This document shows positions 1-64,000 of a stretch of DNA of 64,000 nt, piece after piece (the first letter of the stretch is position 1; every line of letters starts with the position of its first letter). Origin of the DNA: Prasinococcaceae sp. CCMP 1430. Its lineage: Eukaryota; Plantae; Prasinodermophyta. Below the pieces are notes generated by a model. The model worked only from the letters and a program-made list of their open reading frames with translations. It ran no database searches and had not been told where the DNA came from. Both the position numbers and the translations under genes were made by a program. The stretch is from the NCBI GenBank assembly GCA_013416795.1, contig RQSC01000314.1, forward strand, positions 6,097 to 70,096, read 5' to 3'.

Positions 1-80
1 CGTCTGGTCGCTTCAGCGCCCGCCCGGCAGCTGCACGCCCGCAGCGTCCGTCGCGCTGTAGCCTGCTTGGTAGCGTCCCC

Positions 81-1397
81 GTGCTGACGCTGCCCCCGCG
101 CGCTCGCAAGGCGGCCGCGGCCTTTGACGCCGGGGGGGGCGGCCTAGACGACGGCGGCGCCGACCGACTGCTCAATGCGATGGCCTGCGGGGCGCCGCGC
201 GGGCAGCCCGTGCGCTGTCCGCACCGGTGCCGTCGCAGCGAGATGAGCGCGCACAGACGAACCTGCGACTTCCGCCCGTTGCGCTGCCCGGACTGCAATG
301 AGACCTTCGCAGCGCGTCGTGGGGAGCAGCACGCGCGCGAATGCCCTGCCGCGATGGTATCGTGCCACAACTGCGGCGAGCGCCTCAAGCGCGCGCAACT
401 GCGTGCGCATCTGCGGGACGAGTGCGCGAGCCGGTACGTAGCGTGCCCTTTCGCAGAGATGGGCTGTCACGCACGCATGCATGCGGCAGATGTCGCCAAA
501 CACATCGAGGAGAACGCGGGCAACCATGCAGAGATGGCCGCGCGCTTTGCGGCAGGCCTTGCTTCGCGAGTGCTCGCGCTGGAGGAGAAGCTCGAAGACA
601 CCAGGGGCGAGCTGGCGGCAGAGAGGGCCGCACGAGCATCCGACGCTGAGGCGGCGCGACGACAGGTCCAAGCGGAGCGCGCTCGGGCCACTGAGGACAG
701 CGCAGCGCTCACTGCTGAGGTGCGCCGACGCGCCTTCCCCCCCTTCCGGCCAACCTGCCCGAACGCAATTCATCCCACCCACACAGGCGAGCCCCTGTGC
801 TCGCTTCCGCGCCATGCCAGTGCTGTGGTGCCTGCACGCGGCTGACTCTGCGTGCGATGTCGACGTCATCGCCGCTGCCGCGCTGCCGCGCTGCCGCACG
901 TAGGTGGACTGGTTGGCCGAGCTGGCGCGCAGCGGTGCCGAGAATGCAGCCCGCGAAGCGCGACGTCGCCAGCGCGAAGCAGACGAGCACGCGCACAAAC
1001 TGTACGCTGAGGCCGTCAGCGCCCGGCGGGCTGCGCAGGACGCCGCCAAGAACCCACTTGCGGACTTGCGGGACGTCCAGGCGGCGCTCGGTGCGTGCAC
1101 AGCGCCGCGGCGATGTGGCGCTGGGTGCACGCGCCCTGAGCGCGCTCAGGCTAACGCGCGCGTGCACCACCACGCGCGCTGGCCGGTTGCCTCCCAGGCG
1201 ACCTCAGACTGCGCGTGGACGAGCACAAGGACGAGGCGCGAGCGAGCGTGGCCGCGCTGCTCGCCAAAGCGCTGCACGAGCAGCGCTCGGAAACCGAGCT
1301 CTTGCGAGGGCGCCTCAGAGCGCTCGAGGACCGAGTGTCGGAGGACGTCGCTTTGCTCATGTACGGGGCGGGCTCCAAGCCCTCACGCGCCTATTAG
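81..1397 (+). CDS. TRAF-type zinc-finger protein with coiled-coil C-terminus (probably 5'-partial); exons ~81-719, 904-1090, 1198-1397
   Basis: Repeated C-x2-C...H-x3-C fingers (CPDCNETF..EQHARECP, CHNCGERL..LRAHLRDEC, CPFAEMGC..DVAKH). GT-AG introns 720-903 (phase 0) and 1091-1197 (phase 1) join three ORF pieces in frame. Confidence 0.7.
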
Positions 1398-1597
1398 GTG
1401 TGCGGCCGCGCCGGCGCCGCGATGGTGCGGATGATGTCCGGTACTGGACCGTGAGAATGCGGGGTAAATTCTGTGCAACGCTGCGCGTTCGCGCCGGCTG
1501 CGGCGATTCTGCACCTCGCGGCCGCGGCGCGTGCACGGCTCGCCGCAGGCGTCCCCGTGTCCGCCGCGAGCGCCGGCTCCGCGACCCCGCCCGAGCC

Positions 1598-2664
1598 CTA
1601 CGTACCCTTGGAGCCCTTCTTCCCCTTGGAGCCCTTCTTCCCCTTGGAGCTCTTCGTACCCTTTGCGCCCTTGGAGCCCTTTGTAACCTTGGCACTCTTC
1701 GTACTCTTCGTACCCGCTGCCGCATCGACGGCCGCCTGCATGAGCCACCTGTCGCTCTCAGCCTGGCGCTCGAAGGTCTCCATGAGGACCGCGGCCTCGG
1801 CTGCACCCCAATCGCGCTTCACCCAGTCCCCGCCGTCCTCTTTCGTCGAGTCTGCCATCTCAGCCTTGATGAAGACCTCTTGCTCCCTGCCGGCAAGCAG
1901 GCGCGCGCGCGCCTGCTCCCACGGCAGCACGTACGGGTTGGCCTGGGGGCGGCCCTCGCGCACGAGCGCCAGAGCGTCGTCGAGCTCCATGCCGCGCGCG
2001 TACGTCAGGTAGCCCAGCACGCAGAGATTGGCCCGATTGATACCCGCCGTGCAGTGCACATACACCGGCTTGTCGGACGCCCGCACGAGCGCGTTGAGCG
2101 CCCGCACCATGACGGGGAGCATGGCGGCCTGGTCCAGGCGGTCGAAGTCACGGACCCCCACGCGGTGCATGAGGATGCCCTCCTCCGCGCCCGCCGGGCG
2201 CACCTCGTCCTCCCAGTCGATGTCCAGCGCCTCGAGGCAAAGGTCGCTCTGCAGGCTCAGCACGGCGCCAACGCCCGCCTCGCGCGCCAGACGCGACACG
2301 TCGGCGGCCGAGCGCGGGCAGCTGCCAACGAGCACGGCCGCGTCCGCCGCGTCTGCCGCCACGACAGGGTCCCAGTTCAGCGTCCACTGCCATCGGCCGG
2401 GGGGTGGCGGATCGCCGCCGCGCGGTGGGCGCACGCCCCCCGTCAGGCCGGCCGCCGCGCTCTCCTCCTCGCGTTTCTTGAACCCCGCGGCCTCGTCCGT
2501 CTGGGCCTCCGCGACCTCGGTCTCGTCCGCATCGTCCGCCGCGTCCGCCGCGTCGGTCTCGCCCTTGGTCGCGCGCGGCGCGCGAGGGACCGCCCGCCGG
2601 CGCAGGCGCGCGCGGCAGCGCGCGCCGCGCGCGGCGGCGAGAGCGCCGCCCGCGCCAGCGCCAT
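1598..2664 (-). CDS. Dual-specificity glucan phosphatase-like protein (SEX4/LSF2 family), no CBM seen
   Basis: HCTAGINR P-loop, VRDFD acid loop, LSLQSD motif. A transit-peptide-like ATG at 2664 is out of frame with the body. Confidence 0.8.
1600..1715 (-). repeat. Degenerate 9/18-bp coding tandem repeat encoding a (SKG/KKG)n tail
   Basis: cccttggagcccttctt units on the + strand translate to KGSKGAKGTKSSKGKKGSKGKKGSKGT. Confidence 0.85.
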
Positions 2665-2979
2665 CAGAGCTCGACCCACCCAACCTCTCTGCCCGCTCAA
2701 CCGCTCCTCCCTCCCCCTACCACAGGCACTCGCGCCTTGCGTGCGCAGTGTGGCGCGGGCCGGGGGCGCAACTTGCGCGTGTGCGCTGCGCGCGGCGGCT
2801 GGGATATTTTTCGCCTGTGGACCCTATCATATAAACCCTAACTGTACAACCCAAATTACAGAATGCCGGGCACAGTCCGTGCGCGGTACTAAGAAGCTTC
2901 TTCCTGTGCACCTACAGCTACGCGCGGTGCGTCGGTGCGAGCGAACGTGCGCGTTGCTTACTGCGGCACCCGACAACGC

Positions 2980-5900
2980 TCACGGTCGGGAGGTGTCGCT
3001 GTGCATCGAGTCGTACTTGCGCAGGGCGCGCGACTTGACGCCCGATAGGAGCTTGCTCATGTCCTTGTGTGAGCCGCTGCCAACCCCGGCGCCGAACAAT
3101 TCGAGCGGATCCCTGCTGATCTCCACCTCGGACCCGGCCGCCTCGCCGAAGCTGTTGCCGCCGGCGCTCCCCTTGCTTAGGGTGCTCGAGTACGTGGGCA
3201 CGACGTGGCGCACCTTGGCGGCCACCCAGCCCTTGGGCCGCCCGAAGTCAGCGGCGGGGGCTTCCGCGAGCTGCACCTGCACGAGCATCTTATCGCCGGT
3301 GACGCCCTTCAGCACGCACGCGCCGATGTTGCGAAGGCGCAGCGCGGGCAGTGCGACGCTGCCGTCGCTCGCAGCAATCGCCGCGCAAGTGCACTCGCCT
3401 GTGGCGTCCCACTTGAGCGTAACGGGCAGCACTGACTCGTCGGTGAACGTCATCTCGGCGACTGCCTGCCCCGGTTGGGCTTGCCCCATGGTGCGCGCCG
3501 CCAAGTTGGCAGTGGCGCCAAAGTAGTCCGCGCGGCCGGTGGCTAGGGGTTTCCGGAAGACGTCAGCGCCGTGCGCCATGCCAATCTGCACGCTGACGAG
3601 CGCGCCCATGCCATTGGGGTCGTCGCGCGTGGCGAGGAGATGCTCCGAAAGGCTCGCGCCGAACGCCAGGGCGGCGTGCATGCTCTGAAAGGCGACGGTA
3701 AACTTGCCCATTTCGGGCATCTTGCACTCATAGCCGCCGAAATGAGCCAGCGCTTCGCGACAAACCGCCTCCCAGTGATGCATGGCCGCCAGGCCCTCGG
3801 TGGAGCCCGCGGCGGCGCTCTTGGTGTTCTGCGTGCTGTGCGAGATGGATGCCCCGGCGAGCTGCGCCCTGCAAAAGACGATAGTGACGCCCGTTTCAGG
3901 AACCGGCGACTGGTAATAGCTGGGGGACACCATCGTCGTCAGCCGCGGCGGGGGAAACTTGCGACCGGCCGCTGCGGCAGGTGACACCTCAATGAGCGCC
4001 ACGGCCCTCGGGAGCTCGCTATCCTCGCGAGGATGATTGTTCATGACTAGCCTACCGCCCTCATCAATGTGCACGCTCAGGCTGGCACCGCGCACCCCCG
4101 GACCCGCCAGGCTGTGCACGACAGCTGGGGCCGAGGACTCGAGCAGATGGTCACCGAGGGAAACCACCATCGTACGCGGTGCAAGACCGTAGCGCTGGGC
4201 CTGTTTCCACGCAGCCTCGCTGACGACGGTCTGGCCGCCCCATGCGCAGCGCGCAAGCGCGATCGCAGCGCGCACGCCGCTGCCGCTAATTATGCGGCGC
4301 GTAGCCGCGCTCGACGCCTGCGCCGAGTCGGCAAATGAGGGCACTGTGAAGGAGTCACCGCCGCTCGTGCCCGAGCCGAAGGTGGCACCACCCAACACGC
4401 GGCCAGAGGCAGTGCGGGCGTAGCCTGCGGGCTGCGGGAGGCCGGTGCTGTCGCCGGCGGTGCTGTCGCCATCACGGCCACCGTTGCCAACAGAAATGCG
4501 CACTTCATGCGTCCCAACGTCACTCAGCCCTGCGCCTTCGTCGCTGACCTCGGTCAGGGACGAGGGGTAGCCTCGCCCTCCGTGCGAGCCCTTGCCTGGC
4601 TTGCGCTCGAGTATCTTGAGACTCATGTCGGGCGCGGCGTGCACTGCAAGTGCAAAGCGTGGCCCCGGCTGCGAGAGCGCGCTGCGCGCCTCCCCAAACG
4701 AAGTCACGCCCAGGAAGTAGGGCCACGCGGCGAATGTGAGCGCGAGCTGCAAGGCGCTGGCACACGCCACCGCCGCCGCAGGACAAGCAAAGCCCACGAG
4801 CACGACGCCACGCAGCGCAAGGCCGCCATCGTCGCTCACATATCCTCCGAACTGCTGCGCAACAGAACACAGAATTTCGTGCGCCAACACGGCGAGCCCC
4901 TCAGGCACGTGGTCGGGGGACTCGCCGAGGGGCGAGTCCGCGCACAACCGCAGCGCGCACACGGCGCGCACTGGGTACGAGCGCATCGCGCCGTCGCCGT
5001 TCATCGCGTCACTGGTATCGTCGGTGCCCTCCTTGTCGCGCGCGTCCGCGTCGAGCGTGGCCGCGCTGCGATAGTTGGCGTGTAGCACCAGCAAGTTCAG
5101 CGTGGGCGGCTCGGTCGACACGCGCCGCACGTTGGGGAAGCGCGGGGCGAAGGTGCGCCACGGAATGGGGCTTCCCCAGTACGGATGTGCCGTGTACAAG
5201 CATGTCGCGCCGGGCGTAGTGTCCACCTTACTTGAAGTGTCCGGGGGCTTGTCCGCGCCAGTCTGTAGAACGCGGCCCTCAAAGGCCCCAACGCACTCAA
5301 TGGTGGGGTTGCCTGCGACATGCATGGCGCCTGCGAGCGCTTTTGCGGTAGCGTGCGTGAGCAACACCTGGCCGCCGTGAGCCATATCGCCTACGGCGCG
5401 CGCGAGCTCGAAGCCAGGACCCTTGAACACCAGATGACGGCTCATGTCATGGAGCTTGGCCTCGTACTCGTCGGCCTCGGCGAGGTGTACGCCCATGCGC
5501 ACGCGAGGACCAGAGAACATGAGCGCTCCGTCTGGCGAGCGAACTTGCTCGCACGAGGGCAGTTGCAGCACCCTGTCTGGCCAGCGAGCCAGCAGGAGCT
5601 TCTCCTGCACATCGACGCAAAAGCGGACTGCAACTGCCGCTGAAGGGAACGCAATCTCAAAGCTGTCTCCCTGCGTGGCCATTTCTGTGCCGCCCAGCTC
5701 GTCGAGGGCTGCGCGCACGATGCGATCGTGCGTGTCCTGCACCATGCGGTACGCGGCAGCGTCCTCAACACTCATCGCTGTCGAGCCCTCCAGGTCCGTC
5801 ACCACGAAAGCCACCGGGTCACCCTGGCGTGGCACGTAGCGTGCCGACGTCAGTGCGCTGTATCCGTCGTCTGACACCTGCGACACCTGTAGCGCGTGCT

Positions 5901-7602
5901 GGCGCGGGCCGGCAGCGTGCGCGTCGGCTTCCTTCCGATCACCCAAAACAGGAAGCACGCCGGCCACGCCTCGCAGTACCTGTCGCATCGCGGCCGCCTG
6001 TGCGAGTTGGCGGTCGCGCCACGCCATCAAGCTCTCGTACTGTCGCCGCAGTCGCAAACGCTGGAGCAAAATGTACGCGATTGCCAGGATGAGCAGGACC
6101 CCGGCCACGACGGCCGTCACCCAGATGGTGATACCGTCGTCGCCCGAAGCTGGCGTCACCACGCGCACGCCCACCGTGCTCAGCTTGTAGCCCGTGCCCA
6201 TGGCAGCGTTGTGCGCGCTCACGTTCGCGTGCATCTCAACGCCATCCTCCAACGCAAGATTCTCGAAGAGTACCGAAGTCTCGTTCGCTGAGACGCTCAC
6301 CGTTTCGCCCACTTGCGCGCCGCCCACCTTCACAAGTTTAACCTCGTACGACTCAATCCACGACTCATCTTCGACGAAGGGCTGCCAGCACGCGCGCAGC
6401 GCACCGTCCGTGCCATGCGTGCTCGAGCCAGACGAGGGCGCCACCGTGGTGATCGCTGACAGCGGATTGAGAGGGTCGCACTCCTCACCCGCAGTCAGTA
6501 CGATGCCGCGCGCCGCCGGCGGCGTGGAATCCACAAGCACCGTCGCGCTGCTGACGTTGGATGAGAGTGGCGGGCCGCCTTTGTTGGTTCCCACCACCGT
6601 CACGTAGTACCGCTGTCCATTGCGCAACGCCAGGCCGCTCGCCTCGAATCGCTGCTCGAAGTCCTCGACCGGCTCACTCGCGTTTATTGCGACTGGCTCA
6701 AGCGCGCGGGCGTCGGCCATGCCCGGTGAGTTGCCCAGGCCCCATTCGTACGAGCGCATGCCGCTCTGCGCGTCCGTGAACGCGCTGAAGGTGAACTTGA
6801 ATGTGTCGAGGGAGCCCACAACCGCGGGTGCCGAGACGCCGCACGCAGGCGGATCGCACGTGGGCGGTGTGCCGTCGCAGTAGCCGCTCACTCGTCCGCT
6901 GTCTTCGTCCGAGTAGATCAGGTACGTGCCAACCACGTGCGCCTCGTTGAGCCACTTGCCCCACAGGCATCTGGGCACCTCCCCGCAAAGATAGGGATTG
7001 TTAGATGGCTGGATGACGTTGAGGATCGAGCTGGGCCGCTCGACCAGGTCGCACCACGCGTCGGGGATGGCGCCCTCGAGCGAGTTGACGTCAAAGTAGA
7101 GGTCCTTCATGCCGTCAATGGCGGCGATCTCGGGCGGCAGAGTGCCGGTGAGCAGGTTGTCGCGCAACAACAGGCGCTGCATTTTGCGAAGCCGTCCGAG
7201 CTCAGGCGGGATTCCCCCGCTGAACTTGTTGACGTGGAGGTAGTATTGGCGCGCCTCGGTCAAGTTGCCCAGGTAGGGCGTGAGCACGCCCGTGAGCCGC
7301 TTGTTGGAGGGCTTGCGCGGGCCGAAGTCAATTCTGTACACGTGGTTGAACCCATCGCCGTGGGCGTCTTCTGGTGCAGGGCAAGGGTACGGCTCGGGCG
7401 GCGGCGGGTAGAGCGCGAAGCAGTCGCAGTCGATGGCCTCCCACTGGCATGGGTCGACGGCGTCGTCCCATGTGGACAGCAGGCCCGCGTCATTCGTGAC
7501 CGCAGCCCTGAACTGGCGCAGCGCCTCGGCCTCATCCGGGTGCAGCGGGAGGCTGACGTCCCACGTGCCCTGGGACTCGGGGGCGCCCTCGTCCGCAGAC
7601 AT
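2980..7602 (-). CDS. LRR/FnIII single-pass receptor with three class III adenylyl/guanylyl cyclase homology domains
   Basis: LRRNT (LSTWDDAVDPCQW), plant-type LRRs (NKFSGGIPPELGRL, NLLTGTLPPEI), NPYLCG cap, FnIII-like repeats (FTDAQSGMRSYEWGLG, DSTPP, WQPFVEDESWIESYEV), TM ITIWVTAVVAGVLLILAIAYILL, cyclase motifs VVTDLEGST, GDSFEIAF, RVRMGVH, DYFGATANLAAR. Confidence 0.85.
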   Translation of the reverse strand: MSADEGAPESQGTWDVSLPLHPDEAEALRQFRAAVTNDAGLLSTWDDAVDPCQWEAIDCDCFALYPPPPEPYPCPAPEDAHGDGFNHVYRIDFGPRKPSNKRLTGVLTPYLGNLTEARQYYLHVNKFSGGIPPELGRLRKMQRLLLRDNLLTGTLPPEIAAIDGMKDLYFDVNSLEGAIPDAWCDLVERPSSILNVIQPSNNPYLCGEVPRCLWGKWLNEAHVVGTYLIYSDEDSGRVSGYCDGTPPTCDPPACGVSAPAVVGSLDTFKFTFSAFTDAQSGMRSYEWGLGNSPGMADARALEPVAINASEPVEDFEQRFEASGLALRNGQRYYVTVVGTNKGGPPLSSNVSSATVLVDSTPPAARGIVLTAGEECDPLNPLSAITTVAPSSGSSTHGTDGALRACWQPFVEDESWIESYEVKLVKVGGAQVGETVSVSANETSVLFENLALEDGVEMHANVSAHNAAMGTGYKLSTVGVRVVTPASGDDGITIWVTAVVAGVLLILAIAYILLQRLRLRRQYESLMAWRDRQLAQAAAMRQVLRGVAGVLPVLGDRKEADAHAAGPRQHALQVSQVSDDGYSALTSARYVPRQGDPVAFVVTDLEGSTAMSVEDAAAYRMVQDTHDRIVRAALDELGGTEMATQGDSFEIAFPSAAVAVRFCVDVQEKLLLARWPDRVLQLPSCEQVRSPDGALMFSGPRVRMGVHLAEADEYEAKLHDMSRHLVFKGPGFELARAVGDMAHGGQVLLTHATAKALAGAMHVAGNPTIECVGAFEGRVLQTGADKPPDTSSKVDTTPGATCLYTAHPYWGSPIPWRTFAPRFPNVRRVSTEPPTLNLLVLHANYRSAATLDADARDKEGTDDTSDAMNGDGAMRSYPVRAVCALRLCADSPLGESPDHVPEGLAVLAHEILCSVAQQFGGYVSDDGGLALRGVVLVGFACPAAAVACASALQLALTFAAWPYFLGVTSFGEARSALSQPGPRFALAVHAAPDMSLKILERKPGKGSHGGRGYPSSLTEVSDEGAGLSDVGTHEVRISVGNGGRDGDSTAGDSTGLPQPAGYARTASGRVLGGATFGSGTSGGDSFTVPSFADSAQASSAATRRIISGSGVRAAIALARCAWGGQTVVSEAAWKQAQRYGLAPRTMVVSLGDHLLESSAPAVVHSLAGPGVRGASLSVHIDEGGRLVMNNHPREDSELPRAVALIEVSPAAAAGRKFPPPRLTTMVSPSYYQSPVPETGVTIVFCRAQLAGASISHSTQNTKSAAAGSTEGLAAMHHWEAVCREALAHFGGYECKMPEMGKFTVAFQSMHAALAFGASLSEHLLATRDDPNGMGALVSVQIGMAHGADVFRKPLATGRADYFGATANLAARTMGQAQPGQAVAEMTFTDESVLPVTLKWDATGECTCAAIAASDGSVALPALRLRNIGACVLKGVTGDKMLVQVQLAEAPAADFGRPKGWVAAKVRHVVPTYSSTLSKGSAGGNSFGEAAGSEVEISRDPLELFGAGVGSGSHKDMSKLLSGVKSRALRKYDSMHSDTSRP

Positions 7603-7674
7603 GGTCGCGCGCGCACGCGCGCGCGGGCCCCCCGGCGCGCGCGAGCGCCGGGGCGCGCGCTGCGCACCCCGTGT

Positions 7675-7675
7675 G

Positions 7676-7705
<30 letters not shown>
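7675..7705. repeat. (CA)n microsatellite, probably within a 5' intron of the receptor cyclase
   Basis: Direct reading. Flanked on the minus strand by GTAAGG and TGCGCAG. Confidence 0.85.
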
Positions 7706-7708
<3 letters not shown>

Positions 7709-8063
7709 CGCCTTACGTTCACGCCCGCCCCGCGCCGATTTTGCGCGCGCGGTCGCTGCGGCGGCTGCGGCCTTTTACCCGCTGGCCGTCTGCAGATATG
7801 CTTGCCGACTGCTGAGAGCAGCGGCGGCGGCATCGCCCGCGGGCGCGTGCCGCGATATGATCCGCGCGGCGCCCGCGCGCAGCACTTGCAGCGCCCGCCA
7901 GCTCAGATGTCAGTCGTACCGTACTCGTACGCGCTCGCGCCCCACCCCCACCCCCCACGCGCGGGGCGGCGGCCCCACCAACCAAGGGCATCGCCCACCA
8001 GCCAGCCAGGGCTGCACAGGCCCGGCCCGCCGAGGGGCACGCACATCCCACCGGCCGGCCCCC

Positions 8064-8096
8064 GCGCGCGCGCGCGCGCGCGCGCGCGCGCGCGCG
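8064..8096. repeat. (CG)n microsatellite (Z-DNA-prone)
   Basis: About 16 CG units read directly. Confidence 0.85.
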
Positions 8097-8491
8097 GCCA
8101 CCACCACGCCGCGCCGTTCGGGGAACGGCCAGAGGTCAAAAAGCATTGCGTCGTCCGGGCGCGGCCTCGCATATGTAAAACCCTAACCTGTCACACGGGG
8201 TGTTTAGGTGTGCTGTACGATAGGGTTTACACATAGCTTCTTTTAGTGACCAAGCTTTTTTTGTGGGGCGCGGTTTTCTCGCATTTTCAGGGGAAGTTGG
8301 ATGCCGGTGGGAAGAGGTTGGGGGGGAGTGCCTGGGCCGGCGCCCTCGCGGCCCTCAGCCTGCCCCAACCCGCACCCTTCCACCGGCGGGCGCGGGTGTG
8401 CGGCAGCTACGACGCCCCGCTCAGCGCCCGATCGCCCCCACTCGCGCTCAAGGAGGGGCGCGCGGGCGCGCGCGCGCGCGCGGCGGCTTTC

Positions 8492-9210
8492 TCAATCCTC
8501 CTTGAGCAGGCTGGACCACTTGGCGTCGCCGACGGGCGCCAGCAGCAGCTGGAGCTCGGTGCCCTTCTCGGCGATGCACCAGCTGCACTCGTCGCTGTAC
8601 ACGCGGCCAGCCAGGGCGGCCTTGTCGAAGACGGTGTCACCGAACACCGTGACAGAGATCGAGCCAGGTGCGAACGACACCTTCAGGTCGGCCTTCTTCG
8701 CCGGCTTGCTCAGCTCGATGCGCACTGTGATCTCGTCGTCGCTCTGCTCCCACTTCCACGACGTCTTGCCGTCGCCGCCATCCTTCTCGACGCCAGCATT
8801 GAGGTCGGGCATGCCACCACCACCACCCATCATGCCAGGCATGCCACCCGCGCCGCCCGCGCCGCCGCCCATTTGCGCCATCATCTCCTGCAGCTTGGCC
8901 ATGTCGAAGTTCCCGTCCCCCCCGAAGCCGCCGTCTTCGGCGCCGCCGCCGATAAAGCCACCGTCGCCCGCGAGGTCTGCGAGGCCCTCGATTCCCTCGC
9001 TAGCAGGCGCAGCATCTGTGCGCACGCCGCGCCGATCGGCGGGCGGTCGGAGGACGGCGGCGAGGTCAGCGGTATGCACGCATGCACACGCCGCACCGTG
9101 CAAGGCGGGGCGCAGGTGACCCCCGATCGCGCGTCGGCGAGCGAGCGGCGGCACGCACCCTCCTCCTCCTCCTCGTCCGTCACGTCGATGATCTTCGGCT
9201 CCTCCGTCAT
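8492..9210 (-). CDS. CS (p23/NudC-like) domain co-chaperone; exons 9210-9158 and 9015-8492
   Basis: WKWEQSDDEITVRIEL...DLKVSF...ECSWCI CS-domain motif, Gly/Met-rich linker, phase-1 GT-AG intron. Confidence 0.8.
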
Positions 9211-9669
9211 GGCTGCGGCGGCGGCGCTCCGCGGCGGCGCGCGCGGTGTGGCGCGCGCGCGCGCGCCGGGGCGCTCGAGAGCGAGCCATCAAAACGCACC
9301 CGCGCAGACAAGATCGAGCAGATCTATAAACCCTTTTCCCGACAAACAAGCTGCGCTGATATCGAGGTCAGTTCAGTACTGTAGACCAAACCTGAAATGC
9401 TGCGGGAGGCGCACCAGTTGGAGCAGCAGCAGCGCCGAGCGCGAGCGCGGTGGCATGCGAGGGGAGGGGGAGGGGGGAGCAGTCAGGGCCTTAGCGCCCC
9501 CGTGAGTCGCCATTCCGCTCGCTATGGGGGGGAGTGGGGGGGTGTGGGGGGGGGCGGGGGGGGTCTCAGTGCTCTGGGACTGAAGGCCGCGGGGTCCAAG
9601 GCGCCCGCGGCCCCGTCAACCTGCGCCGCCAGCCCGCTCGCTGAGCCTCGCTGAGCCTCGCCCGCGATC

Positions 9670-11187
9670 ATGGGCGGGTGCCTGAGCGCGCGCCCAGCGG
9701 ATGCGCGGCCGGCGGTGCACGACTTCGTCGCCGCGCGGGCGCAGGCTGCTGACGACGGGGCGGGCGGGCACGCTCCGAAAAGACGAGGGGGCGACGCGCG
9801 CGCAGGCCAGTCCAGGAAGGGAGGAGGGGGGGCGCCTTCCTCCTCCTCGGCCAAAAGTACCCGGGCGCAGACGGCTGCTCGAGGGTCGCCAGTTGCCACG
9901 GCTGCACGCGCCGTGAGCTCGTTTCTCACGTCGCGTCCCGCCCCGCCCTCAGAACCCATCGTCCGCCCGCTTGCCGAAGCACGTGCGGCGAGGAGGCTCG
10001 CCGCGGCTGCGGGGGTGCGCGTCGATCAGAGGCTCAGCGGTGACACTGATGCGGCGCGCGCGCGTGGTGACGGCAGGGCCGAAGAGGTCGTAGCGCACGG
10101 TTCTTATGAAGGGCCAGTCGATGATGGCTTGTGCACTGCCACCACTCCTACGCGTGCGCCACCAAACGACTCTGGCACCGACCTGCGGGGCGTGCGCAGG
10201 AATCCTCCGGAGCTTAGTGCGAGCGTGCTCAGGATCATAGATGTCGTTCTCGGACCACCCGTCAGCACCGTCACCCCGGCGCAGGCCGCATGGAGCACCA
10301 CTGCCCTGTCGTCGCCCGCGCCAGCGGACCACACTGTGACGCAGGTCCTACCATTGGCACAGGCGCGTGTGAATGGCGACTCTCCGGACTCGGACGGCCT
10401 GGCCACGAGCGAGGTTGCAAACGGCGTGGCAAATGGCACCGCGAGCGGCGGCGCGCAGGTGCCGCCGCTCCTCGCGCTGCCGCCGCCGTCATTTCTCGCA
10501 GCATCGTCGGCGAAGGTGTTTGCAGAGCGGCGCTCGCTCGCTGTGCGGCTCACGCGGGCAAGCTCGCTCAAGGCCTTTCGCAACTCGAAGGTGGCCAACC
10601 CGCGCGCGGCATCGCGGTATGAGTCGGAGTACGCGCGTAGCGACAGCACCGCTGGCCTGGCCGAGGCCGTCGAGCTCGAGACGCGCTCCATGGCAGAGGG
10701 CAAGCAGCTCATCGACGCGCGTCTCGCGAGGCTCGGCCTTTCGTCGGTCTTGATGATGGATGACGGCAACTGCCAGTTCAGAGCACTGAGTCACCAATTG
10801 TTCGGCGATCAGAGCTTCCACAAGGAGGTTCGAGCGGAGGTCGTCGCATGGATGAAAACACACGCGGCCAGCTTCGCCCCATTCGTTGGTGGCCGGAGCG
10901 ATTTCTACCGATACGTCGCGGACATGGGGAAGAACCGCTGCTGGGGCGACGAGCTGACCCTGAGAGCCGCGTGCGACGCCTTCCGATGCGTCCTGTTCAT
11001 CGTGCAGTCCACCAAAACCAATTGGCTTCTTGTGTACGAGCCCGGCCGGAACGCCCGGCGCTCGCGCGCCGAGGACAGGGACGCGCACCGCAAGACGGTC
11101 TTCCTTTCCTACATCGCCCCCGTGCACTACAACTCGGTCCTGCTGCCGCCCGGCTACGGCCAGAAGGGGGGGCGTGCGGCCGGCTGA
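9670..11187 (+). CDS. OTU-domain deubiquitinase with N-terminal MGGCLS acylation motif
   Basis: DDGNCQFRALSHQL catalytic Cys motif, WGDELTL, VHYNSV His motif. Confidence 0.9.
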   Translation: MGGCLSARPADARPAVHDFVAARAQAADDGAGGHAPKRRGGDARAGQSRKGGGGAPSSSSAKSTRAQTAARGSPVATAARAVSSFLTSRPAPPSEPIVRPLAEARAARRLAAAAGVRVDQRLSGDTDAARARGDGRAEEVVAHGSYEGPVDDGLCTATTPTRAPPNDSGTDLRGVRRNPPELSASVLRIIDVVLGPPVSTVTPAQAAWSTTALSSPAPADHTVTQVLPLAQARVNGDSPDSDGLATSEVANGVANGTASGGAQVPPLLALPPPSFLAASSAKVFAERRSLAVRLTRASSLKAFRNSKVANPRAASRYESEYARSDSTAGLAEAVELETRSMAEGKQLIDARLARLGLSSVLMMDDGNCQFRALSHQLFGDQSFHKEVRAEVVAWMKTHAASFAPFVGGRSDFYRYVADMGKNRCWGDELTLRAACDAFRCVLFIVQSTKTNWLLVYEPGRNARRSRAEDRDAHRKTVFLSYIAPVHYNSVLLPPGYGQKGGRAAG

Positions 11188-11458
11188 CGCGCGCCAGGAA
11201 GGGAGGGTCTGGACGGACACATGTCAACGACGCACCTTAACCCAACCACCGCGAGCCACGAGCCGCTCGAAAAGTTCGCTCGCACGCTCGCGCTCGCAGG
11301 GAGTACCACCTCCGCGTCCGCGCCGTCGCCAACGCCCACCTCACCGGCGTCCGCGCCGCTCGCACCGAGGCCCGGGCCGAGCGCACGACGGCGGGCGCTG
11401 GCGGCTGACGGGAGGCCCGGGGAGGAGGGGGCTGAGGACCCGGAATCAGAAATGATTA

Positions 11459-11476
11459 TTAGGGTTTAGGGTTTAG
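11459..11476. promoter_or_regulatory. Telo-box (TTTAGGG) pair upstream of the myosin
   Basis: ttagggtttagggtttag. The same motif occurs at 2833, 8178, 8221, 40717, 40819 and 48694. Confidence 0.6.
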
Positions 11477-11726
11477 TATCGATGGCGTTGCAGTTGCATG
11501 GCATGGCATGGCATGGCACGGCGCCCCAACCCCCGGAACACACACACAGGCACAGGTGGCAATGGGCCAATGGCGTTTGATGGGGCTCGCGCGCGCGCGC
11601 GCGCGCGCGGGCGCCCTGCTACGGCGGGAAGCGCCGCACTCGTAACAGCCACAGCGCCAACAGCCCCACGCATCCCCCCCCCCCCCTCCCCCCCCCTAGC
11701 GGGGGCGGGGCGAGCGGGGGCGCGGC

Positions 11727-14700
11727 ATGGCGCCGCCCAGGGATGGGCCGCCGTCGCTGCTGCGCCTGGACGCGATGGACACGCCCAGCGTGCTCGAGTG
11801 CCTCCGCGCGCGGTCCGAGCGCGGCGAGGTGTACACCTCGGCCGGCGACGACATGCTCGTGAGCGTCAACCCGTTCAAGGCGACCGCCGCGTGCAGCGAC
11901 GCGGCGCTCGACGCGGCGGTGAGCGCGGCGGTGGGCCGCGGCGGAGGGGGGGATGACGGGCCGCCCTCGGCGTTCTCGATAGGCTCGCGCTGCTGGACGC
12001 GCCTGCTGGCGACGCATCGCTCGCAGGCGGTGGTCATCTCGGGCGAGAGCGGCGCGGGAAAGACAGAGTGCGCCAAGATGGTGTTCCGCGCCCTCGTGGG
12101 CCTGTCCGAGCACAGCTCCAAGCACCCGCGCGCCTCACTCACCGCGGGCGACGGCCAGTCGAGCCAGCGCCCATCGGCGCGCGTGTCGACCACGCACACC
12201 TCGAACATCGAGGCGCGCCTGCTGGTGGGTGGCCTCGCCCTGGAGGCGTTCGGCAACGCGCGCACCGTGCGCAACGACAATTCGAGCCGCTTCGGCAAGT
12301 ACCTGTCCTGCGCGGTCGATCGCAAGGGTCGCCTGGCGGGCGCGCGCATCATCACCTACCTCCTCGAGCGCAGCCGCGTGGTCTCGCAGGCGCCACGGGA
12401 GGCGCCCTTCCACGTCATGGGTGCGCTCGCCGGAGCGGGCTACGGCTCGCACCTGGCGGCGGGCTCCGCGCGCGCGTACGTGCGCGAGGCGCCGCCCGCG
12501 TCCGAGGCGGGCCGCCTGCTGCGCCAGATTACCGATCGGCTGTCCGCCGCCGGCGTGAGCAAGGCAGGCGTGAACAGCATCATGAGCGCTGCCGCGGCTG
12601 TGCTGTGCCTGGGCGAAGTCTCCTTTGAAGATGCTGGCAACGAAGGCTGCACCGTGAATGCCGGCGAGTCAGCCAGGAAGCTCGCAGCGGCCGCGGCGCT
12701 GTTGGGCAAGCCCGACGGACAGATCGCCGAGCTGCTCACGGAGCGGCTGCTGCCGCTGCCGGGTGCGGAGCGCGTGACGGTCAAGCTCTCCGCCGACGCG
12801 GCCGCCCAAGCGCGCGACGCCACTGCCAAAGCGCTGTACGCACGTGTTTTCGAGGTGCTAGTCATGGAGCTCAACGCGGGCCTGGCAGCTGGCAGCGGCA
12901 GGACCGACGCCACGTCCGTCAGCGTGCTAGACATCTTCGGATTCGAGAATTTTGCGTCCAACAGCCTCGAGCAACTGCTCATCAACTATGCGAACGGTGC
13001 GTGTGTCGGTCCGTGGCGAGTCCTGGCGCAAGGCAGGCGCGATGCCGTCGCTGACAACCGTTTGCGCGCCCGACTCGCACTGTCGCTCTCTGCCCCCGCA
13101 CGCTCACCCGCGCCAACCAGAAAAATTGCAGGGCCTGTGCACCAGCATGTTGCTCGCAGCCGAGCAAGCCGAGTACGTTGAGGAGGGCGTGCCATGGACG
13201 CCGATCGAGTTCGTGGACAACGAGGCCACTCTCGCAGCGTTTGAGCGGCGCGCAGGGCTGCTTGGCATGCTGCACGAAGAGGCCACGCTGCAGCAAGGTG
13301 GGGACGCGACGCTGCACGGCAAGCTCAAGGCCGCCCTGAACGACGACGCGTGCTTTTCGATGCCCTCCGCAGCCGGTGCGCGCGGCCAGTTCGTCGTCAA
13401 GCACTTTACCGGCGATGCGGTGGTGTACGATACGCAAGGCATGGTGGAGAAGGCGCGCCAGACACTGCCGCCTGACCTCGAGGCCCTGCTTGACGATGTG
13501 CTTCCACTTCAGCGCGAGGACGCGCCCACGGGTGGCAGCGCGGCGAGCGGCGGTGGGGGTATTCGCGCATCGAAGCGCGGCAGCGCCACCGGGCGCAAGG
13601 GCAATCGCCGCGTCGGGTCGACAGTGCTGCAATTCAAGGCGCAGCTCGCCTCGCTTCACTCGGCGCTCGCAGCGTCGCAGCTCAGCTTCGTGCGATGCGT
13701 GAAGCCAAACGCCGCCAACAAGCCAGATTGCTTCGACGATGAGTACTGCAAGCCACAGGTGCTGGCCGCAGGGGCCGCAGAGCTCGCGCGCATTCGCTCC
13801 GCCGGCTGGGCGGTACGCCTGCCAGCCAAAGACCTCGCCGAGAAGTTCAGCTGCGTGTTGGGCGAAGGCGCACCCGAGGACGACAACATCGCGCTCGCAA
13901 ATGCGGACGTGGGTGGGGCAAGACAGGCCGCCGAGGCCGTTCTCAGAGCCGGCGGCGTTCCCGCTGAGCAGTGGTGTTTCGGGAAGGCCACCGCGCGTGT
14001 GTTTGTGCGTGACGAGTCGGCCATGGAAGGGCTCTGGGCGATGCGCAGGGCGGAGATGGAACGCCGTGCCGAGGCCGCGCGCAAGGCGCGAGAGGAGGCG
14101 GAACGCCTCGAACGCGAGCGGCAGAGGCAGATGACAGCCGAGGCTGAGGCGGCGGCCGCGGCCGCGGCGGCACAGGCGGCGGCTGCAGCGGCACGCGCAC
14201 CTAGCGCGGAGGAGCTGGACCTTCCCGTGCACCTGCGCGACCTCCTTGCATCCGGGGTGCTGTCGCTCCCAAGCAGCAGGGCGGGCGGCGTGCGGCGCAC
14301 AGCGTCGATGGAGGATTTGGTGGTCGACTCGCAAGCGATTGACCTGGACGAGGCCCTCGTGGCAGCACTGGCTTTCGAGGAGCAGCAGGCGGCAGCCGCG
14401 CACGCGCAGATGCTGCTGGACGACGAGGCACTTGCTCTGCGGCTGCAGGAGGAGGAAGATCGCGCGGCAAGGGAGCACGAGCGTGCGCAAGCAATGGCAG
14501 TGAATGGCGGCGCGAGTGAGGCTGATCAGATGCTGTGGGCCATGCAAGAGAGCGCCCGGATGGCAGGTCGCGCCGGCGATGCCGTCGACGAGCGTGGGAC
14601 CGACGCAGTTGGGCCGGATGGCATAGCACTCGAGCACGCCGGCAGCACGCAACCCTCCACGCCGCCGCGTTCGCCCGCGCACGCGTACAGCCAGAGTCCA

Positions 14701-14907
14701 TACTCGTCGCCGCAGGCGCACCAGCAGCTGTTGGCGGGGCGCGGCACGAGCGCGGATGGCAGTCCCGCTGCGGGCACGTGGGTGCCGCCGTCGGGAGGAC
14801 AAACCGCCTCCGTTCACTCGTCCTCGGCGAGCTCGGTGGTCGGTGCCAGCCGTGGTGGCGATGTGACGTCGGCGGAGAGCAAACCTGGATGCTGCGTCAT
14901 ATCCTGA
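11727..14907 (+). CDS. Unconventional myosin; exons 11727-12996 and 13121-14907
   Basis: LVSVNPFK, P-loop GESGAGKT, switch I NDNSSRFGKY, switch II DIFGFE. Removing intron 12997-13120 restores NYANEKLQ. FVRCVKPN; ends CCVIS*. Confidence 0.92.
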
Positions 14908-15156
14908 GTGGGCGAGATTGCCGAGCCCCGACCCCACCACACCCCCACCCATCCAATTTTTGGCGCCCCTGCCACTCGCCTGATGCGCGACAGCGGCGGC
15001 GCCGGGAGCGTGCAATGGCGGTGCGTGCGTTTCCGGTGAGGCGCACACGCGTGCGAGTGACAACTACCGCAAATGTAAAGAAATATTCCGCTCATGGAGC
15101 TGTTTACAACGTCCACGGGAGGTCCTACGCGCCCCTCTCTGGATCTCTCTGCCCTC

Positions 15157-17765
15157 TCAGATGTACGCGGGCTCGTCGGTGGCCAGCTCGTGTGAATTGT
15201 GCGGCACAGCCTCGAGCACGACGCAAGAGTGCTTGAGCACGCGCACATGTCCGAACTCGGCGATCGCCTCTCGCCTGGCGCCGACGAGCGGGACCCCGGC
15301 GTTCATGAAGTCATCCTGCAGCAAATCACTGCGCAAGAAGTCGAATGGAGCCTCCGCGCCGGTGTCGGCAACGACATCCCACCTGCGGATGGCGTTCGCG
15401 AGCGTGTCAGCAACGCATTCGAGCGGCGGCCCCGCCACGCTCCACCCTGATCGCGCTCGCGCCCGCTGGCTGCTGGCGGCTCGCAGCGCGTACCTCATGC
15501 CACCACCCAAGTGGGGGAGCTCCAGCGTCCTCGCCACGCCGCCCGCGTTAAACGCTACATATACGTCGCCGCCGCCCTCCTCGAAGAGCCTGAAAGCGCA
15601 GAGCTCCGACGTATCCTCCCAGTCGGGCTGGCCGGCGAAATCTCCATGCCACTCAATTTGATCGTGGCCGGGGAAGTTGCGGCCGCGCAGGCACGCCTTG
15701 CTCTTGCGGAAGGCGACCATCCCCGCCGTGAATCGCAGCATGGCGCGCGCGTCATTGCCACGCGAACCCGCCGAGACGAGCACGTCCCACGGCAGGTAGT
15801 TGACGTCCGTATCCCAGCAGTACGTGTTGTTGTTACCGCCTTTCGTGTGGTTGATCTCGTCACCCATGTTTATCATGGGAGTGCCATGCGCAAGGAGCAG
15901 GGCCGCCATGAGGTTCCGACGGTTGCGCGCGCGCATGCGACGGACCTCGACGTTCTTCGTCGGACCCTCCTCACCACAGTTCCAGCTGAGGTTGTGTTCC
16001 TCACCGTCGCGGTTGTTCTCGCCGTTCGCCATGTTGTGGCGCTGCGCGCGGGCGCGATGCGGCGCGGCGCGTCAGCCGGGCACGCACCGGGGTCAGCCGC
16101 GGCCGCTGTCGCCGCGTCACGCGAGCGCGCTCGTGTGGCGACAGCGCGCGCGCGCGCAGCACGCACCTCGTTGAATGCCGTCAGGTCGGCCGTTGTGAAC
16201 CCGTCGTGACACGTCACGAAGTTGAGGCTCGCTTTTGGCCCCCTGTCCCCGGGGTACAGGTCGGGCGAGCCGCACATGCGTTTGGCGAAATCGCTGATGG
16301 CGCCGCCGCCGCCCGGCAGCAGCAGGAAGCGCCTGACGTCGTCGCGGAATTTGCCGTTCCACTCGGCCCAGCGCTGGCCGCAGGGGAAGCTGCCGACCTG
16401 ATAGAGCCCGCCGGCGTCCCAGGGCTCGGCGAAGAGTTTGACGTGAGCCAACGCCGGGTCGCGCGAGATCGCCTCCACAAGCGGGGGCGCACCGAGGGGC
16501 GTGCCGGTGTACACGCCTCCGCCGTACTCAGCTGCCGCGGCGGGCCTGCCGTCGCCGTCGCCCCCGTGGCCGGAGTGGCCGCCGGTGACGACCGAGCCGT
16601 AGGCGCTCTCGCCGTCCCACCTGGTGCTGGAGCGCGTGAGAATGGACGCGAGGTCGAAGCGGAAGCCGTCCACGCGGCACTCTATTGCCCAGAAGCGCAG
16701 GCAGTCCAGCACAAACTGCCGCGCGAGTGGGGTGTTGCAGTTGAAGGTGTTGCCGCAGCCACTGTAGTTGTAGTGCTCGCCGGCGGGCGCCATCACGTAG
16801 TAGGAGCGCTCGTCGAGCCCACGGAAGGTGACGGAGGGACCCATCTCGTTGCCCTCGGCGGTGTGGTTGAACACCACGTCCAGGATGACCTCAATGCCCA
16901 AGCGGTGGCACTCGCGCACCATCTCCTGCATCTCGCGCAGGGCGGTCAAGGCGCCGTCCCCGGAGCTGTAGCGCGCCATGGGCGCAAAGAACGACAGCGT
17001 CGAGTAGCCCCAGAAGTTGAGGCGCGTGGTGCCGTTGTCGAGCAGCTTGTAGTGCTCCACCTCGTTGAATTCGTAAATGGGCAGCAGCTCCAGTGCGTTC
17101 ACGCCCAGGAACGCCAGGTGTGGCAGGGCGTCCTTGACTGCCGCGTACGTGCCCGCCTTGGCATCGCCCTCCTCAGTCTGCCGCAGCGCGGTCAGCCCGC
17201 GCACGTGCGCCTCGTACACCACCAGGTCCTCGCGCGCGTGGCGCGGCGGTCGCGTGCCCTCCCAGTCGAACTCGGGCAGCTCCACCGTCGCCGCGCCCAC
17301 CGGTAACACGCCAGCCATCTGCGGCCACAGGCCGCCCTCCGCTTCAGACGCCACGTCGCCAAACTCGGGCCGCGCGGCCGTGCCCACACCCGGCGCGCGC
17401 GGGTCGACGAGCACGGGGGGCGGGCCGGGCGGGGCGGGCGGCGCGGCGGGCGGCCTGGGGCCGTCGGGCTCCGTCACCCGCCAGCCGTAGTAGCTGTAGT
17501 TTCCCTTCTTCAGCATGTCCGCAGTCAGGCGGCAGTGCCACACGTCGCCGGTGCGATGCTCCTCAGGGGATAGCTCGTGCTCCGCGGACGGCTTGGCATT
17601 GCCGCGCCCGCCGATGAGCGCGTCCTCGCTCCAGAGCACGATCGAGACGCCCCTCGAGGGCGTCGCCACCGCGAGGTTGACGCCGCCGTCAGGCAGCGCC
17701 GTCGCGCCGAGCGGCGCGGGCGCGCCCGCGAGCGTGGACCCGCCCCTGCCCAGCAGCGCGCCCAA
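15157..17765 (-). CDS. ISA1: Isoamylase-type starch debranching enzyme (GH13, ISA1-like); introns ~16161-16045 and ~15495-15380; N-terminus unresolved
   Basis: FNHTAEGNE, YNYSGCGNTFNCN, DGFRFDLASIL, AEPWDAGGLYQVG, NFVTCHDGF, NLSWNCGEEG. The insert after RFDLAS (TRSS..W..TGTP) is ISA1-like. Confidence 0.88.
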
Positions 17766-18579
17766 GCCCTCTGTGGCACCCCCGAGCGCGCGCTTCCCCC
17801 CATCCCCCCCCCCCTCACCCCCCTTCCTCCTGCCCGCATCCTATCCTCGCGCGCTCGGTCCCGCTCTAAACCCCCGCAAACACCAGAATACTGTATTTCA
17901 TCAAACCAAAACGAACAAAATCCCATCAAAATGCCCCGAATAAACATCGGAATTGACGCACTCCGCGCTTTGTCGCTTTCGGCTTTCGCGCGCCCTTTTC
18001 GGCTTCCGCGGGTGACCTGGCGCGCGCCGCGCGCGCGCCGCGCGCCCCCCCTCGCGCCCCCGGTTTCATCCCCGATTCGACCCCGGTCTCGCGGGGTAAT
18101 GACCCGGTACGGCCCGCGGGGAACCGTCGCCAGACCCGGTTCGACGACCAACCCTAGCGGCGCCGGGCCGGAGCAGCGCGCCTGCGCCTGGGACCGCGCC
18201 GCCTTTTTTTTTTTTTCGCGGAGTGGTTTGCCTGGACGGATTTGATCGCACATTATATGGGAAATGAGTGCGACGTGCACAGACGGTGAGGGGGGTTCGC
18301 GCTGGACGTACCGAACAATACATGGGAAAAAGAGGTTTAAAACTTTTTGGTTCTTTTTTTTTTTGGCGCGAGGCGTGAGTGGCGGCGGCTGTGGCGGCTG
18401 CGCGGGCGCGTGCGCGGGCGCGGGTGGGCGGCGGGAGGCACAGCCGCGAGAAAAAGAGCGCGCGCGCCCCGCGTGCGGGCGGAGTCGTCGTCGTCAGTGG
18501 GCGGTTGCCGCGCATAGCGGTGGGCGTGCGTGCGTGCGTGCGTGGCGCTGCCGGCCGTCGTGTGTCGTACGGAGGCACC

Positions 18580-19707
18580 ATGCTGCGCTTCGAGGGCGCG
18601 CGCCACTTTCGCGCGCGCCTGCTCGCGGCGTGCCTCACCGGCCGTGGCATCCGCATAGACCGCATCCGCGAGGCGGCGGCGACGCCCGGGCTGCGCACGC
18701 ATGAGGCGTCAATGCTGCGCCTGCTGGAGAAGGTGCTCGTCGGCGCGGAGGTTGTCATCAATGAAACGGGCACGTCACTGACGTTTCGACCCGGCCTCAT
18801 GGGCGGCGGCGCGGTGTCGCACGCGTGCAGCGGGCGTGCCATCGGCTACTTCCTGGAGCCGCTGGTCGCGCTGGCGCTGTTCGGCAAAAAGGAGCTGCGC
18901 GCGACACTCAAGGGCGTGACCAACGACGACGTGGACGTGAGTGTGGACGCAGTGCGCATGGCGCTGCTACCGCTCGTGCGCCGCTTCGGCGTTGAGGAGC
19001 GCGTGGAGCTCGAGGTTCGCTCCCGCGGCTGCTGGCCGGCCGGCGGCGGCGAGGTCGCTCTGCGGGTGCCTCCGGCGCGCGCGCTGCGACCTCTGGAGCT
19101 CACCGAGGAGGGGTTGGTCAAGCGCGTGCGCGGCGTGGCGTACGCCTGCCGCGTCAGCCCGCAGATGGCCAACCGCATGGCCGGCGCCGCGCGAGGCGTT
19201 CTGAATCGCCTGCTGCCGGACGTGTTCATCGTGACCGACCACGCGAAGGGCGCCACGGGCGGTGCCTCTGCGGGCTACGGAGTACTGCTCCTCGCCGAGA
19301 CCACCGCCGGCGTGACGTACTGCGTGGAGGTGGCCGCGTCGCCGCGCGCGGACGCGAGCGGCACCGCGGGCGGCGGCGGTGCTGGCGGCGCGCAGCATGG
19401 GGGGGAAATGGAGGCGCCAGAGGACCTCGGCAAGGTCGCGGCCGAGCAACTGCTGGAAGAGATAGCACGCGGGGGATGCGTGGACAGCGAACGCCAACCG
19501 TTCGTGCTAACGCTGGCGGCAGCGTGCCCCGGCGGTGCGTCACGTCTGCGCCTCGGGCCTCTCTCCGAGCAGGCAGTCGAGATGCTGCGCATCTTACGCG
19601 ATGTGATGGGCGTCACGTACCGCTTAGATGCCGAGCCAAACACCAAAACGGTCATTGCCGCGTGCGTGGGCGCGGGCGTGAAGAACGCTGCCGCGAGGTA
19701 TCACTAG
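18580..19707 (+). CDS. RCL1: RNA 3'-terminal phosphate cyclase-like protein (18S rRNA processing)
   Basis: MLRFEG..FRARL..G..IRIDRIR..PGL..HEAS.LRLLEK, IGYFLEP, RGC.P.GGGEV, VKRVRGVAY.CRVSPQMANR, GGCVDS. Confidence 0.92.
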   Translation: MLRFEGARHFRARLLAACLTGRGIRIDRIREAAATPGLRTHEASMLRLLEKVLVGAEVVINETGTSLTFRPGLMGGGAVSHACSGRAIGYFLEPLVALALFGKKELRATLKGVTNDDVDVSVDAVRMALLPLVRRFGVEERVELEVRSRGCWPAGGGEVALRVPPARALRPLELTEEGLVKRVRGVAYACRVSPQMANRMAGAARGVLNRLLPDVFIVTDHAKGATGGASAGYGVLLLAETTAGVTYCVEVAASPRADASGTAGGGGAGGAQHGGEMEAPEDLGKVAAEQLLEEIARGGCVDSERQPFVLTLAAACPGGASRLRLGPLSEQAVEMLRILRDVMGVTYRLDAEPNTKTVIAACVGAGVKNAAARYH

Positions 19708-19849
19708 CACCCTCCCCCAACTCCCAACCCCACCGCACCCTGCTGCTGCTGCTGCTGCGCGCGCGCACGAGCCGTGTGCATGCGAATGTAATTATGTATT
19801 GCCTCAACGTGGGAGTCGCTCGCGCCGCTCGCTGAGCACGCCGCGCACA

Positions 19850-22282
19850 TCACTCGACGAGCGGGGGGAAGCCGCTGTCGGGCTTGGATCGCAGCGGGGT
19901 AGGCGTGTGCACGCGCACCTCTGGCTTCTTCGCCTCGGCTGTCAACTCGGCCTTGCTGGCTGCTCCTTCACCCCCCGCCGCGCTAGCGGCACTGTCGGCC
20001 TTGGCTTTGCCATCGGGAACCGCCGAACCCGGATGGAGGCCTTGGTGGCCGCCGAAGCGGCTGGGTGGGTGCCACAGGTGGTAATAGAACGGCTCCTTGG
20101 AGCGGTAGACTTGGTAGCCGGCCTTCTCGAAGCGCGTCATCAGGTCGGTGTCCTCGGTGCCGTAGCCAGTGATGGTCTCGTCGTAGGATCCCACTGCTAT
20201 GAGGTCACTCAGGTAGGCGGCCATCATGCCGGAGCCCTCAGAGCGCCACCAGCCCTGGCCATACAAGTGCTGGGGCCTGTTCCACGGGACGCCCTTGGCC
20301 TTCGCGGCAGCGACGAGCGTGTCACGGCTGCGCCCCTGGTGAAAGGAGAAGCACACAGGCACGAACACGCGCCGACCGGGAACGACGCGCGCGAGGATCG
20401 TGGAGACGAAGTCTGGAGGCAGCTCCATGTCCGTGTCCACGGCGAAGACGACCTCATCGCGCTCGCCCGCCGACGCCGCGTCCGCGGCGATCTTGTCGAT
20501 GCCGGCCCTCAGCGCGATTGCGCGCGACCCATTGAACGACTCGTGGCTGCGGTCGATGCGGTCGATGCGCACCCCGGCGTCGGCCGCCGCTGCCAGCGCG
20601 GGCGCGCGCACCTCTGCAGGGCTGTAGTCCACCAGCACCAGCCGGAAGTCGCCGCGCAGCGCGGCCGCACGTGCCACGAAGCCCTCAAACTCCTCCTTGC
20701 GCTCGTACAGGGGCATGACCATGTGCACAGTCTGCGCACGCGCACCCTCACGGCGCGGCCTCGCTGCGGTGAGCTCGTGCACGATCGGCGGTATGCGCAC
20801 ATCGGCGAACGTCACCATGTGCAGGGTCACCGCATTGGCGAGGGGATCGCCGCGCACGGCGAGGTCCATCGTGTATTCGACCGTGTGCTTCGACACGTCC
20901 GCCGCGCGGTCGATGCGCTCCCAACGCGCGAGCGAGAGCGGCGCGATGGGCTCCGGCGCGGCGCGCTCACCCTCGCCGGCCCAGCCGGCGCCCGCGGCTG
21001 CGACAGCGTCGGCGGCACGGTTGTCGTTCAGCTGCGAGATAGCGTACGCGGCGACGCGCTGCAGCTCGACCTTGTCGACGTCCGAGATGGCGAAGCTCTC
21101 ATCGTTCAGCAGCGCGTCGGCCTCGAGGCGCACGCCCGTGCGTTCGCCGTGCGGCAGCTCGGCCTGCGAGAGCCCCGCCGCCGCAGCGCCCTCCCTCCCG
21201 CGCGCCTCAACGGCGATCCAACTAGACTCCCACGCGCGACGCGTGTCGAAGCCCGGGAAGGGCGGCCCCAGGCCGTGCTTGTCGAGGACGTCCTTCCAGC
21301 GGTTGAACAGGTCGCCCTTGGAAGAGATGCCCGCGTCGACGTAGTACTTGTGCTGGAAATCGCCCTCGACCTTGACGCCACTGCCACCGCGCCGCACGAG
21401 GCTCAGCCACATGTCGTAATCCTGCAGGCGCTTGAGCTCGCCGTCGAAGCCGGGCCAAAAGCTCGCCGTGCGCACGAGCGTGAGCGTGTCCACGTACGGC
21501 TGGCGCTCCATGAGCGCGGCGTCGAACTGCGCCGCGCGGTGCAGGAAGTTGTGCGGCTGCCAGTGCGACTCGGCGCGAAGCACGATGCCCCAGTAGTCTG
21601 TGTAGGCGAAATCGACGCTCGGCGCGGCCTCGAGCGCCGCGTGTAGCGCCGCGAGCGCGTCGGCGGCCATGACGCAGTCGTCGTCCCAGAAGAAGAGATA
21701 CGGCTGCGTGGCCTTGCGCGCGCCGGCGTTGCGCTTGCAGTTGGCGATCGCGGTGCCGCGCTTGAGGCACTCGGGCGGGTTGCCAGCCTCGACGATCACC
21801 TCCGCCGGCGCGTTGGCCTCGATCGCCGGCACAACGTACTTCTCGAAGAAGCCGAGGCGCTTCGGCCCCAGCGGAATGACCACCGACACAGGCAGCGGCG
21901 GGCGCGCCGATGAGGAAGCCCAGGAAGAGGCCGTTGGACACCACCACCACCAGCTCCGCCCAGTTGCGCCGGAGCAGCCTGAATTCGCGTGAGAGCAGCA
22001 TGCGAGTCTGGAAGAGGGCTCCTTGCGGTTGCCGCTGAGAGCGGGGGAGCGCACGCAGTGCGGCCTTCTGCTCGGCGATTATCTCGCTGAAGGGGCGCAG
22101 CGGCGGCGGCGAAGCGGCGGCATCAGCAGCGGCCTCCTCACCCGCCTCGCCGTCCTCTTTGTCGACCTCGTGTTCGGCGCCACCGTTCGTGTCTCCGCCT
22201 TCCTCCGAGTCGCGGTCATCTCGGGGGCTGATCTCGGCATCAGGCCTCTCTTCGGCGGTGTCGCCGCCATTTGCATTCTCCT
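19850..22282 (-). CDS. Two-domain glycosyltransferase (GT2-like + GT7/chondroitin GalNAc-transferase-like). The upstream TM/acidic part is out of frame and cut by the N at 22283.
   Basis: VSVVIP..KRNAGARKATQPYLFFWDDD (GT2). VHMVMP..AVDTDM..RVFVPVCFS..GWW..GSGM..IAVGSYDETITGYGTEDTDL..YHLWH (GT7-like). Confidence 0.8.
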
Positions 22283-22283
22283 N
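22283..22283. other. Single-N contig junction; genes on both sides lack their starts
   Basis: N in the sequence, with oppositely oriented open frames running into it from both sides. Confidence 0.85.
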
Positions 22284-23400
22284 GACGCCGGCTGGCGCGC
22301 TCGCCGCGGCGGCGCTCGTGCGCGGCGCGTCGGCCGGCGAGGCCGGCAAGGCTGACGTCGCCGCCGCCGCCGTGGAGGGGGCGCAGCGAGGCGCCAACAC
22401 GGGTGGCATCAGCAGCGCCCCCAACGAGATCCACGTGCTCGTGACGTCGAACGGCTCGCCGTACCTCAACTTCCAGACGCGCATCATGTACGGCACGTAC
22501 AAGAAGGTGCGCGACCTGCCGGGCAGCGAGCTGCGGTACTTCACGCGGCTGCTCCACCGCAGCGATGACGACATCCTCATGGGCGAGGTGCCCACCGTCC
22601 GCGTGGACCCGCTCACGCCCAAGTGCGACCAGTGGTGCGAGTTCCCCGTCTCGGACCGCCCGGACGCCGTCGCCAAGTGGCTCGCGACGGACGACGCGAA
22701 GGAGGGCACGCACGTGCTCATGATCGAGACTGACTACGTGTGGATGAAGCCGATATCCGTGCCCGCGGAGATGGCCGCAGGCGGCGCGGTGTCGTACTCG
22801 TTCTCGTACATCTCGCCCAGCGCCCAGACGCACCGCATGGACAAGCTGTGGAAGACGGAGTTCCCCGACAAGGAGGTGCCGATCAAGTCGGTGCCACCGA
22901 GCGGGCCCGCGCCGGCGCTCCTCCGCACGGCCGACCTGCGCAGCATCACGCCGTACTGGGTGCGCTTCACTGCTGCCATCGAGGCCGACAAGGCCTTGAA
23001 GGACGCCCTCGGGTGGGTGCGCGAGATGTACGCGTACTCGCTGGCAGCCGCGGCGGCCGGGGTGAAGCACCACACCAAGGCCGCCAACGCGGGCGGTATG
23101 CTCATCGCGCAGCCGCCCAGCGACACCAAGCCCTACCAGGCGGCCATGTACCACTACACCTGGGGCACGCAGTTCAAGAACAAGACTGGCAAGGTGGTGT
23201 GGGAGTTCGACAAGCGCAAGTATACGGCGCCCGAGTACGTGACCAACCCGCGCGAGCTCGAGCTCCCGCCGGGCGACGTCGAGGGCCTCACGCAGCAGTT
23301 CCCGCGCGACGGCATGGCCGTCGACAAGGACACGCGCGACACGCTCGCCGACATGATTGGTCGCATGAACGCGGTGCTGCGCGAGCTGCCGCCGCTGTGA
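22284..23400 (+). CDS. HPAT: Hydroxyproline O-arabinosyltransferase-like (GT95), 5'-truncated
   Basis: HVLVTSNGSPYLNFQTRIMY, FTRLLH..D.LM.EVPT..VDPL, DRP.AV..WL, VLMIETDYVWMKP, GWVREMYAYS, HYTWG. Confidence 0.85.
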
Positions 23401-23722
23401 GCGCGCGGCGCCGGCGGTGCTCGCCTTGTCAAATTTTGTCCCAGCGAATGCATCACTCGGTCAGTACCGCCGGGGGGGGGGTGGGGGGGCGGTCCCTGGC
23501 GCGGTGCGCGTCGGCGTGGCCGCGTGGGGTTGCGTGCTGATCAGACAGACGGGGGGGAGGGGAAGCGCCCCTCCGTCCTTCGTAGGTTTACATCACTTCC
23601 CGCGAGCGCATTGACCAGCCGGTCCACGGCAGCGTTGTGCAGCGGCTCGGGCTCGCCGGCGCGCGAGCTCGCGCGGCCCCTCGCGGCCGCATCTGTTTTC
23701 TAAGGTGCGGCGACGGCCTCGC

Positions 23723-24600
23723 CTAGCCGCTGAAGCCCACCGAGCCGACGAAGGCGTCCGTGCCGGGCACCGCGGGCACGGCCGGGGCGTCCTTGGCCTT
23801 CTTGGCGGCGGCGTCCTTGTCCTTCGGCTTGCGGGGCTTGTAGCTGCCGCGCAGCTTGCGGACGACGAGCTCCTTCTGGCCGGTGGCCTCGTCGAGCTCG
23901 CGCGCGAAGCGCATGCCGTCGCCGGCGCCGAGCACGAGCTCGGCGGTGGTGGCCACGGCGTCGTCGCCGACGAGCTGGCCGCCCACCACGGTGCCGTCGG
24001 GCTTGGCGAGGGCGATGTGGAGGTGCGCGTCGCCGCACGACGAGATGGTGCCGGCGAGCGAGACGATCTCGACGGGCCCCTGCACCATCATGAAGCGCTC
24101 GTTGCCCGGCGCGGAGCCGGCCAGGCGCAGCTTCGCGCCGTTGAGGGTGCCCACGCAGGTGGTCACCCACGCGCTCTGCACGCCCGACTTGTTGACGGTC
24201 GCGCAGACCTCCTCCTTGAGGTTCTGGCCCGGCTTGAGGCGCGCGCACAGCGTGCGGTTGTTTGGGGTCCACGCGGTGCCGGGCACCTTCTTGGGGGCGC
24301 CCGGGGTGCGCTTGTTGTCGTAGGCCCTGAGCGCCTCGTCGGACGACTTGTAGGGCTTCACCCACTCGGCGAGCGTCGTGATCGCCAGGTCGTACTCGCG
24401 CGCGAGCTGCGTGATGAGGCCGTGCTTGCGCTTGCCCGACTTCTGGAAGGCCGAGGCCGCGAAGCACTTCTTGATGGCCGCGCGCGCCGAGGCGGGGTCG
24501 CGGCGCACGCGCGGGCCGCGGCGGACGGGGAAGGGGAGCCAAGGGCCGCGCGGGAGGGCAGGCGGGCCCGGCGCTGGGAGTATCGACAGCAGGGCAGCGC
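23723..24600 (-). CDS. PPC/DUF296 domain protein with an N-terminal HTH-like segment; start not resolved
   Basis: RLKPGQNL..AWVTTCVGTL..AKLRLA..GPVEIVSLAGTI..HLHIAL..DGTVVGGQL..TTAELVL (PPC), preceded by LAREYDLAITTLAEWVK. Confidence 0.8.
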
Positions 24601-24605
24601 CGTTG

Positions 24606-26743
24606 ATGCCCCCAAGTGCGCGGGGGTGCAGCAGCCTCGGCCGACGGAGGAGGCGGAGGCGCGAACTCGTCCGTCCTACGCCGACTCGCCAGTGGCCGCG
24701 CTGCTGCGCAGCGACGAGCGAGCGCCCCCGCCGCGACGGACGCAGTGTGAGGGAAGCGATGCCGACGAAAGGGGTCGTTGGGGACGCTCTGTAGCTCGCA
24801 GCCTTTCGCTCTGCCAGAGGCAGCCCGGCGACGGAGACGGCACGGCGCGTGATGCAGACAATCGTGTGGGAGGTGACGCAGACTTGGTGAGCGACGAATG
24901 TGATTGCCGCGACGGCAAGGCGAGCGCCGAAGAGGCAGCAGCGAGCCCCGTCAGCAATGATGGCGATGCCACCGACCGCACGGACGGCACGCCGAGCACT
25001 ACAGGCGCGGGATTTGCGGCCCTGCCACCGTCGTGCGACGGCACCTCTGTCGCGTCTGAGCGAGGACCTGCGCAACATCTGATTTGCGACGCCATCGGCG
25101 CTCGCGCGCTCGCGGCGTATGTCGCGGCCGAAGTCGTACGCGAGATGCGAGCGCTGCGTCCCGGCGACGCCAATGCCAACACCAGCGCTGGTGCTGGCGA
25201 GTGTCGAGAGGTCCGCAGCACAGATCGCAACGCAGGCGCAGGCGTGCAAACAAAGGACTCGCCATCGGGCGCAAAGGCTGAAGACGCGGTGGATGCCGCC
25301 GCTGCTTTTAGCGGCGCCCTGCGTCGCCACGCCGACGAGCTGGCAGCGCAGTGTGAGTGGGAGATACTGACATGTCTGCGCAATGAGAACGCTGCGCTGA
25401 AGGTGCGTCCACCTCGCTCGCTCGCTCGCCCTGGTACACACTGATTCAAGTTCTGCGTGCGCATGCGCGGCGCCGCTGACTGGCGACGCGCTGTGACCTA
25501 CGTCACCCCCCTGGGCGGACGAACCGGCCAATAGCGGCGCAACGCCGCTCTCGCGGAGAACCCCGGGCGCGCATGGGTGAGCGTGCAGATGGCCGCGGCA
25601 GCAGAGACGCAGCGGGTTTTGCGCGCGGAGTTGAACGCGGCGCACGAGGCGCTGCAGGCTGCGGGCGTGCGCCTGGACGAGAGCGAGACGATGAGCAGCC
25701 TTGGGGGCAGCAGCATGGGCGGCGCAGGCTCGCTCTCGCCATCGAATGGCGGCACCGGCGAATCTGGAACCGCTGATGCGGCTTGTGGTGATATCGCTCC
25801 TTCGCCAGAATTTTGCTCGCCAGGCACAGGGCATCGCAACTTGGACAACGACGGCAAGGGCGCGGCAGATCATGATGTTCTGCCGCCGCCGTCTGAAGCG
25901 CAGCTCCACGCTGCACTGTCGCTGGTCGAAAACGCCCGCCGCGTGCAGGCCATGCGCATTGCCGTCCTCGAGCGCCGCCTGAGCGAGGTGGACGCCGCAC
26001 GCGCGGCAGCCGTGGCGAGGTTGCGCGCTCTGCAGGCAGCAATAAAGTGTGACGATGCGCCGAGCGTCGACCTCGGCTCTCCTCACAGAGCGCTCCTCAG
26101 TTTTGCCTCCGCGGAGATGGCATCCATTGCATCCGTCCTAAACCGGCGCGACAACGAGGCCGCCAATTCGACGGAGCGCAAGACGCTCGGGAATGGCCAC
26201 GTGCGTGACCGTGTTGCAGGAGGGGAGCAGGGCACGGGGTCACCGATGAAGCTCGCGACTGTTGACGAGGCTTGGTCAGACTCCGAGCTGGAGGCGAGTG
26301 TGTCATCTGAGAGCGCCCACGAAGTCGTCGAGTCTCCGACCCTGCTAACGCCGCGGGACCACAACTGTGACGGCGGCGAGCACCCCGCAAATGGTATTGC
26401 GCTTCCACCGCCAACGGCGAAGAGTTGCGTTGCCGCTGCCGCCAACGCTGCGACTGTGCATGGGAGCGATTCCTGGACCTCGTCTTCCTCACTGCGTGGC
26501 GACGGCACTGAGCACCATGATGCATACGCGACGCCCGCGTCTCTCAGCTGGCGGGAGGTGATGCTCGGCGCACAGCCTCGGGAGGAGGAATCTGCTCCGG
26601 TATTCGTCGCACCTTCGACTGGCACGCTCATGGCGTGCGAGGACTCGGAGCTCGATGAGCTCGACAGCACGTTGGCCGCGCTCATGACGCGCATCGCTGA
26701 CCTGCAGGGGGAATTCGACGATGGTGCGGCTATCATGGTGTGA
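24606..26743 (+). CDS. Hypothetical low-complexity/coiled-coil protein; intron ~25403-25589; 5' frame uncertain
   Basis: Long acidic open frames joined by GT-AG (AALK|MAAAAE). Heptad segments LRAELNAAHEAL and MRIAVLERRLSEV. Confidence 0.55.
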
Positions 26744-26839
26744 GGAAGAACGCCATCCATCCATGGTCGATGCCGGCGTCCCCATTATTTTACAGTGTGT
26801 CACGTACATCGGTAAGGCGGCCCTACATCCAACGGCGGC

Positions 26840-28981
26840 TCACCTGCGCTTCTTCTTGCCCGCACCGCGGCTCCCGCCGCCACCGAACACGCTCTGCTCC
26901 ATCGCGGACCGCTGGCGCCCGCCGGTGTTGGCGGTGCTTTTCTTCGCTGCGGCTTCGCGTTCGAGCTCATCCAGCGCCCTGATGTCATCGTCGTCCGAAT
27001 CGACCTCCCGCTTCTTCTTGTTCTTCTTGGACTTGGAGCCAATCTTTTTGTCGTCCTTCATTGACTTCCAGTCCCGAGCCATGGCCTCCTCGTCTCGAAC
27101 GTTGTGGTCATCGTCGAAGCTGCCGCCGATGACCCCGGCGCGTGAGGCGTCCTGCCTGCGCCTCTTTCGCTCCTTCTTGGCCTTGTTGTCCTCGCGCCGC
27201 GTGCGCTCCTCCTGCTGCTGCTTGCGCCGCGTCTCGCGCTGCGCCTCGCGCTGCGCCTCGCGCTCAAGCTCGGCGGCCGCTCGCTCCGCCATGGCCTTCC
27301 GGCGCTGCTTCTCGCGCGCTTTGTCCTTGAATTGCACCTTGTCTGGGTCGACCTCCGAGGCCGTGAATCCCTCGAGCAGCGTCGACTTCGCCTTCTGCAG
27401 CTCGGGCATGCGCGGCATGCGCAGCAGCGCAAACATCATGGCCAGCTGCCCCCACGGTAGCTGGTTCATACGGAAGATGAAGCGGCACTGGTGCTCGCGG
27501 TATCCCCGCGCGAACGACACGAACGCCTTGGTGGCCTTCTCCAGCAGGTCGCGGTCTGCCGCCATGGCTGCGCGGGCAGACTGCAACAGCTCGTCCGACT
27601 CGGAGGCCATCCCCTCGCTGACGCTGACCTCCGCCTCCTCGACGCCCTCGCCATCATCCTCGCCGCTGCTCACTCGACCGGCCGCGTCCTCCCCTCCCGC
27701 CTCGAGCGGCACCTGCACGACGGGAACCTTTCTAATGTGCAGAAACTCGACGTACGAGTCCTCGTGCGGCATGAGCAGCGCGAGGCTCGCGCCGCGCTTG
27801 CCCATGCGCGCGGCGCGCCCTACGCGATGCACGAAGGCGTTTGGATCCTGTGGAGCGTCAAATTGCACCACCCAGTCAACGTCGGGGATGTCGAGGCCAC
27901 GCGCGGCCACATCGGTACACAGCAGTGCCGCAGAGCTCTGCCCCGCGAACGCTGCCAGCGCTGCGTCGCGCTGGCGCTGCGGCTGGCGGCCGTGCAGCGC
28001 GTGGAGCGGCGGTAGCGCGCGCGCGCCATCCAGACCGAGCACCGGCAGCAGTGCCGCGAAGTAGTCCACGCAGGCACATGTGAGGAAGTACACGATGAGC
28101 TTCTCCTCCCGGTGCTCCGCCAGGAAGCGGCAGAGCGCCGTCAGTTTGTGCCGCGCGGGCGCAAGCGCGTACTTGAGCTCAAGCGTCTCGGGGGTGCGCT
28201 GCTGGGAGGAGCCGCCACCGGCCGCGCCGCCGGCGGGTCGCGCGGCCTGCACGGCGACGCGCACGGGGTTGCGCATGCCCGCACGCGCCAGCTCGGCCAC
28301 TGCCTCGGTCTGCGTCGCGGAGAAGAGCCCCGTGCGCCGCTGCTTGGGCAGATACTTCATGATGGCCTGCAGCTGGCGCTCGAAGCCCATCTCCAGGCAG
28401 CGGTCGGCCTCGTCCAACACTAGCAGCTCAAATGAGCGGAAATTGAGGGACGGCAGGCGCAGGAAGATGTCTGCCAGGCGCCCTGGCGTGCCGATGAGCA
28501 CGTTGGCGCCGCTGTGCGCCGCCCGCGCGCGCTCGCCCTCGGCGTCGCCGCCGACCGCGCCGCCGCCAGCCGCCGCCTTCAGGGCGCGCACGTCGGCGAG
28601 CACGTCGGTGCCGCCCACGAGTAGCGCGGAGCGCAACGGCGCTTTGGGCAGCGCGGCAGCCTCCAGCAGTGGCTGCGCCACGCGTGCAATCTGCGTCGCC
28701 AGCTCGCGCGTCGGCGACACCACAAGCGCACCCACCTCCAAGGGGCGCAGCGGTGTCTCCAGGCGCGTCAGCATCTCCACCATTGGCACCACGAAGGCAA
28801 GCGTCTTGCCGGAGCCGGTCGTCGCGTCGACGGCGACGTCCTTATGACCGAGCAGCAGCGGGATGGTGGCTGCCTGCACGGGCGTCGCCTGCACGAAGCC
28901 TTCGACCGAGAGCGCCTCAACGAGCCTCGCCGACGGCCCCGGCGACAGCGCCGCGAACGACGGGCGTGCGCCGCCCGCCAT
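26840..28981 (-). CDS. DDX55: DEAD-box RNA helicase DDX55/Spb4 (60S biogenesis)
   Basis: Q motif, TGSGKT, SPTRELA, GTPGRL, DEAD, RRTGLFSATQT, TDVAARGLDIPDVDWV.QFD.PQD..FVHR.GR.AR.G, basic tail. Confidence 0.93.
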   Translation of the reverse strand: MAGGARPSFAALSPGPSARLVEALSVEGFVQATPVQAATIPLLLGHKDVAVDATTGSGKTLAFVVPMVEMLTRLETPLRPLEVGALVVSPTRELATQIARVAQPLLEAAALPKAPLRSALLVGGTDVLADVRALKAAAGGGAVGGDAEGERARAAHSGANVLIGTPGRLADIFLRLPSLNFRSFELLVLDEADRCLEMGFERQLQAIMKYLPKQRRTGLFSATQTEAVAELARAGMRNPVRVAVQAARPAGGAAGGGSSQQRTPETLELKYALAPARHKLTALCRFLAEHREEKLIVYFLTCACVDYFAALLPVLGLDGARALPPLHALHGRQPQRQRDAALAAFAGQSSAALLCTDVAARGLDIPDVDWVVQFDAPQDPNAFVHRVGRAARMGKRGASLALLMPHEDSYVEFLHIRKVPVVQVPLEAGGEDAAGRVSSGEDDGEGVEEAEVSVSEGMASESDELLQSARAAMAADRDLLEKATKAFVSFARGYREHQCRFIFRMNQLPWGQLAMMFALLRMPRMPELQKAKSTLLEGFTASEVDPDKVQFKDKAREKQRRKAMAERAAAELEREAQREAQRETRRKQQQEERTRREDNKAKKERKRRRQDASRAGVIGGSFDDDHNVRDEEAMARDWKSMKDDKKIGSKSKKNKKKREVDSDDDDIRALDELEREAAAKKSTANTGGRQRSAMEQSVFGGGGSRGAGKKKRR

Positions 28982-29687
28982 CGCTTCGACGGGGAGCGGG
29001 GTCAGCGCGCCCCCCTCCCCCGCGCGCGCTCGCGCGCTGCCTTTACGCGGCCTCCGCGGCGCGCACGAACTCCCTCAGCCCCGCAACGCCGCGGGGGGCG
29101 ACGCCGCGCGCGCGCGCTGTGGCGGCGGCTGCGGCCGCCGGCGCATCGACCTCGGACGCCCATCCGCAAATCAAATGTAGATTCATTGTGATATGATATT
29201 TACTCTCCCGTGGCTTGTCATTACGCACGCTTTTTGACGTGCGAAGGGCGGCGGAGCCGCGGAGCTGCGGTTGGCCGGTTCCCCCTCGACGGCCGCGCGC
29301 AGTGCGGCGCGGGCGGGCGAGGCTAGGCCATGCGCTGGAGGTGCGCCACGCACGCGCGAGCCATCTATGCGGCGCGGGCGGGCGAGGCGCGCGCCGCCGG
29401 CGCCACTCAGGGCGCGGAGCGGGGGGGGCTGCCGGCCGCGCGTGCCCTCCTCCTCTCCCTGTGCTGGAAGAGAGGGGCGGCGAGGGGTGAGGGAAAGGGT
29501 AGGGTCCGCTGCGGCTGAGGTGCCCGCGCGGGATTGCTGCCCTGGGCGTGGGAACCACCCGTTGGCGTTGGGGACGGCGGAGCTGTTGTGAGATAGTGGA
29601 GGGGGCTGACCTCGCCCCGGGCTCTTGCCGCTGAGCCATAGTGCTCGCACAACGCGGCCTGGCCTCGTTGGCGTGCCGCGTTGGGCG

Positions 29688-30083
29688 ATGAGCGCCTGGG
29701 ATGAGCATGGGATGGCTTCATCGCCCGAGCGCACCGCCGGTGAGGCGGTGCTGCTTTCGGGTGTGCCATTCGCTCAGGGCGCTCTCACCATGGTCTTCGC
29801 CGTGCCCGTGCTGCTGCTCGTGCTTGTCTCGGTGGCCGTGTGTGGCGCGCTCCTGCTACGTGCATGCGGTATCAACTTCGCATCGTCGCACGGCGGCCTA
29901 ACGCCAGCGTTTGGCGGCGTTGCGCTGCTTGTGACGGCGTCGCTGATCGCGCAGCTGGTCGGCGGCTGGGTGTGGGAGCAGGAGGACACGAGTGCGGCGC
30001 TCAGCCGAGCAAAGGAGCGATGGGAACAATACCCGCGCTCAGCGCTCGGCTCGGGCGGCGGCACGCGCCGCGCCATGCTTTAG
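29688..30083 (+). CDS. Small hypothetical membrane protein (2 TM)
   Basis: Two hydrophobic stretches (VFAVPVLLLVLVSVAVCGALLL; FGGVALLVTASLIAQLVGGW). No family recognised. Confidence 0.45.
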   Translation: MSAWDEHGMASSPERTAGEAVLLSGVPFAQGALTMVFAVPVLLLVLVSVAVCGALLLRACGINFASSHGGLTPAFGGVALLVTASLIAQLVGGWVWEQEDTSAALSRAKERWEQYPRSALGSGGGTRRAML

Positions 30084-30255
30084 CTTCCCTGTAACATCGT
30101 GTACAGTAGTCTACTGTATGAAGAACAGAAATGAGTTCGTAGCTGTCCCGTCCGCATCGCGTGCACCTTGCTCGCCTGACTCGTGAGCAAAAGGGTGGAT
30201 TATCTTTTGGATTACAATGTACAGATTGCGCACCCGTCGCGTCGGCACGGCACGG

Positions 30256-33200
30256 CTACAACGCCATCGCGCTCGCCTGTTTGTTGAGGTCGAAGCCATG
30301 CGCGATCTGCACGTGCACGTTGACACATGCCAGGCATGCGGCGGCGTGCGAGAGGAGCGCGCCTGCACCCGCGACCGCCTCTGCGGCACCCCGCGCGGCG
30401 GAGGGATCGCCTCCCTCCGCGGCCATAGCAATTGCCTCGGCGCGCGCACGATGCTCGGCCGCTCTTAGTGCGTCTCTTGTTCCCTCGCCCATCGAGTGAA
30501 GCATCGCGATCACCTTCTGCCCGTTGTGCACCAACGCCCAAAGCGCCGAAGCGGCGTGCGCGCGCGCCGCGGCGGTGTACGCCCCTCCGGTGCGGTCCCC
30601 AGCAACCTGGATGAGCACGCGCAAGGGGCCACCGCCACTGCTGACGAAGTGTGCCTTGGCCTCGGATACGAACGCGCAGTTTCGCAGGAGGGCAACGGCG
30701 GCAGCGGCAGCACGCCGCGATGCCGCGCCTTTACCGCCCTCAGCGGGCGCCCGCGCGGCCACACACGCCAGCTGCACGAGACCGCAGAGCTTGGGCCCGC
30801 GCAGCACTGCGCTCGCGCCGTCGGCGTGCGCAGCGATTGCCGCCAACGTGAGCAGTGCCTGTTCTGCGAGACGGACCGCCGAGGCTGTGCCGACGACGAC
30901 GCCTCCCTGCCTTTTCTTCCCCGAGGACTTCACAGACGCAGGCTTGCGCGTCGCCAGCGCCACGTCTGTCGACGACGGGTATGCTTCGCCAATGATGCGG
31001 CCGCACGCGGCCAGCACGACGCTCTTCGGAGACCCGAGCACAGCCCTCGTCTCCGATCCGGCTGCGGCGCAGTGGGCGGCTCGCAACGAGGCTTTGATGA
31101 GAGCTGCCGGCGACTTGACGTCTGCGGCCGGGCCCACAGCCAGGCCCAGCGCACCGTTGTTATTGCCGGCCGCTAGCGCCCGCCGCGCGCCGCTGCCGCC
31201 GCTCGCAGCCACGTTCGCAACGAGCGCGATGAGCTCGAGTCGGAGGGCACCCCCGTCAGAAGTGCCCGATGCACAAGCTGCGGCGGAGCGCGCCACAGGC
31301 CACAGGGAGACAACGACCCTGGCGGCCCCTGCCGCAGCGGCGGCATCGGCGCCCCGCCTCGAGCCGAGCGCGAGGTGGCGCAGCAGGGACGTTGCACGCG
31401 TCGCACCAGCGAGCAGCTGGGCCCTGCGGTTCGCGCCAGCACCTACGCCGCCGCTGAGCGTCCAGGCCTCCCGCGCGGCCAGTGCCTGCGCCGCCAGCGC
31501 CGTGTGCAGACCGGCATCAATTGTGGCTCCCTTGGCCGCACCCGAGTGCGCGATCAGGCTGCGCAGACAACTCAGCGCCGCCGCGCCCGTCGGCGACTCC
31601 TCGCCAGCACTGTTGACGATCGTGAGCAGGTCCATCGCCAGCTGTGCACCGTGCCTGTCCCCCTTCCCGAGGGCAGCTGCAGCCTCCGCCGGCGTCGCGA
31701 GCAGTGCTGCGGCGCCGCGGCAGACAGATGCGACAATTTCGGCGTTCGAAGTCACCGAGGGTGCCTTGAGGAGACGTGACACGCCAGCCAGGGCAGCCGA
31801 CGCAAGCTGGCGCCCATCGGGGCCCTGCCACCACGGGGCGCTCTTGTCCCCTGTGAGCATGGCCAAGGCAGAAGAGGCGCTGGCCGCCGCCGCCGCGCGC
31901 TCCGCCTCTGCAGCCGGATCCTGCGCCAGGCCGCCTGCGGCGGCGAGCGCAGCGAGCACGCCAGCAGCGACGAGCGCCCCGCCGCATGCACGCAGTACCT
32001 GTCGGTGGGACTCGCTGCGGGCGGCCGCGATGCACATGAGCTCGCAGACCGCCGAGATTGCGCCGCACGCGTCCGCTGCGTGCGGGCCAGGGAACGCCAC
32101 GTGCGCGAGGAGAGCTCCGGCATCCTCGTCGCCTTCTTCTGCGGCACTCGGCACACTCAAGGCCCGGAGGAGCACGGGCCACGTCTGATCCGCAGCAGGC
32201 AGTGGGCCACATGCAGCCTCGTCCAAGGTGTCAGTGGCGAGGACCGCGCGTGCGAGGGCCTCGCATGCGCCCCGGAGCACGCAGGGGGCCTGCGCACTGC
32301 GCTCGTTGGTGGCTGCCGCGGCGACCTCCCACAGCTGCAAACTGCGGGCGAGGCCAGCGGCGAGGTCGTGCGGCCGCCGCCCAGGCAGCTCCTCGGGGTC
32401 CTCGACGCCAGCGGCAGCTCTTTGCTCGAGCATCGCCGTGACGCACCGCAACGCCGCGCCCCTGACGGCGGCGCACTCGCGCACGTCGAGCGACGCCAGC
32501 AAGGCGCACTGACCCGCCTCGAGCCAGGATCGCTCGACGAGCGCCCTGGACGCGTCGCAGCTTGCAAGGGCTGCCAACAGCGCGTGCGAGGTGCAGCGCG
32601 CGGGCGCCCACGGATCGCGACACGCGCGACTCAGCCAGTACGTGCCACCCGAAGCTGCAATGGACTGCGCCCACACGTCCTTCGAGCACGTTGATGCTAT
32701 CGTCAGAAGGGCGTCGAGAGAGCTGTGCACGGCGCCTCGTCCGCGCAGGCCCACAGGTCTCTCGCGACGCTCCACAGCGACGCAGGTCACAAGGCTCGCA
32801 GAACTTTTGGCAACAACATCCATGGCGTCGATAGACCCGGCGGCAGCTGCCACCGGCGCGAGGGCACAAATGAAGCGAATGGCGAGCACTCGCAGGCCGT
32901 AGCGCGCAGCGTCTTGCTTCGTGCGCCACTCAGTCGAGTCACGCCATGGAATGATAGAGTCCACCAGCATCTCGAGCAGGGAACGAGATTCGGGGTTGTC
33001 CGAGGTGCACACCGTTGCAGCCAGCGCGCTTGCCTCGCGCGAGGTGCCCCTCGCAGCAACCACGCCAGAAAGAGCCGCCAGCACGCGCATGCACTGCTGC
33101 GTCACAACCACCAAAGAGCTCGGCACGCCGGTCGCGGCATCCAGGCTCGCGCTGTCCTGCTTCACCAGGGCATGGCAACATGCGTCCACTATCGGACAGA

Positions 33201-36200
33201 ACGCGGCCCGCACAGCCGACGTAAGCATTGCCACAAAGCCGGTCGGGATATCGCCAGGAGGGGCCGCAACAAGGAGCTGCTCGGCGAGCGCGAGGACCTC
33301 AATCAGCAGCGCGCGGTCCGCTGATGTCGCGGGCACGACCGAGAGAAAGCGTGCCAGCGCCTCGCCCGCACCCGCAGCCAGCCAGCCCGAGGCCCCTTCG
33401 CACGATGAGCAGGTGTCGCGCGCAATTGCGATCTGTGCCATCGCCTCCGAGTGGCCAGCGGCGCGCCCGAGGGCCTCCTTGAAGGCCCTCGGAGCAACGT
33501 CGACATGGAGCGCGCTGATGATGGACACGTCGAGCGAGGACATACTGCCCACGGCGCCGTCAACCGCGGTATCGCGCGCGCTCTGCAGCGATTCGAGCGC
33601 CTCGCGCGCGCTGCCCGAGAAGAGCACGAGCGACGCCACCAGCTCACGTGCGGCATCGAAGTCCGCAGATCCTGAAGTGGCGCCGGCGTCGCCTGTCACC
33701 TTCACTTCACATGGGAGTTTGTAGGCGTCAGCAAATGGTCCAGGGAGTGCGATCATATGAGCAGGCACGCCGTCCGGCACCAGCGAATCGGCGCCTGCGA
33801 GGCCGAGGGCACGCGGATCGAAGACGATGTAGGCGATCGCCGCCGCCGCCGCCCGACGCACAGCCATAGATGCGTGGAACACGAGGGGCACGAGCTGCAG
33901 GAGCCGGCCGTCGTGTGCCAACCACTGACGCGCGACGCTAGAGGCACCCACGGCCGACGCGAGCAGTCCCGCAGCCGAGGCCCGAGCTGCGCCGCCCCAG
34001 CTCTCGCCCGAGCTGCACTCTCGCAGCAAGGGTTCAAGCAGTGTGTCATCGGACAGAATGGGCTCGAGACGGGGGTCGTGCGAGAGAGCGATGAGCTGCT
34101 CCGCTGCGGCCGCCCTGACATTGCCTCCGATGTTGAGGTTGCCGGCGACGCGCGCCAAGTCAGGCGCGTTAGCGCAGCTCCCGCTCGCACGGGAGCGGTA
34201 CACCGTGCCAGGCATACCGTACGGGCGATCGGGTTCGTAGCCAGCAGCGAGCGCCGCGCCCAGCGGATCCGCAACGACGTCGCTCAGGTTGGCAGCCTCC
34301 GCGAGCGTCACAGCGCGCGCCGCAGCACCGCGCCACTCCACCTCAGCATCTGCGGCGGCGTCCTTGGCGCTCGCGCCCCCCTGGGCCACGTCGATGACGG
34401 TAGCGGCGGCTCGCGCACGGCACGCCGAATCCACGCTGAAAAGCGCGCGCAGGGCAGGCGCAAGCTGGGCAAGGTCGTTCCTGGCGGCGCTGGACCCGTA
34501 AAAGGGTGCATCCATGGCGGCTCCCTCGATGAGCGCGGAAAGCGAGCCCATCGCACTGCCGGCCGCGGAGGCCGCGGCAGATCCAGCGCGCGCCGCACAC
34601 GCGATCCACGGCGCACGGTCTACAATGCCGGCCCTACCCTCGGCAGTGCCCTGCGCAGCAGCGAGCAGGCACCGCGCGGCGTTCGCAGCGACATCCTCGA
34701 CCTCGCAGTGCAACGCACTGCACGCTAGCGCGTCTAGTAGCTGCGGGGAGGGCAGCATGAGGACCGCGGAAGCGATAGGCCTCTCCCCGCCCGTTGCTGC
34801 ACTCGCGGCCACCTCCGCCTCGACCTTGGCCGCGAGGACACCGAGAGCAGCCGCGCGCACCTCGTTTGATTTGTGAGACACGAGGCTCGCTGTCGCGCCG
34901 GCAGCCTCGAGAGCCGCACCCGAGCCCAGCGCGGCAGCCTGAATCAGCAGGGCCTGGGTCCTAAGTGCCGCCTCGGCCGGTTTCGGCGCTGCTCCGAGCG
35001 TCGGAACGGCCCGGGCGATGGCCTCGAGTGCGGCAGGCACGTCGACCTTCGCATCACTGCCGATGTCTGCCACCTCGCCCAGGTGTGCGGCGGCGTCCTC
35101 GAGGCTCTCAAGCGCCGCGGCAGCCTCAGATGCCAGGGCGAAAGCCGCCGCGGCAGCTGGGTCTGCAGCAGCAGCGTACGGCCTGAGTCTCGCAGCCAGC
35201 TTCGGCCGGCTCATCTGCATGGCGCCGGTGAAGGACGCGCGGGCGATGCGCCCCGCCAGCGGAGCCGGAACAGTGACGGCCGCAACCTCGGGCTCCAACA
35301 GCTCCAAGAACGCGGCAGCCACAGACAGGACGCGCGTCAGCGCCCTGGCGATGGCGTCAGTACCGCCAGCATCCACGTCTCTCTCGGCGACCTCGGCAGC
35401 GCTGGAGAGGGCCTCGAAGTACCCCTTGAAGCGCGCGCTGGCTTGCAGCACAAGCTTGCCTCGGGCATCACCCTTCGTGATGATGTCCTCATCTTTGACG
35501 CCAAGGAGCGGCACAGCAACTGCGAGTAGCGGGAGCAGCTCCTGGTTGCGAGTTGCCGTGTGAAGCGCGCCGAGCGCGTGATGCGCGACGATGTGCGCCG
35601 CTTCAGAGACGTCCACCCACTCGCCGTCGGACCCAACCATTCCCAGCGGAGGCGTAGGGTACGAGCGCGGGAAGTCAACCGTACCCGGTGTGTGCCGCGA
35701 CTCACCTGCCTCGGTGCTGGGTGCTGGCGCAGCAGGGAGCGACACGTCGAAAGATCCGTCCTGGGCCAGCGCGAGAGCGCGGGCTGCCGACCTCAGCACG
35801 GCGGCCAGCGCGGTGGCGGCCAGCGCTGGCAAGCCCGAGCCTGAGGTCGCATGCAGGCACGCCGACACGTTGCGCACCAGCGCTTTGCGGGCCAACACGG
35901 CCCCCGCCATGCAGTCCACAGAAGCGCGATCCTTGAGCTCCGTGAGCACACGAAGCGCCACGTCCGCATCTGCGGCGTGCTCAAGGCGCAAGTTGATTTC
36001 GAACAACGCCTGTGCGTCCTCGGGAGCCACGGGAGGTGCGCGCAGGCACAGACCCCAAGGAACGCCCCCGTCGCCTGTGCCGCTGACGCCAGCGCGCGCT
36101 TCGGCCGCTGCGGCGCGGCCGCGGGCGTACTCGGCTCGCTCGGCCTCGCCGAACAGACCTGCCGCCGCGAGCGCTGCGCCGTCGCCGGGGTGCGGCAGCG

Positions 36201-37252
36201 GGGACACATTGGCGGTGCCGGCCGCCTCCACCTGCGCGTCATCGCCCCCAGCCACCTCGCCATCGTCCGGCGCGACGCTGGGGGGCGTTGCCGAGTCGGG
36301 CGCGGCGCCGCCGCGCAGGTCGTCCGCCAGGGGCACTTCGCTCGCTGGCGGCGACCCGCACACGGGCGCGCGCATCATTGCCTCCTGCAGCGCGTCGAGC
36401 TCCATGGGGAGCGCAGGGACCTCGTCTCTGAGGTCTTCCCACACCGCCGCGAAGAACTCCACCGCGCCAAGCTCGGCCAGCCTGGCCTTGCACGCCTCGT
36501 CCGCTGCGAGCGACGTGAGCAGCTGTGCGACGTCGCAGTGGCGCGTGCAGTCGGCGAAGTTGTACCACTCCATGAGCGCCTCGAGGAAGCCCGTGCACGC
36601 GACGGCGTCGGCCGGAGTGGCGAGCCCGCTGTCGAGCTTGAACGCCGCGCTGTCCAGCGCGCGGCAGCGCACCTCCCGCAGGCGGTGCCCGAGCTTCTGC
36701 GCGAGCGCCGCCGGCAGCGCGCCCGTCTAGTCGAATACTTGCATATTTGCCTTCTTTAGCAACTACTTGCGCTGATGTTCCTGCAGCTCGTACTAATTTA
36801 GCTCCTTGTGTCGGCGCTAATTCAATATTATGAATTTCTGAACCTACTGGAATTGCTGTTAAAGGTAATGCGTTTCCTGTTTTTAAAGGTGCTATCGGAC
36901 TTGATTCAATTACTTGACCTAATTCTAACCCTTGTGGAGCTAAAATATAGTGTTGTTGTTCGCTGGTTTCAATTTTTGCAAGAAATGCGTTACGGTTTGG
37001 ATCATATTCTAATCCCATAACTTTTCCTGGATTATTTTGAGCGAAACGTTTCCATAAAACAAAACGGTAACGTCGTTTATGCCCACCACCGCGATGTCGA
37101 GCTGTAATTCGTCCTTGGTTATTGCGACCTTTTGAACGTTGGAAGCCCTTAATATTAGCACTTTTTTTAGTTTGTGCTGTATTTGGGAATCTAACTACCC
37201 CCCCCCCACACACCGCACGCACGCGCGCGCGCGCGCGTGCGCGCCCCGCCAT
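30256..37252 (-). CDS. RTTN: Rotatin (centriole/basal-body ARM-repeat protein); main exon 36726-30256, putative exon 1 37252-37223
   Basis: N-terminus KLGHRLREVRCRALDSAAFKLDSGL..LMEWYNF..LGAVEFF matches the rotatin N domain from recall. About 2150 aa of helical repeats; C-terminal LWALVHNGQKV. Confidence 0.85.
36727..37197 (-). pseudogene. rpl2: Organellar (probably plastid) rpl2 fragment inserted in nuclear DNA (NUPT), or a chimeric join
   Basis: Abrupt AT-rich block translating without stops to GRNNQGRITARHRGGGHKR..YDPNRNA..GNALPL..IHNIEL..LVRAAGTSAQVVAKEG, with A/T-ending codons. Confidence 0.92.
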
Positions 37253-38444
37253 CAAACGCCATTGAAAAAAAATTCAAACGCGACGGGCGCGCGCGCAAAA
37301 AAAAAAAAGAAATGCGCCCCAAAAAGAAAAAAAAGAAAAAAGTGCGCGGGCGCGGTGCCGCATGTGTGAGAGACTTCCGCCGCGGCGATGGCGGAGGCGA
37401 AACCCCGTCGAAATGTGCATCTGGGGTTTACACGAGGATTCGGTCGCACGTGAAATGTTAAAAAAACGCGGGGTGCGATGCGCGCAATCCGGGAAATGCG
37501 CCGCGCGTCGTGTTAGGGCGCGACGGGCGCCACACCGCGCGGCGGCGCCGGCAGCGGCGAGGGGGGAGGGGGGGGGGATTGCGCGAGGAACCCTGCCCCA
37601 CCGTTCGCCTCCTCTCCTCCTTCGCCCCGCGCCTCTGTTGGGGGGGGGGAAGGGGTGCGGGCGGACGGGGCGGGCCGGGGAGGCGCCCCGGCCTCCCGCG
37701 CGCATCGCCGACGCCGACGAGCGCGTGTCCGGGGTGGGGGCCTTACCCCGAGGAAGGAGGCCAGGCTGCGGGTGGGAAGGTACGCCGCGCGTGCACGCGC
37801 GGCGAGGGGTTTGCAGGGTAGAGAGCGCTAGGCAGCATTGGCCGGGTGGGACCGGAGGCGTGCCATGCGCCGCGCGTGCTGCCCGCCGCCTGGCCGCCGC
37901 CCAACAGCGCGCACGAAATACACGCAAGACACACTCAGCCTCGGGCCTCGCTGGCTTGCTCGCGGCTATTTATTTCCCTTGCAAGAACACTGCGTCAAGG
38001 CAGCGGTCGTACAACCCAAGAGGACAAGTCAGTTCCACCGCTTGAGCCTTACTTTACACCGTCCGGACACAACACCCTTGAACGCAGCTCCTGCCCTCGC
38101 ATCGAGCAGCTCTGTACCAGCGAACGCCTGTGGCTGACCCTCTCGCTGCCGCGCTCGTCGCTTCGCACAGACCTCCGACGCCTCCATGTCGCCAGACGGC
38201 GAGTATCGAGCAACCTCCCTGCGACAGCCACACAGTGGCAACCACTGACACGCCTTCCAGTGGGCCTGGAGAGAGTAGGCATCACCTCGCACAGGCTTGC
38301 GGCGGCGTTCTCTCCCCCGGGTACACCACAGTCGAGGCAAACGACAAACAGGCGTTTCCAGACGCTGGCATCCCACAGAAGTGCGCTCAAGCGAGAACGC
38401 GACGCAGACAAACGAGCAAGAGTATTATCGAGAGTGGCGCTCCC

Positions 38445-40708
38445 TCAGCGCACTGCAACGATTGTCTCAACGCCCCCGCCGCGGCACCACCAGCCGAGAT
38501 CACCGTCGCTTGCCTGGGGAAGCGGGCAGCGGGCGGACGTGTCTGACTGGCCTGCACTCTTGCCCGCTTCTAGCATTCTCTGCCTGCATCCAGGCCCGGC
38601 GTGCACAATCTCTGTAAAGCCCTCGCTGCGCAAGGCGGACACGGCAGCGGCCATCGCACCGTCTACGACAGCCGTCTCGAGCACGACGGCGCCCAGGTTT
38701 GATCCACTAGGTCTGACCTCAGCCAGAGCGGTCGTGAGCGCCGATACGGGGTCGACGGCACTCGTGCCGACGCGCAGCGCACACACCACGCCAGCCTGAG
38801 CATCGCTTGCCCGCAGCGAGCGCATCGCAGATAGTAAAGAGCCCGCCGACAGTGGCGTTCTGGCCGTGTCAACACTGCCACATGGCTCGCCTGGCGCTGC
38901 GTCGTACGCCTGCAAGCGCGCACCAGCGAGCGTGTCCCACGCCGTCCCATCGACCTCGGCCACGCCACCGGACATGCGCCACAGCTGCCGTATCAACCGC
39001 TTCGGCAGGCCGACCAACCACCCTGCCCAACGGGTGACGAGCCACCCGCCACTCATCGCGGCACCGAGACACCTGACTCGTGCCCCTGCGTCGCCTCGGA
39101 CTGCCTGTCCCTCGCCGCCGACTATCTGGATGGAACGCCCAGATGGCGTCGTGACGGCGGCTGCGCTCACGGCCGCACGCAGCTCGGCTCCCTCGGCGGC
39201 ACTCGCGGCGACCGCTGCCACACTCGCGCCACGCGCGGCGACGCGCAGCCCCAGCGCTAGTCCATCCGAGCCCGGGGCGGCGTCCACGACCAAGCCGCCC
39301 CTGCCGCCCCCGCATGCCCGAATAATGACGTCCAGCGCGGCCTCATCGCCGTCGCTGCCCTCGCCCAGCGCCGCGAGCGACGCAAACGCCGCGGTGCGGC
39401 GTTCCTGACCTCCAACCATGCGTTCCCGCGCGGGGAGCCTCGTCACGAGGCCCTCTCGCGTGGTCACGCTGTCGTAGCTGCCGAGGGTTCCCCACGCGCG
39501 CTGCGCGTCATCAGCGTCGGCGTCCGCGCTCGCCGCCACGCGAGTGCCCGTCTTCGACGGCGCCACGGTGGTCCCCGCGATTGCCTCCGACGACGGCATA
39601 AGCGCGCGTCTGACCCTCGCGACGAGCCTGGTGGCCTTTCGCCGCACCTTGCGGCCCAGCAAGCCGCCCTCGCGCCTTCCGCCTGCCTTCCAGCTCCCGG
39701 CCGCATAGTGGCGCAGCACGACGCGCTCATCGCCCTCAGGCACTGCCAGCGGCCCACCGCCACCTGCCGCGTCGGCGAGCTCCCAGCGCCCCCTGCCCGC
39801 GTCCCAATTGGTTGCCATCGCCACGCGAGGCAGGAAGCGCACACGCCACTTCTCGTCGCCAGCCGCGGCGCGCCGCGCGGCGTGGCGCAGCGCGTCTGTG
39901 AAAAGGCCCGGGCCGGTGCGCTCAAGGGTGGACGAATCCGAGTCTGCGCCGAGCGCGCGCGCGCTGCCGTCGCCGAGCACCGCGTCCGCGATGCGCTCCG
40001 CCATCAGCAACAGCGCCGGGTGTCCCGCCCTTGCCGCGAAGGCCCACTGCAGCGCCTGCCGCCGCCTGACGTCACCCCTCGCGAGCATGGCGTCCACGCC
40101 CGCCGAGTCGGCCTCCCAGCCGGCGACGAGGGCGTCGTCCGGCCTCAGCCAGCCCGAGAGGGGCGCCGCCGCGGCTGTGTCCAAGTCGGCGTATACGCCG
40201 CCCTCGAGATACACCACTAGATAGCGGAACAGGTCGGCGCGCTCGACGGGCGCGTCCATCGACTCGTACGCGCGCACGACACGCGCGGGCAGCCGTCCGT
40301 CGCGCGCGGCGCTGCGAAGCAGCGCCGCGCACTCCTCGTCGCCGTAGTAGCGCAGCTCGCCTCCCGATGCCGCGGCCCACGTGGCGCGCAGCTCGCGCGT
40401 CGGAGCGTCGAGCGCCGCGGCGGACACCTCGCGGCCCGTCTGGTGCACGACGGGCGGGATGCTGTACGCCGCCCATTCGGCGCGCCCAAGCACCTCCTGG
40501 GGCACGCGAGCGGGCATCGGCGCCGTCATCCGTGCACTTCTCCCCGTGCCCGCACGGAGGAGCGAGATTGCCGCCGCCGCCGCCGCCGCGCACAGCGCGA
40601 GCGCCGCGAGCGTCGCCGCCGCGCGCCACGCTCTGCCACCCCGGCCACCTCGCCCGCCCGCGCGCCCCCGCGCCGCGCGCCGGGGGAACGCGCGCGACGC
40701 GTTGCCAT
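38445..40708 (-). CDS. Type II membrane GT32 (OCH1-like DXD) glycosyltransferase with a degenerate Rossmann/FkbM-like C-terminal domain
   Basis: IPPVVHQT, ERADLFRYLVVYLEGGVYADLD, QWAFAARAGHP, TGPGLFT. A TM helix AWRAAATLAALALCAAAAAAAISLL lies in frame upstream of the 40529 Met; the ATG at 40708 is out of frame. Confidence 0.8.
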
Positions 40709-40716
40709 CCTTTTTT

Positions 40717-40842
40717 AAACCCTAACCCTAAACATGCAATCATCAAACCCGGATGCGCGGCGTGGCGCGATGCGCGCGATTCGCATGTGTTCCGTACCTG
40801 TCGCGCATATTCGTTTCTAAACCCTAAAACTAAAACCCTAAA
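40717..40842. promoter_or_regulatory. Telo-box cluster in the GT32/KHE1 bidirectional promoter
   Basis: aaaccctaaccctaaa and aaaccctaaaactaaaaccctaaa. Confidence 0.6.
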
Positions 40843-41141
40843 CAGGCGGCGTCACGCGGTGATCAAAACGCGTGCGTTGGGGCGGGGCGTTTTTTTTTTT
40901 GTAACGGGGCGGCGCGCGCGCTTCTCCCCGCCGAAAAGCGAGCCTCCCGCGCGAATACTAAGGGCATTCACAGTCAGGGTTTACAACCTCCTCGGCGGTG
41001 CGCGCGCGCGACGTCTGTTTCCAAGCCTTTTCGCTTGGGCTCCTCGGGTCGGGGTTTGGGTTGGGGGCGGCGGTGATGGACGCGCGTGCGTCGCCAATGC
41101 CGTGTGTTTGCATGTGGAGGGCCTCGTGTCGTTTTGTGAGC

Positions 41142-42105
41142 ATGAGCTTGAGCTCGCGCGTGCGGACGTGCGGGCTGCCGNTCGGCGCTTGGGCCCGTCG
41201 GCACCGCCGGCGATGCGGCGGCCCGCGCCGCGCAGGCGGCTGCCGGCGGCGTGTTCAGGGTGGTGCTCGTGCCCGTGCACCGCCGCGGATGGGTGTTTTG
41301 CCCCGAGCGCGTGCTACTCTTGGCGCCGCCTGGGCCGTGCCCGAGCTGGGCGGACGTGCGCGCGCAGCCCACGCTCGGCGGAAAGTGGTACGCGCTGCTG
41401 TCGCGCCAGCTGCACTGGGGCGAGGAGCACTGGTGGGCGCTGCAGAATGCCCCGCGCGACACGCGCCTCGGGAGGCTCAAGCACTGGGTGTTCGAGACGG
41501 GGACCTCGCTCGCCGCGAGGACCGTGGGGCCAGAGGAGGCCTTCCTCAAGAGCATACCGGAGGGGGCCGTGCTCGAGGTCGTCTACCCGCATGCGGCGGG
41601 CGCGGAGGCGGGTGCGTCTCTGCCGCAGCGGCTCGTGCGACGCAGGCTGCGGCTGCTCGCGCGCCAGCGCGAGCGATACCACCGCCGTGGTCGGCTTGTG
41701 AACCTCGCGGTGCTGCCGTTCACCTCGCTCATGCTCCTGCTACCGACGCCCAACTGGCTCTTCTACTGGAACCTCTTCCGCCTGCACTCGCACTACCGCG
41801 CCAAGCTCAGCTGCAAAGCGCTGCTGAAATTGAGGACGTGCGATGCAGGCCGGCTGCGAGGGAGCGCCGAGCGCGCCGACGCACCGGTGCGCCCCGGTGC
41901 GCCGGCAACCGAGGGCCTATCCGTGACCTTCACGGGCAGCGATGAGCTGGCAGCGCTCGTGGGCGATGGTGTGAACGAGGCGGTGCTCAAGGCGATCGCT
42001 GAGCGCTTCAGCGTGCCCGAGCTGCCGCAGCTAGGCGCCATGTTCATCGCCGACGCTCCACCCGCGGCCGCGGCGGCCGCGCATGCTTGCGCCCACGGCC
42101 GATAG
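41142..42105 (+). CDS. Mitochondrial K+/H+ exchange-related (Mit_KHE1-like) protein; N at 41181
   Basis: EEAFLKSIP, YHRR..LP.T..LPTPN..Y.N.FR..SHYRA motifs. Confidence 0.7.
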
Positions 42106-42302
42106 CCACACGTAGCAGCAGCAGCAGCGCGCACGCGTGCTATTCTTTTTGTTGTGCCCACTCGATATGTGAACACCACCACCATTTTTTGTCCAACCTG
42201 CAGTCCCTGTGCACACGCACGCATGCCCGGCACGCAGCAGCAGCAGCAGCAGCCTCCGCGCGCGCGCGCACAGCTCCGTCTCTCGATAGCTATCGCGCCC
42301 CG

Positions 42303-43263
42303 TCATTGGTAACACTCGATCAGGTCGCATCCGCGAAGCTTCCAGCCGAGCGCGTCCCGCAGGGCGTCCATGCGCGCCCTCTGGGCGCCGCCGTCGCGCC
42401 GCGCGGTCTGAAGCGGGTACTGGTACTTGACGACGCCGTTGATGGAGCGATACGCCACGATCGGCCCCTGGCCATCCTCCTCGGGGTCCCTGATGACGAA
42501 CTCGACCACGTCGCGAGCCCACGGCCCATCGCACTCGAAGCGCAGGTACGCGCTCGACTCAGCGTCCTCGCGAGCCTGGTACGCCGCGTTGGGCAGCGAC
42601 GTGCTCGCGACGGTGGCGAGGCGATCGGCAGCCAGGGCCGCGCTTGAGAGCGCGGCCGGCGCCTGCCACACCGGCGCGTAGTTCTCAGGATTGCGCGAGT
42701 TCGTGCCCACGCAGTTGGGATTGACAGCTGCGCACGCGCACGCGCACGCGCACGCGCGTGAAGGGAAGTGCGAGCGCCAGCGCGAGCCAGCGCGAGCGCG
42801 TCAGTCCGTGTCTCCTCACCTGCAGGCGCAGGCCGCACATACCGCCGCGGGCGCCCGCGCACGCACCGGACGGGCACACTTTCAGCGCGCCGTTGGCATC
42901 CAGCCCAACGTCTGCCTTCGCCCCGGCGCGCTGGAACGGCGAGTCCGCCGCGCCCTCTGGAGACGCGCTCGCGATGATGTCCGCAGGCTCCCACGCGTTG
43001 CCGGCCTCGATAACCCCCTCGAGGGTCTCCCAAATGCTTCCTTGGGCGCGGGCGGGGCGCGGGCGCGCGGCCGCGATCCCCGCCCCAACCATCGCAGCAG
43101 TCCCTGCGAGGAGCGCCCGTCGGCCTTCCTGCCGCCCCCTGCTCCGCCCCTCTCCCTCCGCGCCCCCTCCGCGCACCCCGACGGCGCGCACCACCCTGCG
43201 CCTACACGCCGTGCGCACCGCCGCCGCCGCCGCCGTAGGCGGAGCGCGCGCCGCCGCCGCCAT
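42303..43263 (-). CDS. DUF1499 family thylakoid-lumen-type protein; exons 43263-42867 and 42727-42303
   Basis: Transit peptide, RR-hydrophobic-ARA Tat-like signal, CP..PNCV.T, DVVEF, YRS, QRARMDALR. Confidence 0.75.
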
Positions 43264-43471
43264 TGCGCGCGCCCGCCGAGGAGGAGATCCAGCGACGTGC
43301 GTTCGCGCGCTCTCGCTGGGGGCGAGCGGGCGGACGGCGGCGGGGATGGGGGAGGAGGGGCACGGGTGGGGGCGCCCGCTGCGCAGCTGTGGCACGGCGC
43401 GCGCTGCCCCTGCACCGTCGACAGCGACTTATCCAAAATGCAAAAAAAAATGGTTGGCCTTACAGGCAGCG

Positions 43472-45747
43472 TCAGTGGCTCGGCGGGTCGCACAGAGCGG
43501 GGTCCTGCTGGCCGTCGTTCTTCCCAACCTGGCCCGGGTCGAGCACCGTGCGCTTCTCCGCATACTTGTCGCCGGCCACATTAGGCGTGAGCTCGATGAC
43601 CTGCGGGGGGGCGTGCGCGCGTGTAGTGCGCGGACGGGTGTGAGCTGCGGCGCTCAAGGGCCTCTCTCGATCCTTCGCTCGCTCGCTCGCTCGCTCGCTC
43701 GCGCTCGCACGCACGCGCGCGCTCGCACGCATCCACAGAGGCGGCGGGTGCTGGCACGCCTGGGCGCTCGCGCGCGGGTCGACCACAACGCACCGTGTTG
43801 AGCGGAATGGAGAGCCTCGGCGCCTCGTCGCGCGGGATGCCCGCGAAGTACGCGTACACCAGCCTCAGCACGGCCTGGTGGCCCACTATCAGCAGCGGCT
43901 CGCGGTAGGACTCCATCTCGTGCACGAGCGGCTCGAGGCGCGAGATGATGTCGAGGTACGATTCGCCGCGCGGGTAGCGATATGCGAGCTTGTCCTCCTG
44001 GCGATGCTTAAACTCGTCCGGGTAGACCTCCTCGATCTCCGCGTACGTCATGCCATCGCAGATGCCCGCATAGAGCTCGTCGAGCTGCCGGTACACGCGG
44101 TGGCTCATCTGGACCCACCCGTCTCGCAGCTTGGGGTGGGGGATGTGGGTCACGGTTTGTATGGTGCGCTGCATGCTCGAGGTCCACAGGCGCGTTCGAC
44201 GCTGCTCGCCGTCGGGTCCGTGCTGTATCTCCTCGCGCGCGAATCGCCCGAGCGCCACGGCGTATCTCCGCCCGACCTCGGTGAGCCCCGCGTCGCCGCC
44301 GATCTTGCCCGCGAGGTTGTACTCAGACTGCCCGTGGCGCGTGAGGTAGAGCGGCTTGTGGGTGGCATGGATGTTGGTCAAGAACTGCACGATGCGTCCC
44401 GGGAGGAAGCCATGGATGTTGTTGATGACCACACGCTGGCCGCTGTTGATGAGCTTTACCCACGTGAGCTCGCTCTCCTCGAGCGTGGCGTACACCTTCT
44501 CGTACTGCTCAATGCGCCGCTTGAAGTCTCTGTACGCGCTCTCTTCGGCGACCTTCTTGTAGTCCTGATTGTTCACCTTGGACATCCAGATGTTGTTCTT
44601 GACCGTGAGTTTGTCGTCACAGTAGCTTTCGACAAAGATGAGCTTCACAGGGAGGCCGTCTAGCTGGTCACTGATCCACTTGCGCCTCTCGCGCGTTGAG
44701 TTGGTGGCGTCAAAGATACCGATGCGCCCCGAGGCGACATTCTTCCTAGCCAGCCCCTTTATGCCGCTCTCCTGGAAAAGGAAGTCAATCATGTCCTTCA
44801 TTGCGCAGCGCGCGCACTCAGCACGTTTCGCAACGCCGTCGGGGTTGTCCGGGCTGAAGAAGCTCGCCTGCGCCTCCGGGCCGTACAGTTTGCGCCGATA
44901 GTCGCCGAGATTGAAGACCTGGCCAGCGTCCAAGAGGCGTCAGCACGCGCGGCACGCAAGCGCGTAGCGCGCGGCTCAATGCCCGCGCACTGTCCCGCGC
45001 TAAGCACTCGTGCCACCCCCTCGCGACGCTTACCTTCACGACTGCTCCATGAAAGAAACTCAGGTAGTGCGAGAGCTTCTGCGCCATGTATGACTTGCCG
45101 CGCGCAGGGAGGCCTACCATTGCGAGCACGTGCTTCTCACCGAGATCCTGCTTCTGCTCGGAGCCGCTGCTCACGTGCGGCGTGGGATTCTCCGGCGGCG
45201 TCGCCCCTGTAGGAAAGCCGCTAAAGGACGACTGGCGGCGGTGCTGGCCCTGAAGCGCGCGCTCGCGCTGCGCCCCCTTGATCGGCACGCTTCCAACCTT
45301 TGTCGCGGGCTCGCCCGCGGATCCGTGCTCCGACAAATGGTCGGCCGCGGCACTAGCGGGAAAAGCCTCGTCGGCCGCGGGCGCCACGGGCTCCCGCGTC
45401 CCTGGACGGGCGCCCGGCTGCACGCCGTCCACGTCCTCGTGCGTGAGCGCCGCGAACGACTTGTTGAGCGCACCCGGCGGCGCCTTGGCCAACAACGTGG
45501 GTGTCGTGTTTGTGGAGACTTCCTGCGTGCCGCCCGGCGCGCCCGCCTTGGCGACCCCTGCTCCACCTCTGCGCGAGGGCGGCTCAGCTAAAGGCGCATC
45601 CGGCAGCATCACTGTCAGACCGACACCGCCATCGCCCATGCCCTGCCGTTGCTCCTGCTGCTGCCCCTGCCCATGCTGCTCCTGTTGCTCCCGGTCTTGC
45701 TGCTGCTTCAGGGGCGCCTCGACGCCGCTGTTCACACCCGCATCGCC
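43472..45747 (-). CDS. F2KP: 6-phosphofructo-2-kinase/fructose-2,6-bisphosphatase; exons 45747-45034, 44918-43794, 43600-43472
   Basis: MVGLPARGKS, VFNLGDYRR, FDATNSTRERR, LTRHGQS, YPRGESYLD, GHQAVLR; canonical introns. Confidence 0.93.
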
Positions 45748-46201
45748 CGAGCGTTTCTCGCGGCGCAGGATTGAGTCGCCCACGAGATCCTCGATCATAC
45801 CGTCCATGGTGGGGCGCGCCTCCCTCGCGCCGCGCCCGCGCGAGCACGCGTCCCAGCGCCGCGCTGTGGCGCGCGCGCTCTGAGGCGGCGGCGCGAGCGC
45901 GCTCACGCCCGCGCGCCGTGTCGCGGATATTCTCTTCCCGTGCGGAATCCAAGTGCTTATCGTTTGGATTCAAAGACATCATATTGAAGAATGATGTGTC
46001 TAGGATTCCAAATAATCGCTTCTAAATGCAGATACGAAGGGGGATTCCGCGTCGCCCTCTCTCCTTCGAGATAAACAGCCGGGGCGAGCGTGTGGCGTGT
46101 CCCGCTGCGGCGGCTGTCCTTAAGAAGTGTATCTTACTCATCGTACAGCCGCGTCTCCCCACGGAGGAGGGCGGGCGAGGGGGGAGGGCGGGAGCGGGCG
46201 C

Positions 46202-48340
46202 TCACAGGCCCAGGATGTCATCCACGGCGCTTGCTCTGCGCGGCGCTGGCGCGCCCGAGTTGCTGGCCGCCTCTTGCGTGCCCAGCCCGTCGAATTGTGT
46301 GGCGAGGTCGGCGAAAGGGTCTATCACCGCCGCCGCGGCGGCCGGCGCGCCCGCTCTCGCACTCCTGCGTGGTGGTGGCGACAACACGGGCATGGGTGTT
46401 GGCATCGCCGCGGGCGTCGTGCTGGCGCTGGCGCTGGCGCTAGCACCGCGACCACCGCCACTGCCAATGCCACCGCCACTTCCATGCGCGGATGAGCCGC
46501 TCGGCTTGCGCGCAGCGCTGCGGCCGCTGTCGGCTGCGATGAACGGGTTCTTCGCAAGAGAGGGCGAGCGGGTAGAGGTGGGCGGCACCCGCGCCTGTGG
46601 CACTTGTGCCGTACGATGCACGTGCGACTGAGCTGGCGCCTGCCCGTTCTGGCGGCTGTTTGCGGGCAGCTCGAGCGATGTGGGCTGCTGTGTCGTTGCT
46701 GGCGTCGGCTCGGGCGCTCTGGGGATGGATGCCAGCACAGGCGCGCCCTGTTGAAAGTGGCTGACGCCACGGCTCCCGATGCCGTTGCGGCTCCCGCCGC
46801 CGCCGCTCGTGCGCGCCTGGGGATATTGCGAGTGCGCCGCCGCCACAGTGGCGGGCGCAGCTCGCGGCGCAGCCGCAGCAGGTGTCGCCATCGCAGTGCC
46901 CGCCGTCGCCGTGGCATGCATCTGTCGCCTGCGCGCCTGCAGCGACGGCGACAGCTCGGCAAGCTGCGTGACGATGCCATTGTTTGCTACCGCTTGCGCA
47001 CGGGGCTGCTGATGTTGTGGTCGTGCCTGCGGTTGCGGTCGCTGCTGCGCCCCCGCGTCACCGCCGCCCCCTCTGTGGCTCATCTGCAGAGCGTGCAAGA
47101 GCTCGTTGTGCCGCGTGAGCACGCCTTGCAGCGCGTCGTTGAGCGAAAGCGCCTCACACATGATCTCATCGTGCTCGACTCCTTCGACCAGACTCATCAC
47201 CCTCGGCTGCATCTGTTCACACTGGTCGGCGAGCTCCACAACAATGTCGTCCAAAACGCCCTCGGGGCTGCGCACCTCGTCGATGCTCGCCAGCATATCC
47301 GCGAGCACGGCCACTGAGTTGCGCGCGACGCTCAGCTCATCCTTGAGCTTGGCCACAGCCTCGGGCGTTGATGTGTCGACGTGCGCGGCTTGGAAGCGTC
47401 CCCGCGCCCGCTCCTGCTCGTGGACGTGCATCTCGTGCTGCGCGACGGCCACGGGCGGCCCGACTTGGATTGAGTGCGACGCACTCGGGTCGAAATACTG
47501 CTGGGTTTGGCCCATGTGCTGCACATGTCCGGGCGGAAGCGCCGCCACCTGCGCGTAGATGGGTATGACGCTGCTGGCTCCGACGCCCGGCACCTGGGCA
47601 TACTGCACACCGTTCGCGTGCACCACCCGGGCGGGGTGATGGTTCACGGCGTTTCCCATGACCTGCGCGTCGAGCTCCGCCTGGGCCGCGGCGATGGCGG
47701 CCAAATCGTCCTCGGTGACCTGTTGCTCGGGCCCGCCAAGCGCGCTTGCGCGCGCCGCCTGCCCGGCCACGCGCGTCGGCTGCGCCGCGAACGCGCTGCC
47801 GCTGGCGCCGACGGTGCCCGCCACGGGTGGGAAGCGAAAGCCGTTGCGCACCATAGACTGGTAGCACGTGGCGTACGCGGCCATCATGCCGCTCACGCCC
47901 GCAAACGCGATTCCCCATTCCTGTATGAGCTCGAGGCAGCGCTCGCGCACGACCGGGTCCGTCGCGCGGCCACCAGCGACGCGCGTCATCTCCTGCAGCA
48001 CGTCCTTGCGCGCCACCATCAGGTGCAGCTGCGCCCCGCAGTTCTTCATGAGCGCCGAGAGCAGTTCGAGCGCGAGCAGCTGCACGTGCGGCGCAGACGC
48101 TGCCCCCATGCGTGCGCGCACGGCTTTCACCACCGACTTGCCGTGCTCGTCCCAGCCCTGGTTCACCGTGTCGACAACGTCCATCATGAGCGCCCAGTCC
48201 GCGGCCGGCAGGGAGGCTTCCGTCGCCTTGCCGACCAGCGCGGCGCCCAGACCCGCCGCCGCGCCGCCGCGCCCGCGCCCGAACACCATCTCGTCCGCCC
48301 GCTCCTCGCGGCGGAGCATGAGCCTGGGAGCGGAGCCCAT
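46202..48340 (-). CDS. TOL: TOM1-like (VHS + GAT) ubiquitin-sorting adaptor
   Basis: VHS (KATEASL..DWALMMDVVD, QLLALELLSALMKNCG), GAT (VELADQC..EALSLNDALQGVL), C-terminal NPF and DPF motifs. Confidence 0.88.
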   Translation of the reverse strand: MGSAPRLMLRREERADEMVFGRGRGGAAAGLGAALVGKATEASLPAADWALMMDVVDTVNQGWDEHGKSVVKAVRARMGAASAPHVQLLALELLSALMKNCGAQLHLMVARKDVLQEMTRVAGGRATDPVVRERCLELIQEWGIAFAGVSGMMAAYATCYQSMVRNGFRFPPVAGTVGASGSAFAAQPTRVAGQAARASALGGPEQQVTEDDLAAIAAAQAELDAQVMGNAVNHHPARVVHANGVQYAQVPGVGASSVIPIYAQVAALPPGHVQHMGQTQQYFDPSASHSIQVGPPVAVAQHEMHVHEQERARGRFQAAHVDTSTPEAVAKLKDELSVARNSVAVLADMLASIDEVRSPEGVLDDIVVELADQCEQMQPRVMSLVEGVEHDEIMCEALSLNDALQGVLTRHNELLHALQMSHRGGGGDAGAQQRPQPQARPQHQQPRAQAVANNGIVTQLAELSPSLQARRRQMHATATAGTAMATPAAAAPRAAPATVAAAHSQYPQARTSGGGGSRNGIGSRGVSHFQQGAPVLASIPRAPEPTPATTQQPTSLELPANSRQNGQAPAQSHVHRTAQVPQARVPPTSTRSPSLAKNPFIAADSGRSAARKPSGSSAHGSGGGIGSGGGRGASASASASTTPAAMPTPMPVLSPPPRRSARAGAPAAAAAVIDPFADLATQFDGLGTQEAASNSGAPAPRRASAVDDILGL

Positions 48341-48673
48341 CGAAGCAGCCACGACGCCCTCCGCAACCTCCTCCCCGCCCCGCCCACCTGCCCCGCCAGC
48401 AGCGCCGCACCCGCGGCGCCACGCGCGCGAAAAACTCGCCCCCGAATTGGATTCCATCACCCATGCAATCACACATTCAATACTCACAAGGATTCCAAAC
48501 TAATCCTATTCTGGCGCGGTATCACATTGAATCCCCTGGGCGCGCGCGGCGCTCGCGCCCGCTCGCGCGCGATATGTGGGTTCCTTATTCGTTCCATTTC
48601 ATAAAAATGCATTCAATTGGTTTATGGATTCCACAATAGAAGGATTTTGTTGCGGTATCGCGGTTGAATCCGC

Positions 48674-50196
48674 ATGCGTATCTCCGGCGGAGCGGGTTTA
48701 GGGTGTGTGCGGGGCTGTGGTCGCGCCACAGCGGCGCGCGCGGGGGCGTGCGGGGTGCGGGCACTGGCCAGATTGCAGCGTCTCAATGAAGGAGCGGTTT
48801 GCGGGGTCCTCACGCGCGCGCGGCCGTCGTGCCGGCCGCTGCGGCGGGCGGCATCGCCGACAACGTGACCGAGCTCGTCGGCAAGACGCCGATGGTGTAC
48901 CTCAAGGCGGTCACCGAGGGCTGCGGCGCGGCAGTCGCCGCCAAACTTGAGATCATGGAGCCGTGCTCGAGCGTCAAGGTGCGCTCACTGCTCCGCGCAC
49001 ACGCGAGCAAAGGGGCTCGCGCGCGTGTGCAGCGCCCCTCGCTCGCTCCTCGCGTGCTGCTGGGCGCGCATGGTTTTTTTGTGCGTGTGCGGAGGGATCC
49101 GCCTGCGGGAACGAGCCTCGGCCCGGTGGGCCTGCCACGCGCGAGTGCTAACGCGGATGCGCTCCTGCCTACACGCCCCTCAACTTCCTTGCTCGCCGCC
49201 TCCCACCTGTGCTGTGTGCCCACGCCCTCGCCCGCTCTCTCTCTCTCTCTCTCGCGCGCGCTCGCGCGGGCAGGATCGCATCGGCCTCGCGATGATTGCC
49301 GACGCCGAGGAGTCGGGCGCGATCTCGCCCGGCAAGGCGACGCTCGTCGAGCCGACCTCGGGCAATACAGGCATCGGACTCGCGTTCGTTGCGGCCGCCA
49401 AAGGCTACCGGCTGGTGCTCACGATGCCGGCATCGATGTCGCTCGAGCGGCGCACGCTTCTCAAGGCCTTCGGCGCTGACCTGGTCCTCACAGACCCGGC
49501 GCTGGGGATGAAGGGGGCCGTCAACAAGGCGGAGGAGATCGTTCGCCAGGTGCCCGACTCGTACATGCTCCAGCAGTTCGAGAACCCCGCCAACCCGCGG
49601 GTGCACTACGAGACAACAGGCCCGGAGATGTGGGAGTCCACCGGCGGCCAGATTGACATCCTTGTGGCGGGCGTGGGCACCGGCGGCACCATCAGCGGCG
49701 CGGGCAAGTACCTCAAGGAGAGGAACCCCAACGTCAAGGTACAGGATGCGCGTGCGCCACGCGTGCGCGCGCGCTGCGTGCGTATGACTCGCTAGCGCCC
49801 GCTCCACGCTGACGCGATGCCCACCCCGCGCAGGTGATTGCCATCGAGCCCGCGGAGAGCGCCGTGCTCAGCGGCGGAGTGCCCGGCCCGCACAAGATCC
49901 AAGGCATTGGGGCGGGCTTCGTGCCGGGGAACCTGGACGTCGACCTGCTTGACGAGGTGGTGCAGGTGGCCTCTGACGACGCCGTGGCCATGGCGCGCCG
50001 CCTGGCGATCGAGGAGGGGCTGCTCTGTGGCATCAGCAGTGGCGCAGCTGCGCACGCCGCGCGCACCATTGCGAGCCGCCCTGAGAACGCCGGCAAGCTC
50101 ATTGTGACCGTGCTCCCATCCTTCGGCGAGCGCTACCTGTCGAGCGTGCTCTTCAACGACCTGCGAAACGAGGTTGAGACCATGGAGGTGCAGTAG
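48674..50196 (+). CDS. OASTL: Cysteine synthase / O-acetylserine (thiol) lyase; introns 48979-49273 and 49739-49833; transit peptide frame-broken
   Basis: [20 protein letters not shown]|[44 protein letters not shown]. Confidence 0.95.
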
Positions 50197-50306
50197 CGCG
50201 GTGCGACACGCGCGTGCGCGGTGACGCGATCTCGGTCGCAGCTGCAGGATAAATGGCCAGAGAATCGTTTCTGTACTGGCTCCTTGGAGAGCGAACGCGC
50301 AGCGCG

Positions 50307-51418
50307 TCAAACACCTGCGTCGTAGCTCGATCGAAGCAACACGTCGCTCACGTCGACCCTCCGCGGCGCGGCCAGCGCATGCACGACCGCATCAGCAACA
50401 TCCTCCGCCTGCAGGACCTCATAGCGCGAATACCGTTGCTTCGCAATCTTGGGATCATCATAGAATGTGCGCACGAAATCTGGGCGGCGGGGCACTCCTG
50501 TCAGCGCTGCACGTGCATCTGGCGTGCGCGACAAGCGGGTGCAGTCTTTGCCAACGGCGCGTTGTTGGGTCCAAGGCCACTGATAACGTACCTGTCTCCA
50601 CCAAGCCCGGACTGACGCACGTCACGCGGAGGTCTAGGTCAGCAGCGCGTGCCTCCTGGCGGAGGCCTTCTGCCAGCGCTCGCACAGCGTACTTTGATGC
50701 GCAATACATGCCAGCCGTATTCCCCGGGCCTGGCACACGATGCCCTGACAGGCTGCCAAGCATGATCACGTGACCCGCGGGAAGCGGCTCTTCGCCATTC
50801 GCGTCGCTGTGCGCTTCGCGCTGTGCCGCACGCTCCCGCATGTGAGAGGTGGCGTGTTTGGTGACGACCGCCAGCCCGAGGACGTTGGTTTCGAGCGTGC
50901 GCTTCCACGCGGAGATTGTGCGAGCGTCCGCTCCGCCAGGCTTCCGACTGCCCTCGGGCTCCTCCCCCAGCAATGGCCCCTGCTTGCCCAGCCCCGCAGC
51001 ATTCACTAGGACCGAGACCTTGCCCGGCATCGAGGCGAACAGGTCAGCAACCGACGAAGGGTCGGTCACGTCCAGCGAGCGCGCCTCGAAGTTGTGCGGG
51101 TGGGCCTCTTCGAGGCCAATCATGCCATCGGCGCGGCGCGCGGCGCCCACGACGTTCATTCCAGCGGCGCACAGCCGCGCGGCAACCTCGCGCCCAATGC
51201 CGCTGCTGGCGCCGGTCACCAGCGCGACCTCACCGCGCCAGCGCTCGAGCCCGGGTGGGACGGCCGCGGTCGCCGCGTCGTGCTGCGCGCGAGCCGTCTA
51301 CCAGCAACAGGCACGAGGGGGCGTGCGTGGCGCGGGCGGGGAAAGCGCGGCGAACGCCGCCGCGTGAGCGCGGGCGCGGCGGGTGCGCCGGCGCCCTCAG
51401 CCGAGCCGCCGCCTCCAT
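50307..51418 (-). CDS. Short-chain dehydrogenase/reductase (DHRS11-like); intron 50591-50498
   Basis: ERWRGEVALVTGASSGIG, VNAAG, YCASK, VSPGLVET, LQAEDVADAVVHAL. Confidence 0.88.
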
Positions 51419-51837
51419 GGCGCACACTAACTCCCTCGCACTCCAATCCCCCCTCCCCCTCTCCCCCTCCTCCCGTGCTCGCACACGCGTCTGGCGGACC
51501 TGCTGCGCACGCACGCGCCCGCGTGCCCCCACGCGGCACTCGCGCGGCGCGCGCACGTGTGCACAGGCGAACGCGCGTACGCGCACTGAAAATACAAACC
51601 CTCTTTAAAACCCCATTCCTGCGAAGAAAGAGTTTTGCACTTGATTGACGCGTACTGATGGTACCATCCTGATGGTACACACGAACGTAACCGTAACCCA
51701 AAACCCTCTTTTATCTTTTTTCTTTTTGTTTTTGTTTTTGCGCGCGCTTTTCTCGCCACGCGCGCGCGGCGGCACAGCGCGCGCGAGGGGCGGCGGCTGC
51801 GGGAGCGCGGGGCTGCTGCCTCGGGAGTCCCTGGGGG

Positions 51838-52589
51838 ATGGCGGCGGCGCGCGGGCTCAGCGTGCGGCGGGCGGTGCGGGCGCAGGCGGCGCGGCACCCG
51901 GGGAGGGCAAGGCGGGCGCGGCGGAGGAGGGCGCGGACGAGGCCGACGCCAAGGACAAGGATGGGGCCAAAAAGAAGCCCGCATTTGAGTCCGACTTTGA
52001 CCTGAGCGAAACGCCGATCCCCGTCGACGACCGCGGCGACAAGCATGCCATTTTGTACGACTTCGCCATCGGTCTGCCGTACGGCGCCGCGGTTCTCGCG
52101 ATCTCCGTCCACACGGAAAACATCCTGCTCTCTGTGCTCGGCGGGTACGTGATTGATCAGCGGCAATGCGCGTGCCTCTCACGCCGCTTGCGGCTCTCCT
52201 GAGGATCGTCGCTGACATGAATGTACCGGCCCGCCGCACCCGCTCACCCACGCACGAACAGATTCAGCGCCTATGTGGCCTCTCTGTGCGTCAAAGCGTG
52301 GAAGCGCTCGCCGATACTCACCCGCGGCTACACGCTCGCGCAGATAGCGCTCACTGGCGGCACGGCGCTATGGTGCGCGCGCATGTGGCAAGCTGCGCGC
52401 GGCACCGCAACGTCTTGGTTCTCGTCGTACCCGTGGGAGCCCGTTGCATGGCTGGCGGCAGCCGCGTGTGCGTACCACGTATACGTCATCTTCTCGGGTG
52501 GCAACCCGCCGCACAAGTACGACCGCCTCGGCGTCAACTTCAAGCCAACCAAGGAGGACCTCGAGGAGGAATACGCGCTCGACTGGTAG
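51838..52589 (+). CDS. FAX: FAX/TMEM14 family plastid fatty-acid export protein; intron 52145-52261
   Basis: YDFAIGLPYG and terminal SGGNPP motifs typical of FAX1-like proteins. The transit-like ATG at 51838 is out of frame. Confidence 0.75.
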
Positions 52590-52898
52590 CGCTTCGGCGT
52601 CGCTAGAGATGTAAGTAGAAGCCTATCGCACACGTTGCTCCCAGGGTGCGCGCCAACGCGGGCATCGCGCGCGCGTCTCGTTTCCTTGGTACCAATCGCA
52701 CAACGCCCAAGCCCGCCATAAGGCCCGCATGACTTACTTGTGGTAATGCCAGAGCGCGGCGCGCGCATCCCACGCGCTCGCGTCACGTCGCCCCTGCGCC
52801 AAACACAACACACAACACGTCGCTTGGCCTCCTCCTCGCGTGCCGTCCTAGCCACCAACCCCGTGCGTGCCTGTGAAGCCGGTGCGAGCCTCCCGTGA

Positions 52899-54500
52899 TT
52901 AGGCGGACGGCGCAGACGCCTCGACCCTGCCATCTCCGGACGCAGCGGAAGCGGCGGCGGCCGCAGCGGCGGCAGAGCCCTTCCACTCGGTAGGGGAAGG
53001 CGGCAGCGCCTGAGTGTCGGCGGCGGGTGCGGTGGGGATTGGCGCTGCTGCGATGGGTATCGGATGCGTCGCTGACGCGTCGCCCGCCACCGCATGCAGC
53101 TGCGCCTCGGCACCGTCCGCAGCGCCTGCGTCGCCTGCCGGCTGCACCGCCTGTGCCGCCTGGACCGCGTGGGCGGCCTGCACCACCTGCGCCTGCGCTG
53201 CCTGCACCTGCGCCTGCGCCGCCTGCATTGCTTGTGCCGCCTGCGCCGCCTGCGCGCCCGCAACGCCACCCATCGCGCTCATAGCCTCGAGCTGCGCCAT
53301 CGCTTGCGCTTGCGCCGCCCCCTGATGCGCGTACATCTCGGCGCCGGGCACGTGCGGCCACACCATACCGTAGTGCGAACCCGCCACGCCGCCGTACGGG
53401 AGCGCCGCTGCGTGCGCCGCCGATATCGCTGGCATGTTCGCAGCCATGGCCATGCCGGGGCCCACGAAGAGGCCCTCCCGCGTGTATCCCATCGGCGCCA
53501 TTGCCATCGGGTGCGCGCCGTACCCCGTGTAGGGGTACGCGCCGCCGTGCATGCCGTACATACCCCCGTACCCGCGTGCGTGCGTGTGCGGCGCTAGCGT
53601 GAGCGTGCGCCCGCCGTACGACAACGCCCCGCGCGCGAGTGCCGCCTTGCAGGCCGAGGCCGCCGCCCCCGACCGATAGATGATGTGCGCCCCGCCGCGA
53701 GCAGCCCCCGTGGCGTGCTGCACGAACATGCGCACGTGGCGCACCTGCCCGAACTGCGCCGTGAGCTCACGCAGCCCCGCCTCGGTGGCGTCGGGCGGCA
53801 GGCCCTCCAGCGCCACGCGTCGGCCGTCGCCGTCGTTGTAGCCCCCCCCCTTGCCGTGCGGGCCCGCCTGCGAGCCCGGCCCCCCGCTGCCGCCTGCCCC
53901 GCTGCCGCCGGCACTGCGCACGGCCTTCGAAATGTTGAGCGTGCGCCCGGCGAACGGGACGAAGCCGCCGTCGCGCGCGGCCTGCGCGGCCGTGGCGTCG
54001 CGAAAGAGCACGAAGCCGTAGCCCTTGAACTTCATGGAGGAGTTGTCGTAAATGAACTTCACCTCCGACACGGGCCCGTACGTGTCCGACAGGAACTTCC
54101 CCAGCTCGGCCTCGGTGCTCGCGTAAGGGATGCCGCCCACGAACACACGCCGGTCGCCGCGCGCGTGCGACAGCGCGGGCGCTTCGGCGCTCCCATCGGC
54201 GCCAACTCCCGCGCCCGCTGCGGCCTGGTCCCGGCCGTCAAGCGCCTCGGCCGGCGGCGTCACCGGCGCGAGCGCCGGGTCGGACGCATCGGCCTGCGGC
54301 CCCGCCCCGGTCTGCGCGGTGCCGGCAGTGTGATCGCCGCCGGTACTGACCTCCTGCGCGCCCGCGCGCGGCTCGGCGTCCGCGCCCTTGCGAGGCCCCG
54401 TGCCGGCCGCGTCTTCGGCGGGCACGCTCGAGCCAAGCTTCAGTGCGCCCAGGCCTTCCGCGGCCGCGTCCGCGGCCGCAGCGGGCAGGCCCGTCGTCAT
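52899..54500 (-). CDS. RNA-binding protein with two RRMs and a Tyr/Gly/Met- and Ala/Gln-rich tail
   Basis: RNP2 VFVGGI, RNP1 KGYGFVLF; second RRM VALEGLPPDATEAGLRELTAQFGQV. Confidence 0.88.
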   Translation of the reverse strand: MTTGLPAAAADAAAEGLGALKLGSSVPAEDAAGTGPRKGADAEPRAGAQEVSTGGDHTAGTAQTGAGPQADASDPALAPVTPPAEALDGRDQAAAGAGVGADGSAEAPALSHARGDRRVFVGGIPYASTEAELGKFLSDTYGPVSEVKFIYDNSSMKFKGYGFVLFRDATAAQAARDGGFVPFAGRTLNISKAVRSAGGSGAGGSGGPGSQAGPHGKGGGYNDGDGRRVALEGLPPDATEAGLRELTAQFGQVRHVRMFVQHATGAARGGAHIIYRSGAAASACKAALARGALSYGGRTLTLAPHTHARGYGGMYGMHGGAYPYTGYGAHPMAMAPMGYTREGLFVGPGMAMAANMPAISAAHAAALPYGGVAGSHYGMVWPHVPGAEMYAHQGAAQAQAMAQLEAMSAMGGVAGAQAAQAAQAMQAAQAQVQAAQAQVVQAAHAVQAAQAVQPAGDAGAADGAEAQLHAVAGDASATHPIPIAAAPIPTAPAADTQALPPSPTEWKGSAAAAAAAASAASGDGRVEASAPSA

Positions 54501-54670
54501 CGCGCCCCCTTCCTCTGACCGCGCGAGCACCCGCGCGGCCCGACCTCCTCGCGCGCGCGCGTGCGCGTGCGCGCGTTCTTTGGCCGTGCGTCCGGAGACG
54601 ACGCGCGAGACGACGCAAACCCTCCTGTTGGTGCGAGCACGGGCGCGGCGCGCACAATTGGCAGTCGGCG

Positions 54671-55662
54671 TCAGCGACGGTCGAGAGCGCCCGGGCGAGC
54701 GCGCGCGGCGCGACGAGGCGCGCAGCGATTCGCGCGCTCGCTCGCGACGGCGGGCCCCGCGGGCGACGCAATCGGGCGATCGCGCGAAGGGGAGGCGAGG
54801 GCCGCGCCCAGCCGCATGTCCTGCTCGGCGCACGCGCGCTCCCACTCGTAGAGCCTGTCCGTGATAGCAGCGGCCGGATCCATCCGGATCTTTGTCGCGG
54901 CCGGAGGCGGCGCGCCAACGACGTGCGACTCACGCGCATGCGCGTCACCACGCGCATTTGCCTGCGGCGCGTGCCGACCCTGTCCGCTGGGTGCCGTGCG
55001 CGCAGCAGCACGAGGTGTGCCGCCTTGGGCGCCGGCCTTTCCGGCGAGTTTTGGGAGCGCGAGGCGCGTGTCGAACCGCACGGGCCGCCACTGCGGGCGC
55101 GCCGCGCGGCGCGCCTCCTCGCGCGCCTCGGCGAGTTCGAGCTTTCGCGATATCGCACTAAAGGACGCGCCCGCGCGGCAGCCGCGCACGCGCTGCCGCG
55201 ACATGGCGACCTGCGCGCGCAGGGCGCGATGACCCTCGCGCAGCACGCCGGGCTCGTCGGCAGCGCCAGCGGCGTCTGTACCCACCTCGCCCTGTGCGCC
55301 GTGTGGCGGCGATGTGTCGGCATTTGAGCGGCGGCCTACGGTGGACGACAGCCCGCCGGCGGCGCCCGCACCGGCCCCCGCCGCGCCGCCTCCCACTGCG
55401 CCACCGGCATACGCGCTGCCAACGCCGCCGAGGCTGAGCGCATGGGCGCCCCCCCCCCCTGCGGCTGCGGCGCTCAGCAGGGGCGGCGGCTCCAGTTTCT
55501 CGCGTTCAAGGTCGGGCTGCCCCAGCGGTTGGTACGGCTTGTGACGTTCCGACGCCCACCCGCACTTGAAGGGCGCGGCGGCTGCGCTGGCGCGGCCAGG
55601 TGCTGAGAGGCCCGCGGCGCCCGCGGCGGGCCCCGTGGCCGCTGCAGTGCGGCGGCCGACCA
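54671..55662 (-). CDS. Hypothetical protein; 5' part interrupted by the gap
   Basis: Open frame from the gap to the stop at 54671 with coding-like segments (AITDRLYEWERA). No family recognised. Confidence 0.4.
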
Positions 55663-55964
55663 NNNNNNNNNNNNNNNNNNNNNNNNNNNNNNNNNNNNNN
55701 NNNNNNNNNNNNNNNNNNNNNNNNNNNNNNNNNNNNNNNNNNNNNNNNNNNNNNNNNNNNNNNNNNNNNNNNNNNNNNNNNNNNNNNNNNNNNNNNNNNN
55801 NNNNNNNNNNNNNNNNNNNNNNNNNNNNNNNNNNNNNNNNNNNNNNNNNNNNNNNNNNNNNNNNNNNNNNNNNNNNNNNNNNNNNNNNNNNNNNNNNNNN
55901 NNNNNNNNNNNNNNNNNNNNNNNNNNNNNNNNNNNNNNNNNNNNNNNNNNNNNNNNNNNNNNNN
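55663..55964. other. Assembly gap
   Basis: Run of N. Confidence 1.

Positions 55965-56056
<92 letters not shown>
55965..56056. repeat. (CA)n microsatellite
   Basis: About 45 CA units with one TA variant. Confidence 0.95.
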
Positions 56057-56250
56057 GCCCGGCCAGCCGCAGCAGCGGCGCGCGCACGCAACAGTTATCC
56101 CTTTCTGCGCGGCCGCAGCCGTCCTTTTCATGCCCGCACAAATGTAATAGCAAACTTCAAAAACGTCACACTGTACGGTATTGGGAATTTTGGCTCGCGT
56201 TACGCGTAAAGCGCGCGGGCGGCGGCCGCCTCGCTGGCGCTCGCCCGATA

Positions 56251-56565
56251 TTATTTCCCGGGGAGTTGAGGTTCGAAGCCGTGTGTGGGATTTTGGGTTA
56301 CATAGGCATTCGACCGAAGATAGGGTCTGTGGTTCGGGGAGCATACAATACATACGTACATACACGCTAAGACTTCGTGCCCCAGGAGGGTAGGGTACTC
56401 GGCGTTGCCAAAGACGTAACGCTTGCTGGGCTGCACGGCCGCGTAGGCGAAGAGCGCCGCCCTGCGCGTGATGAGGTCGGACACCACCGCGAACGCGTCG
56501 CTGTCGCTCACGTTGGGCGGCAGGGGCATCTGGAAGGTGGGGTCCTTCGAGTACGACGCCCCCAT
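56251..56565 (-). CDS. Small hypothetical protein with MGASYS N-myristoylation-like start; 3' end uncertain
   Basis: Strong G/C-ending codon bias for ~65 codons (MGASYSKDPTFQ...LLG), then non-coding-like sequence. Confidence 0.45.
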   Translation of the reverse strand: MGASYSKDPTFQMPLPPNVSDSDAFAVVSDLITRRAALFAYAAVQPSKRYVFGNAEYPTLLGHEVLACMYVCIVCSPNHRPYLRSNAYVTQNPTHGFEPQLPGK

Positions 56566-56634
56566 CGCCGCGGCGATGGGGGGGCCAGGCGCGCGAGAGC
56601 TCGGGAGCAGGACGTGCGCGCGCGCGTGTTGCGC

Positions 56635-57481
56635 ATGCGCGCGTGCGCGCGAGTGCAGCGCAACCCCGATGACTCGCCGCTGCGGGATGGCAACCGGGAC
56701 CGGCTGATGGGCCTGCTCACCGAGCGCGCCGCGCACACGCTGCGCTTCTACCTGCTTGAGACGTCCCCGCCTGTGTGCAAGTGGTGGGACCTCTACATCA
56801 AGGCGCACAGAATCCCGCTCACGGGGGAATGGCATGAGGTCAGCGGGGACGAGTTCATCCGCGAGCTCATGCGCACGCCAGACGTGGAATACGGTGCGTG
56901 TCGTCCGCGGCGCGCGCGCGGGAGAGGGCGGAGCGAGGGGACACGCCGGAGCCTCTGCGCGCCTGCGCGCCTCGGCCGTCGCGCTGACGCGCGTCCGCGC
57001 GCGCAGACCCTTTCAACAACGATGAGAAGTTCGCGCGCGGTTCCTTTCGCATCAGCCCGCGAGAGATGGCGCAGCGCGTGCTCAGCGTGCGCTCGCAGCT
57101 CGCCAAGGAGTTCATCGAGGACCTCGGGGTGCGTGCGCACATGGTCGCCCGCGCGCGGATGCTCCCGCTCCTCGGCACACCGACCCAAGAGCTGACGCGA
57201 TGCCCTCCATTGTCTTCACCCTTCCACCACCCCACGCACGCACACACGCACTCACGCACGCGACACACGCACGCGCACACGCACAGGGTGTGACCGAGGA
57301 CAACCAGGCGTTGTTGCGCGAGAACATCGAAGACTCTTTCAAGCTCGAGTCGCACGTCGACGAGGAGCACCCCGCCACCGTCAACGCGGACCTGCTCAAG
57401 GGCGGGGCGGACCAGCGACGCAGGGGCGGAGAGGGCGTGCCACGCTCGCGCGGCGGAGGGCAGACGCGTCGCGCGGACTAG
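56635..57481 (+). CDS. Divergent RbcX-like plastid chaperone; exons 56635-56893, 57007-57128, 57287-57481
   Basis: LLTERAAHT..YLLETSPP..W, GDEFIREL, MAQRVLSVRSQLA resemble RbcX helices. Both GT-AG introns keep the frame. Confidence 0.6.
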
Positions 57482-57831
57482 AGGACTCGGCGGGCCGCAC
57501 ACACCGCGCGTGCCCTGTTGAGCGCGCACCGGCACGCGCGCGCAAACGCGCCGCGCGCCCAGGGCTGACTCGATGCGTGGCTCGGTCGCGCCGAGCCGCG
57601 GCGCACGGCGAGGCGCGTTCGCTGCGGCAACGGAACGGTCTCCTTCGCACCCGCGTGGGGGCCGCCCTGCGCGCGCGCGCCTGCGCCTAGTAGTAGTGCG
57701 TGGACGAGAGTAGTATGCAACCGTGCCTTACGCCCTCGTGTGGAAACACATATGCGTGCACACACAGTAGCGCGCGCTCGCTCTGCAAAACGCGCGCGCT
57801 CTCCCCGTTCGCCCTCCAATCCACCCACCCC

Positions 57832-58110
57832 CTCGGGCCTCCCGTCGCTCTCGCTCCACTCGCTCCCACCAGCGGCCTGACCTCGGCTGGGGCCCTCCTG
57901 CGGTGCCTCCAGGGGCCGGCTATCAGCTGATTGGCGTGAGAGCGCGTGCGCGCGTGCCCGCGTGCGTGCTCTCGGGTCTCTCCGTCGCTCTCGCCCTCCT
58001 TGCTCTCACCAGCGGCCTGGCCTCGGCTGGGGCCCATCGGCGGTGCCTCCAGGGGCCGGCTATCGGCTGTTATCGTGAGAGCGTGGGCGTGGGTGCCCAC
58101 GCGCGTGCAT
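57832..58110. repeat. Imperfect 140-bp tandem duplication
   Basis: ccgtcgctctcgc at 57842 and 57982; ggtgcctccaggggccggctatc in both copies. Confidence 0.85.
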
Positions 58111-58142
58111 GCGCACGCGCGTGCGCGCGTGCGCACTCATTA

Positions 58143-60698
58143 TTAGGACGTCGTGCGCTCCCACACGCACCAGTCGTCGCCCGAGGCGGCGTCGCGCCAC
58201 TCGCCGCTGTTGGTGTGGGACGGATGCCAGTCCCCCCCGCCGAGGCGCACAGCCACGCGCCCGCCCACGCGCGCGGCGTAGCAGCCATGGTCGGCCTTGT
58301 CGATGATGACGTCGCAGCGCGAGTCGATGCAGTTGCGCTGGCGCACGGCGATCAGCTCCGTGATGGCTCCGCGCAGCCGGTCACCCCAGTCGAAGAAGTG
58401 GTCCCACAGGACGCAGGGCATGCCCGGGTGCGTGAGGATGTACGCGTACCCCTGCGCGACCTTCTCGCCGGGGAAGGGCCAGTGCGACTGCGTGGAACCC
58501 GTGTCGTGGTTGTCCAGGAAGGTCACAGCGCGCGCAGGCCAGTGGCCGAGCACCCCCGCCGGCTTGCCGCGGCTGTCGGCCAGCCGCCAGTACGAGCCGT
58601 CGCGCACAGCCTCCTGCAGGATGCCCTTGGTGGTGAAGTCGAACGCGGCCGACTTGCCGCCCGTCTGGTCCACCCAGTCGATGGTACGCTGGCGGTGGCC
58701 GTCCTGGTTGCCGTCCAGCCCGCTGCCGGAGTACGACATGGTGTCCCAGTACTCGCCCACCGAGAAGGTGGGGCCGCTGGCCTCGACGTACTCGCCCACG
58801 AACTTGCCTGCGTAGCCCTTGGCGAAGTCGAAGCGCCAGCCGTCGTAGCCGACGTCGTCGCGGAGCCAGCTGAGCCAGCCCTTGAGGTCGCTGCGGACGA
58901 CGTCGTTGGTGTGGTCAATGTTCGGCGCAGCGGGGAAGTCGTCGCCCGTCTGGTGGTTGCCAGTGCCCGCGAAGCTCTCGTTGGTGCACGCAATCGCCCA
59001 CTCACCCCAGCCCATCCTCTGCTCGCTGTAGTCGTTCCACTTCCCGTGCCTGCCCTTCTTCGGGGCCGAGCGGTGGTTGATGACGATGTCGGCGTACGCA
59101 TTCACGCCCTTGTGGTGCAGCGCACCGAGGCAGGCGCGCAGCTCGCTCTCGGAGCCGTAGCGACTGTCCAGGCAGTAAAGGTCCGACGGCAGGTAGCCCT
59201 GCGGCGCGATGGAGTGCGAGGCGGGAGGCATCCACACGCCCGTGAAGCCCGCTTTGGAGATATCGGAAGCCTTGGCCTCCACGATGCCATACCAGGGGTG
59301 GTTGTGGCTCTCCCAGTGGAAGCCCTGAAGGATGACCTCGCGGCCGAGCTTCAGGCGATTGAGCGGCGCCTCCTCGGCGCGCCAGCGCGGCACCCAGCGC
59401 GAGACGTCCAGGAGCTCCTCCTCAACGGCGGGGATTGCCTCCTCCACCTCCATCTCTTTCTCGAGCGGCTCGAGCGAGGGAAGCTTGTACGTCTCCGGCG
59501 TCTCGATAAACGACAGCGGCGTGTTGTCAAGCTCGACGGCCTCCTCGCGCGGCGGTGCCATGGGCGGGGCCGCGGCCGCGCTCGCCTCGAGCGCGCGCTC
59601 AAGGGCAGCGATCTTCTCCTCGAGCGCGGCCGTGCGCTGGGCCTCTGCCTCGAGCCGCTGGACGAGCTCTTCCGTCTCGGCGGACATCGGCTGGGGCTCC
59701 TGGGGCCGCTGCGCCTTCTCCACCAGCTCGAGGCGGTCGAGCAGCTCGCGCATCGCATCCGTCGCGGCGGAGCTCGCAAGGTCCGCCGCGACCATGTCAC
59801 TCTCGGCGGACGCGCCCGTCGACGCGGACGCCACCGCCTCGGCCGCAGCCTCGGCCGCGTCCACGCGCGCGAGGAGCTCGGCCATCTCGCCTCGCAGCGT
59901 GCCCTCGAGGCTCTCCACCTTCGAACGGACCGCATCCACGTTGGTGGACGGCGAGATGTCGCTCGCCGCGCCGCGCCGCACGTCGGCGACCCCTGGCGCC
60001 TTCTGGGCGTCGCGCAGCGCGGCCTCCGCCGACGCGAGCTTAGCGCCGAGCGCCGCCGCCTGCTCGTACCGCGAGACTGCTGCCGCCAACGCCTCCTCGG
60101 CAAGGCGCGAAGCTGAGGCGGCCGCAACGGCGTCCGCGTCGTCGGTCAAATCCGGGTCGAGGTAAGCAGGCTCGGCGGCCGACTGGAGCGCCAGCTCGAG
60201 CGACGCGAGCTTCACCTCGAGCTCGGCGATGCGCATGGTCTGATCGCCAACCTCAGTGGTGGGCGACTGCGGGGCCGCCGCCGGCGGAGCAGCGGCCTGC
60301 GGGGGCGCGGCCGGCGGCGGCGCCGGGCACACGCGTTCGCGCTCATCGTCGCCGAAGGACATGGGCGTGCCCACGAGCAGCGAAACGATCATCTTGCCGT
60401 CCGCCTCGTGCGACACCACTCGCCCCTGCCACCATCCGCCCTCGTGCGCGACCTCAATCTTGTCCTGCGGGTCGTACGTCGCCAGCGGCGGGTGGCGGCG
60501 GTCGGGCACGGCGCGCACCTGCGGCGCGGGCAGCGTCTCCGTGGCGGGCGTCACCTCGTCGTCCTCCTGCAGCTCATGGTGCTGCACGCGCACGCGCCCG
60601 TCCGCTAGGTGCTCCAGCACCGCGCCAGGGTACCACGCGCCCTCGAAGCCGGCCTCGGGCACGCGGCACTCGCACGCCTCGCCGACGGCGAGCGCCAT
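58143..60698 (-). CDS. Alpha-amylase (plant GH13 AMY type) with N-terminal tandem Agenet domains and a coiled coil
   Basis: ILQGFHWESH, QGYLP.DLY, ADIVINHR, DGWRFDFAKGY, VGEYWD, TFLDNHDTGS. N-terminal EAGFEGAWYPG.V and IEVAHEGGWWQGRV. One continuous ORF. Confidence 0.9.
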   Translation of the reverse strand: MALAVGEACECRVPEAGFEGAWYPGAVLEHLADGRVRVQHHELQEDDEVTPATETLPAPQVRAVPDRRHPPLATYDPQDKIEVAHEGGWWQGRVVSHEADGKMIVSLLVGTPMSFGDDERERVCPAPPPAAPPQAAAPPAAAPQSPTTEVGDQTMRIAELEVKLASLELALQSAAEPAYLDPDLTDDADAVAAASASRLAEEALAAAVSRYEQAAALGAKLASAEAALRDAQKAPGVADVRRGAASDISPSTNVDAVRSKVESLEGTLRGEMAELLARVDAAEAAAEAVASASTGASAESDMVAADLASSAATDAMRELLDRLELVEKAQRPQEPQPMSAETEELVQRLEAEAQRTAALEEKIAALERALEASAAAAPPMAPPREEAVELDNTPLSFIETPETYKLPSLEPLEKEMEVEEAIPAVEEELLDVSRWVPRWRAEEAPLNRLKLGREVILQGFHWESHNHPWYGIVEAKASDISKAGFTGVWMPPASHSIAPQGYLPSDLYCLDSRYGSESELRACLGALHHKGVNAYADIVINHRSAPKKGRHGKWNDYSEQRMGWGEWAIACTNESFAGTGNHQTGDDFPAAPNIDHTNDVVRSDLKGWLSWLRDDVGYDGWRFDFAKGYAGKFVGEYVEASGPTFSVGEYWDTMSYSGSGLDGNQDGHRQRTIDWVDQTGGKSAAFDFTTKGILQEAVRDGSYWRLADSRGKPAGVLGHWPARAVTFLDNHDTGSTQSHWPFPGEKVAQGYAYILTHPGMPCVLWDHFFDWGDRLRGAITELIAVRQRNCIDSRCDVIIDKADHGCYAARVGGRVAVRLGGGDWHPSHTNSGEWRDAASGDDWCVWERTTS

Positions 60699-61879
60699 CG
60701 CCGCAGGCGGGCTGCCCGTCCCGCAGCGCCCGGCCCTCGGCGGCCTTCGACGGCCCTCGACGGCTCTCGACGGCTCTCGACGGCTCTCGACGGCCCACCC
60801 TCCCGACCGCCCGACCCCCTCCCCTCCCCTCCCCTCGCCCCCCGCCCTCTCCCCCGCGAGGCGGCTCGGTGCGCCGCCGACGGCGCGACCGGCGGCGGCG
60901 CGACCGGCGGCGGCGCGCTGGCGGCCCTTGCGGGGCGTGGGCTAGGGGGCAGCACGCGCCCGTCTGTGACGCCGGGCGTCGGCGGCGGGGTTTGCGGACG
61001 CGCTCTGTCCGCAGTGAGGCTGCGCGCAGTCGCGAGAATCACGCGCGCGTCCGTGCCACCGAACGGGGGGGAGGCGCTCGCATTGTTCGCAGTCACGCTG
61101 CGCGCACTCGCAAGGCGCGGTGGGCGCTGCTGCCCCACTCCGCCGTTCGAGGGCGCCCGCTGCTGCACTGGGCGCGGCTGCTGCGCCTGCCGCTGCTGAG
61201 CCGCCCGTTGCCTGAGCAGCTCCGGCAGCTGCTGGTGCGCTCTGCGTGCCGGGGGCTGGGCTCTGCGTGCCGGGGGCGCCGAGGTCGTGGAAGGGCCGCG
61301 CGCGGCCGCGGGCGGCTCGCGCGTGCGCATCGCGTCGCGAGACCTCGCCCGAGCGGCCTCGACTTCGGCCATGATCTCCGCACGCGTCGAGCGCTGCGAC
61401 GCCGGACTCGCCGTGCCGTGCAGGCTGGCACCCGGCCCACCGCGGCCCGTATCATCGCCGTGGTGAGGAATCGTGACGCTCTCCGGCATGAAGCCGTCGA
61501 TGAACTTGCTCCGCCGCGCGGGCGGCGCGCCGCCTCCGTTGCTCACACCCACGCCCCCGCCTGCGCCGCCGAGGCCCCCACGTAGGGCGTCCTCGATGGA
61601 ACGCTCGCCCGTCAGGAGCTGCATGCGCGCGCGTTCCCGCGCCTGCGCCACCTCCTCCGCGAGCGCCGCGCGCGAGCGCTTGGGTTGGACCACTTGCCGC
61701 GCTTCGCCTCTGTGGGCCACAGCGCTCACACGGCCCGCGGCGCCGTTGGGACCCGTGGCGCCCGTGGCGCCCATGGCGCCCATGGCGCCCGCGGCGCCCG
61801 AGACGCCCGCGACCTGCAGCTCGCCCGCCGCGCTGACTGCTCCGCCGCCGCCGCCGCTGCCGCTGGCGTTGCCAATGAT
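60605..61879 (-). CDS. Hypothetical low-complexity Pro/Arg/Ala-rich ORF; boundaries uncertain
   Basis: Long open frame after a CAG acceptor at ~61880. Its 3' end overlaps the amylase start in another frame. Confidence 0.35.
   Translation of the reverse strand: MIGNASGSGGGGGAVSAAGELQVAGVSGAAGAMGAMGATGATGPNGAAGRVSAVAHRGEARQVVQPKRSRAALAEEVAQARERARMQLLTGERSIEDALRGGLGGAGGGVGVSNGGGAPPARRSKFIDGFMPESVTIPHHGDDTGRGGPGASLHGTASPASQRSTRAEIMAEVEAARARSRDAMRTREPPAAARGPSTTSAPPARRAQPPARRAHQQLPELLRQRAAQQRQAQQPRPVQQRAPSNGGVGQQRPPRLASARSVTANNASASPPFGGTDARVILATARSLTADRARPQTPPPTPGVTDGRVLPPSPRPARAASAPPPVAPPPVAPSAAHRAASRGRGRGARGGEGRGSGGREGGPSRAVESRREPSRAVEGRRGPGAAGRAARLRRWRSPSARRASAACPRPASRARGTLARCWST
60731..60796. 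repeat. Six-plus 10-bp tandem units (CGGC[CT][CT]TCGA)
   Basis: Units start at 60731, 60741, 60751, 60761, 60771, 60781 and 60791. Confidence 0.9.
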
Positions 61880-61899
61880 CTGAGTGTCGGGGAGCGACG

Positions 61900-62202
61900 G
61901 CAGCGATGGCGCGGCGTGCGCACGCGGCCGCGTGTTCGAGGCGCCACGGCCGCCGTAGGGGGGGGACCCGCCGCCTCCTCGGCCGCTTTCGCACCCTTGG
62001 CCACCGCCCGCGCAAGCGTGTCGAGTTCGAGCAGCAGCTGCGCCACGGACGCGACGAACCAGCCGCGAAACGACGCCTTCGACAGACCCGCGGCGGCCTC
62101 CTTGCCTCCCACCGATATGGCACCGACCCTGCAAGTGCGCTGCGTCAGTGCACGGCGTCGCGAAGGCGGGCAGGCGTGGGATGGGTTTGTGGGTGGTTGG
62201 TC

Positions 62203-62253
<51 letters not shown>

Positions 62254-62743
62254 CAGGCAGCGGTGGGCTTACTTGTTGAGCCAGCCGATGTTATCCAGGC
62301 CCACGAACGCGATCAGGCCCAGGGCCTTGAGCTTTGCGAGCAGCCGCCTGTGCTCGGGCCCGCTCCCGACCGCGTAGGGGCCCTGAGCGAACAGCACGGG
62401 CACCGCGAGCTCGAGTGGCTTGCCGAAGCGGAACGGCTTGCGCGAGGCGCCGAGCGCTTGCGCCATGGTAAGCTGCCAGCCGGGCTTGCCCGCGGCGACG
62501 GCCATCATCGCATACTGCAGGCTCGCCAGGCACTGCGCGCTCGCGGCCGGCAGCGCAGTAGAGGTTGGCCACCCAAAGTGCGGCGGGGCGCGGCGCGTCA
62601 GTGCACGCCCTCTGCAGCAGCAGCCTCGCTCCCATTCGCGGGCCTCGGGCTGCGCGCCGCACCTTGTCGCGGCCGTCGTACTTGCCGAGCACCGCCGACA
62701 CCACCTTCCAGTGCGTGAGGAAGTCCACCGCCGTGACGTTCAT
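61900..62743 (-). CDS. PEX11: Peroxin PEX11 (N-terminal two-thirds; usual C-terminal segment not found)
   Basis: DGRDK|CLASLQY..ALGASRKPFRFGK..DNIGWL..SF..WF. Spliced exons 62743-62663, ~62540-62273, ~62130-61924. Confidence 0.8.
62203..62253 (+). repeat. (GGGGTC)n hexamer repeat in a PEX11 intron
   Basis: About 8 units read directly. Confidence 0.9.
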
Positions 62744-62861
62744 GGCGTCCGCGCCGCCCACCCCGCGCGGGCGCCGCGGGAGGCTCGCGGGGGGAAGGGG
62801 AAGGGAAGGTGTGTGTGGTGCGCGCGCGTGCGCGTGTGCGGGGGGGGGGGGGGGGGGGGGG

Positions 62862-63019
62862 NNNNNNNNNNNNNNNNNNNNNNNNNNNNNNNNNNNNNNN
62901 NNNNNNNNNNNNNNNNNNNNNNNNNNNNNNNNNNNNNNNNNNNNNNNNNNNNNNNNNNNNNNNNNNNNNNNNNNNNNNNNNNNNNNNNNNNNNNNNNNNN
63001 NNNNNNNNNNNNNNNNNNN
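62862..63019. other. Assembly gap after a poly-G run
   Basis: Run of N. Confidence 1.
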
Positions 63020-63174
63020 GAGGGGGGCGGAGGCGAAGGGATGGGGCGGAGAGGGAGGGCGGGGAGTGGGAGCGCCGCGCGGCGCGCGCCGCCGCGCGCG
63101 CGCTGTGTGGCTGGCCACCCACCCGCCGCCGCAGCCTCCCTGCGCAGCAGCAGGCGACAGGCAGAGAGAGGTGC

Positions 63175-63870
63175 GCGCGTTTTTCGCCATGCGTCTTTTC
63201 GCCCCGCGCGTTTTCGCGCCGCGCGGTCGCCCTCAAATTTCGACGACCGCGGTTTGGGGTGCGAGACGTCGAACGATATGGGTAAAACGCGGAGCGCCAT
63301 GGGCAAATCGCCCCCCACCGGGGAATCGCGCGGATCTCCGCGGGCGGTTCCGTTTTCGTTTTCGTCGCGCGCAACCGCGCGGTTTTCGCGCGAAAACCGC
63401 GCGGCGCGCGGCGCCCGCGCGTTTTCGCGCGCGTGCGCGCGCGCGCCCGCGAAACCCCGTCCGGAAAGTCGCCCGCGCCCCGCGTCGCGACGCGCGCGCT
63501 TTCCAAACCGCCTGGGGATAAAGTGTCTCCCGTGGGTACAGGGTATCACATGCCTTTTGATGACGCTCGGGCGCACCTGCCGCTGTGCGCTTCGAAACCT
63601 CGTGTGATGAGGTCTCCCGTGGGTACATTCCAGCGCGTGCGCGTTGACGTCGAACGTCGCGCTCAGGGTGGGTGGGGCACGTCGAAACGCATTCGACCGG
63701 GGGGCGCCTCGCGCTGCCGGCGGACTTTCCGGAGCGGCCGCGCGAAACGCGCGTCGATTCGGGGCTTCGAAAGGCGCGCGGCGAAAATCGAATCGGGTGC
63801 GCGCGCATTTCCCGCCTCGGGGCGCGCGGAGCGCGCGCGCGCGCGCCCCGAAAGCGAATGCGGGAAAGCC
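63175..63870. promoter_or_regulatory. Putative promoter region with multiple E2F-like TTTSSCGC sites
   Basis: ttttcgcgc at ~63211, 63383 and 63422; tttcccgcc ~63809; gcgggaaa ~63860; 30-bp palindrome 63375-63404. Confidence 0.4.
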
Positions 63871-64000
63871 GAAGCGATCGCGCGCGGGGGTGCGGGGGCG
63901 GGGACGCGCCGCGCGGGCGCCGGGCGGCGCGGGATGGGAAAGGAGGCACCGCCGCCGCCGGCGTCGCCGCCCCGCGGATCGCACGGACCTTGTCGGAGAG

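Follow-up and report, generated by a model that had tools for sequence, protein, structure and literature searches.

Trypanosomatid receptor adenylyl cyclases (ACs), such as GRESAG4.1/4.3 and ESAG4 of T. brucei (1fx2, 1fx4), consist of a large ectodomain, one transmembrane (TM) helix and a cytosolic class III cyclase homology domain (CHD). The ectodomain is of the periplasmic-binding-protein-like type, and each chain carries a single complete CHD that functions as a homodimer. The mammalian transmembrane ACs (tmACs), soluble AC (sAC; 4clk) and AC9 (6r4p) split the labour between two CHDs, C1 and C2, such that one supplies the metal-binding Asp residues and the other the Lys/Asp and Asn/Arg residues. 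In tmAC and sAC one active and one degenerate site are thereby formed within a single polypeptide. Animal receptor guanylyl cyclases (GCs; NPR-A, sea-urchin sperm GC) are single-pass receptors in which the ectodomain controls a cytosolic class III cyclase; they possess an ANF-receptor-type ectodomain, a kinase-homology domain and one CHD per chain with GTP-type (Glu/Cys) residues. Leucine-rich repeats (LRRs) and a class III CHD are found together in fungal Cyr1/CDC35, a peripheral cytosolic protein with intracellular LRRs. LRR receptor kinases number in the hundreds in land plants, and the ectodomains of SERK1/BAK1, BIR and SOBIR1 have about five plant-specific LRRs enclosed by an LRRNT_2 cap and a C-terminal Cys cap, followed by a single TM helix; an accepted canonical class III receptor cyclase is, to our knowledge, not known from land plants. 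For Chlamydomonas, over 100 annotated cyclases have been catalogued, their partner domains falling into 13 types that include “RNI-like” domains of the LRR superfamily (Meier et al., 2007, as cited in PMC5632652), and the cyclases behind algal cAMP signalling are still elusive (PMC5632652). The passage citing this catalogue is a list of domain partners only and mentions neither extracellular plant-type LRRs nor three CHDs, split residues or a function. In the literature searched, no other trace of an LRR plus three-CHD architecture was found, and recent surveys of receptor-like kinases in Chlorophyta do not mention cyclases, so that the possibility of this architecture being already widely characterised was not borne out.

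Such an architecture is encoded on the minus strand of the window, i.e. the whole stretch of 64,000 nucleotides analysed here, where an open reading frame (ORF) free of stops lies at 2980..7833. The 1540-residue protein that starts from Met 7602 (Table 1) has the same length as gene calls on Tara metagenome scaffolds, and its EukProt entry is Prasinoderma coloniale PRCOL_00006344. Between the gene and the variant L001, 19 codon differences are synonymous and 5 non-synonymous, which indicates that the ORF is under purifying selection. A database model of 1870 residues, to which a dual-specificity phosphatase is added, probably results from fused annotations. The window is high in G+C, and long spurious ORFs are numerous in it. 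Despite a G+C content of 64-76%, a bacterial origin of the window is ruled out by myosin, rotatin, VHS/GAT and DEAD-box genes as well as microsatellites. By standard annotation the deposited protein bears an LRRNT_2 match alone, and its named orthologues are labelled “hypothetical protein,” i.e. the family has been overlooked.

Table 1. Features of the LRR-cyclase gene and its 5' region, in the order of the protein (positions refer to the window).
Feature	Residues	Positions	Strand	Evidence or remark
5' intergenic and leader region		7603..8491	minus	reaches stop of upstream CS-domain gene; (GT)n and (GC)n runs
Complete CDS		2980..7602	minus	1540 codons plus stop, TGA at 2980-2982; intron not required
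LRRNT_2 N-terminal cap	21-60	7423..7542	minus	Pfam PF08263, 33.5 bits vs cut-off 20.7, E 5e-8
Capped plant-type LRR module	21-232	6907..7542	minus	~5 repeats LxxLxLxxNxLxGxIP and C-terminal Cys cap (C184, C206, C212)
First fn3-like beta-sandwich	~262-360	6523..6819	minus	all-beta in AF2 model; motifs FxDxxSGxxxYxW, NGxxYYVxVxAxNxAG
Second, membrane-proximal fn3	~395-480	6163..6420	minus	Pfam fn3 E 5e-4
Single TM helix	491-513	6064..6132	minus	Kyte-Doolittle peak 2.85; aligned with TM helix of all orthologues
Juxtamembrane linker	514-593	5824..6063	minus	basic, then variable; low conservation in orthologue alignment
CHD1, C1-like		5167-5823	minus	1fx4/1fx2 match E 1.5e-11; pLDDT >90
CHD2, conserved, catalytically degenerate		3940-4980	minus	hhalign vs CHD1 99.7%, E 1.3e-26
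CHD3, C2-like		3256-3894	minus	Pfam Guanylate_cyc 21.8 bits; hhalign vs CHD1 99.4%
C-terminal tail	1450-1540	2983..3255	minus	Ser/Gly-rich, poorly conserved

A preliminary description, made from the sequence alone, had read the N-terminal half as a receptor-kinase-like ectodomain with an LRRNT cap, about four plant-type LRRs and FnIII-like repeats in front of one TM helix. All of these elements held, except that the LRR count has to be raised to about five with both caps, since the fold matches the SERK1/BAK1 ectodomains. Indeed, the top Foldseek matches of the LRR module are the ectodomains of SERK1, SERK2 and BAK1 (E 4e-12, TMt 0.78-0.91, rmsd ~2 A), at 25-29% identity to BAK1/SERK. The AF2 model of the module has a pLDDT mostly ≥90 (81 for the whole ectodomain), and C52, C59 and C61 of the LRRNT_2 cap are conserved as invariant columns of alignment A2. 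Direct Pfam support is weaker for the first of the two fn3 domains, the motif of which recurs in the second. The second is itself sub-threshold in the P. coloniale protein taken alone (20.6 bits vs a cut-off of 25), but 11 of the 12 family members match Pfam fn3, the best at 8e-8, and the family profile of the region matches the fn3 domains of titin and contactin. The ectodomain further contains five N-x-S/T sequons and 12 Cys, many of them invariant and at cap positions, with conserved Cys pairs. Since the short SERK-like LRR modules of land plants mostly act as co-receptors, direct ligand binding by this ectodomain is not implied. On the other side of the TM helix the sequence QRLRLRRQ predicts a cytosolic C-terminus by the positive-inside rule. 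The cytosolic part, whose first residues are of low confidence in the AF2 model, is explained by the three CHDs; neither Pfam nor NCBIfam detected a protein kinase domain, with matches admitted up to E 1, and Pfam gave no match to PP2C or RA domains anywhere in the protein.

That all three cytosolic domains are genuine class III CHDs is shown by profile comparison (probability 99.4-99.7%), in agreement with the earlier reading of three cyclase domains, although the boundaries of the outer two, previously placed at ~5820-5350 and ~3900-3470, were refined (Table 1). The evidence is uneven at the level of the single sequence. CHD3 misses the Pfam gathering cut-off of 21.9 bits by 0.1 bit and finds PDB entries only at E 0.065, and a PDB search with the CHD2 sequence returned noise alone (lectin, 53BP1), so that profile-profile comparison was needed for its detection. 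The family profile of CHD3, by contrast, matches 1fx4 at E 1.9e-19, and orthologues exceed the cut-off of Pfam Guanylate_cyc (PF00211) with 29-53 bits. In the AF2 model of residues 585-1450 (pLDDT 73, pTM 0.73) three CHD-like domains are seen, all of which, CHD2 included, agree in the order of their strands and helices; 216 of the 866 residues have a pLDDT <50, and a disordered low-complexity insert with such values lies within CHD2 (residues ~1003-1099, 4306-4596). Foldseek places 1fx4/1fx2 at the top for this model (E 1e-12, TMt 0.78), then Ma1120 and Rv1900c, with CyaB also matched. The trypanosomatid enzymes are the best match in sequence and structure for both CHD1 and the CHD3 profile, the match extending to an additional segment around a conserved Trp, situated after the third helix and before the next strand, and the CHDs belong to this trypanosome-like subtype of class III.

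None of the three CHDs is complete. For the residue census three HMMs were used and the reference residues checked; as a control, the CHD of fungal Cyr1 reads as complete (DKDDNR). The six-position signatures are DADVEA for CHD1, RDGIRA for CHD2 and RKKDNR for CHD3. Thus, CHD1 retains the metal-binding residues D603 (5794-5796) and D646 (5665-5667), but has A642, V725, E732 and A736 in place of the Lys/Asp/Asn/Arg set. CHD3 is its complement, with K1294 (3721-3723), D1359 (3526-3528), N1366 (3505-3507), R1370 (3493-3495) and additionally K1432, while R1245 and K1300 occupy the former metal positions. CHD2 retains 0/6 scored residues (R885, D924, G932, I1104, R1111 and A1115 instead). This is the division that the preliminary description had proposed, namely a first domain with the Asp pair and without the transition-state Asn/Arg, a degenerate second and a third that has lost the Asp pair but keeps the rest, and each motif on which it relied was confirmed in place: VTDLEG (residue 601, 5802-5785), QGDSF (644) and GPGFELARAV (728) in CHD1, and GGYECK (1289), RADYFG (1357) and ANLAAR (1365) in CHD3. 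A full catalytic set is hence available across CHD1 and CHD3, which is shown for the distribution of the residues, whereas activity is inferred.

The distribution is conserved, which is the strongest argument added here in favour of the split. The order C1, degenerate, C2 is kept in 12/12 orthologues, drawn from five classes of green algae (Prasinodermophyta plus four classes of chlorophytes), and these also share the colinear layout of ectodomain, TM helix and CHDs. The D-x-D signature of CHD1 and the degeneracy of CHD2 are found in 12/12, and the K..D.N.R signature of CHD3 in 11/12, the remaining one having Arg at the Asn position. Over the 26 sequences of alignment A1, D62, D775 and R786 (corresponding to D646, D1359 and R1370) are invariant, and D19 and N782 (D603 and N1366) are conserved to ≥90%. 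Each CHD forms one group in the tree, with identical internal branching in all three, indicating that the triplication of the CHDs is older than these lineages; the similarities of the ectodomains show the same species grouping as the three CHD trees. The conserved fusion of LRRs and cyclase is present in Prasinoderma as well as in Pyramimonas, Tetraselmis, Ostreobium and Micractinium. C1-degenerate-C2 and C1-C2 are the layouts seen most often in the 150 best relatives, the latter, without CHD2, accounting for ~26. No streptophyte or land-plant homologue was seen among the named hits, but the searches were limited by their word index, so that absence is not shown.

On balance we lean, by a modest margin, towards a receptor-type AC with one composite site formed by CHD1 and CHD3. 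In such a type-I-like single-pass protein the LRR module and the two fn3 domains would lie outside and the three tandem CHDs inside. CHD1 would supply the two metal-binding Asp (D603, D646), and CHD3 the adenine-recognising K1294/D1359, the transition-state N1366/R1370 and the phosphate-binding K1432; because catalysis needs residues from two opposed CHDs, one composite site for the conversion of ATP to cAMP is inferred at the CHD1-CHD3 interface, by analogy with C1 and C2 of tmAC and sAC, with which the complementary loss of catalytic residues in two CHDs of a chain is shared. Binding of a ligand or partner at the ectodomain may be relayed via the TM helix and a juxtamembrane helix, probably through a change in oligomeric state. 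CHD2 would be a non-catalytic conserved CHD, most likely scaffold or regulatory, although its role is not explained by the evidence. In the AF2 model the sequence-adjacent CHDs are not arranged as a C1-C2 pair, since the two-CHD PDB chains of sAC and AC9 superpose poorly (TMt 0.29, rmsd ~23 A), aligning over only ~630-690 columns, too short for CHD1 to CHD3. The pTM of 0.73 in spite of the many low-confidence residues predicts one rigid multi-domain assembly, in which a contact between CHD1 and CHD3 remains inferred. That these two form the functional pair is supported by the two-domain relatives lacking CHD2 and by the unlikeness of the adjacent CHDs to C1-C2. The earlier proposal of a ligand-gated cAMP generator with one active site inside the chain thus held as regards the split of the residues, while activity, ATP specificity, intrachain pairing and gating are inferred in the absence of enzymatic data.

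A difficulty of the gene model lies at its 5' end. As had been noted before, no signal peptide follows Met 7602, and no candidate for a signal-peptide exon was found in the 890 nt that separate this Met from the stop of the upstream gene (three frames searched, no Met followed by a hydrophobic stretch). The in-frame extension up to 7833 is not conserved, since a change in microsatellite length shifts its frame in the Tara variant. The 5-10 kb contigs that carry the 1540-residue protein are metagenomic DNA (the one inspected is a Tara metagenome scaffold) and no transcripts, and are therefore silent on the 5' end. Obvious signal peptides are present directly before the LRRNT motif in 9 of the 12 family members, among which the P. 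coloniale protein is counted, and the closest relative, P0027, has a clear one; the orthologue models P0002 and P0039 also begin without. How the P. coloniale ectodomain, whose surface location is inferred, would be exported is unexplained by the present gene model, and a reverse signal-anchor would be an unusual means of exporting a Cys-rich N-terminal domain of 490 residues.

Several other explanations have to be weighed against a composite site within one chain. The closest in merit is pairing in trans, such that CHD1 of one receptor meets CHD3 of another and ligand-induced dimerisation activates the enzyme. This remains a real possibility. Both trypanosome receptor cyclases and animal receptor GCs depend on dimerisation, the former including the closest solved relatives GRESAG4.1/4.3, and oligomerisation is the usual mode of signalling for single-pass receptors; moreover, a long CHD2 with a ~100-residue disordered insert separates CHD1 from CHD3. 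By contrast, many relatives have the two-domain C1-C2 form with a short linker, which fits intrachain pairing as in sAC, and the pTM of the monomer model indicates a self-contained packed assembly. The present data do not discriminate between cis and trans pairing. There is very little to recommend the view that the CHDs are a pseudo-enzyme, serving as scaffold or nucleotide sensor without cyclase activity. In its favour are the loss of the metal Asp pair in two of three CHDs, the loss of every scored residue in CHD2 and the marginal Pfam scores, but the complementary catalytic set is kept in 12/12 deeply diverged orthologues while its surroundings are only 25-45% identical, as would be expected of a working composite site and not of a dead one. 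A different substrate, GTP or another NTP, or mixed specificity likewise appears most improbable. The Lys/Asp rule has exceptions among microbial class III cyclases, and Gln replaces Lys in the chlorophycean and pedinophyte LRR-cyclases P0007, P0009 and P0010; however, the K1294/D1359 pair is invariant across the 12 orthologues and is typical of ACs, including the aligned trypanosome enzymes, and a Glu/Cys-type pair is absent.

Two further objections concern the composite receptor as a whole. The LRR-fn3 part could be cytosolic, as are the LRRs of fungal Cyr1, or the protein could reside in an internal membrane, for which the missing signal peptide, the lack of an upstream exon candidate and the similar models of P0002 and P0039 can be cited. 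We regard this as unlikely in view of the signal peptides of nine of the 12 family members, including P0027, the many invariant ectodomain Cys at cap positions, a fold that is that of secreted plant LRR ectodomains and the charges flanking the TM helix, which predict an outside N-terminus. Finally, LRR and cyclase parts might be separate genes that are in frame by chance, given that high G+C yields many long spurious ORFs in the window. On genomic evidence alone, this artefact is all but excluded by 1540 stop-free codons, by the colinear layout in 12 orthologues of different classes, by the excess of synonymous over non-synonymous differences and by the common species grouping of CHD trees and ectodomain similarities.

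With the receptor-type AC retained as the preferred reading, the protein differs from each of the systems described above. Compared with the trypanosomatid ACs, its ectodomain consists of LRRs and fn3 domains, and it has three CHDs, none of which is complete alone. Unlike tmAC, with its 2x6 TM anchor, and sAC, which is without a membrane anchor, it has one TM helix, a degenerate third CHD inserted between the catalytic halves, and CHDs of another subfamily. The CHD of Cyr1 (P0008) matches CHD1 at 3e-20, but the fungal protein carries PP2C and Ras-association domains (precomputed Pfam list) and one complete CHD, whereas the algal protein has a TM helix and its orthologues have signal peptides. 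With respect to the land-plant LRR receptor kinases, the output is not a kinase, and the LRRs are separated from the membrane by two fn3 domains. The architecture represents an uncharacterised but conserved link of a plant-type surface receptor to cAMP and not to a kinase, where cAMP output and surface location are inferred. A bolder, merely possible reading would hold jointly that SERK-like LRR ectodomains were wired to cAMP output before the split of Prasinodermophyta and Chlorophyta, that the role of receptor-like kinases in land plants was filled in early green cells by “receptor-like cyclases,” that LRR-cyclases are candidates for the long-unidentified surface-activated ACs of green algae, e.g. 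those behind the adhesion-triggered cAMP burst of gametes, and that CHD2 is a built-in regulatory pseudo-CHD, with the conserved pair R1245 and K1300 of CHD3 forming, within the degenerate site, an allosteric pocket that binds anions. As a naturally occurring version of the C1/C2 scheme with three domains, the family would be useful for understanding the evolution and regulation of pseudo-heterodimeric cyclases, and it provides a specific candidate, open to experimental test, for receptor-to-cAMP signalling at the root of the green lineage.

The gene at 2980-7602 (minus strand) likely encodes a receptor-type adenylyl cyclase, its activity being inferred, with a single active site that would be split across the first and third of three class III cyclase homology domains (CHD1 to CHD3, from the N- to the C-terminus of the cytosolic part); CHD2 is presumably a conserved module without catalytic function. 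When used as a 12-sequence profile, CHD3 finds the T. brucei cyclase structure 1fx4 at E 1.9e-19 and matches the CHD1 profile at 99.4%. The AF2 model of the cytosolic part (aa 585-1450; pLDDT 73, pTM 0.73), built on a 26-sequence alignment (A1), has 216 of its 866 residues at pLDDT <50 and contains three ordered domains with one common strand/helix order and a disordered insert of ~100 residues within CHD2. In the Foldseek ranking of this model 1fx4 and 1fx2 come on top (E 1e-12, TMt 0.78), followed by the mycobacterial Ma1120 and Rv1900c.

Features of the cyclase protein and of the surrounding sequence (aa, protein residues; nt, window positions)
Feature	Position	Signature (residues)	Match or remark
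LRRNT_2	aa 21-60		Pfam, 33.5 bits
Hydrophobic helix	aa 491-513		single; followed by QRLRLRRQ
CHD1	aa 594-812	D A D V E A (D603, A642, D646, V725, E732, A736)	T. brucei receptor-type adenylate cyclases GRESAG4.3, 4.1 (1fx4, 1fx2), E 1.5e-11
CHD2	aa 875-1221	R D G I R A (R885, D924, G932, I1104, R1111, A1115)	undetectable alone; against CHD1 profile 99.7%, E 1.3e-26
CHD3	aa 1237-1449	R K K D N R (R1245, K1294, K1300, D1359, N1366, R1370)	borderline by itself: Pfam 21.8 bits (cut-off 21.9), PDB E 0.065
R1245 codon	nt 3868-3870
K1300 codon	nt 3703-3705
Leader/intergenic region	nt 7603-8491		(GT)n run ~7680-7715; (GC)n runs ~8060-8100 and ~8465-8490
Stop codon TGA	nt 2980-2982
PRCOL_00006344 beyond TGA	nt 1598-2985, minus		Arg/Pro-rich exon from 2813; DSPc ORF 1598-2683
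Antisense ORF	nt 797-3526, plus		909 aa; opposite cyclase and phosphatase genes
Rotatin ORF	nt 30256-36672, minus		2138 aa; rotatin N-terminal domain

Catalytic residues were assigned by alignments to GRESAG4 and HMM-guided extraction, scoring six positions in order: the first metal Asp, the substrate Lys, the second metal Asp, the substrate Asp, and the Asn and Arg of the transition state. The CHD of fungal Cyr1, which reads DKDDNR, served as complete-domain control. The resulting pattern, in which CHD1 is C1-like (metal Asp pair kept), CHD2 degenerate and CHD3 C2-like (Lys/Asp and Asn/Arg kept), recurs in each of the 12 orthologues that share the LRR-TM-3xCHD layout, one of which has Arg at the Asn position. 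D646, D1359 and R1370 are invariant in the 26-sequence alignment, D603 and N1366 are ≥90% conserved, and the position of K1432 (LKG motif) varies only between Lys and Arg. The Lys/Asp pair is the one that adenylyl cyclases carry. Inferred from these residues and by the established class III cyclase mechanism, a complete site would be possible only with the CHD1-CHD3 pair. The former metal positions of CHD3, R1245 and K1300, are basic (Lys or Arg) in almost every orthologue, and such a pair in a degenerate pocket could conceivably bind an anionic regulator. In three LRR-cyclases, of Pedinophyceae (P0007), Volvox reticuliferus (P0009) and Chlamydomonas sp. UWO 241 (P0010), the last CHD has Gln for Lys at the substrate-specifying position and keeps Asp, Asn and Arg; judging from the Gln, these may differ in nucleotide preference.

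The evidence that CHD1 and CHD3 form the working pair is only indirect. It includes the complementary residues, the existence of natural C1-C2 relatives without CHD2, and a predicted model whose pTM is near the maximum possible given its low-confidence residues. In addition, two-CHD PDB chains (sAC, AC9) align to the cytosolic model over ~630-690 columns with a TMt of 0.29, which is too short for the CHD1-to-CHD3 span and a poor superposition, indicating that adjacent CHDs do not form a C1-C2-like pair. Whether CHD1 and CHD3 would pair within one chain or between two chains, as well as gating by a ligand, is a matter of inference. The preliminary description had noted the LRR, fn3-like, membrane and three-cyclase layout, which is confirmed, and had proposed a ligand-gated cell-surface cAMP generator with one active site formed inside the chain, which is supported to the extent that sequence and predicted structure allow.

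The ectodomain (aa 1-490) was modelled with AF2 on a 12-orthologue alignment (A2; mean pLDDT 81, pTM 0.69). In the PDB the model is closest to the SERK1, SERK2 and BAK1 ectodomains of Arabidopsis and to that of rice SERK2 (E 4e-12 to 1e-10, TMt ≤0.91, rmsd ~2 Å, 25-29% identity), followed by BIR2/3, SOBIR1, FLS2, PEPR1 and others, so that the N-terminal 230 residues represent a capped LRR module of the plant-specific type with about five repeats. In land plants the SERKs act as co-receptors, and since they are the closest structural relatives of the LRR module, the ectodomain might, by analogy, recognise another protein as partner and not a free ligand. C-terminal to the LRR module lie two beta-sandwich domains, whose family profile matches fn3 domains of titin and contactin; Pfam fn3 is found in 11 of the 12 family members (best E 8e-8), and for the present protein alone only at E 5e-4, under the Pfam cut-off. 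The 12 cysteines, many of them invariant across the family, and five N-x-S/T sequons are consistent with an extracellular domain, as inferred from sequence alone. The basic stretch after the membrane helix predicts an N-out, C-in orientation. An obvious cleavable signal peptide directly precedes the LRRNT motif in nine of the 12 family members (the present protein counted among them), including the closest one, P0027. The present protein has none (N-terminus MSADEGAPESQGTWDVSLPLHP, LRRNT match from residue 21), and a three-frame translation of the 890 nt that separate Met 7602 from the stop of the CS-domain gene upstream shows no Met before a hydrophobic stretch, so that the earlier caveat of no visible signal peptide at Met 7602 holds. 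The membrane helix may serve as a reverse signal-anchor, or else the gene has an unusual 5' end, without transcript evidence for either; surface exposure in Prasinoderma coloniale is inferred.

The window is nuclear DNA of this green alga (Prasinodermophyta), with a G+C content of 64-76%; EukProt EP00793_Prasinoderma_coloniale_P004168 / PRCOL_00006344 is a member of the protein's 90% cluster, and the remaining large ORFs are genes of ordinary eukaryotic kinds (myosin head, rotatin, VHS/GAT, DEAD-box helicase, alpha-amylase). A stop-free minus-strand ORF runs from 7833 to 2980 and comprises 1540 residues from Met 7602, the identical length being given by gene callers on several Tara metagenome scaffolds. 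Compared with the Tara variant L001, the coding region has 19 synonymous and 5 non-synonymous codon differences, and upstream of Met 7602 a change in microsatellite length shifts the frame; this indicates that the gene is real and under purifying selection, with Met 7602 as the conserved start. The upstream region contains several dinucleotide runs, of which the GT run differs in length in a Tara metagenome variant, where the reading frame upstream is shifted as a result. In many places real genes are faced by long ORFs on the opposite strand, an expected by-product of ~70% G+C and no evidence of genes. Rotatin is a centriole and basal-body protein, and descriptions of Prasinoderma coloniale call the alga coccoid and without flagella.

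The gene model deposited as PRCOL_00006344 (1870 aa) runs beyond the TGA, which it bypasses via a GTGAG donor overlapping the stop codon, and adds an Arg/Pro-rich exon and a dual-specificity phosphatase ORF. As DSPc is absent from every orthologue and the metagenome gene calls end at the TGA, this model probably represents two genes fused by annotation. Since Pfam Guanylate_cyc stays just below its gathering score (21.8 against 21.9 bits), the cyclase nature is hidden and standard annotation gives LRRNT_2 alone; the named orthologues are labelled 'hypothetical protein' or 'unnamed protein product'.

A HMMER scan with the cytosolic part recovered 6123 proteins at E ≤1e-3 and 109 at E ≤1e-30, and among the best 150 relatives the commonest layouts are C1-deg-C2, with a degenerate middle domain (~26), and C1-C2 without a middle domain (~26). 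Orthologues with the same ectodomain occur in Micractinium tetrahymenae (Trebouxiophyceae), Ostreobium quekettii (Ulvophyceae), Tetraselmis astigmatica (Chlorodendrophyceae), Pyramimonas (two paralogues; Pyramimonadophyceae) and several marine contigs, and the C1-deg-C2 core is present in a Gonium pectorale protein. No streptophyte was among the named matches, although the searches used cannot prove absence. In a maximum-likelihood tree the CHD1, CHD2 and CHD3 sequences fall into three separate groups (support 88/86, 100/99 and 100/100, respectively) with identical internal branching, indicating that the triplication and division of labour are older than the split of the sampled lineages. More distant relatives include two-CHD proteins of one dinoflagellate, multi-CHD proteins of one oomycete, fungal Cyr1 and myxobacterial cyclase-STAND ATPases. 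The same CHD subtype is seen in other settings (relatives P0028-P0031, P0101 and P0226-P0249), namely four to six tandem CHDs (e.g. Lagenidium giganteum DBA04265.1), two-CHD C1-C2 proteins (e.g. the dinoflagellate Effrenium voratum CAJ1460724.1) and, at ~40% identity, myxobacterial cyclase-AAA/TPR (STAND-type) proteins.

The protein would work like the mammalian C1/C2 and sAC pseudo-heterodimers, catalysis not being shown, and resembles trypanosome receptor cyclases in topology and CHD subtype and plant SERKs in its outside part. It lacks defining features of each of these families, since it has three CHDs, no kinase domain and an ectodomain that is not PBP-like. Full-text literature searches found no paper on the LRR-fn3-TM-3xCHD architecture, and cyclases go unmentioned in recent surveys of receptor kinases in algae. 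What comes closest is a catalogue that lists 'RNI-like' domains among the partners of Chlamydomonas cyclases (Meier et al., 2007, cited in PMC5632652). The cyclases behind algal cAMP signalling are still elusive (PMC5632652), and the finding described here is a conserved, uncharacterised family of receptor-like cyclases of green algae.

What the first reader, a model, noticed from the sequence alone, without database searches (positions are those of the whole stretch)
11727..14907. Myosin with no IQ motifs, an SAH lever, MIU/UIM-like motifs and a CaaX box (myosin VI-like tail in an alga)
Seen: a minimal motor with intact P-loop and switches. Straight after the converter comes an ER/K helix (RRAEMERRAEAARKAREEAERLERERQRQ, ~14041-14130), with no IQ motif visible. 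Then DDEALALRLQEEEDR (14419-14463), EADQMLWAMQESARMA (~14518-14565) and a C-terminal CCVIS* (14890-14907). Known: green-plant myosins are mainly classes VIII/XI, with IQ repeats and coiled-coil/DIL tails. Animal myosin VI has SAH followed by MIU. DxxLAxxLQxEE is the Rabex-5-type MIU pattern, and CaaX ending in S predicts farnesylation, with adjacent-Cys palmitoylation. Inference: a monomeric, membrane-tethered motor for ubiquitinated cargo, possibly an orphan myosin class convergent on myosin VI.
Basis: partly seen in the sequence, partly recalled or inferred. Interest (0 to 1): 0.8.

Follow-up and report, generated by a model that had tools for sequence, protein, structure and literature searches.

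The report
Orphan algal myosin with ubiquitin-motif, lipid-anchor tail
This is a real, expressed but very divergent myosin motor gene of the tiny green alga Prasinoderma coloniale; its tail carries conserved ubiquitin-binding-type motifs and a Ras-like lipid-anchor signal, a combination not described for myosins, and its function is only predicted.

Summary
Window 11727-14907 (+) is a two-exon gene (intron 12997-13120) for a 1018-aa myosin, identical to the uncharacterised Prasinoderma coloniale protein A0A7R9TJM5 / PRCOL_00006341.

- **Motor:** the ATPase motifs are intact, and AlphaFold folds the motor confidently.
- **Lever:** a 60-residue unbroken helix follows the converter directly. There is no canonical IQ, only a degenerate IQ-like start and a 29-residue Glu/Arg-rich stretch.
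- **Tail:** one helix carries a Val-variant MIU-like motif and a canonical MIU (D..LA..LQ). A UIM-like helix, about 110 disordered residues and a C-terminal CCVIS follow.
- **Conservation:** these motifs are 59-94% conserved in the only orthologue (63% identical overall), while the linkers are 11-25%.
- **Relatives:** an exhaustive search of 1.8 billion proteins found no other relative above 39% identity. Nothing else shares the tail.
- **Phylogeny:** the motor sits on a stem of about 2.3-2.6 substitutions per site, outside every labelled class. Nesting in class XI is rejected. A very derived class VIII-like origin cannot be excluded.
- **Myosin VI:** it is not a myosin VI, because it has no reverse-gear insert.

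Ubiquitin binding, prenylation and the monomeric state are inferences. It is a new variant of a known kind, of moderate interest.

The parts
11727..12996 (+). Exon 1 (aa 1-423 plus the first base of codon 424). It holds the N-terminal half of the motor. There is no SH3-like Myosin_N domain.
   Evidence: ORF and splice donor G|GTGCGT. Pfam Myosin_head 2.2e-77. The start Met is matched by the MMETSP transcript orthologue P0270.
12997..13120 (+). Single spliceosomal intron, 124 nt, GT..AG, phase 1, inside the conserved INYAN|EKLQ motif.
   Evidence: The junction is confirmed by the intronless orthologue L001/P0002 and by identity to P0255.
13121..14907 (+). Exon 2 (aa 424-1018 plus the stop). It holds the C-terminal half of the motor, the lever helix and the tail.
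   Evidence: Pfam Myosin_head profile positions 393-679, E 3.5e-37.
12042..12065 (+). P-loop GESGAGKT (aa 106-113).
   Evidence: The column is invariant in the 56-myosin alignment.
12273..12299 (+). Switch I NDNSSRFGK (aa 183-191).
12930..12947 (+). Switch II DIFGFE (aa 402-407).
14014..14196 (+). Continuous 60-61-residue helix (aa 722-782) that leaves the converter directly. It is the presumed lever or lever extension.
   Evidence: AlphaFold helix 722-781/782 in two independent runs, pLDDT 90-96 over about 730-770. It is 88% identical to the orthologue over 721-760.
14032..14064 (+). Degenerate IQ-like string LWAMRRAEMER (aa 728-738) at the position of a first IQ motif.
   Evidence: It matches only a loose pattern, [FILVM]x4[RK][GA]x3[RK], which also matches once inside the motor. 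No Pfam IQ hit. The string is identical in the orthologue.
14044..14130 (+). Glu/Arg-rich SAH-like segment (aa 732-760, 29 residues).
   Evidence: 66% E/R/K, 9 i/i+4 and 8 i/i+3 opposite-charge pairs, and only 2 bulky hydrophobic residues. It lies inside the high-confidence helix.
14131..14199 (+). Ala-rich continuation of the helix (aa 761-783; 17 of 23 residues are Ala).
14212..14271 (+). Conserved tail island ELDLPVHLRDLLASGVLSLP (aa 788-807), function unknown, containing a short helix at 793-800.
   Evidence: 77% identity against 19% in the following linker.
14344..14502 (+). Long tail helix (aa 832-884) that carries both MIU-type motifs.
   Evidence: AlphaFold helix 832-884/885, pLDDT 83-94. 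Residues 829-871 are 87-94% identical to the orthologue, the most conserved part of the protein.
14347..14373 (+). MIU-like motif 1, DEALVAALA (aa 833-841). Val stands at the position of the critical Ala, and Ala at the position of Gln.
   Evidence: It matches only the loose pattern. It is 94% conserved.
14422..14448 (+). Canonical MIU core DEALALRLQ (aa 858-866), i.e. D-x-x-L-A-x-x-L-Q.
   Evidence: Same spacing as the ubiquitin-contacting D446, L449, A450, L453 and Q454 of RNF168 MIU2 (PMC5766498). 0 hits in 334 kaa of other myosins; shuffle p 0.0013; same aligned position in the orthologue.
14518..14562 (+). UIM-like helix (aa 890-904). The core is MLWAMQES (894-901: hydrophobic-x-x-A-x-x-x-S), preceded by SEADQ.
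   Evidence: The core is kept in the orthologue as MAWALRES. Specificity is weak (13% of shuffles), and there is no Pfam UIM hit.
14563..14889 (+). Disordered Ser/Pro/Ala/Gly-rich linker (aa 905-1013). It contains one conserved island, G-x-WVPPS..ASVHS, at 14773-14832.
   Evidence: pLDDT below 50. 22-25% identity apart from the island, which is 70% identical.
14890..14907 (+). C-terminal CCVIS plus the stop. CaaX box is C1015-V-I-S, with an adjacent upstream Cys1014.
   Evidence: The orthologue has CCTIS. All environmental variants read keep CC-x-I-S, one of them as CCDIS.

Best explanation
The locus encodes a lineage-restricted, fast-evolved unconventional myosin of Prasinoderma (an orphan by motor phylogeny).

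Shown:
- The gene is intact, spliced and transcript-supported.
- The motor has a complete ATPase signature and a confidently predicted myosin fold.
- The converter runs without any insert into one 60-residue helix that lacks a canonical IQ.
- The tail is two further helices plus about 110 disordered residues, ending in CCVIS.
- The lever, the MIU-bearing helix, the UIM-like helix and the CCaaX end are conservation islands.

Inferred mechanism:
- The motor is an ordinary, non-reversed (plus-end-directed) actin motor. An acidic residue (E348) at the TEDS position suggests it needs no heavy-chain phosphorylation.
- The ER-rich and poly-Ala helix acts as a largely light-chain-independent lever or spacer of about 9 nm.
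- Cys1015 is farnesylated (X = Ser, as in H-Ras CVLS). After -VIS removal and methylation, Cys1014 is palmitoylated, which fixes the tail in a membrane.
- The flexible linker holds the MIU-like, MIU and UIM motifs near that membrane. There they bind ubiquitin on membrane proteins or adaptors with low affinity but multivalently.
- The protein would thereby couple a ubiquitin-marked membrane or cargo to actin for sorting, endocytic or organelle movement. Alternatively, ubiquitin binding gates the motor.
For: - **Gene model and expression:**
- **Motor integrity:** Pfam, catalytic motifs, AlphaFold pLDDT above 90 over most of aa 17-780 with pTM 0.72, Foldseek TM 0.77-0.86 to solved myosin motors.
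- **No insert, and a lever helix from residue 722:**
- **No IQ:**, with a positive control.
- **ER-rich statistics:**
- **MIU:** the pattern equals the RNF168 MIU2 contact residues (PMC5766498). The central Ala is critical in RNF168 (PMC2699339) and in myosin VI (A1013G, PMC10290672). It has 0 background hits and shuffle p 0.0013.
- **Conservation islands:** lever 88%, MIU-like 94%, MIU 87%, UIM 59% and CCaaX 88%, against 11-25% in the linkers.
- **CaaX conservation:** kept across two species and more than 20 environmental variants.
- **Independent CCaaX-ended myosins exist**, which suggests that lipid anchoring of a myosin heavy chain is a used solution.
Against: - No Pfam UIM or IQ model fires, and there is no dedicated MIU model, so the motif calls rest on short patterns. 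I fixed the strict MIU pattern after seeing the sequence.
- The UIM core is non-specific (13% of shuffles).
- MIU-like motif 1 has Val where Ala is critical.
- The tail is Ala/Leu/Glu-rich, a composition that favours such matches.
- The very high positional identity of the lever (88%) is more than a passive SAH spacer needs, and hints at a bound partner such as a light chain.
- The motor has lost 22 of 125 near-universal myosin columns, more than any of 54 comparison myosins, so normal motility is not assured.
- One environmental variant ends in CCDIS.
- Nothing here tests prenylation, ubiquitin binding, oligomeric state or direction.
Confidence: 0.45

Rival explanations
1. It is a highly derived paralogue of the green-lineage motor-plus-IQ myosins (class VIII-like) that lost its IQ motifs and gained a new tail. 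The MIU/UIM-like strings are not ubiquitin binders. They are an amphipathic adaptor-binding, dimerisation or autoinhibitory helix that happens to fit short consensus patterns.
For: - AU tests do not reject grouping with, or inside, the clade of Mesostigma, Chlamydomonas and an environmental alga (p=0.245 and 0.158).
- The nearest rows by path length are Archaeplastida myosins: Mesostigma, Cyanophora and class XI.
- No profile model supports UIM.
- The whole 829-871 helix is conserved, including the stretch between the motifs (90%), as expected for one extended binding or packing surface.
Against: - The free trees exclude the protein from that clade, with 98/99 support for the clade without it.
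- Non-rejection is weak evidence here, because an unrelated grouping is also not rejected (p=0.375).
- The strict MIU contact pattern is absent from 334 kaa of other myosins.
- There is no regular heptad seam in 832-884.
Confidence: 0.3
2. The protein is mainly a static or slow membrane-actin tether, or a tension sensor, rather than a transport motor. The divergent motor binds actin, and the lipid anchor fixes it to the cortex.
For: - It keeps only 82% of near-universal myosin columns, against at least 90% in 54 other myosins. That includes loss of columns that are invariant in the other 54 (Y56C, H81S, F430C, A520T).
- Its Pfam motor score is about 390 bits in two pieces, against 730-830 bits for ordinary myosins.
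- The tail is short, with a constitutive anchor signal.
Against: - The P-loop, switch I, switch II and an acidic TEDS residue are all intact (and direct reading).
- All the deviations are shared by both species, so they are under selection rather than decaying.
- A long conserved lever helix is hard to explain for a pure tether.
Confidence: 0.15
3. It is an annotation or assembly artefact, or a pseudogene. On this view the tail or the CaaX does not belong to the mature protein.
For: There is one intron, and prokaryote-style gene callers split the gene into 484-aa and 586-aa fragments in metagenomes. One metatranscriptome variant of the orthologue lacks about 38 residues around MIU-like motif 1.
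Against: - The spliced model is identical to the 1018-aa database protein, which is listed for two entries.
- The orthologue is one uninterrupted ORF in genomic contigs and in an MMETSP transcript that includes the tail and CCTIS.
- Conservation is island-like, as expected under purifying selection.
Confidence: 0.03

Closest known systems
Animal myosin VI (SAH lever extension, MIU and MyUb ubiquitin-binding motifs, cargo-binding domain)
   Same: It is an unconventional myosin with a charged single-helix-type segment in the neck or proximal tail, and an MIU-type motif with the same D-x-x-L-A-x-x-L-Q logic. The critical Ala is known from myosin VI A1013G (PMC10290672).
   Different: - There is no insert 2 (reverse gear): the lever helix starts 2-3 residues after the last converter strand.
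- There is no IQ, MyUb or CBD.
- Class VI is among the least similar solved motors, about 213-215 bits against 289 for myosin X.
- Membrane attachment is predicted to be a covalent lipid anchor rather than adaptor or PIP2 binding.

Any resemblance is convergent and limited to the tail.
Green-lineage myosins VIII and XI
   Same: The host lineage is the same. Viridiplantae are reported to have only classes VIII and XI (PMC3942036). The nearest sequences by tree path are Mesostigma, class XI and Cyanophora myosins.
   Different: - There is no DIL domain, no IQ repeats and no coiled coil.
- Identity to them is about 30-34%.
- The stem is 2.3-2.6 substitutions per site.
- Class XI membership is rejected. 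Class VIII-like ancestry is unresolved.
MIU and UIM helical ubiquitin-binding motifs (Rabex-5, RNF168, myosin VI; tandem UIMs or MIUs such as RAP80 and MINDY-1)
   Same: It has the contact-residue pattern and an isolated-helix context. There are two MIU-type motifs 25 residues apart on one continuous helix, followed by a UIM-like helix. This is the layout used elsewhere for avidity or chain-type selectivity (PMC5766498).
   Different: Motif 1 has Val in place of the critical Ala. There is no profile-model support, and no binding data.
H-Ras/N-Ras-type CaaX plus adjacent Cys membrane anchor
   Same: The extreme C-terminus is C-aliphatic-aliphatic-Ser (CVIS, against H-Ras CVLS from my own knowledge) with an upstream Cys and no polybasic stretch.
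   Different: It is attached to a 110-kDa motor heavy chain. I found no paper describing a natural prenylated myosin heavy chain (a phrase search only).
SAH levers of myosin X, VIIa and VI
   Same: It is a charged, hydrophobic-poor helix with dense i/i+4 ion pairs.
   Different: It is only 29 residues, Arg-based (10 R, 1 K), comes directly after the converter instead of after IQ motifs, and is continued by poly-Ala.
Environmental short myosins P0011, P0034 and P0062, which end in GGGGCC-a-a-X
   Same: They are short (814-862 aa), lack IQ motifs and have a CCaaX C-terminus.
   Different: Their motors sit in the class I clade (98/100 support). Their tails are unrelated and have no MIU, UIM or ER-rich helix. 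A common origin is not supported by the free tree, although the AU test does not reject it (p=0.375).

Membership tests
Myosin superfamily | Myosin_head motor domain (PF00063) above the curated cut-off | tested here: met
   261 and 128 bits in the two exon pieces, against a cut-off of 33.3.
Myosin superfamily | Intact P-loop, switch I and switch II | tested here: met
   GESGAGKT, NDNSSRFGK and DIFGFE are present. These columns are invariant in the 56-myosin alignment.
Myosin superfamily | Myosin motor fold | tested here: met
   AlphaFold pTM 0.72, motor pLDDT above 90. Foldseek TM (normalised to target) 0.77-0.86 to solved motors.
Myosin class XI | IQ repeats, coiled coil and a DIL globular tail | tested here: not met
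   No IQ or DIL hit. DIL and IQ are found in class XI controls.
Myosin class XI | Motor groups with the class XI clade | tested here: not met
   AU p=0.018 as sister or member, and p=0.00024 nested among chlorophyte class XI.
Myosin class VIII | Neck with IQ motifs | tested here: not met
   No Pfam IQ. There is only a degenerate IQ-like string at 728-738.
Myosin class VIII | Motor groups with class VIII | tested here: inconclusive
   The Mesostigma/Chlamydomonas motor-plus-IQ clade is class VIII-like by architecture, but its class was not verified. It excludes the query in the free trees (98/99 support). The AU test does not reject union with it or nesting in it (p=0.245 and 0.158). No confirmed land-plant class VIII sequence was in the set.
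Myosin class VI | Insert 2 (reverse gear) between the converter and the lever | tested here: not met
   The last converter strand is at 716-719 and the lever helix starts at 722 with no insert.
Myosin class VI | MyUb and C-terminal cargo-binding domain | tested here: not met
   No Pfam domain in the tail. No homologue of the tail was found.
Myosin class VI | Motor closest to class VI | tested here: not met
   Among solved structures, myosin X scores 289 bits, VIIa 266, I about 250, II about 240, V about 234 and VI about 213-215. No class VI sequence was in the trees.
MIU (motif interacting with ubiquitin) | Helix with D-x-x-L-A-x-x-L-Q contact residues, including the critical Asp and Ala | tested here: met
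   aa 858-866 DEALALRLQ, and the same in the orthologue. It lies in a helix with pLDDT 83-94. The contact residues are taken from PMC5766498. Motif 1 (833-841) fails at the Ala position, where it has Val.
MIU (motif interacting with ubiquitin) | Binds ubiquitin through the Ile44 patch | not testable with these tools
   No complex prediction or binding assay was available.
UIM | Acidic run followed by hydrophobic-x-x-Ala-x-x-x-Ser on a short helix | tested here: inconclusive
   The pattern is present at 890-901 and kept in the orthologue, in a helix at 890-904. However, it arises in 13% of shuffled tails, and the Pfam UIM model gives no hit at E<=10.
SAH (stable single alpha-helix) | E/K/R-rich helix with dense i/i+4 ion pairs and no hydrophobic seam | tested here: inconclusive
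   aa 732-760: 66% E/R/K, 9 i/i+4 pairs, 2 hydrophobic residues, and a high-confidence helix. It is short, and no dedicated SAH predictor or monomer test was available.
CaaX prenylation substrates | Cys at position -4, aliphatic a2, X = S/M/A/Q at the true C-terminus | tested here: met
   CVIS followed by the stop. The orthologue has CTIS, and the end is conserved in the variants.
CaaX prenylation substrates | Is actually farnesylated and palmitoylated | not testable with these tools
   This needs a biochemical assay. The presence of farnesyltransferase in this genome was not checked.

The most novel reading that the evidence does not exclude
Prasinoderma, a member of the deepest-branching phylum of green plants, carries a third, previously unrecognised kind of green-lineage myosin. 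It would be a light-chain-poor, single-helix-lever motor that is covalently lipid-anchored to a membrane and reads ubiquitin through a tandem MIU/UIM module. That would be the first natural prenylated myosin heavy chain, and an invention of a ubiquitin-receptor myosin independent of animal myosin VI. Together with the unrelated environmental CCaaX-ended myosins, it would define lipid-anchored myosins as an overlooked design.
Probability: 0.3. Interest if true: 0.7.

Novelty: new variant of a known kind. Interest (0 to 1): 0.55.

Why it matters
Green plants and algae are generally described as having only class VIII and XI myosins, with no plant-specific tail domains (PMC3942036). This protein is a clear exception in a phylum that branches at the base of Viridiplantae. 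If the predictions hold, there are three consequences. Coupling of ubiquitin recognition to an actin motor, so far described for animal myosin VI, would have arisen independently. A myosin heavy chain could be membrane-targeted by Ras-type lipidation rather than by adaptors or lipid-binding domains. A motor could work with a lever that lacks canonical light-chain sites. Each prediction can be tested directly with small constructs. Tempering this, orphan myosins are common in protists: 287 remained unclassified in one survey (PMC5583752). The family is confined to two close lineages, and every functional claim rests on short motifs.

Tried and rejected
- **Pfam scans of isolated neck and tail peptides for IQ and UIM (E<=10):** no hits.
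- **Word-based homologue search with exon 2:** swamped by poly-Ala words, only 2 hits.
- **Tail-only search:** nothing beyond the two Prasinoderma-type proteins.
- **PDB sequence search with the MIU/UIM region:** it hit designed TPR repeats at 7.6e-05. This is one query segment matched five times to a repeat protein (each match i-E 17-30), in a stretch that is 11% conserved between the orthologues. I rejected it as repeat-inflated.
- **AU tests on the 74-row tree:** did not finish in the time allowed. I repeated them on a 31-row set.
- **Synteny of the upstream OTU protease gene:** the orthologous contigs are too short to judge, and tblastn found nothing.
- **Population variants for a selection test:** only 2-4 synonymous and 2 non-synonymous differences, which is uninformative.
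- **Organism of the GC-rich class VIII-like myosin P0006 and of the CCaaX environmental myosins:** not recoverable.
- **Literature:** no paper links Prasinoderma with this myosin. None was found by phrases for prenylated, farnesylated or palmitoylated myosin. The two myosin classification papers do not mention UIM or CaaX.
- **Foldseek of the full model:** matches all myosin classes about equally, so it is no help for class assignment.
Full report
**1. What is in the sequence**

The region lies in about 69% G+C eukaryotic DNA. Two overlapping forward ORFs (11727-13181 and 12952-14907) are joined by one GT..AG intron at 12997-13120. The intron splits the universally conserved INYAN|EKLQ motif.

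The spliced product is 1018 aa. It is identical, residue for residue, to a database protein of Prasinoderma coloniale: UniRef100_A0A7R9TJM5, 'Myosin motor domain-containing protein', EukProt PRCOL_00006341-RA. So the window comes from P. coloniale, and the gene is already annotated but uncharacterised.

An orthologue from a related organism exists as P0002 (949 aa) and P0270 (991 aa). It is 63% identical overall and 68-69% in the motor.
- It occurs in Tara Oceans contigs, in JGI samples and in an MMETSP transcript.
- It is intronless, it reads straight across my splice junction, and it has the same convergent isoamylase neighbour.
- The transcript contains the same start Met and the whole tail with its CCTIS end.

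**2. The motor**

Pfam Myosin_head covers aa 12-720. The P-loop, switch I and switch II are canonical. The residue 16 positions before the DALAK-type motif (DATAK, 364-368) is Glu348. That is an acidic TEDS residue by direct reading, with the rule taken from my own knowledge.

AlphaFold2, run with a 56-myosin alignment, gives pTM 0.72 and pLDDT above 90 over most of the motor. Only loop 1 (136-158) and loop 2 (560-578) are disordered. Foldseek matches solved motors of classes X, V, I, II, XI and VI about equally, with TM normalised to target of 0.77-0.86.

The motor is nevertheless unusually divergent.
- Its Pfam score is about 390 bits summed over two pieces, against 730-830 bits for ordinary green-lineage myosins.
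- It keeps only 103 of 125 columns that are at least 85% conserved in 54 other myosins. That is 82%, while the lowest comparator keeps 90%.
- It has lost columns that are invariant in the other 54 (Y56C, H81S, F430C, A520T). Every deviating position also deviates in the orthologue, with the same residue at nearly all of them, so this is selection and not decay.
- There is no N-terminal SH3-like domain.

**3. How isolated it is**

I ran an exhaustive HMMER search of 1.84 billion cluster representatives with the orthologue. It returned 16,066 myosins, but only fragments of these two Prasinoderma-type genes scored high. Every other protein is at most 39% identical and at most 315 bits. The word-indexed search gave the same picture, with a mixed bag of class I, VII, XI, oomycete and pelagophyte myosins at 30-35% identity. 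Against solved structures the order is myosin X > VIIa > I > II > XI/V > VI.

**4. Phylogeny**

I built a 74-row quick tree and a 31-row careful tree under LG+C20+F+G4 PMSF. Both put the pair on a stem of 2.3-2.6 substitutions per site. The stem attaches to the unresolved backbone, outside the class I (TH1), class VII (MyTH4), class XI (DIL), oomycete and pelagophyte clades.

| Grouping tested by AU | p |
|---|---|
| With the class XI DIL clade | 0.018 |
| Nested among chlorophyte class XI | 0.00024 |
| With the Viridiplantae motor-plus-IQ clade | 0.245 |
| Inside that motor-plus-IQ clade | 0.158 |
| With the environmental CCaaX myosins (control) | 0.375 |

The motor-plus-IQ clade contains Mesostigma viride, two Chlamydomonas species and an environmental alga. 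It is class VIII-like by architecture, but I could not verify its class.

The control grouping costs only 3.95 log-likelihood units, even though the free tree puts those myosins in class I with 98/100 support. The branch can therefore be moved cheaply, and non-rejection says little. Composition is also biased, which the tree tool flags.

My conclusion is that it is an orphan by any operational definition and not a class XI. A very derived class VIII-like ancestry remains open.

**5. Neck**

In two independent AlphaFold runs the last converter strand (716-719) is followed at residue 722 by one unbroken helix to 781/782. pLDDT is 90-96 over about 730-770. There is no insert comparable to the myosin VI reverse gear.
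- No Pfam IQ hit is obtained, even on the isolated peptide at E<=10. IQ motifs in neighbouring green myosins score 1e-5 to 1e-11 in the same library.
- The first 11 residues, LWAMRRAEMER (728-738), fit a loose IQ skeleton (L, R6, A7, R11). They lack the Gln, the Gly and the distal hydrophobic residue, and the loose pattern also matches once inside the motor.
- Residues 732-760 are 66% E/R/K (10 Arg, 1 Lys). They have 9 i/i+4 and 8 i/i+3 opposite-charge pairs and only two bulky hydrophobic residues. That is SAH-like but short, at about 4.3 nm.
- Residues 761-783 are 17/23 Ala.
- The segment 721-760 is 88% identical between the orthologues, more than the motor at 58-79%. That is more positional constraint than a passive spacer needs, so a bound partner such as an unconventional light chain cannot be excluded.

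**6. Tail**

AlphaFold predicts a short helix at 793-800, a 53-residue helix at 832-884 (pLDDT 83-94), a helix at 890-904, and disorder to the C-terminus. No Pfam domain is found. A search restricted to the tail finds no homologue other than the two Prasinoderma-type proteins.

Identity to the orthologue is strongly island-like.

| Segment | Identity to orthologue |
|---|---|
| Motif at 788-807 | 77% |
| Following linker | 19% |
| 829-846 (MIU-like 1) | 94% |
| 847-856 | 90% |
| 857-871 (MIU 2) | 87% |
| Linker | 11% |
| UIM region | 59% |
| Disordered part | 22% |
| Island at 975-994 | 70% |
| Last eight residues | 88% |

- **MIU 2.** It reads D858-E-A-L861-A862-L-R-L865-Q866. This is exactly the spacing of the ubiquitin-contacting D446, L449, A450, L453 and Q454 of RNF168 MIU2, where D446A abolishes binding (PMC5766498). 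The Ala is the residue whose mutation to Gly kills binding in RNF168 (PMC2699339) and in myosin VI (A1013G; PMC10290672). The strict pattern D..LA..LQ occurs at the same aligned position in the orthologue. It never occurs in 334,000 residues of 250 other myosins, and it occurs in 0.13% of composition-preserving shuffles of the tail. I fixed this pattern after seeing the motif, which weakens the statistic.
- **MIU-like 1.** It reads D833-E-A-L-V837-A-A-L-A841, with Val at the Ala position, so it is not canonical. The two centres are 25 residues apart on the same predicted helix. That is about 3.7 nm and roughly the same face, by my arithmetic and not by any test.
- **UIM-like.** The helix has the hydrophobic-x-x-Ala-x-x-x-Ser core (MLWAMQES; MAWALRES in the orthologue) after an acidic run. 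This pattern arises in 13% of shuffles and has no Pfam support. It rests mostly on conservation.
- **Variant.** A metatranscriptome variant of the orthologue (P0281) lacks about 38 residues and retains a single canonical MIU. Whether it is an isoform, an allele or an assembly collapse is unknown. At the DNA level the two motifs share only an 11-nt repeat 75 nt apart.

**7. C-terminus**

The protein ends in C1014-C1015-V-I-S followed by the stop.
- By the established CaaX rules, X = Ser directs farnesyltransferase and an adjacent upstream Cys is a typical palmitoylation site. This is the H-Ras CVLS type, from my own knowledge. There is no polybasic stretch.
- The orthologue ends in CCTIS. All 586-aa environmental variants of the P. 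coloniale type end in CCVIS, except the cluster representative, which ends in CCDIS.
All three end in a Gly run followed by CC-a-a-X. They are a separate family of short, IQ-less environmental myosins whose motors sit in class I.
- I found no paper describing a prenylated, farnesylated or palmitoylated myosin heavy chain. That was a phrase search in an incomplete library.

**8. Interpretation**

Shown: a real, expressed, selectively maintained, extremely divergent myosin with a motor, a single long helix, a helix bearing MIU-type motifs, a UIM-like helix, a disordered linker and a CCaaX end.

Inferred:
- The motor moves in the ordinary plus-end direction, because there is no reverse-gear insert.
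- The lever is largely light-chain-independent.
- Farnesyl and palmitoyl groups anchor the tail in a membrane.
- The tail binds ubiquitin multivalently but weakly, close to that membrane. It would link ubiquitin-marked membrane proteins or adaptors to actin, or it would gate the motor.

None of the defining class VI features is present.

The main rival is that the conserved helix at 829-871 is some other binding or packing surface on a derived class VIII-type paralogue. A second rival is that the divergent motor acts mainly as a tether.

**9. Known or new**

The protein is in public databases without functional annotation. No paper found here discusses it. [quoted passage not shown] On the other hand, orphan myosins are frequent in protists: 287 were left unclassified in PMC5583752. 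I rate it as a new variant of a known kind, and of moderate interest because every predicted property can be tested cheaply.

Noticed in passing
P0011, P0034, P0062 (environmental proteins): Three short (814-862 aa), IQ-less environmental myosins end in a Gly run followed by CC-a-a-X (GGGGCCVVS, GGGGCCLIS, GGGGCCVVQ). Their motors fall in the class I clade (98/100 support) and their tails are unrelated to the Prasinoderma tail. Lipid-anchor signals on myosin heavy chains therefore occur in at least two lineages, and I found no paper describing them. The source organisms are unknown.
   Followed up: partly
window 9670-11187 (+): The gene directly upstream, on the same strand and 540 bp away, encodes a 505-aa protein with an OTU cysteine-protease (deubiquitinase-type) domain (Pfam 6.4e-14). 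It is a ubiquitin-pathway neighbour of a myosin with ubiquitin-binding-type motifs. The orthologous contigs are too short to show whether the adjacency is conserved.
   Followed up: partly
window 46205-48487 (-): An ORF here carries VHS and GAT domains (TOM1/GGA-like ubiquitin-receptor architecture; Pfam 7.4e-25 and 3e-16), about 31 kb from the myosin. It is probably unrelated.
   Followed up: no
window 11458-11475 (+): A plant-type telomere-like repeat, ATTAGGGTTTAGGGTTTAG, lies about 250 nt upstream of the myosin start codon. It is the only such site in the window and none is expected by chance. It could be a telo-box-like promoter element or an interstitial telomeric remnant. A (GC)n run and a long C tract follow at about 11588-11697.
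   Followed up: partly
P0281 (metatranscriptome variant of the orthologue); corresponds to about window 14310-14425: This variant lacks about 38 residues that span MIU-like motif 1 and the inter-motif stretch, which leaves one canonical MIU. It could be an isoform, an allele or an assembly collapse between the two DEAL-type repeats.
   Followed up: partly
window 15157-17765 (-); L001 3469-5823: An isoamylase-type starch-debranching enzyme gene lies convergent to the myosin. In the window it is split over at least two ORFs, so it probably also contains an intron. The arrangement is conserved in the orthologous contigs.
   Followed up: no
L003 (P0006, 1323 aa): A conventional class VIII-like myosin from marine metagenomes sits on DNA of 68.8% G+C, the same as the Prasinoderma-type loci. 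It may be the ordinary myosin of the same or a related alga, which would make the window's gene an extra paralogue. The organism could not be established.
   Followed up: partly
window 30259-36672 (-) and 58146-60698 (-): There is a large ORF with a Rotatin N-terminal (centriole-associated) domain, in an alga described as non-flagellate. There is also an alpha-amylase with an N-terminal Agenet domain, which is an unusual fusion.
   Followed up: no
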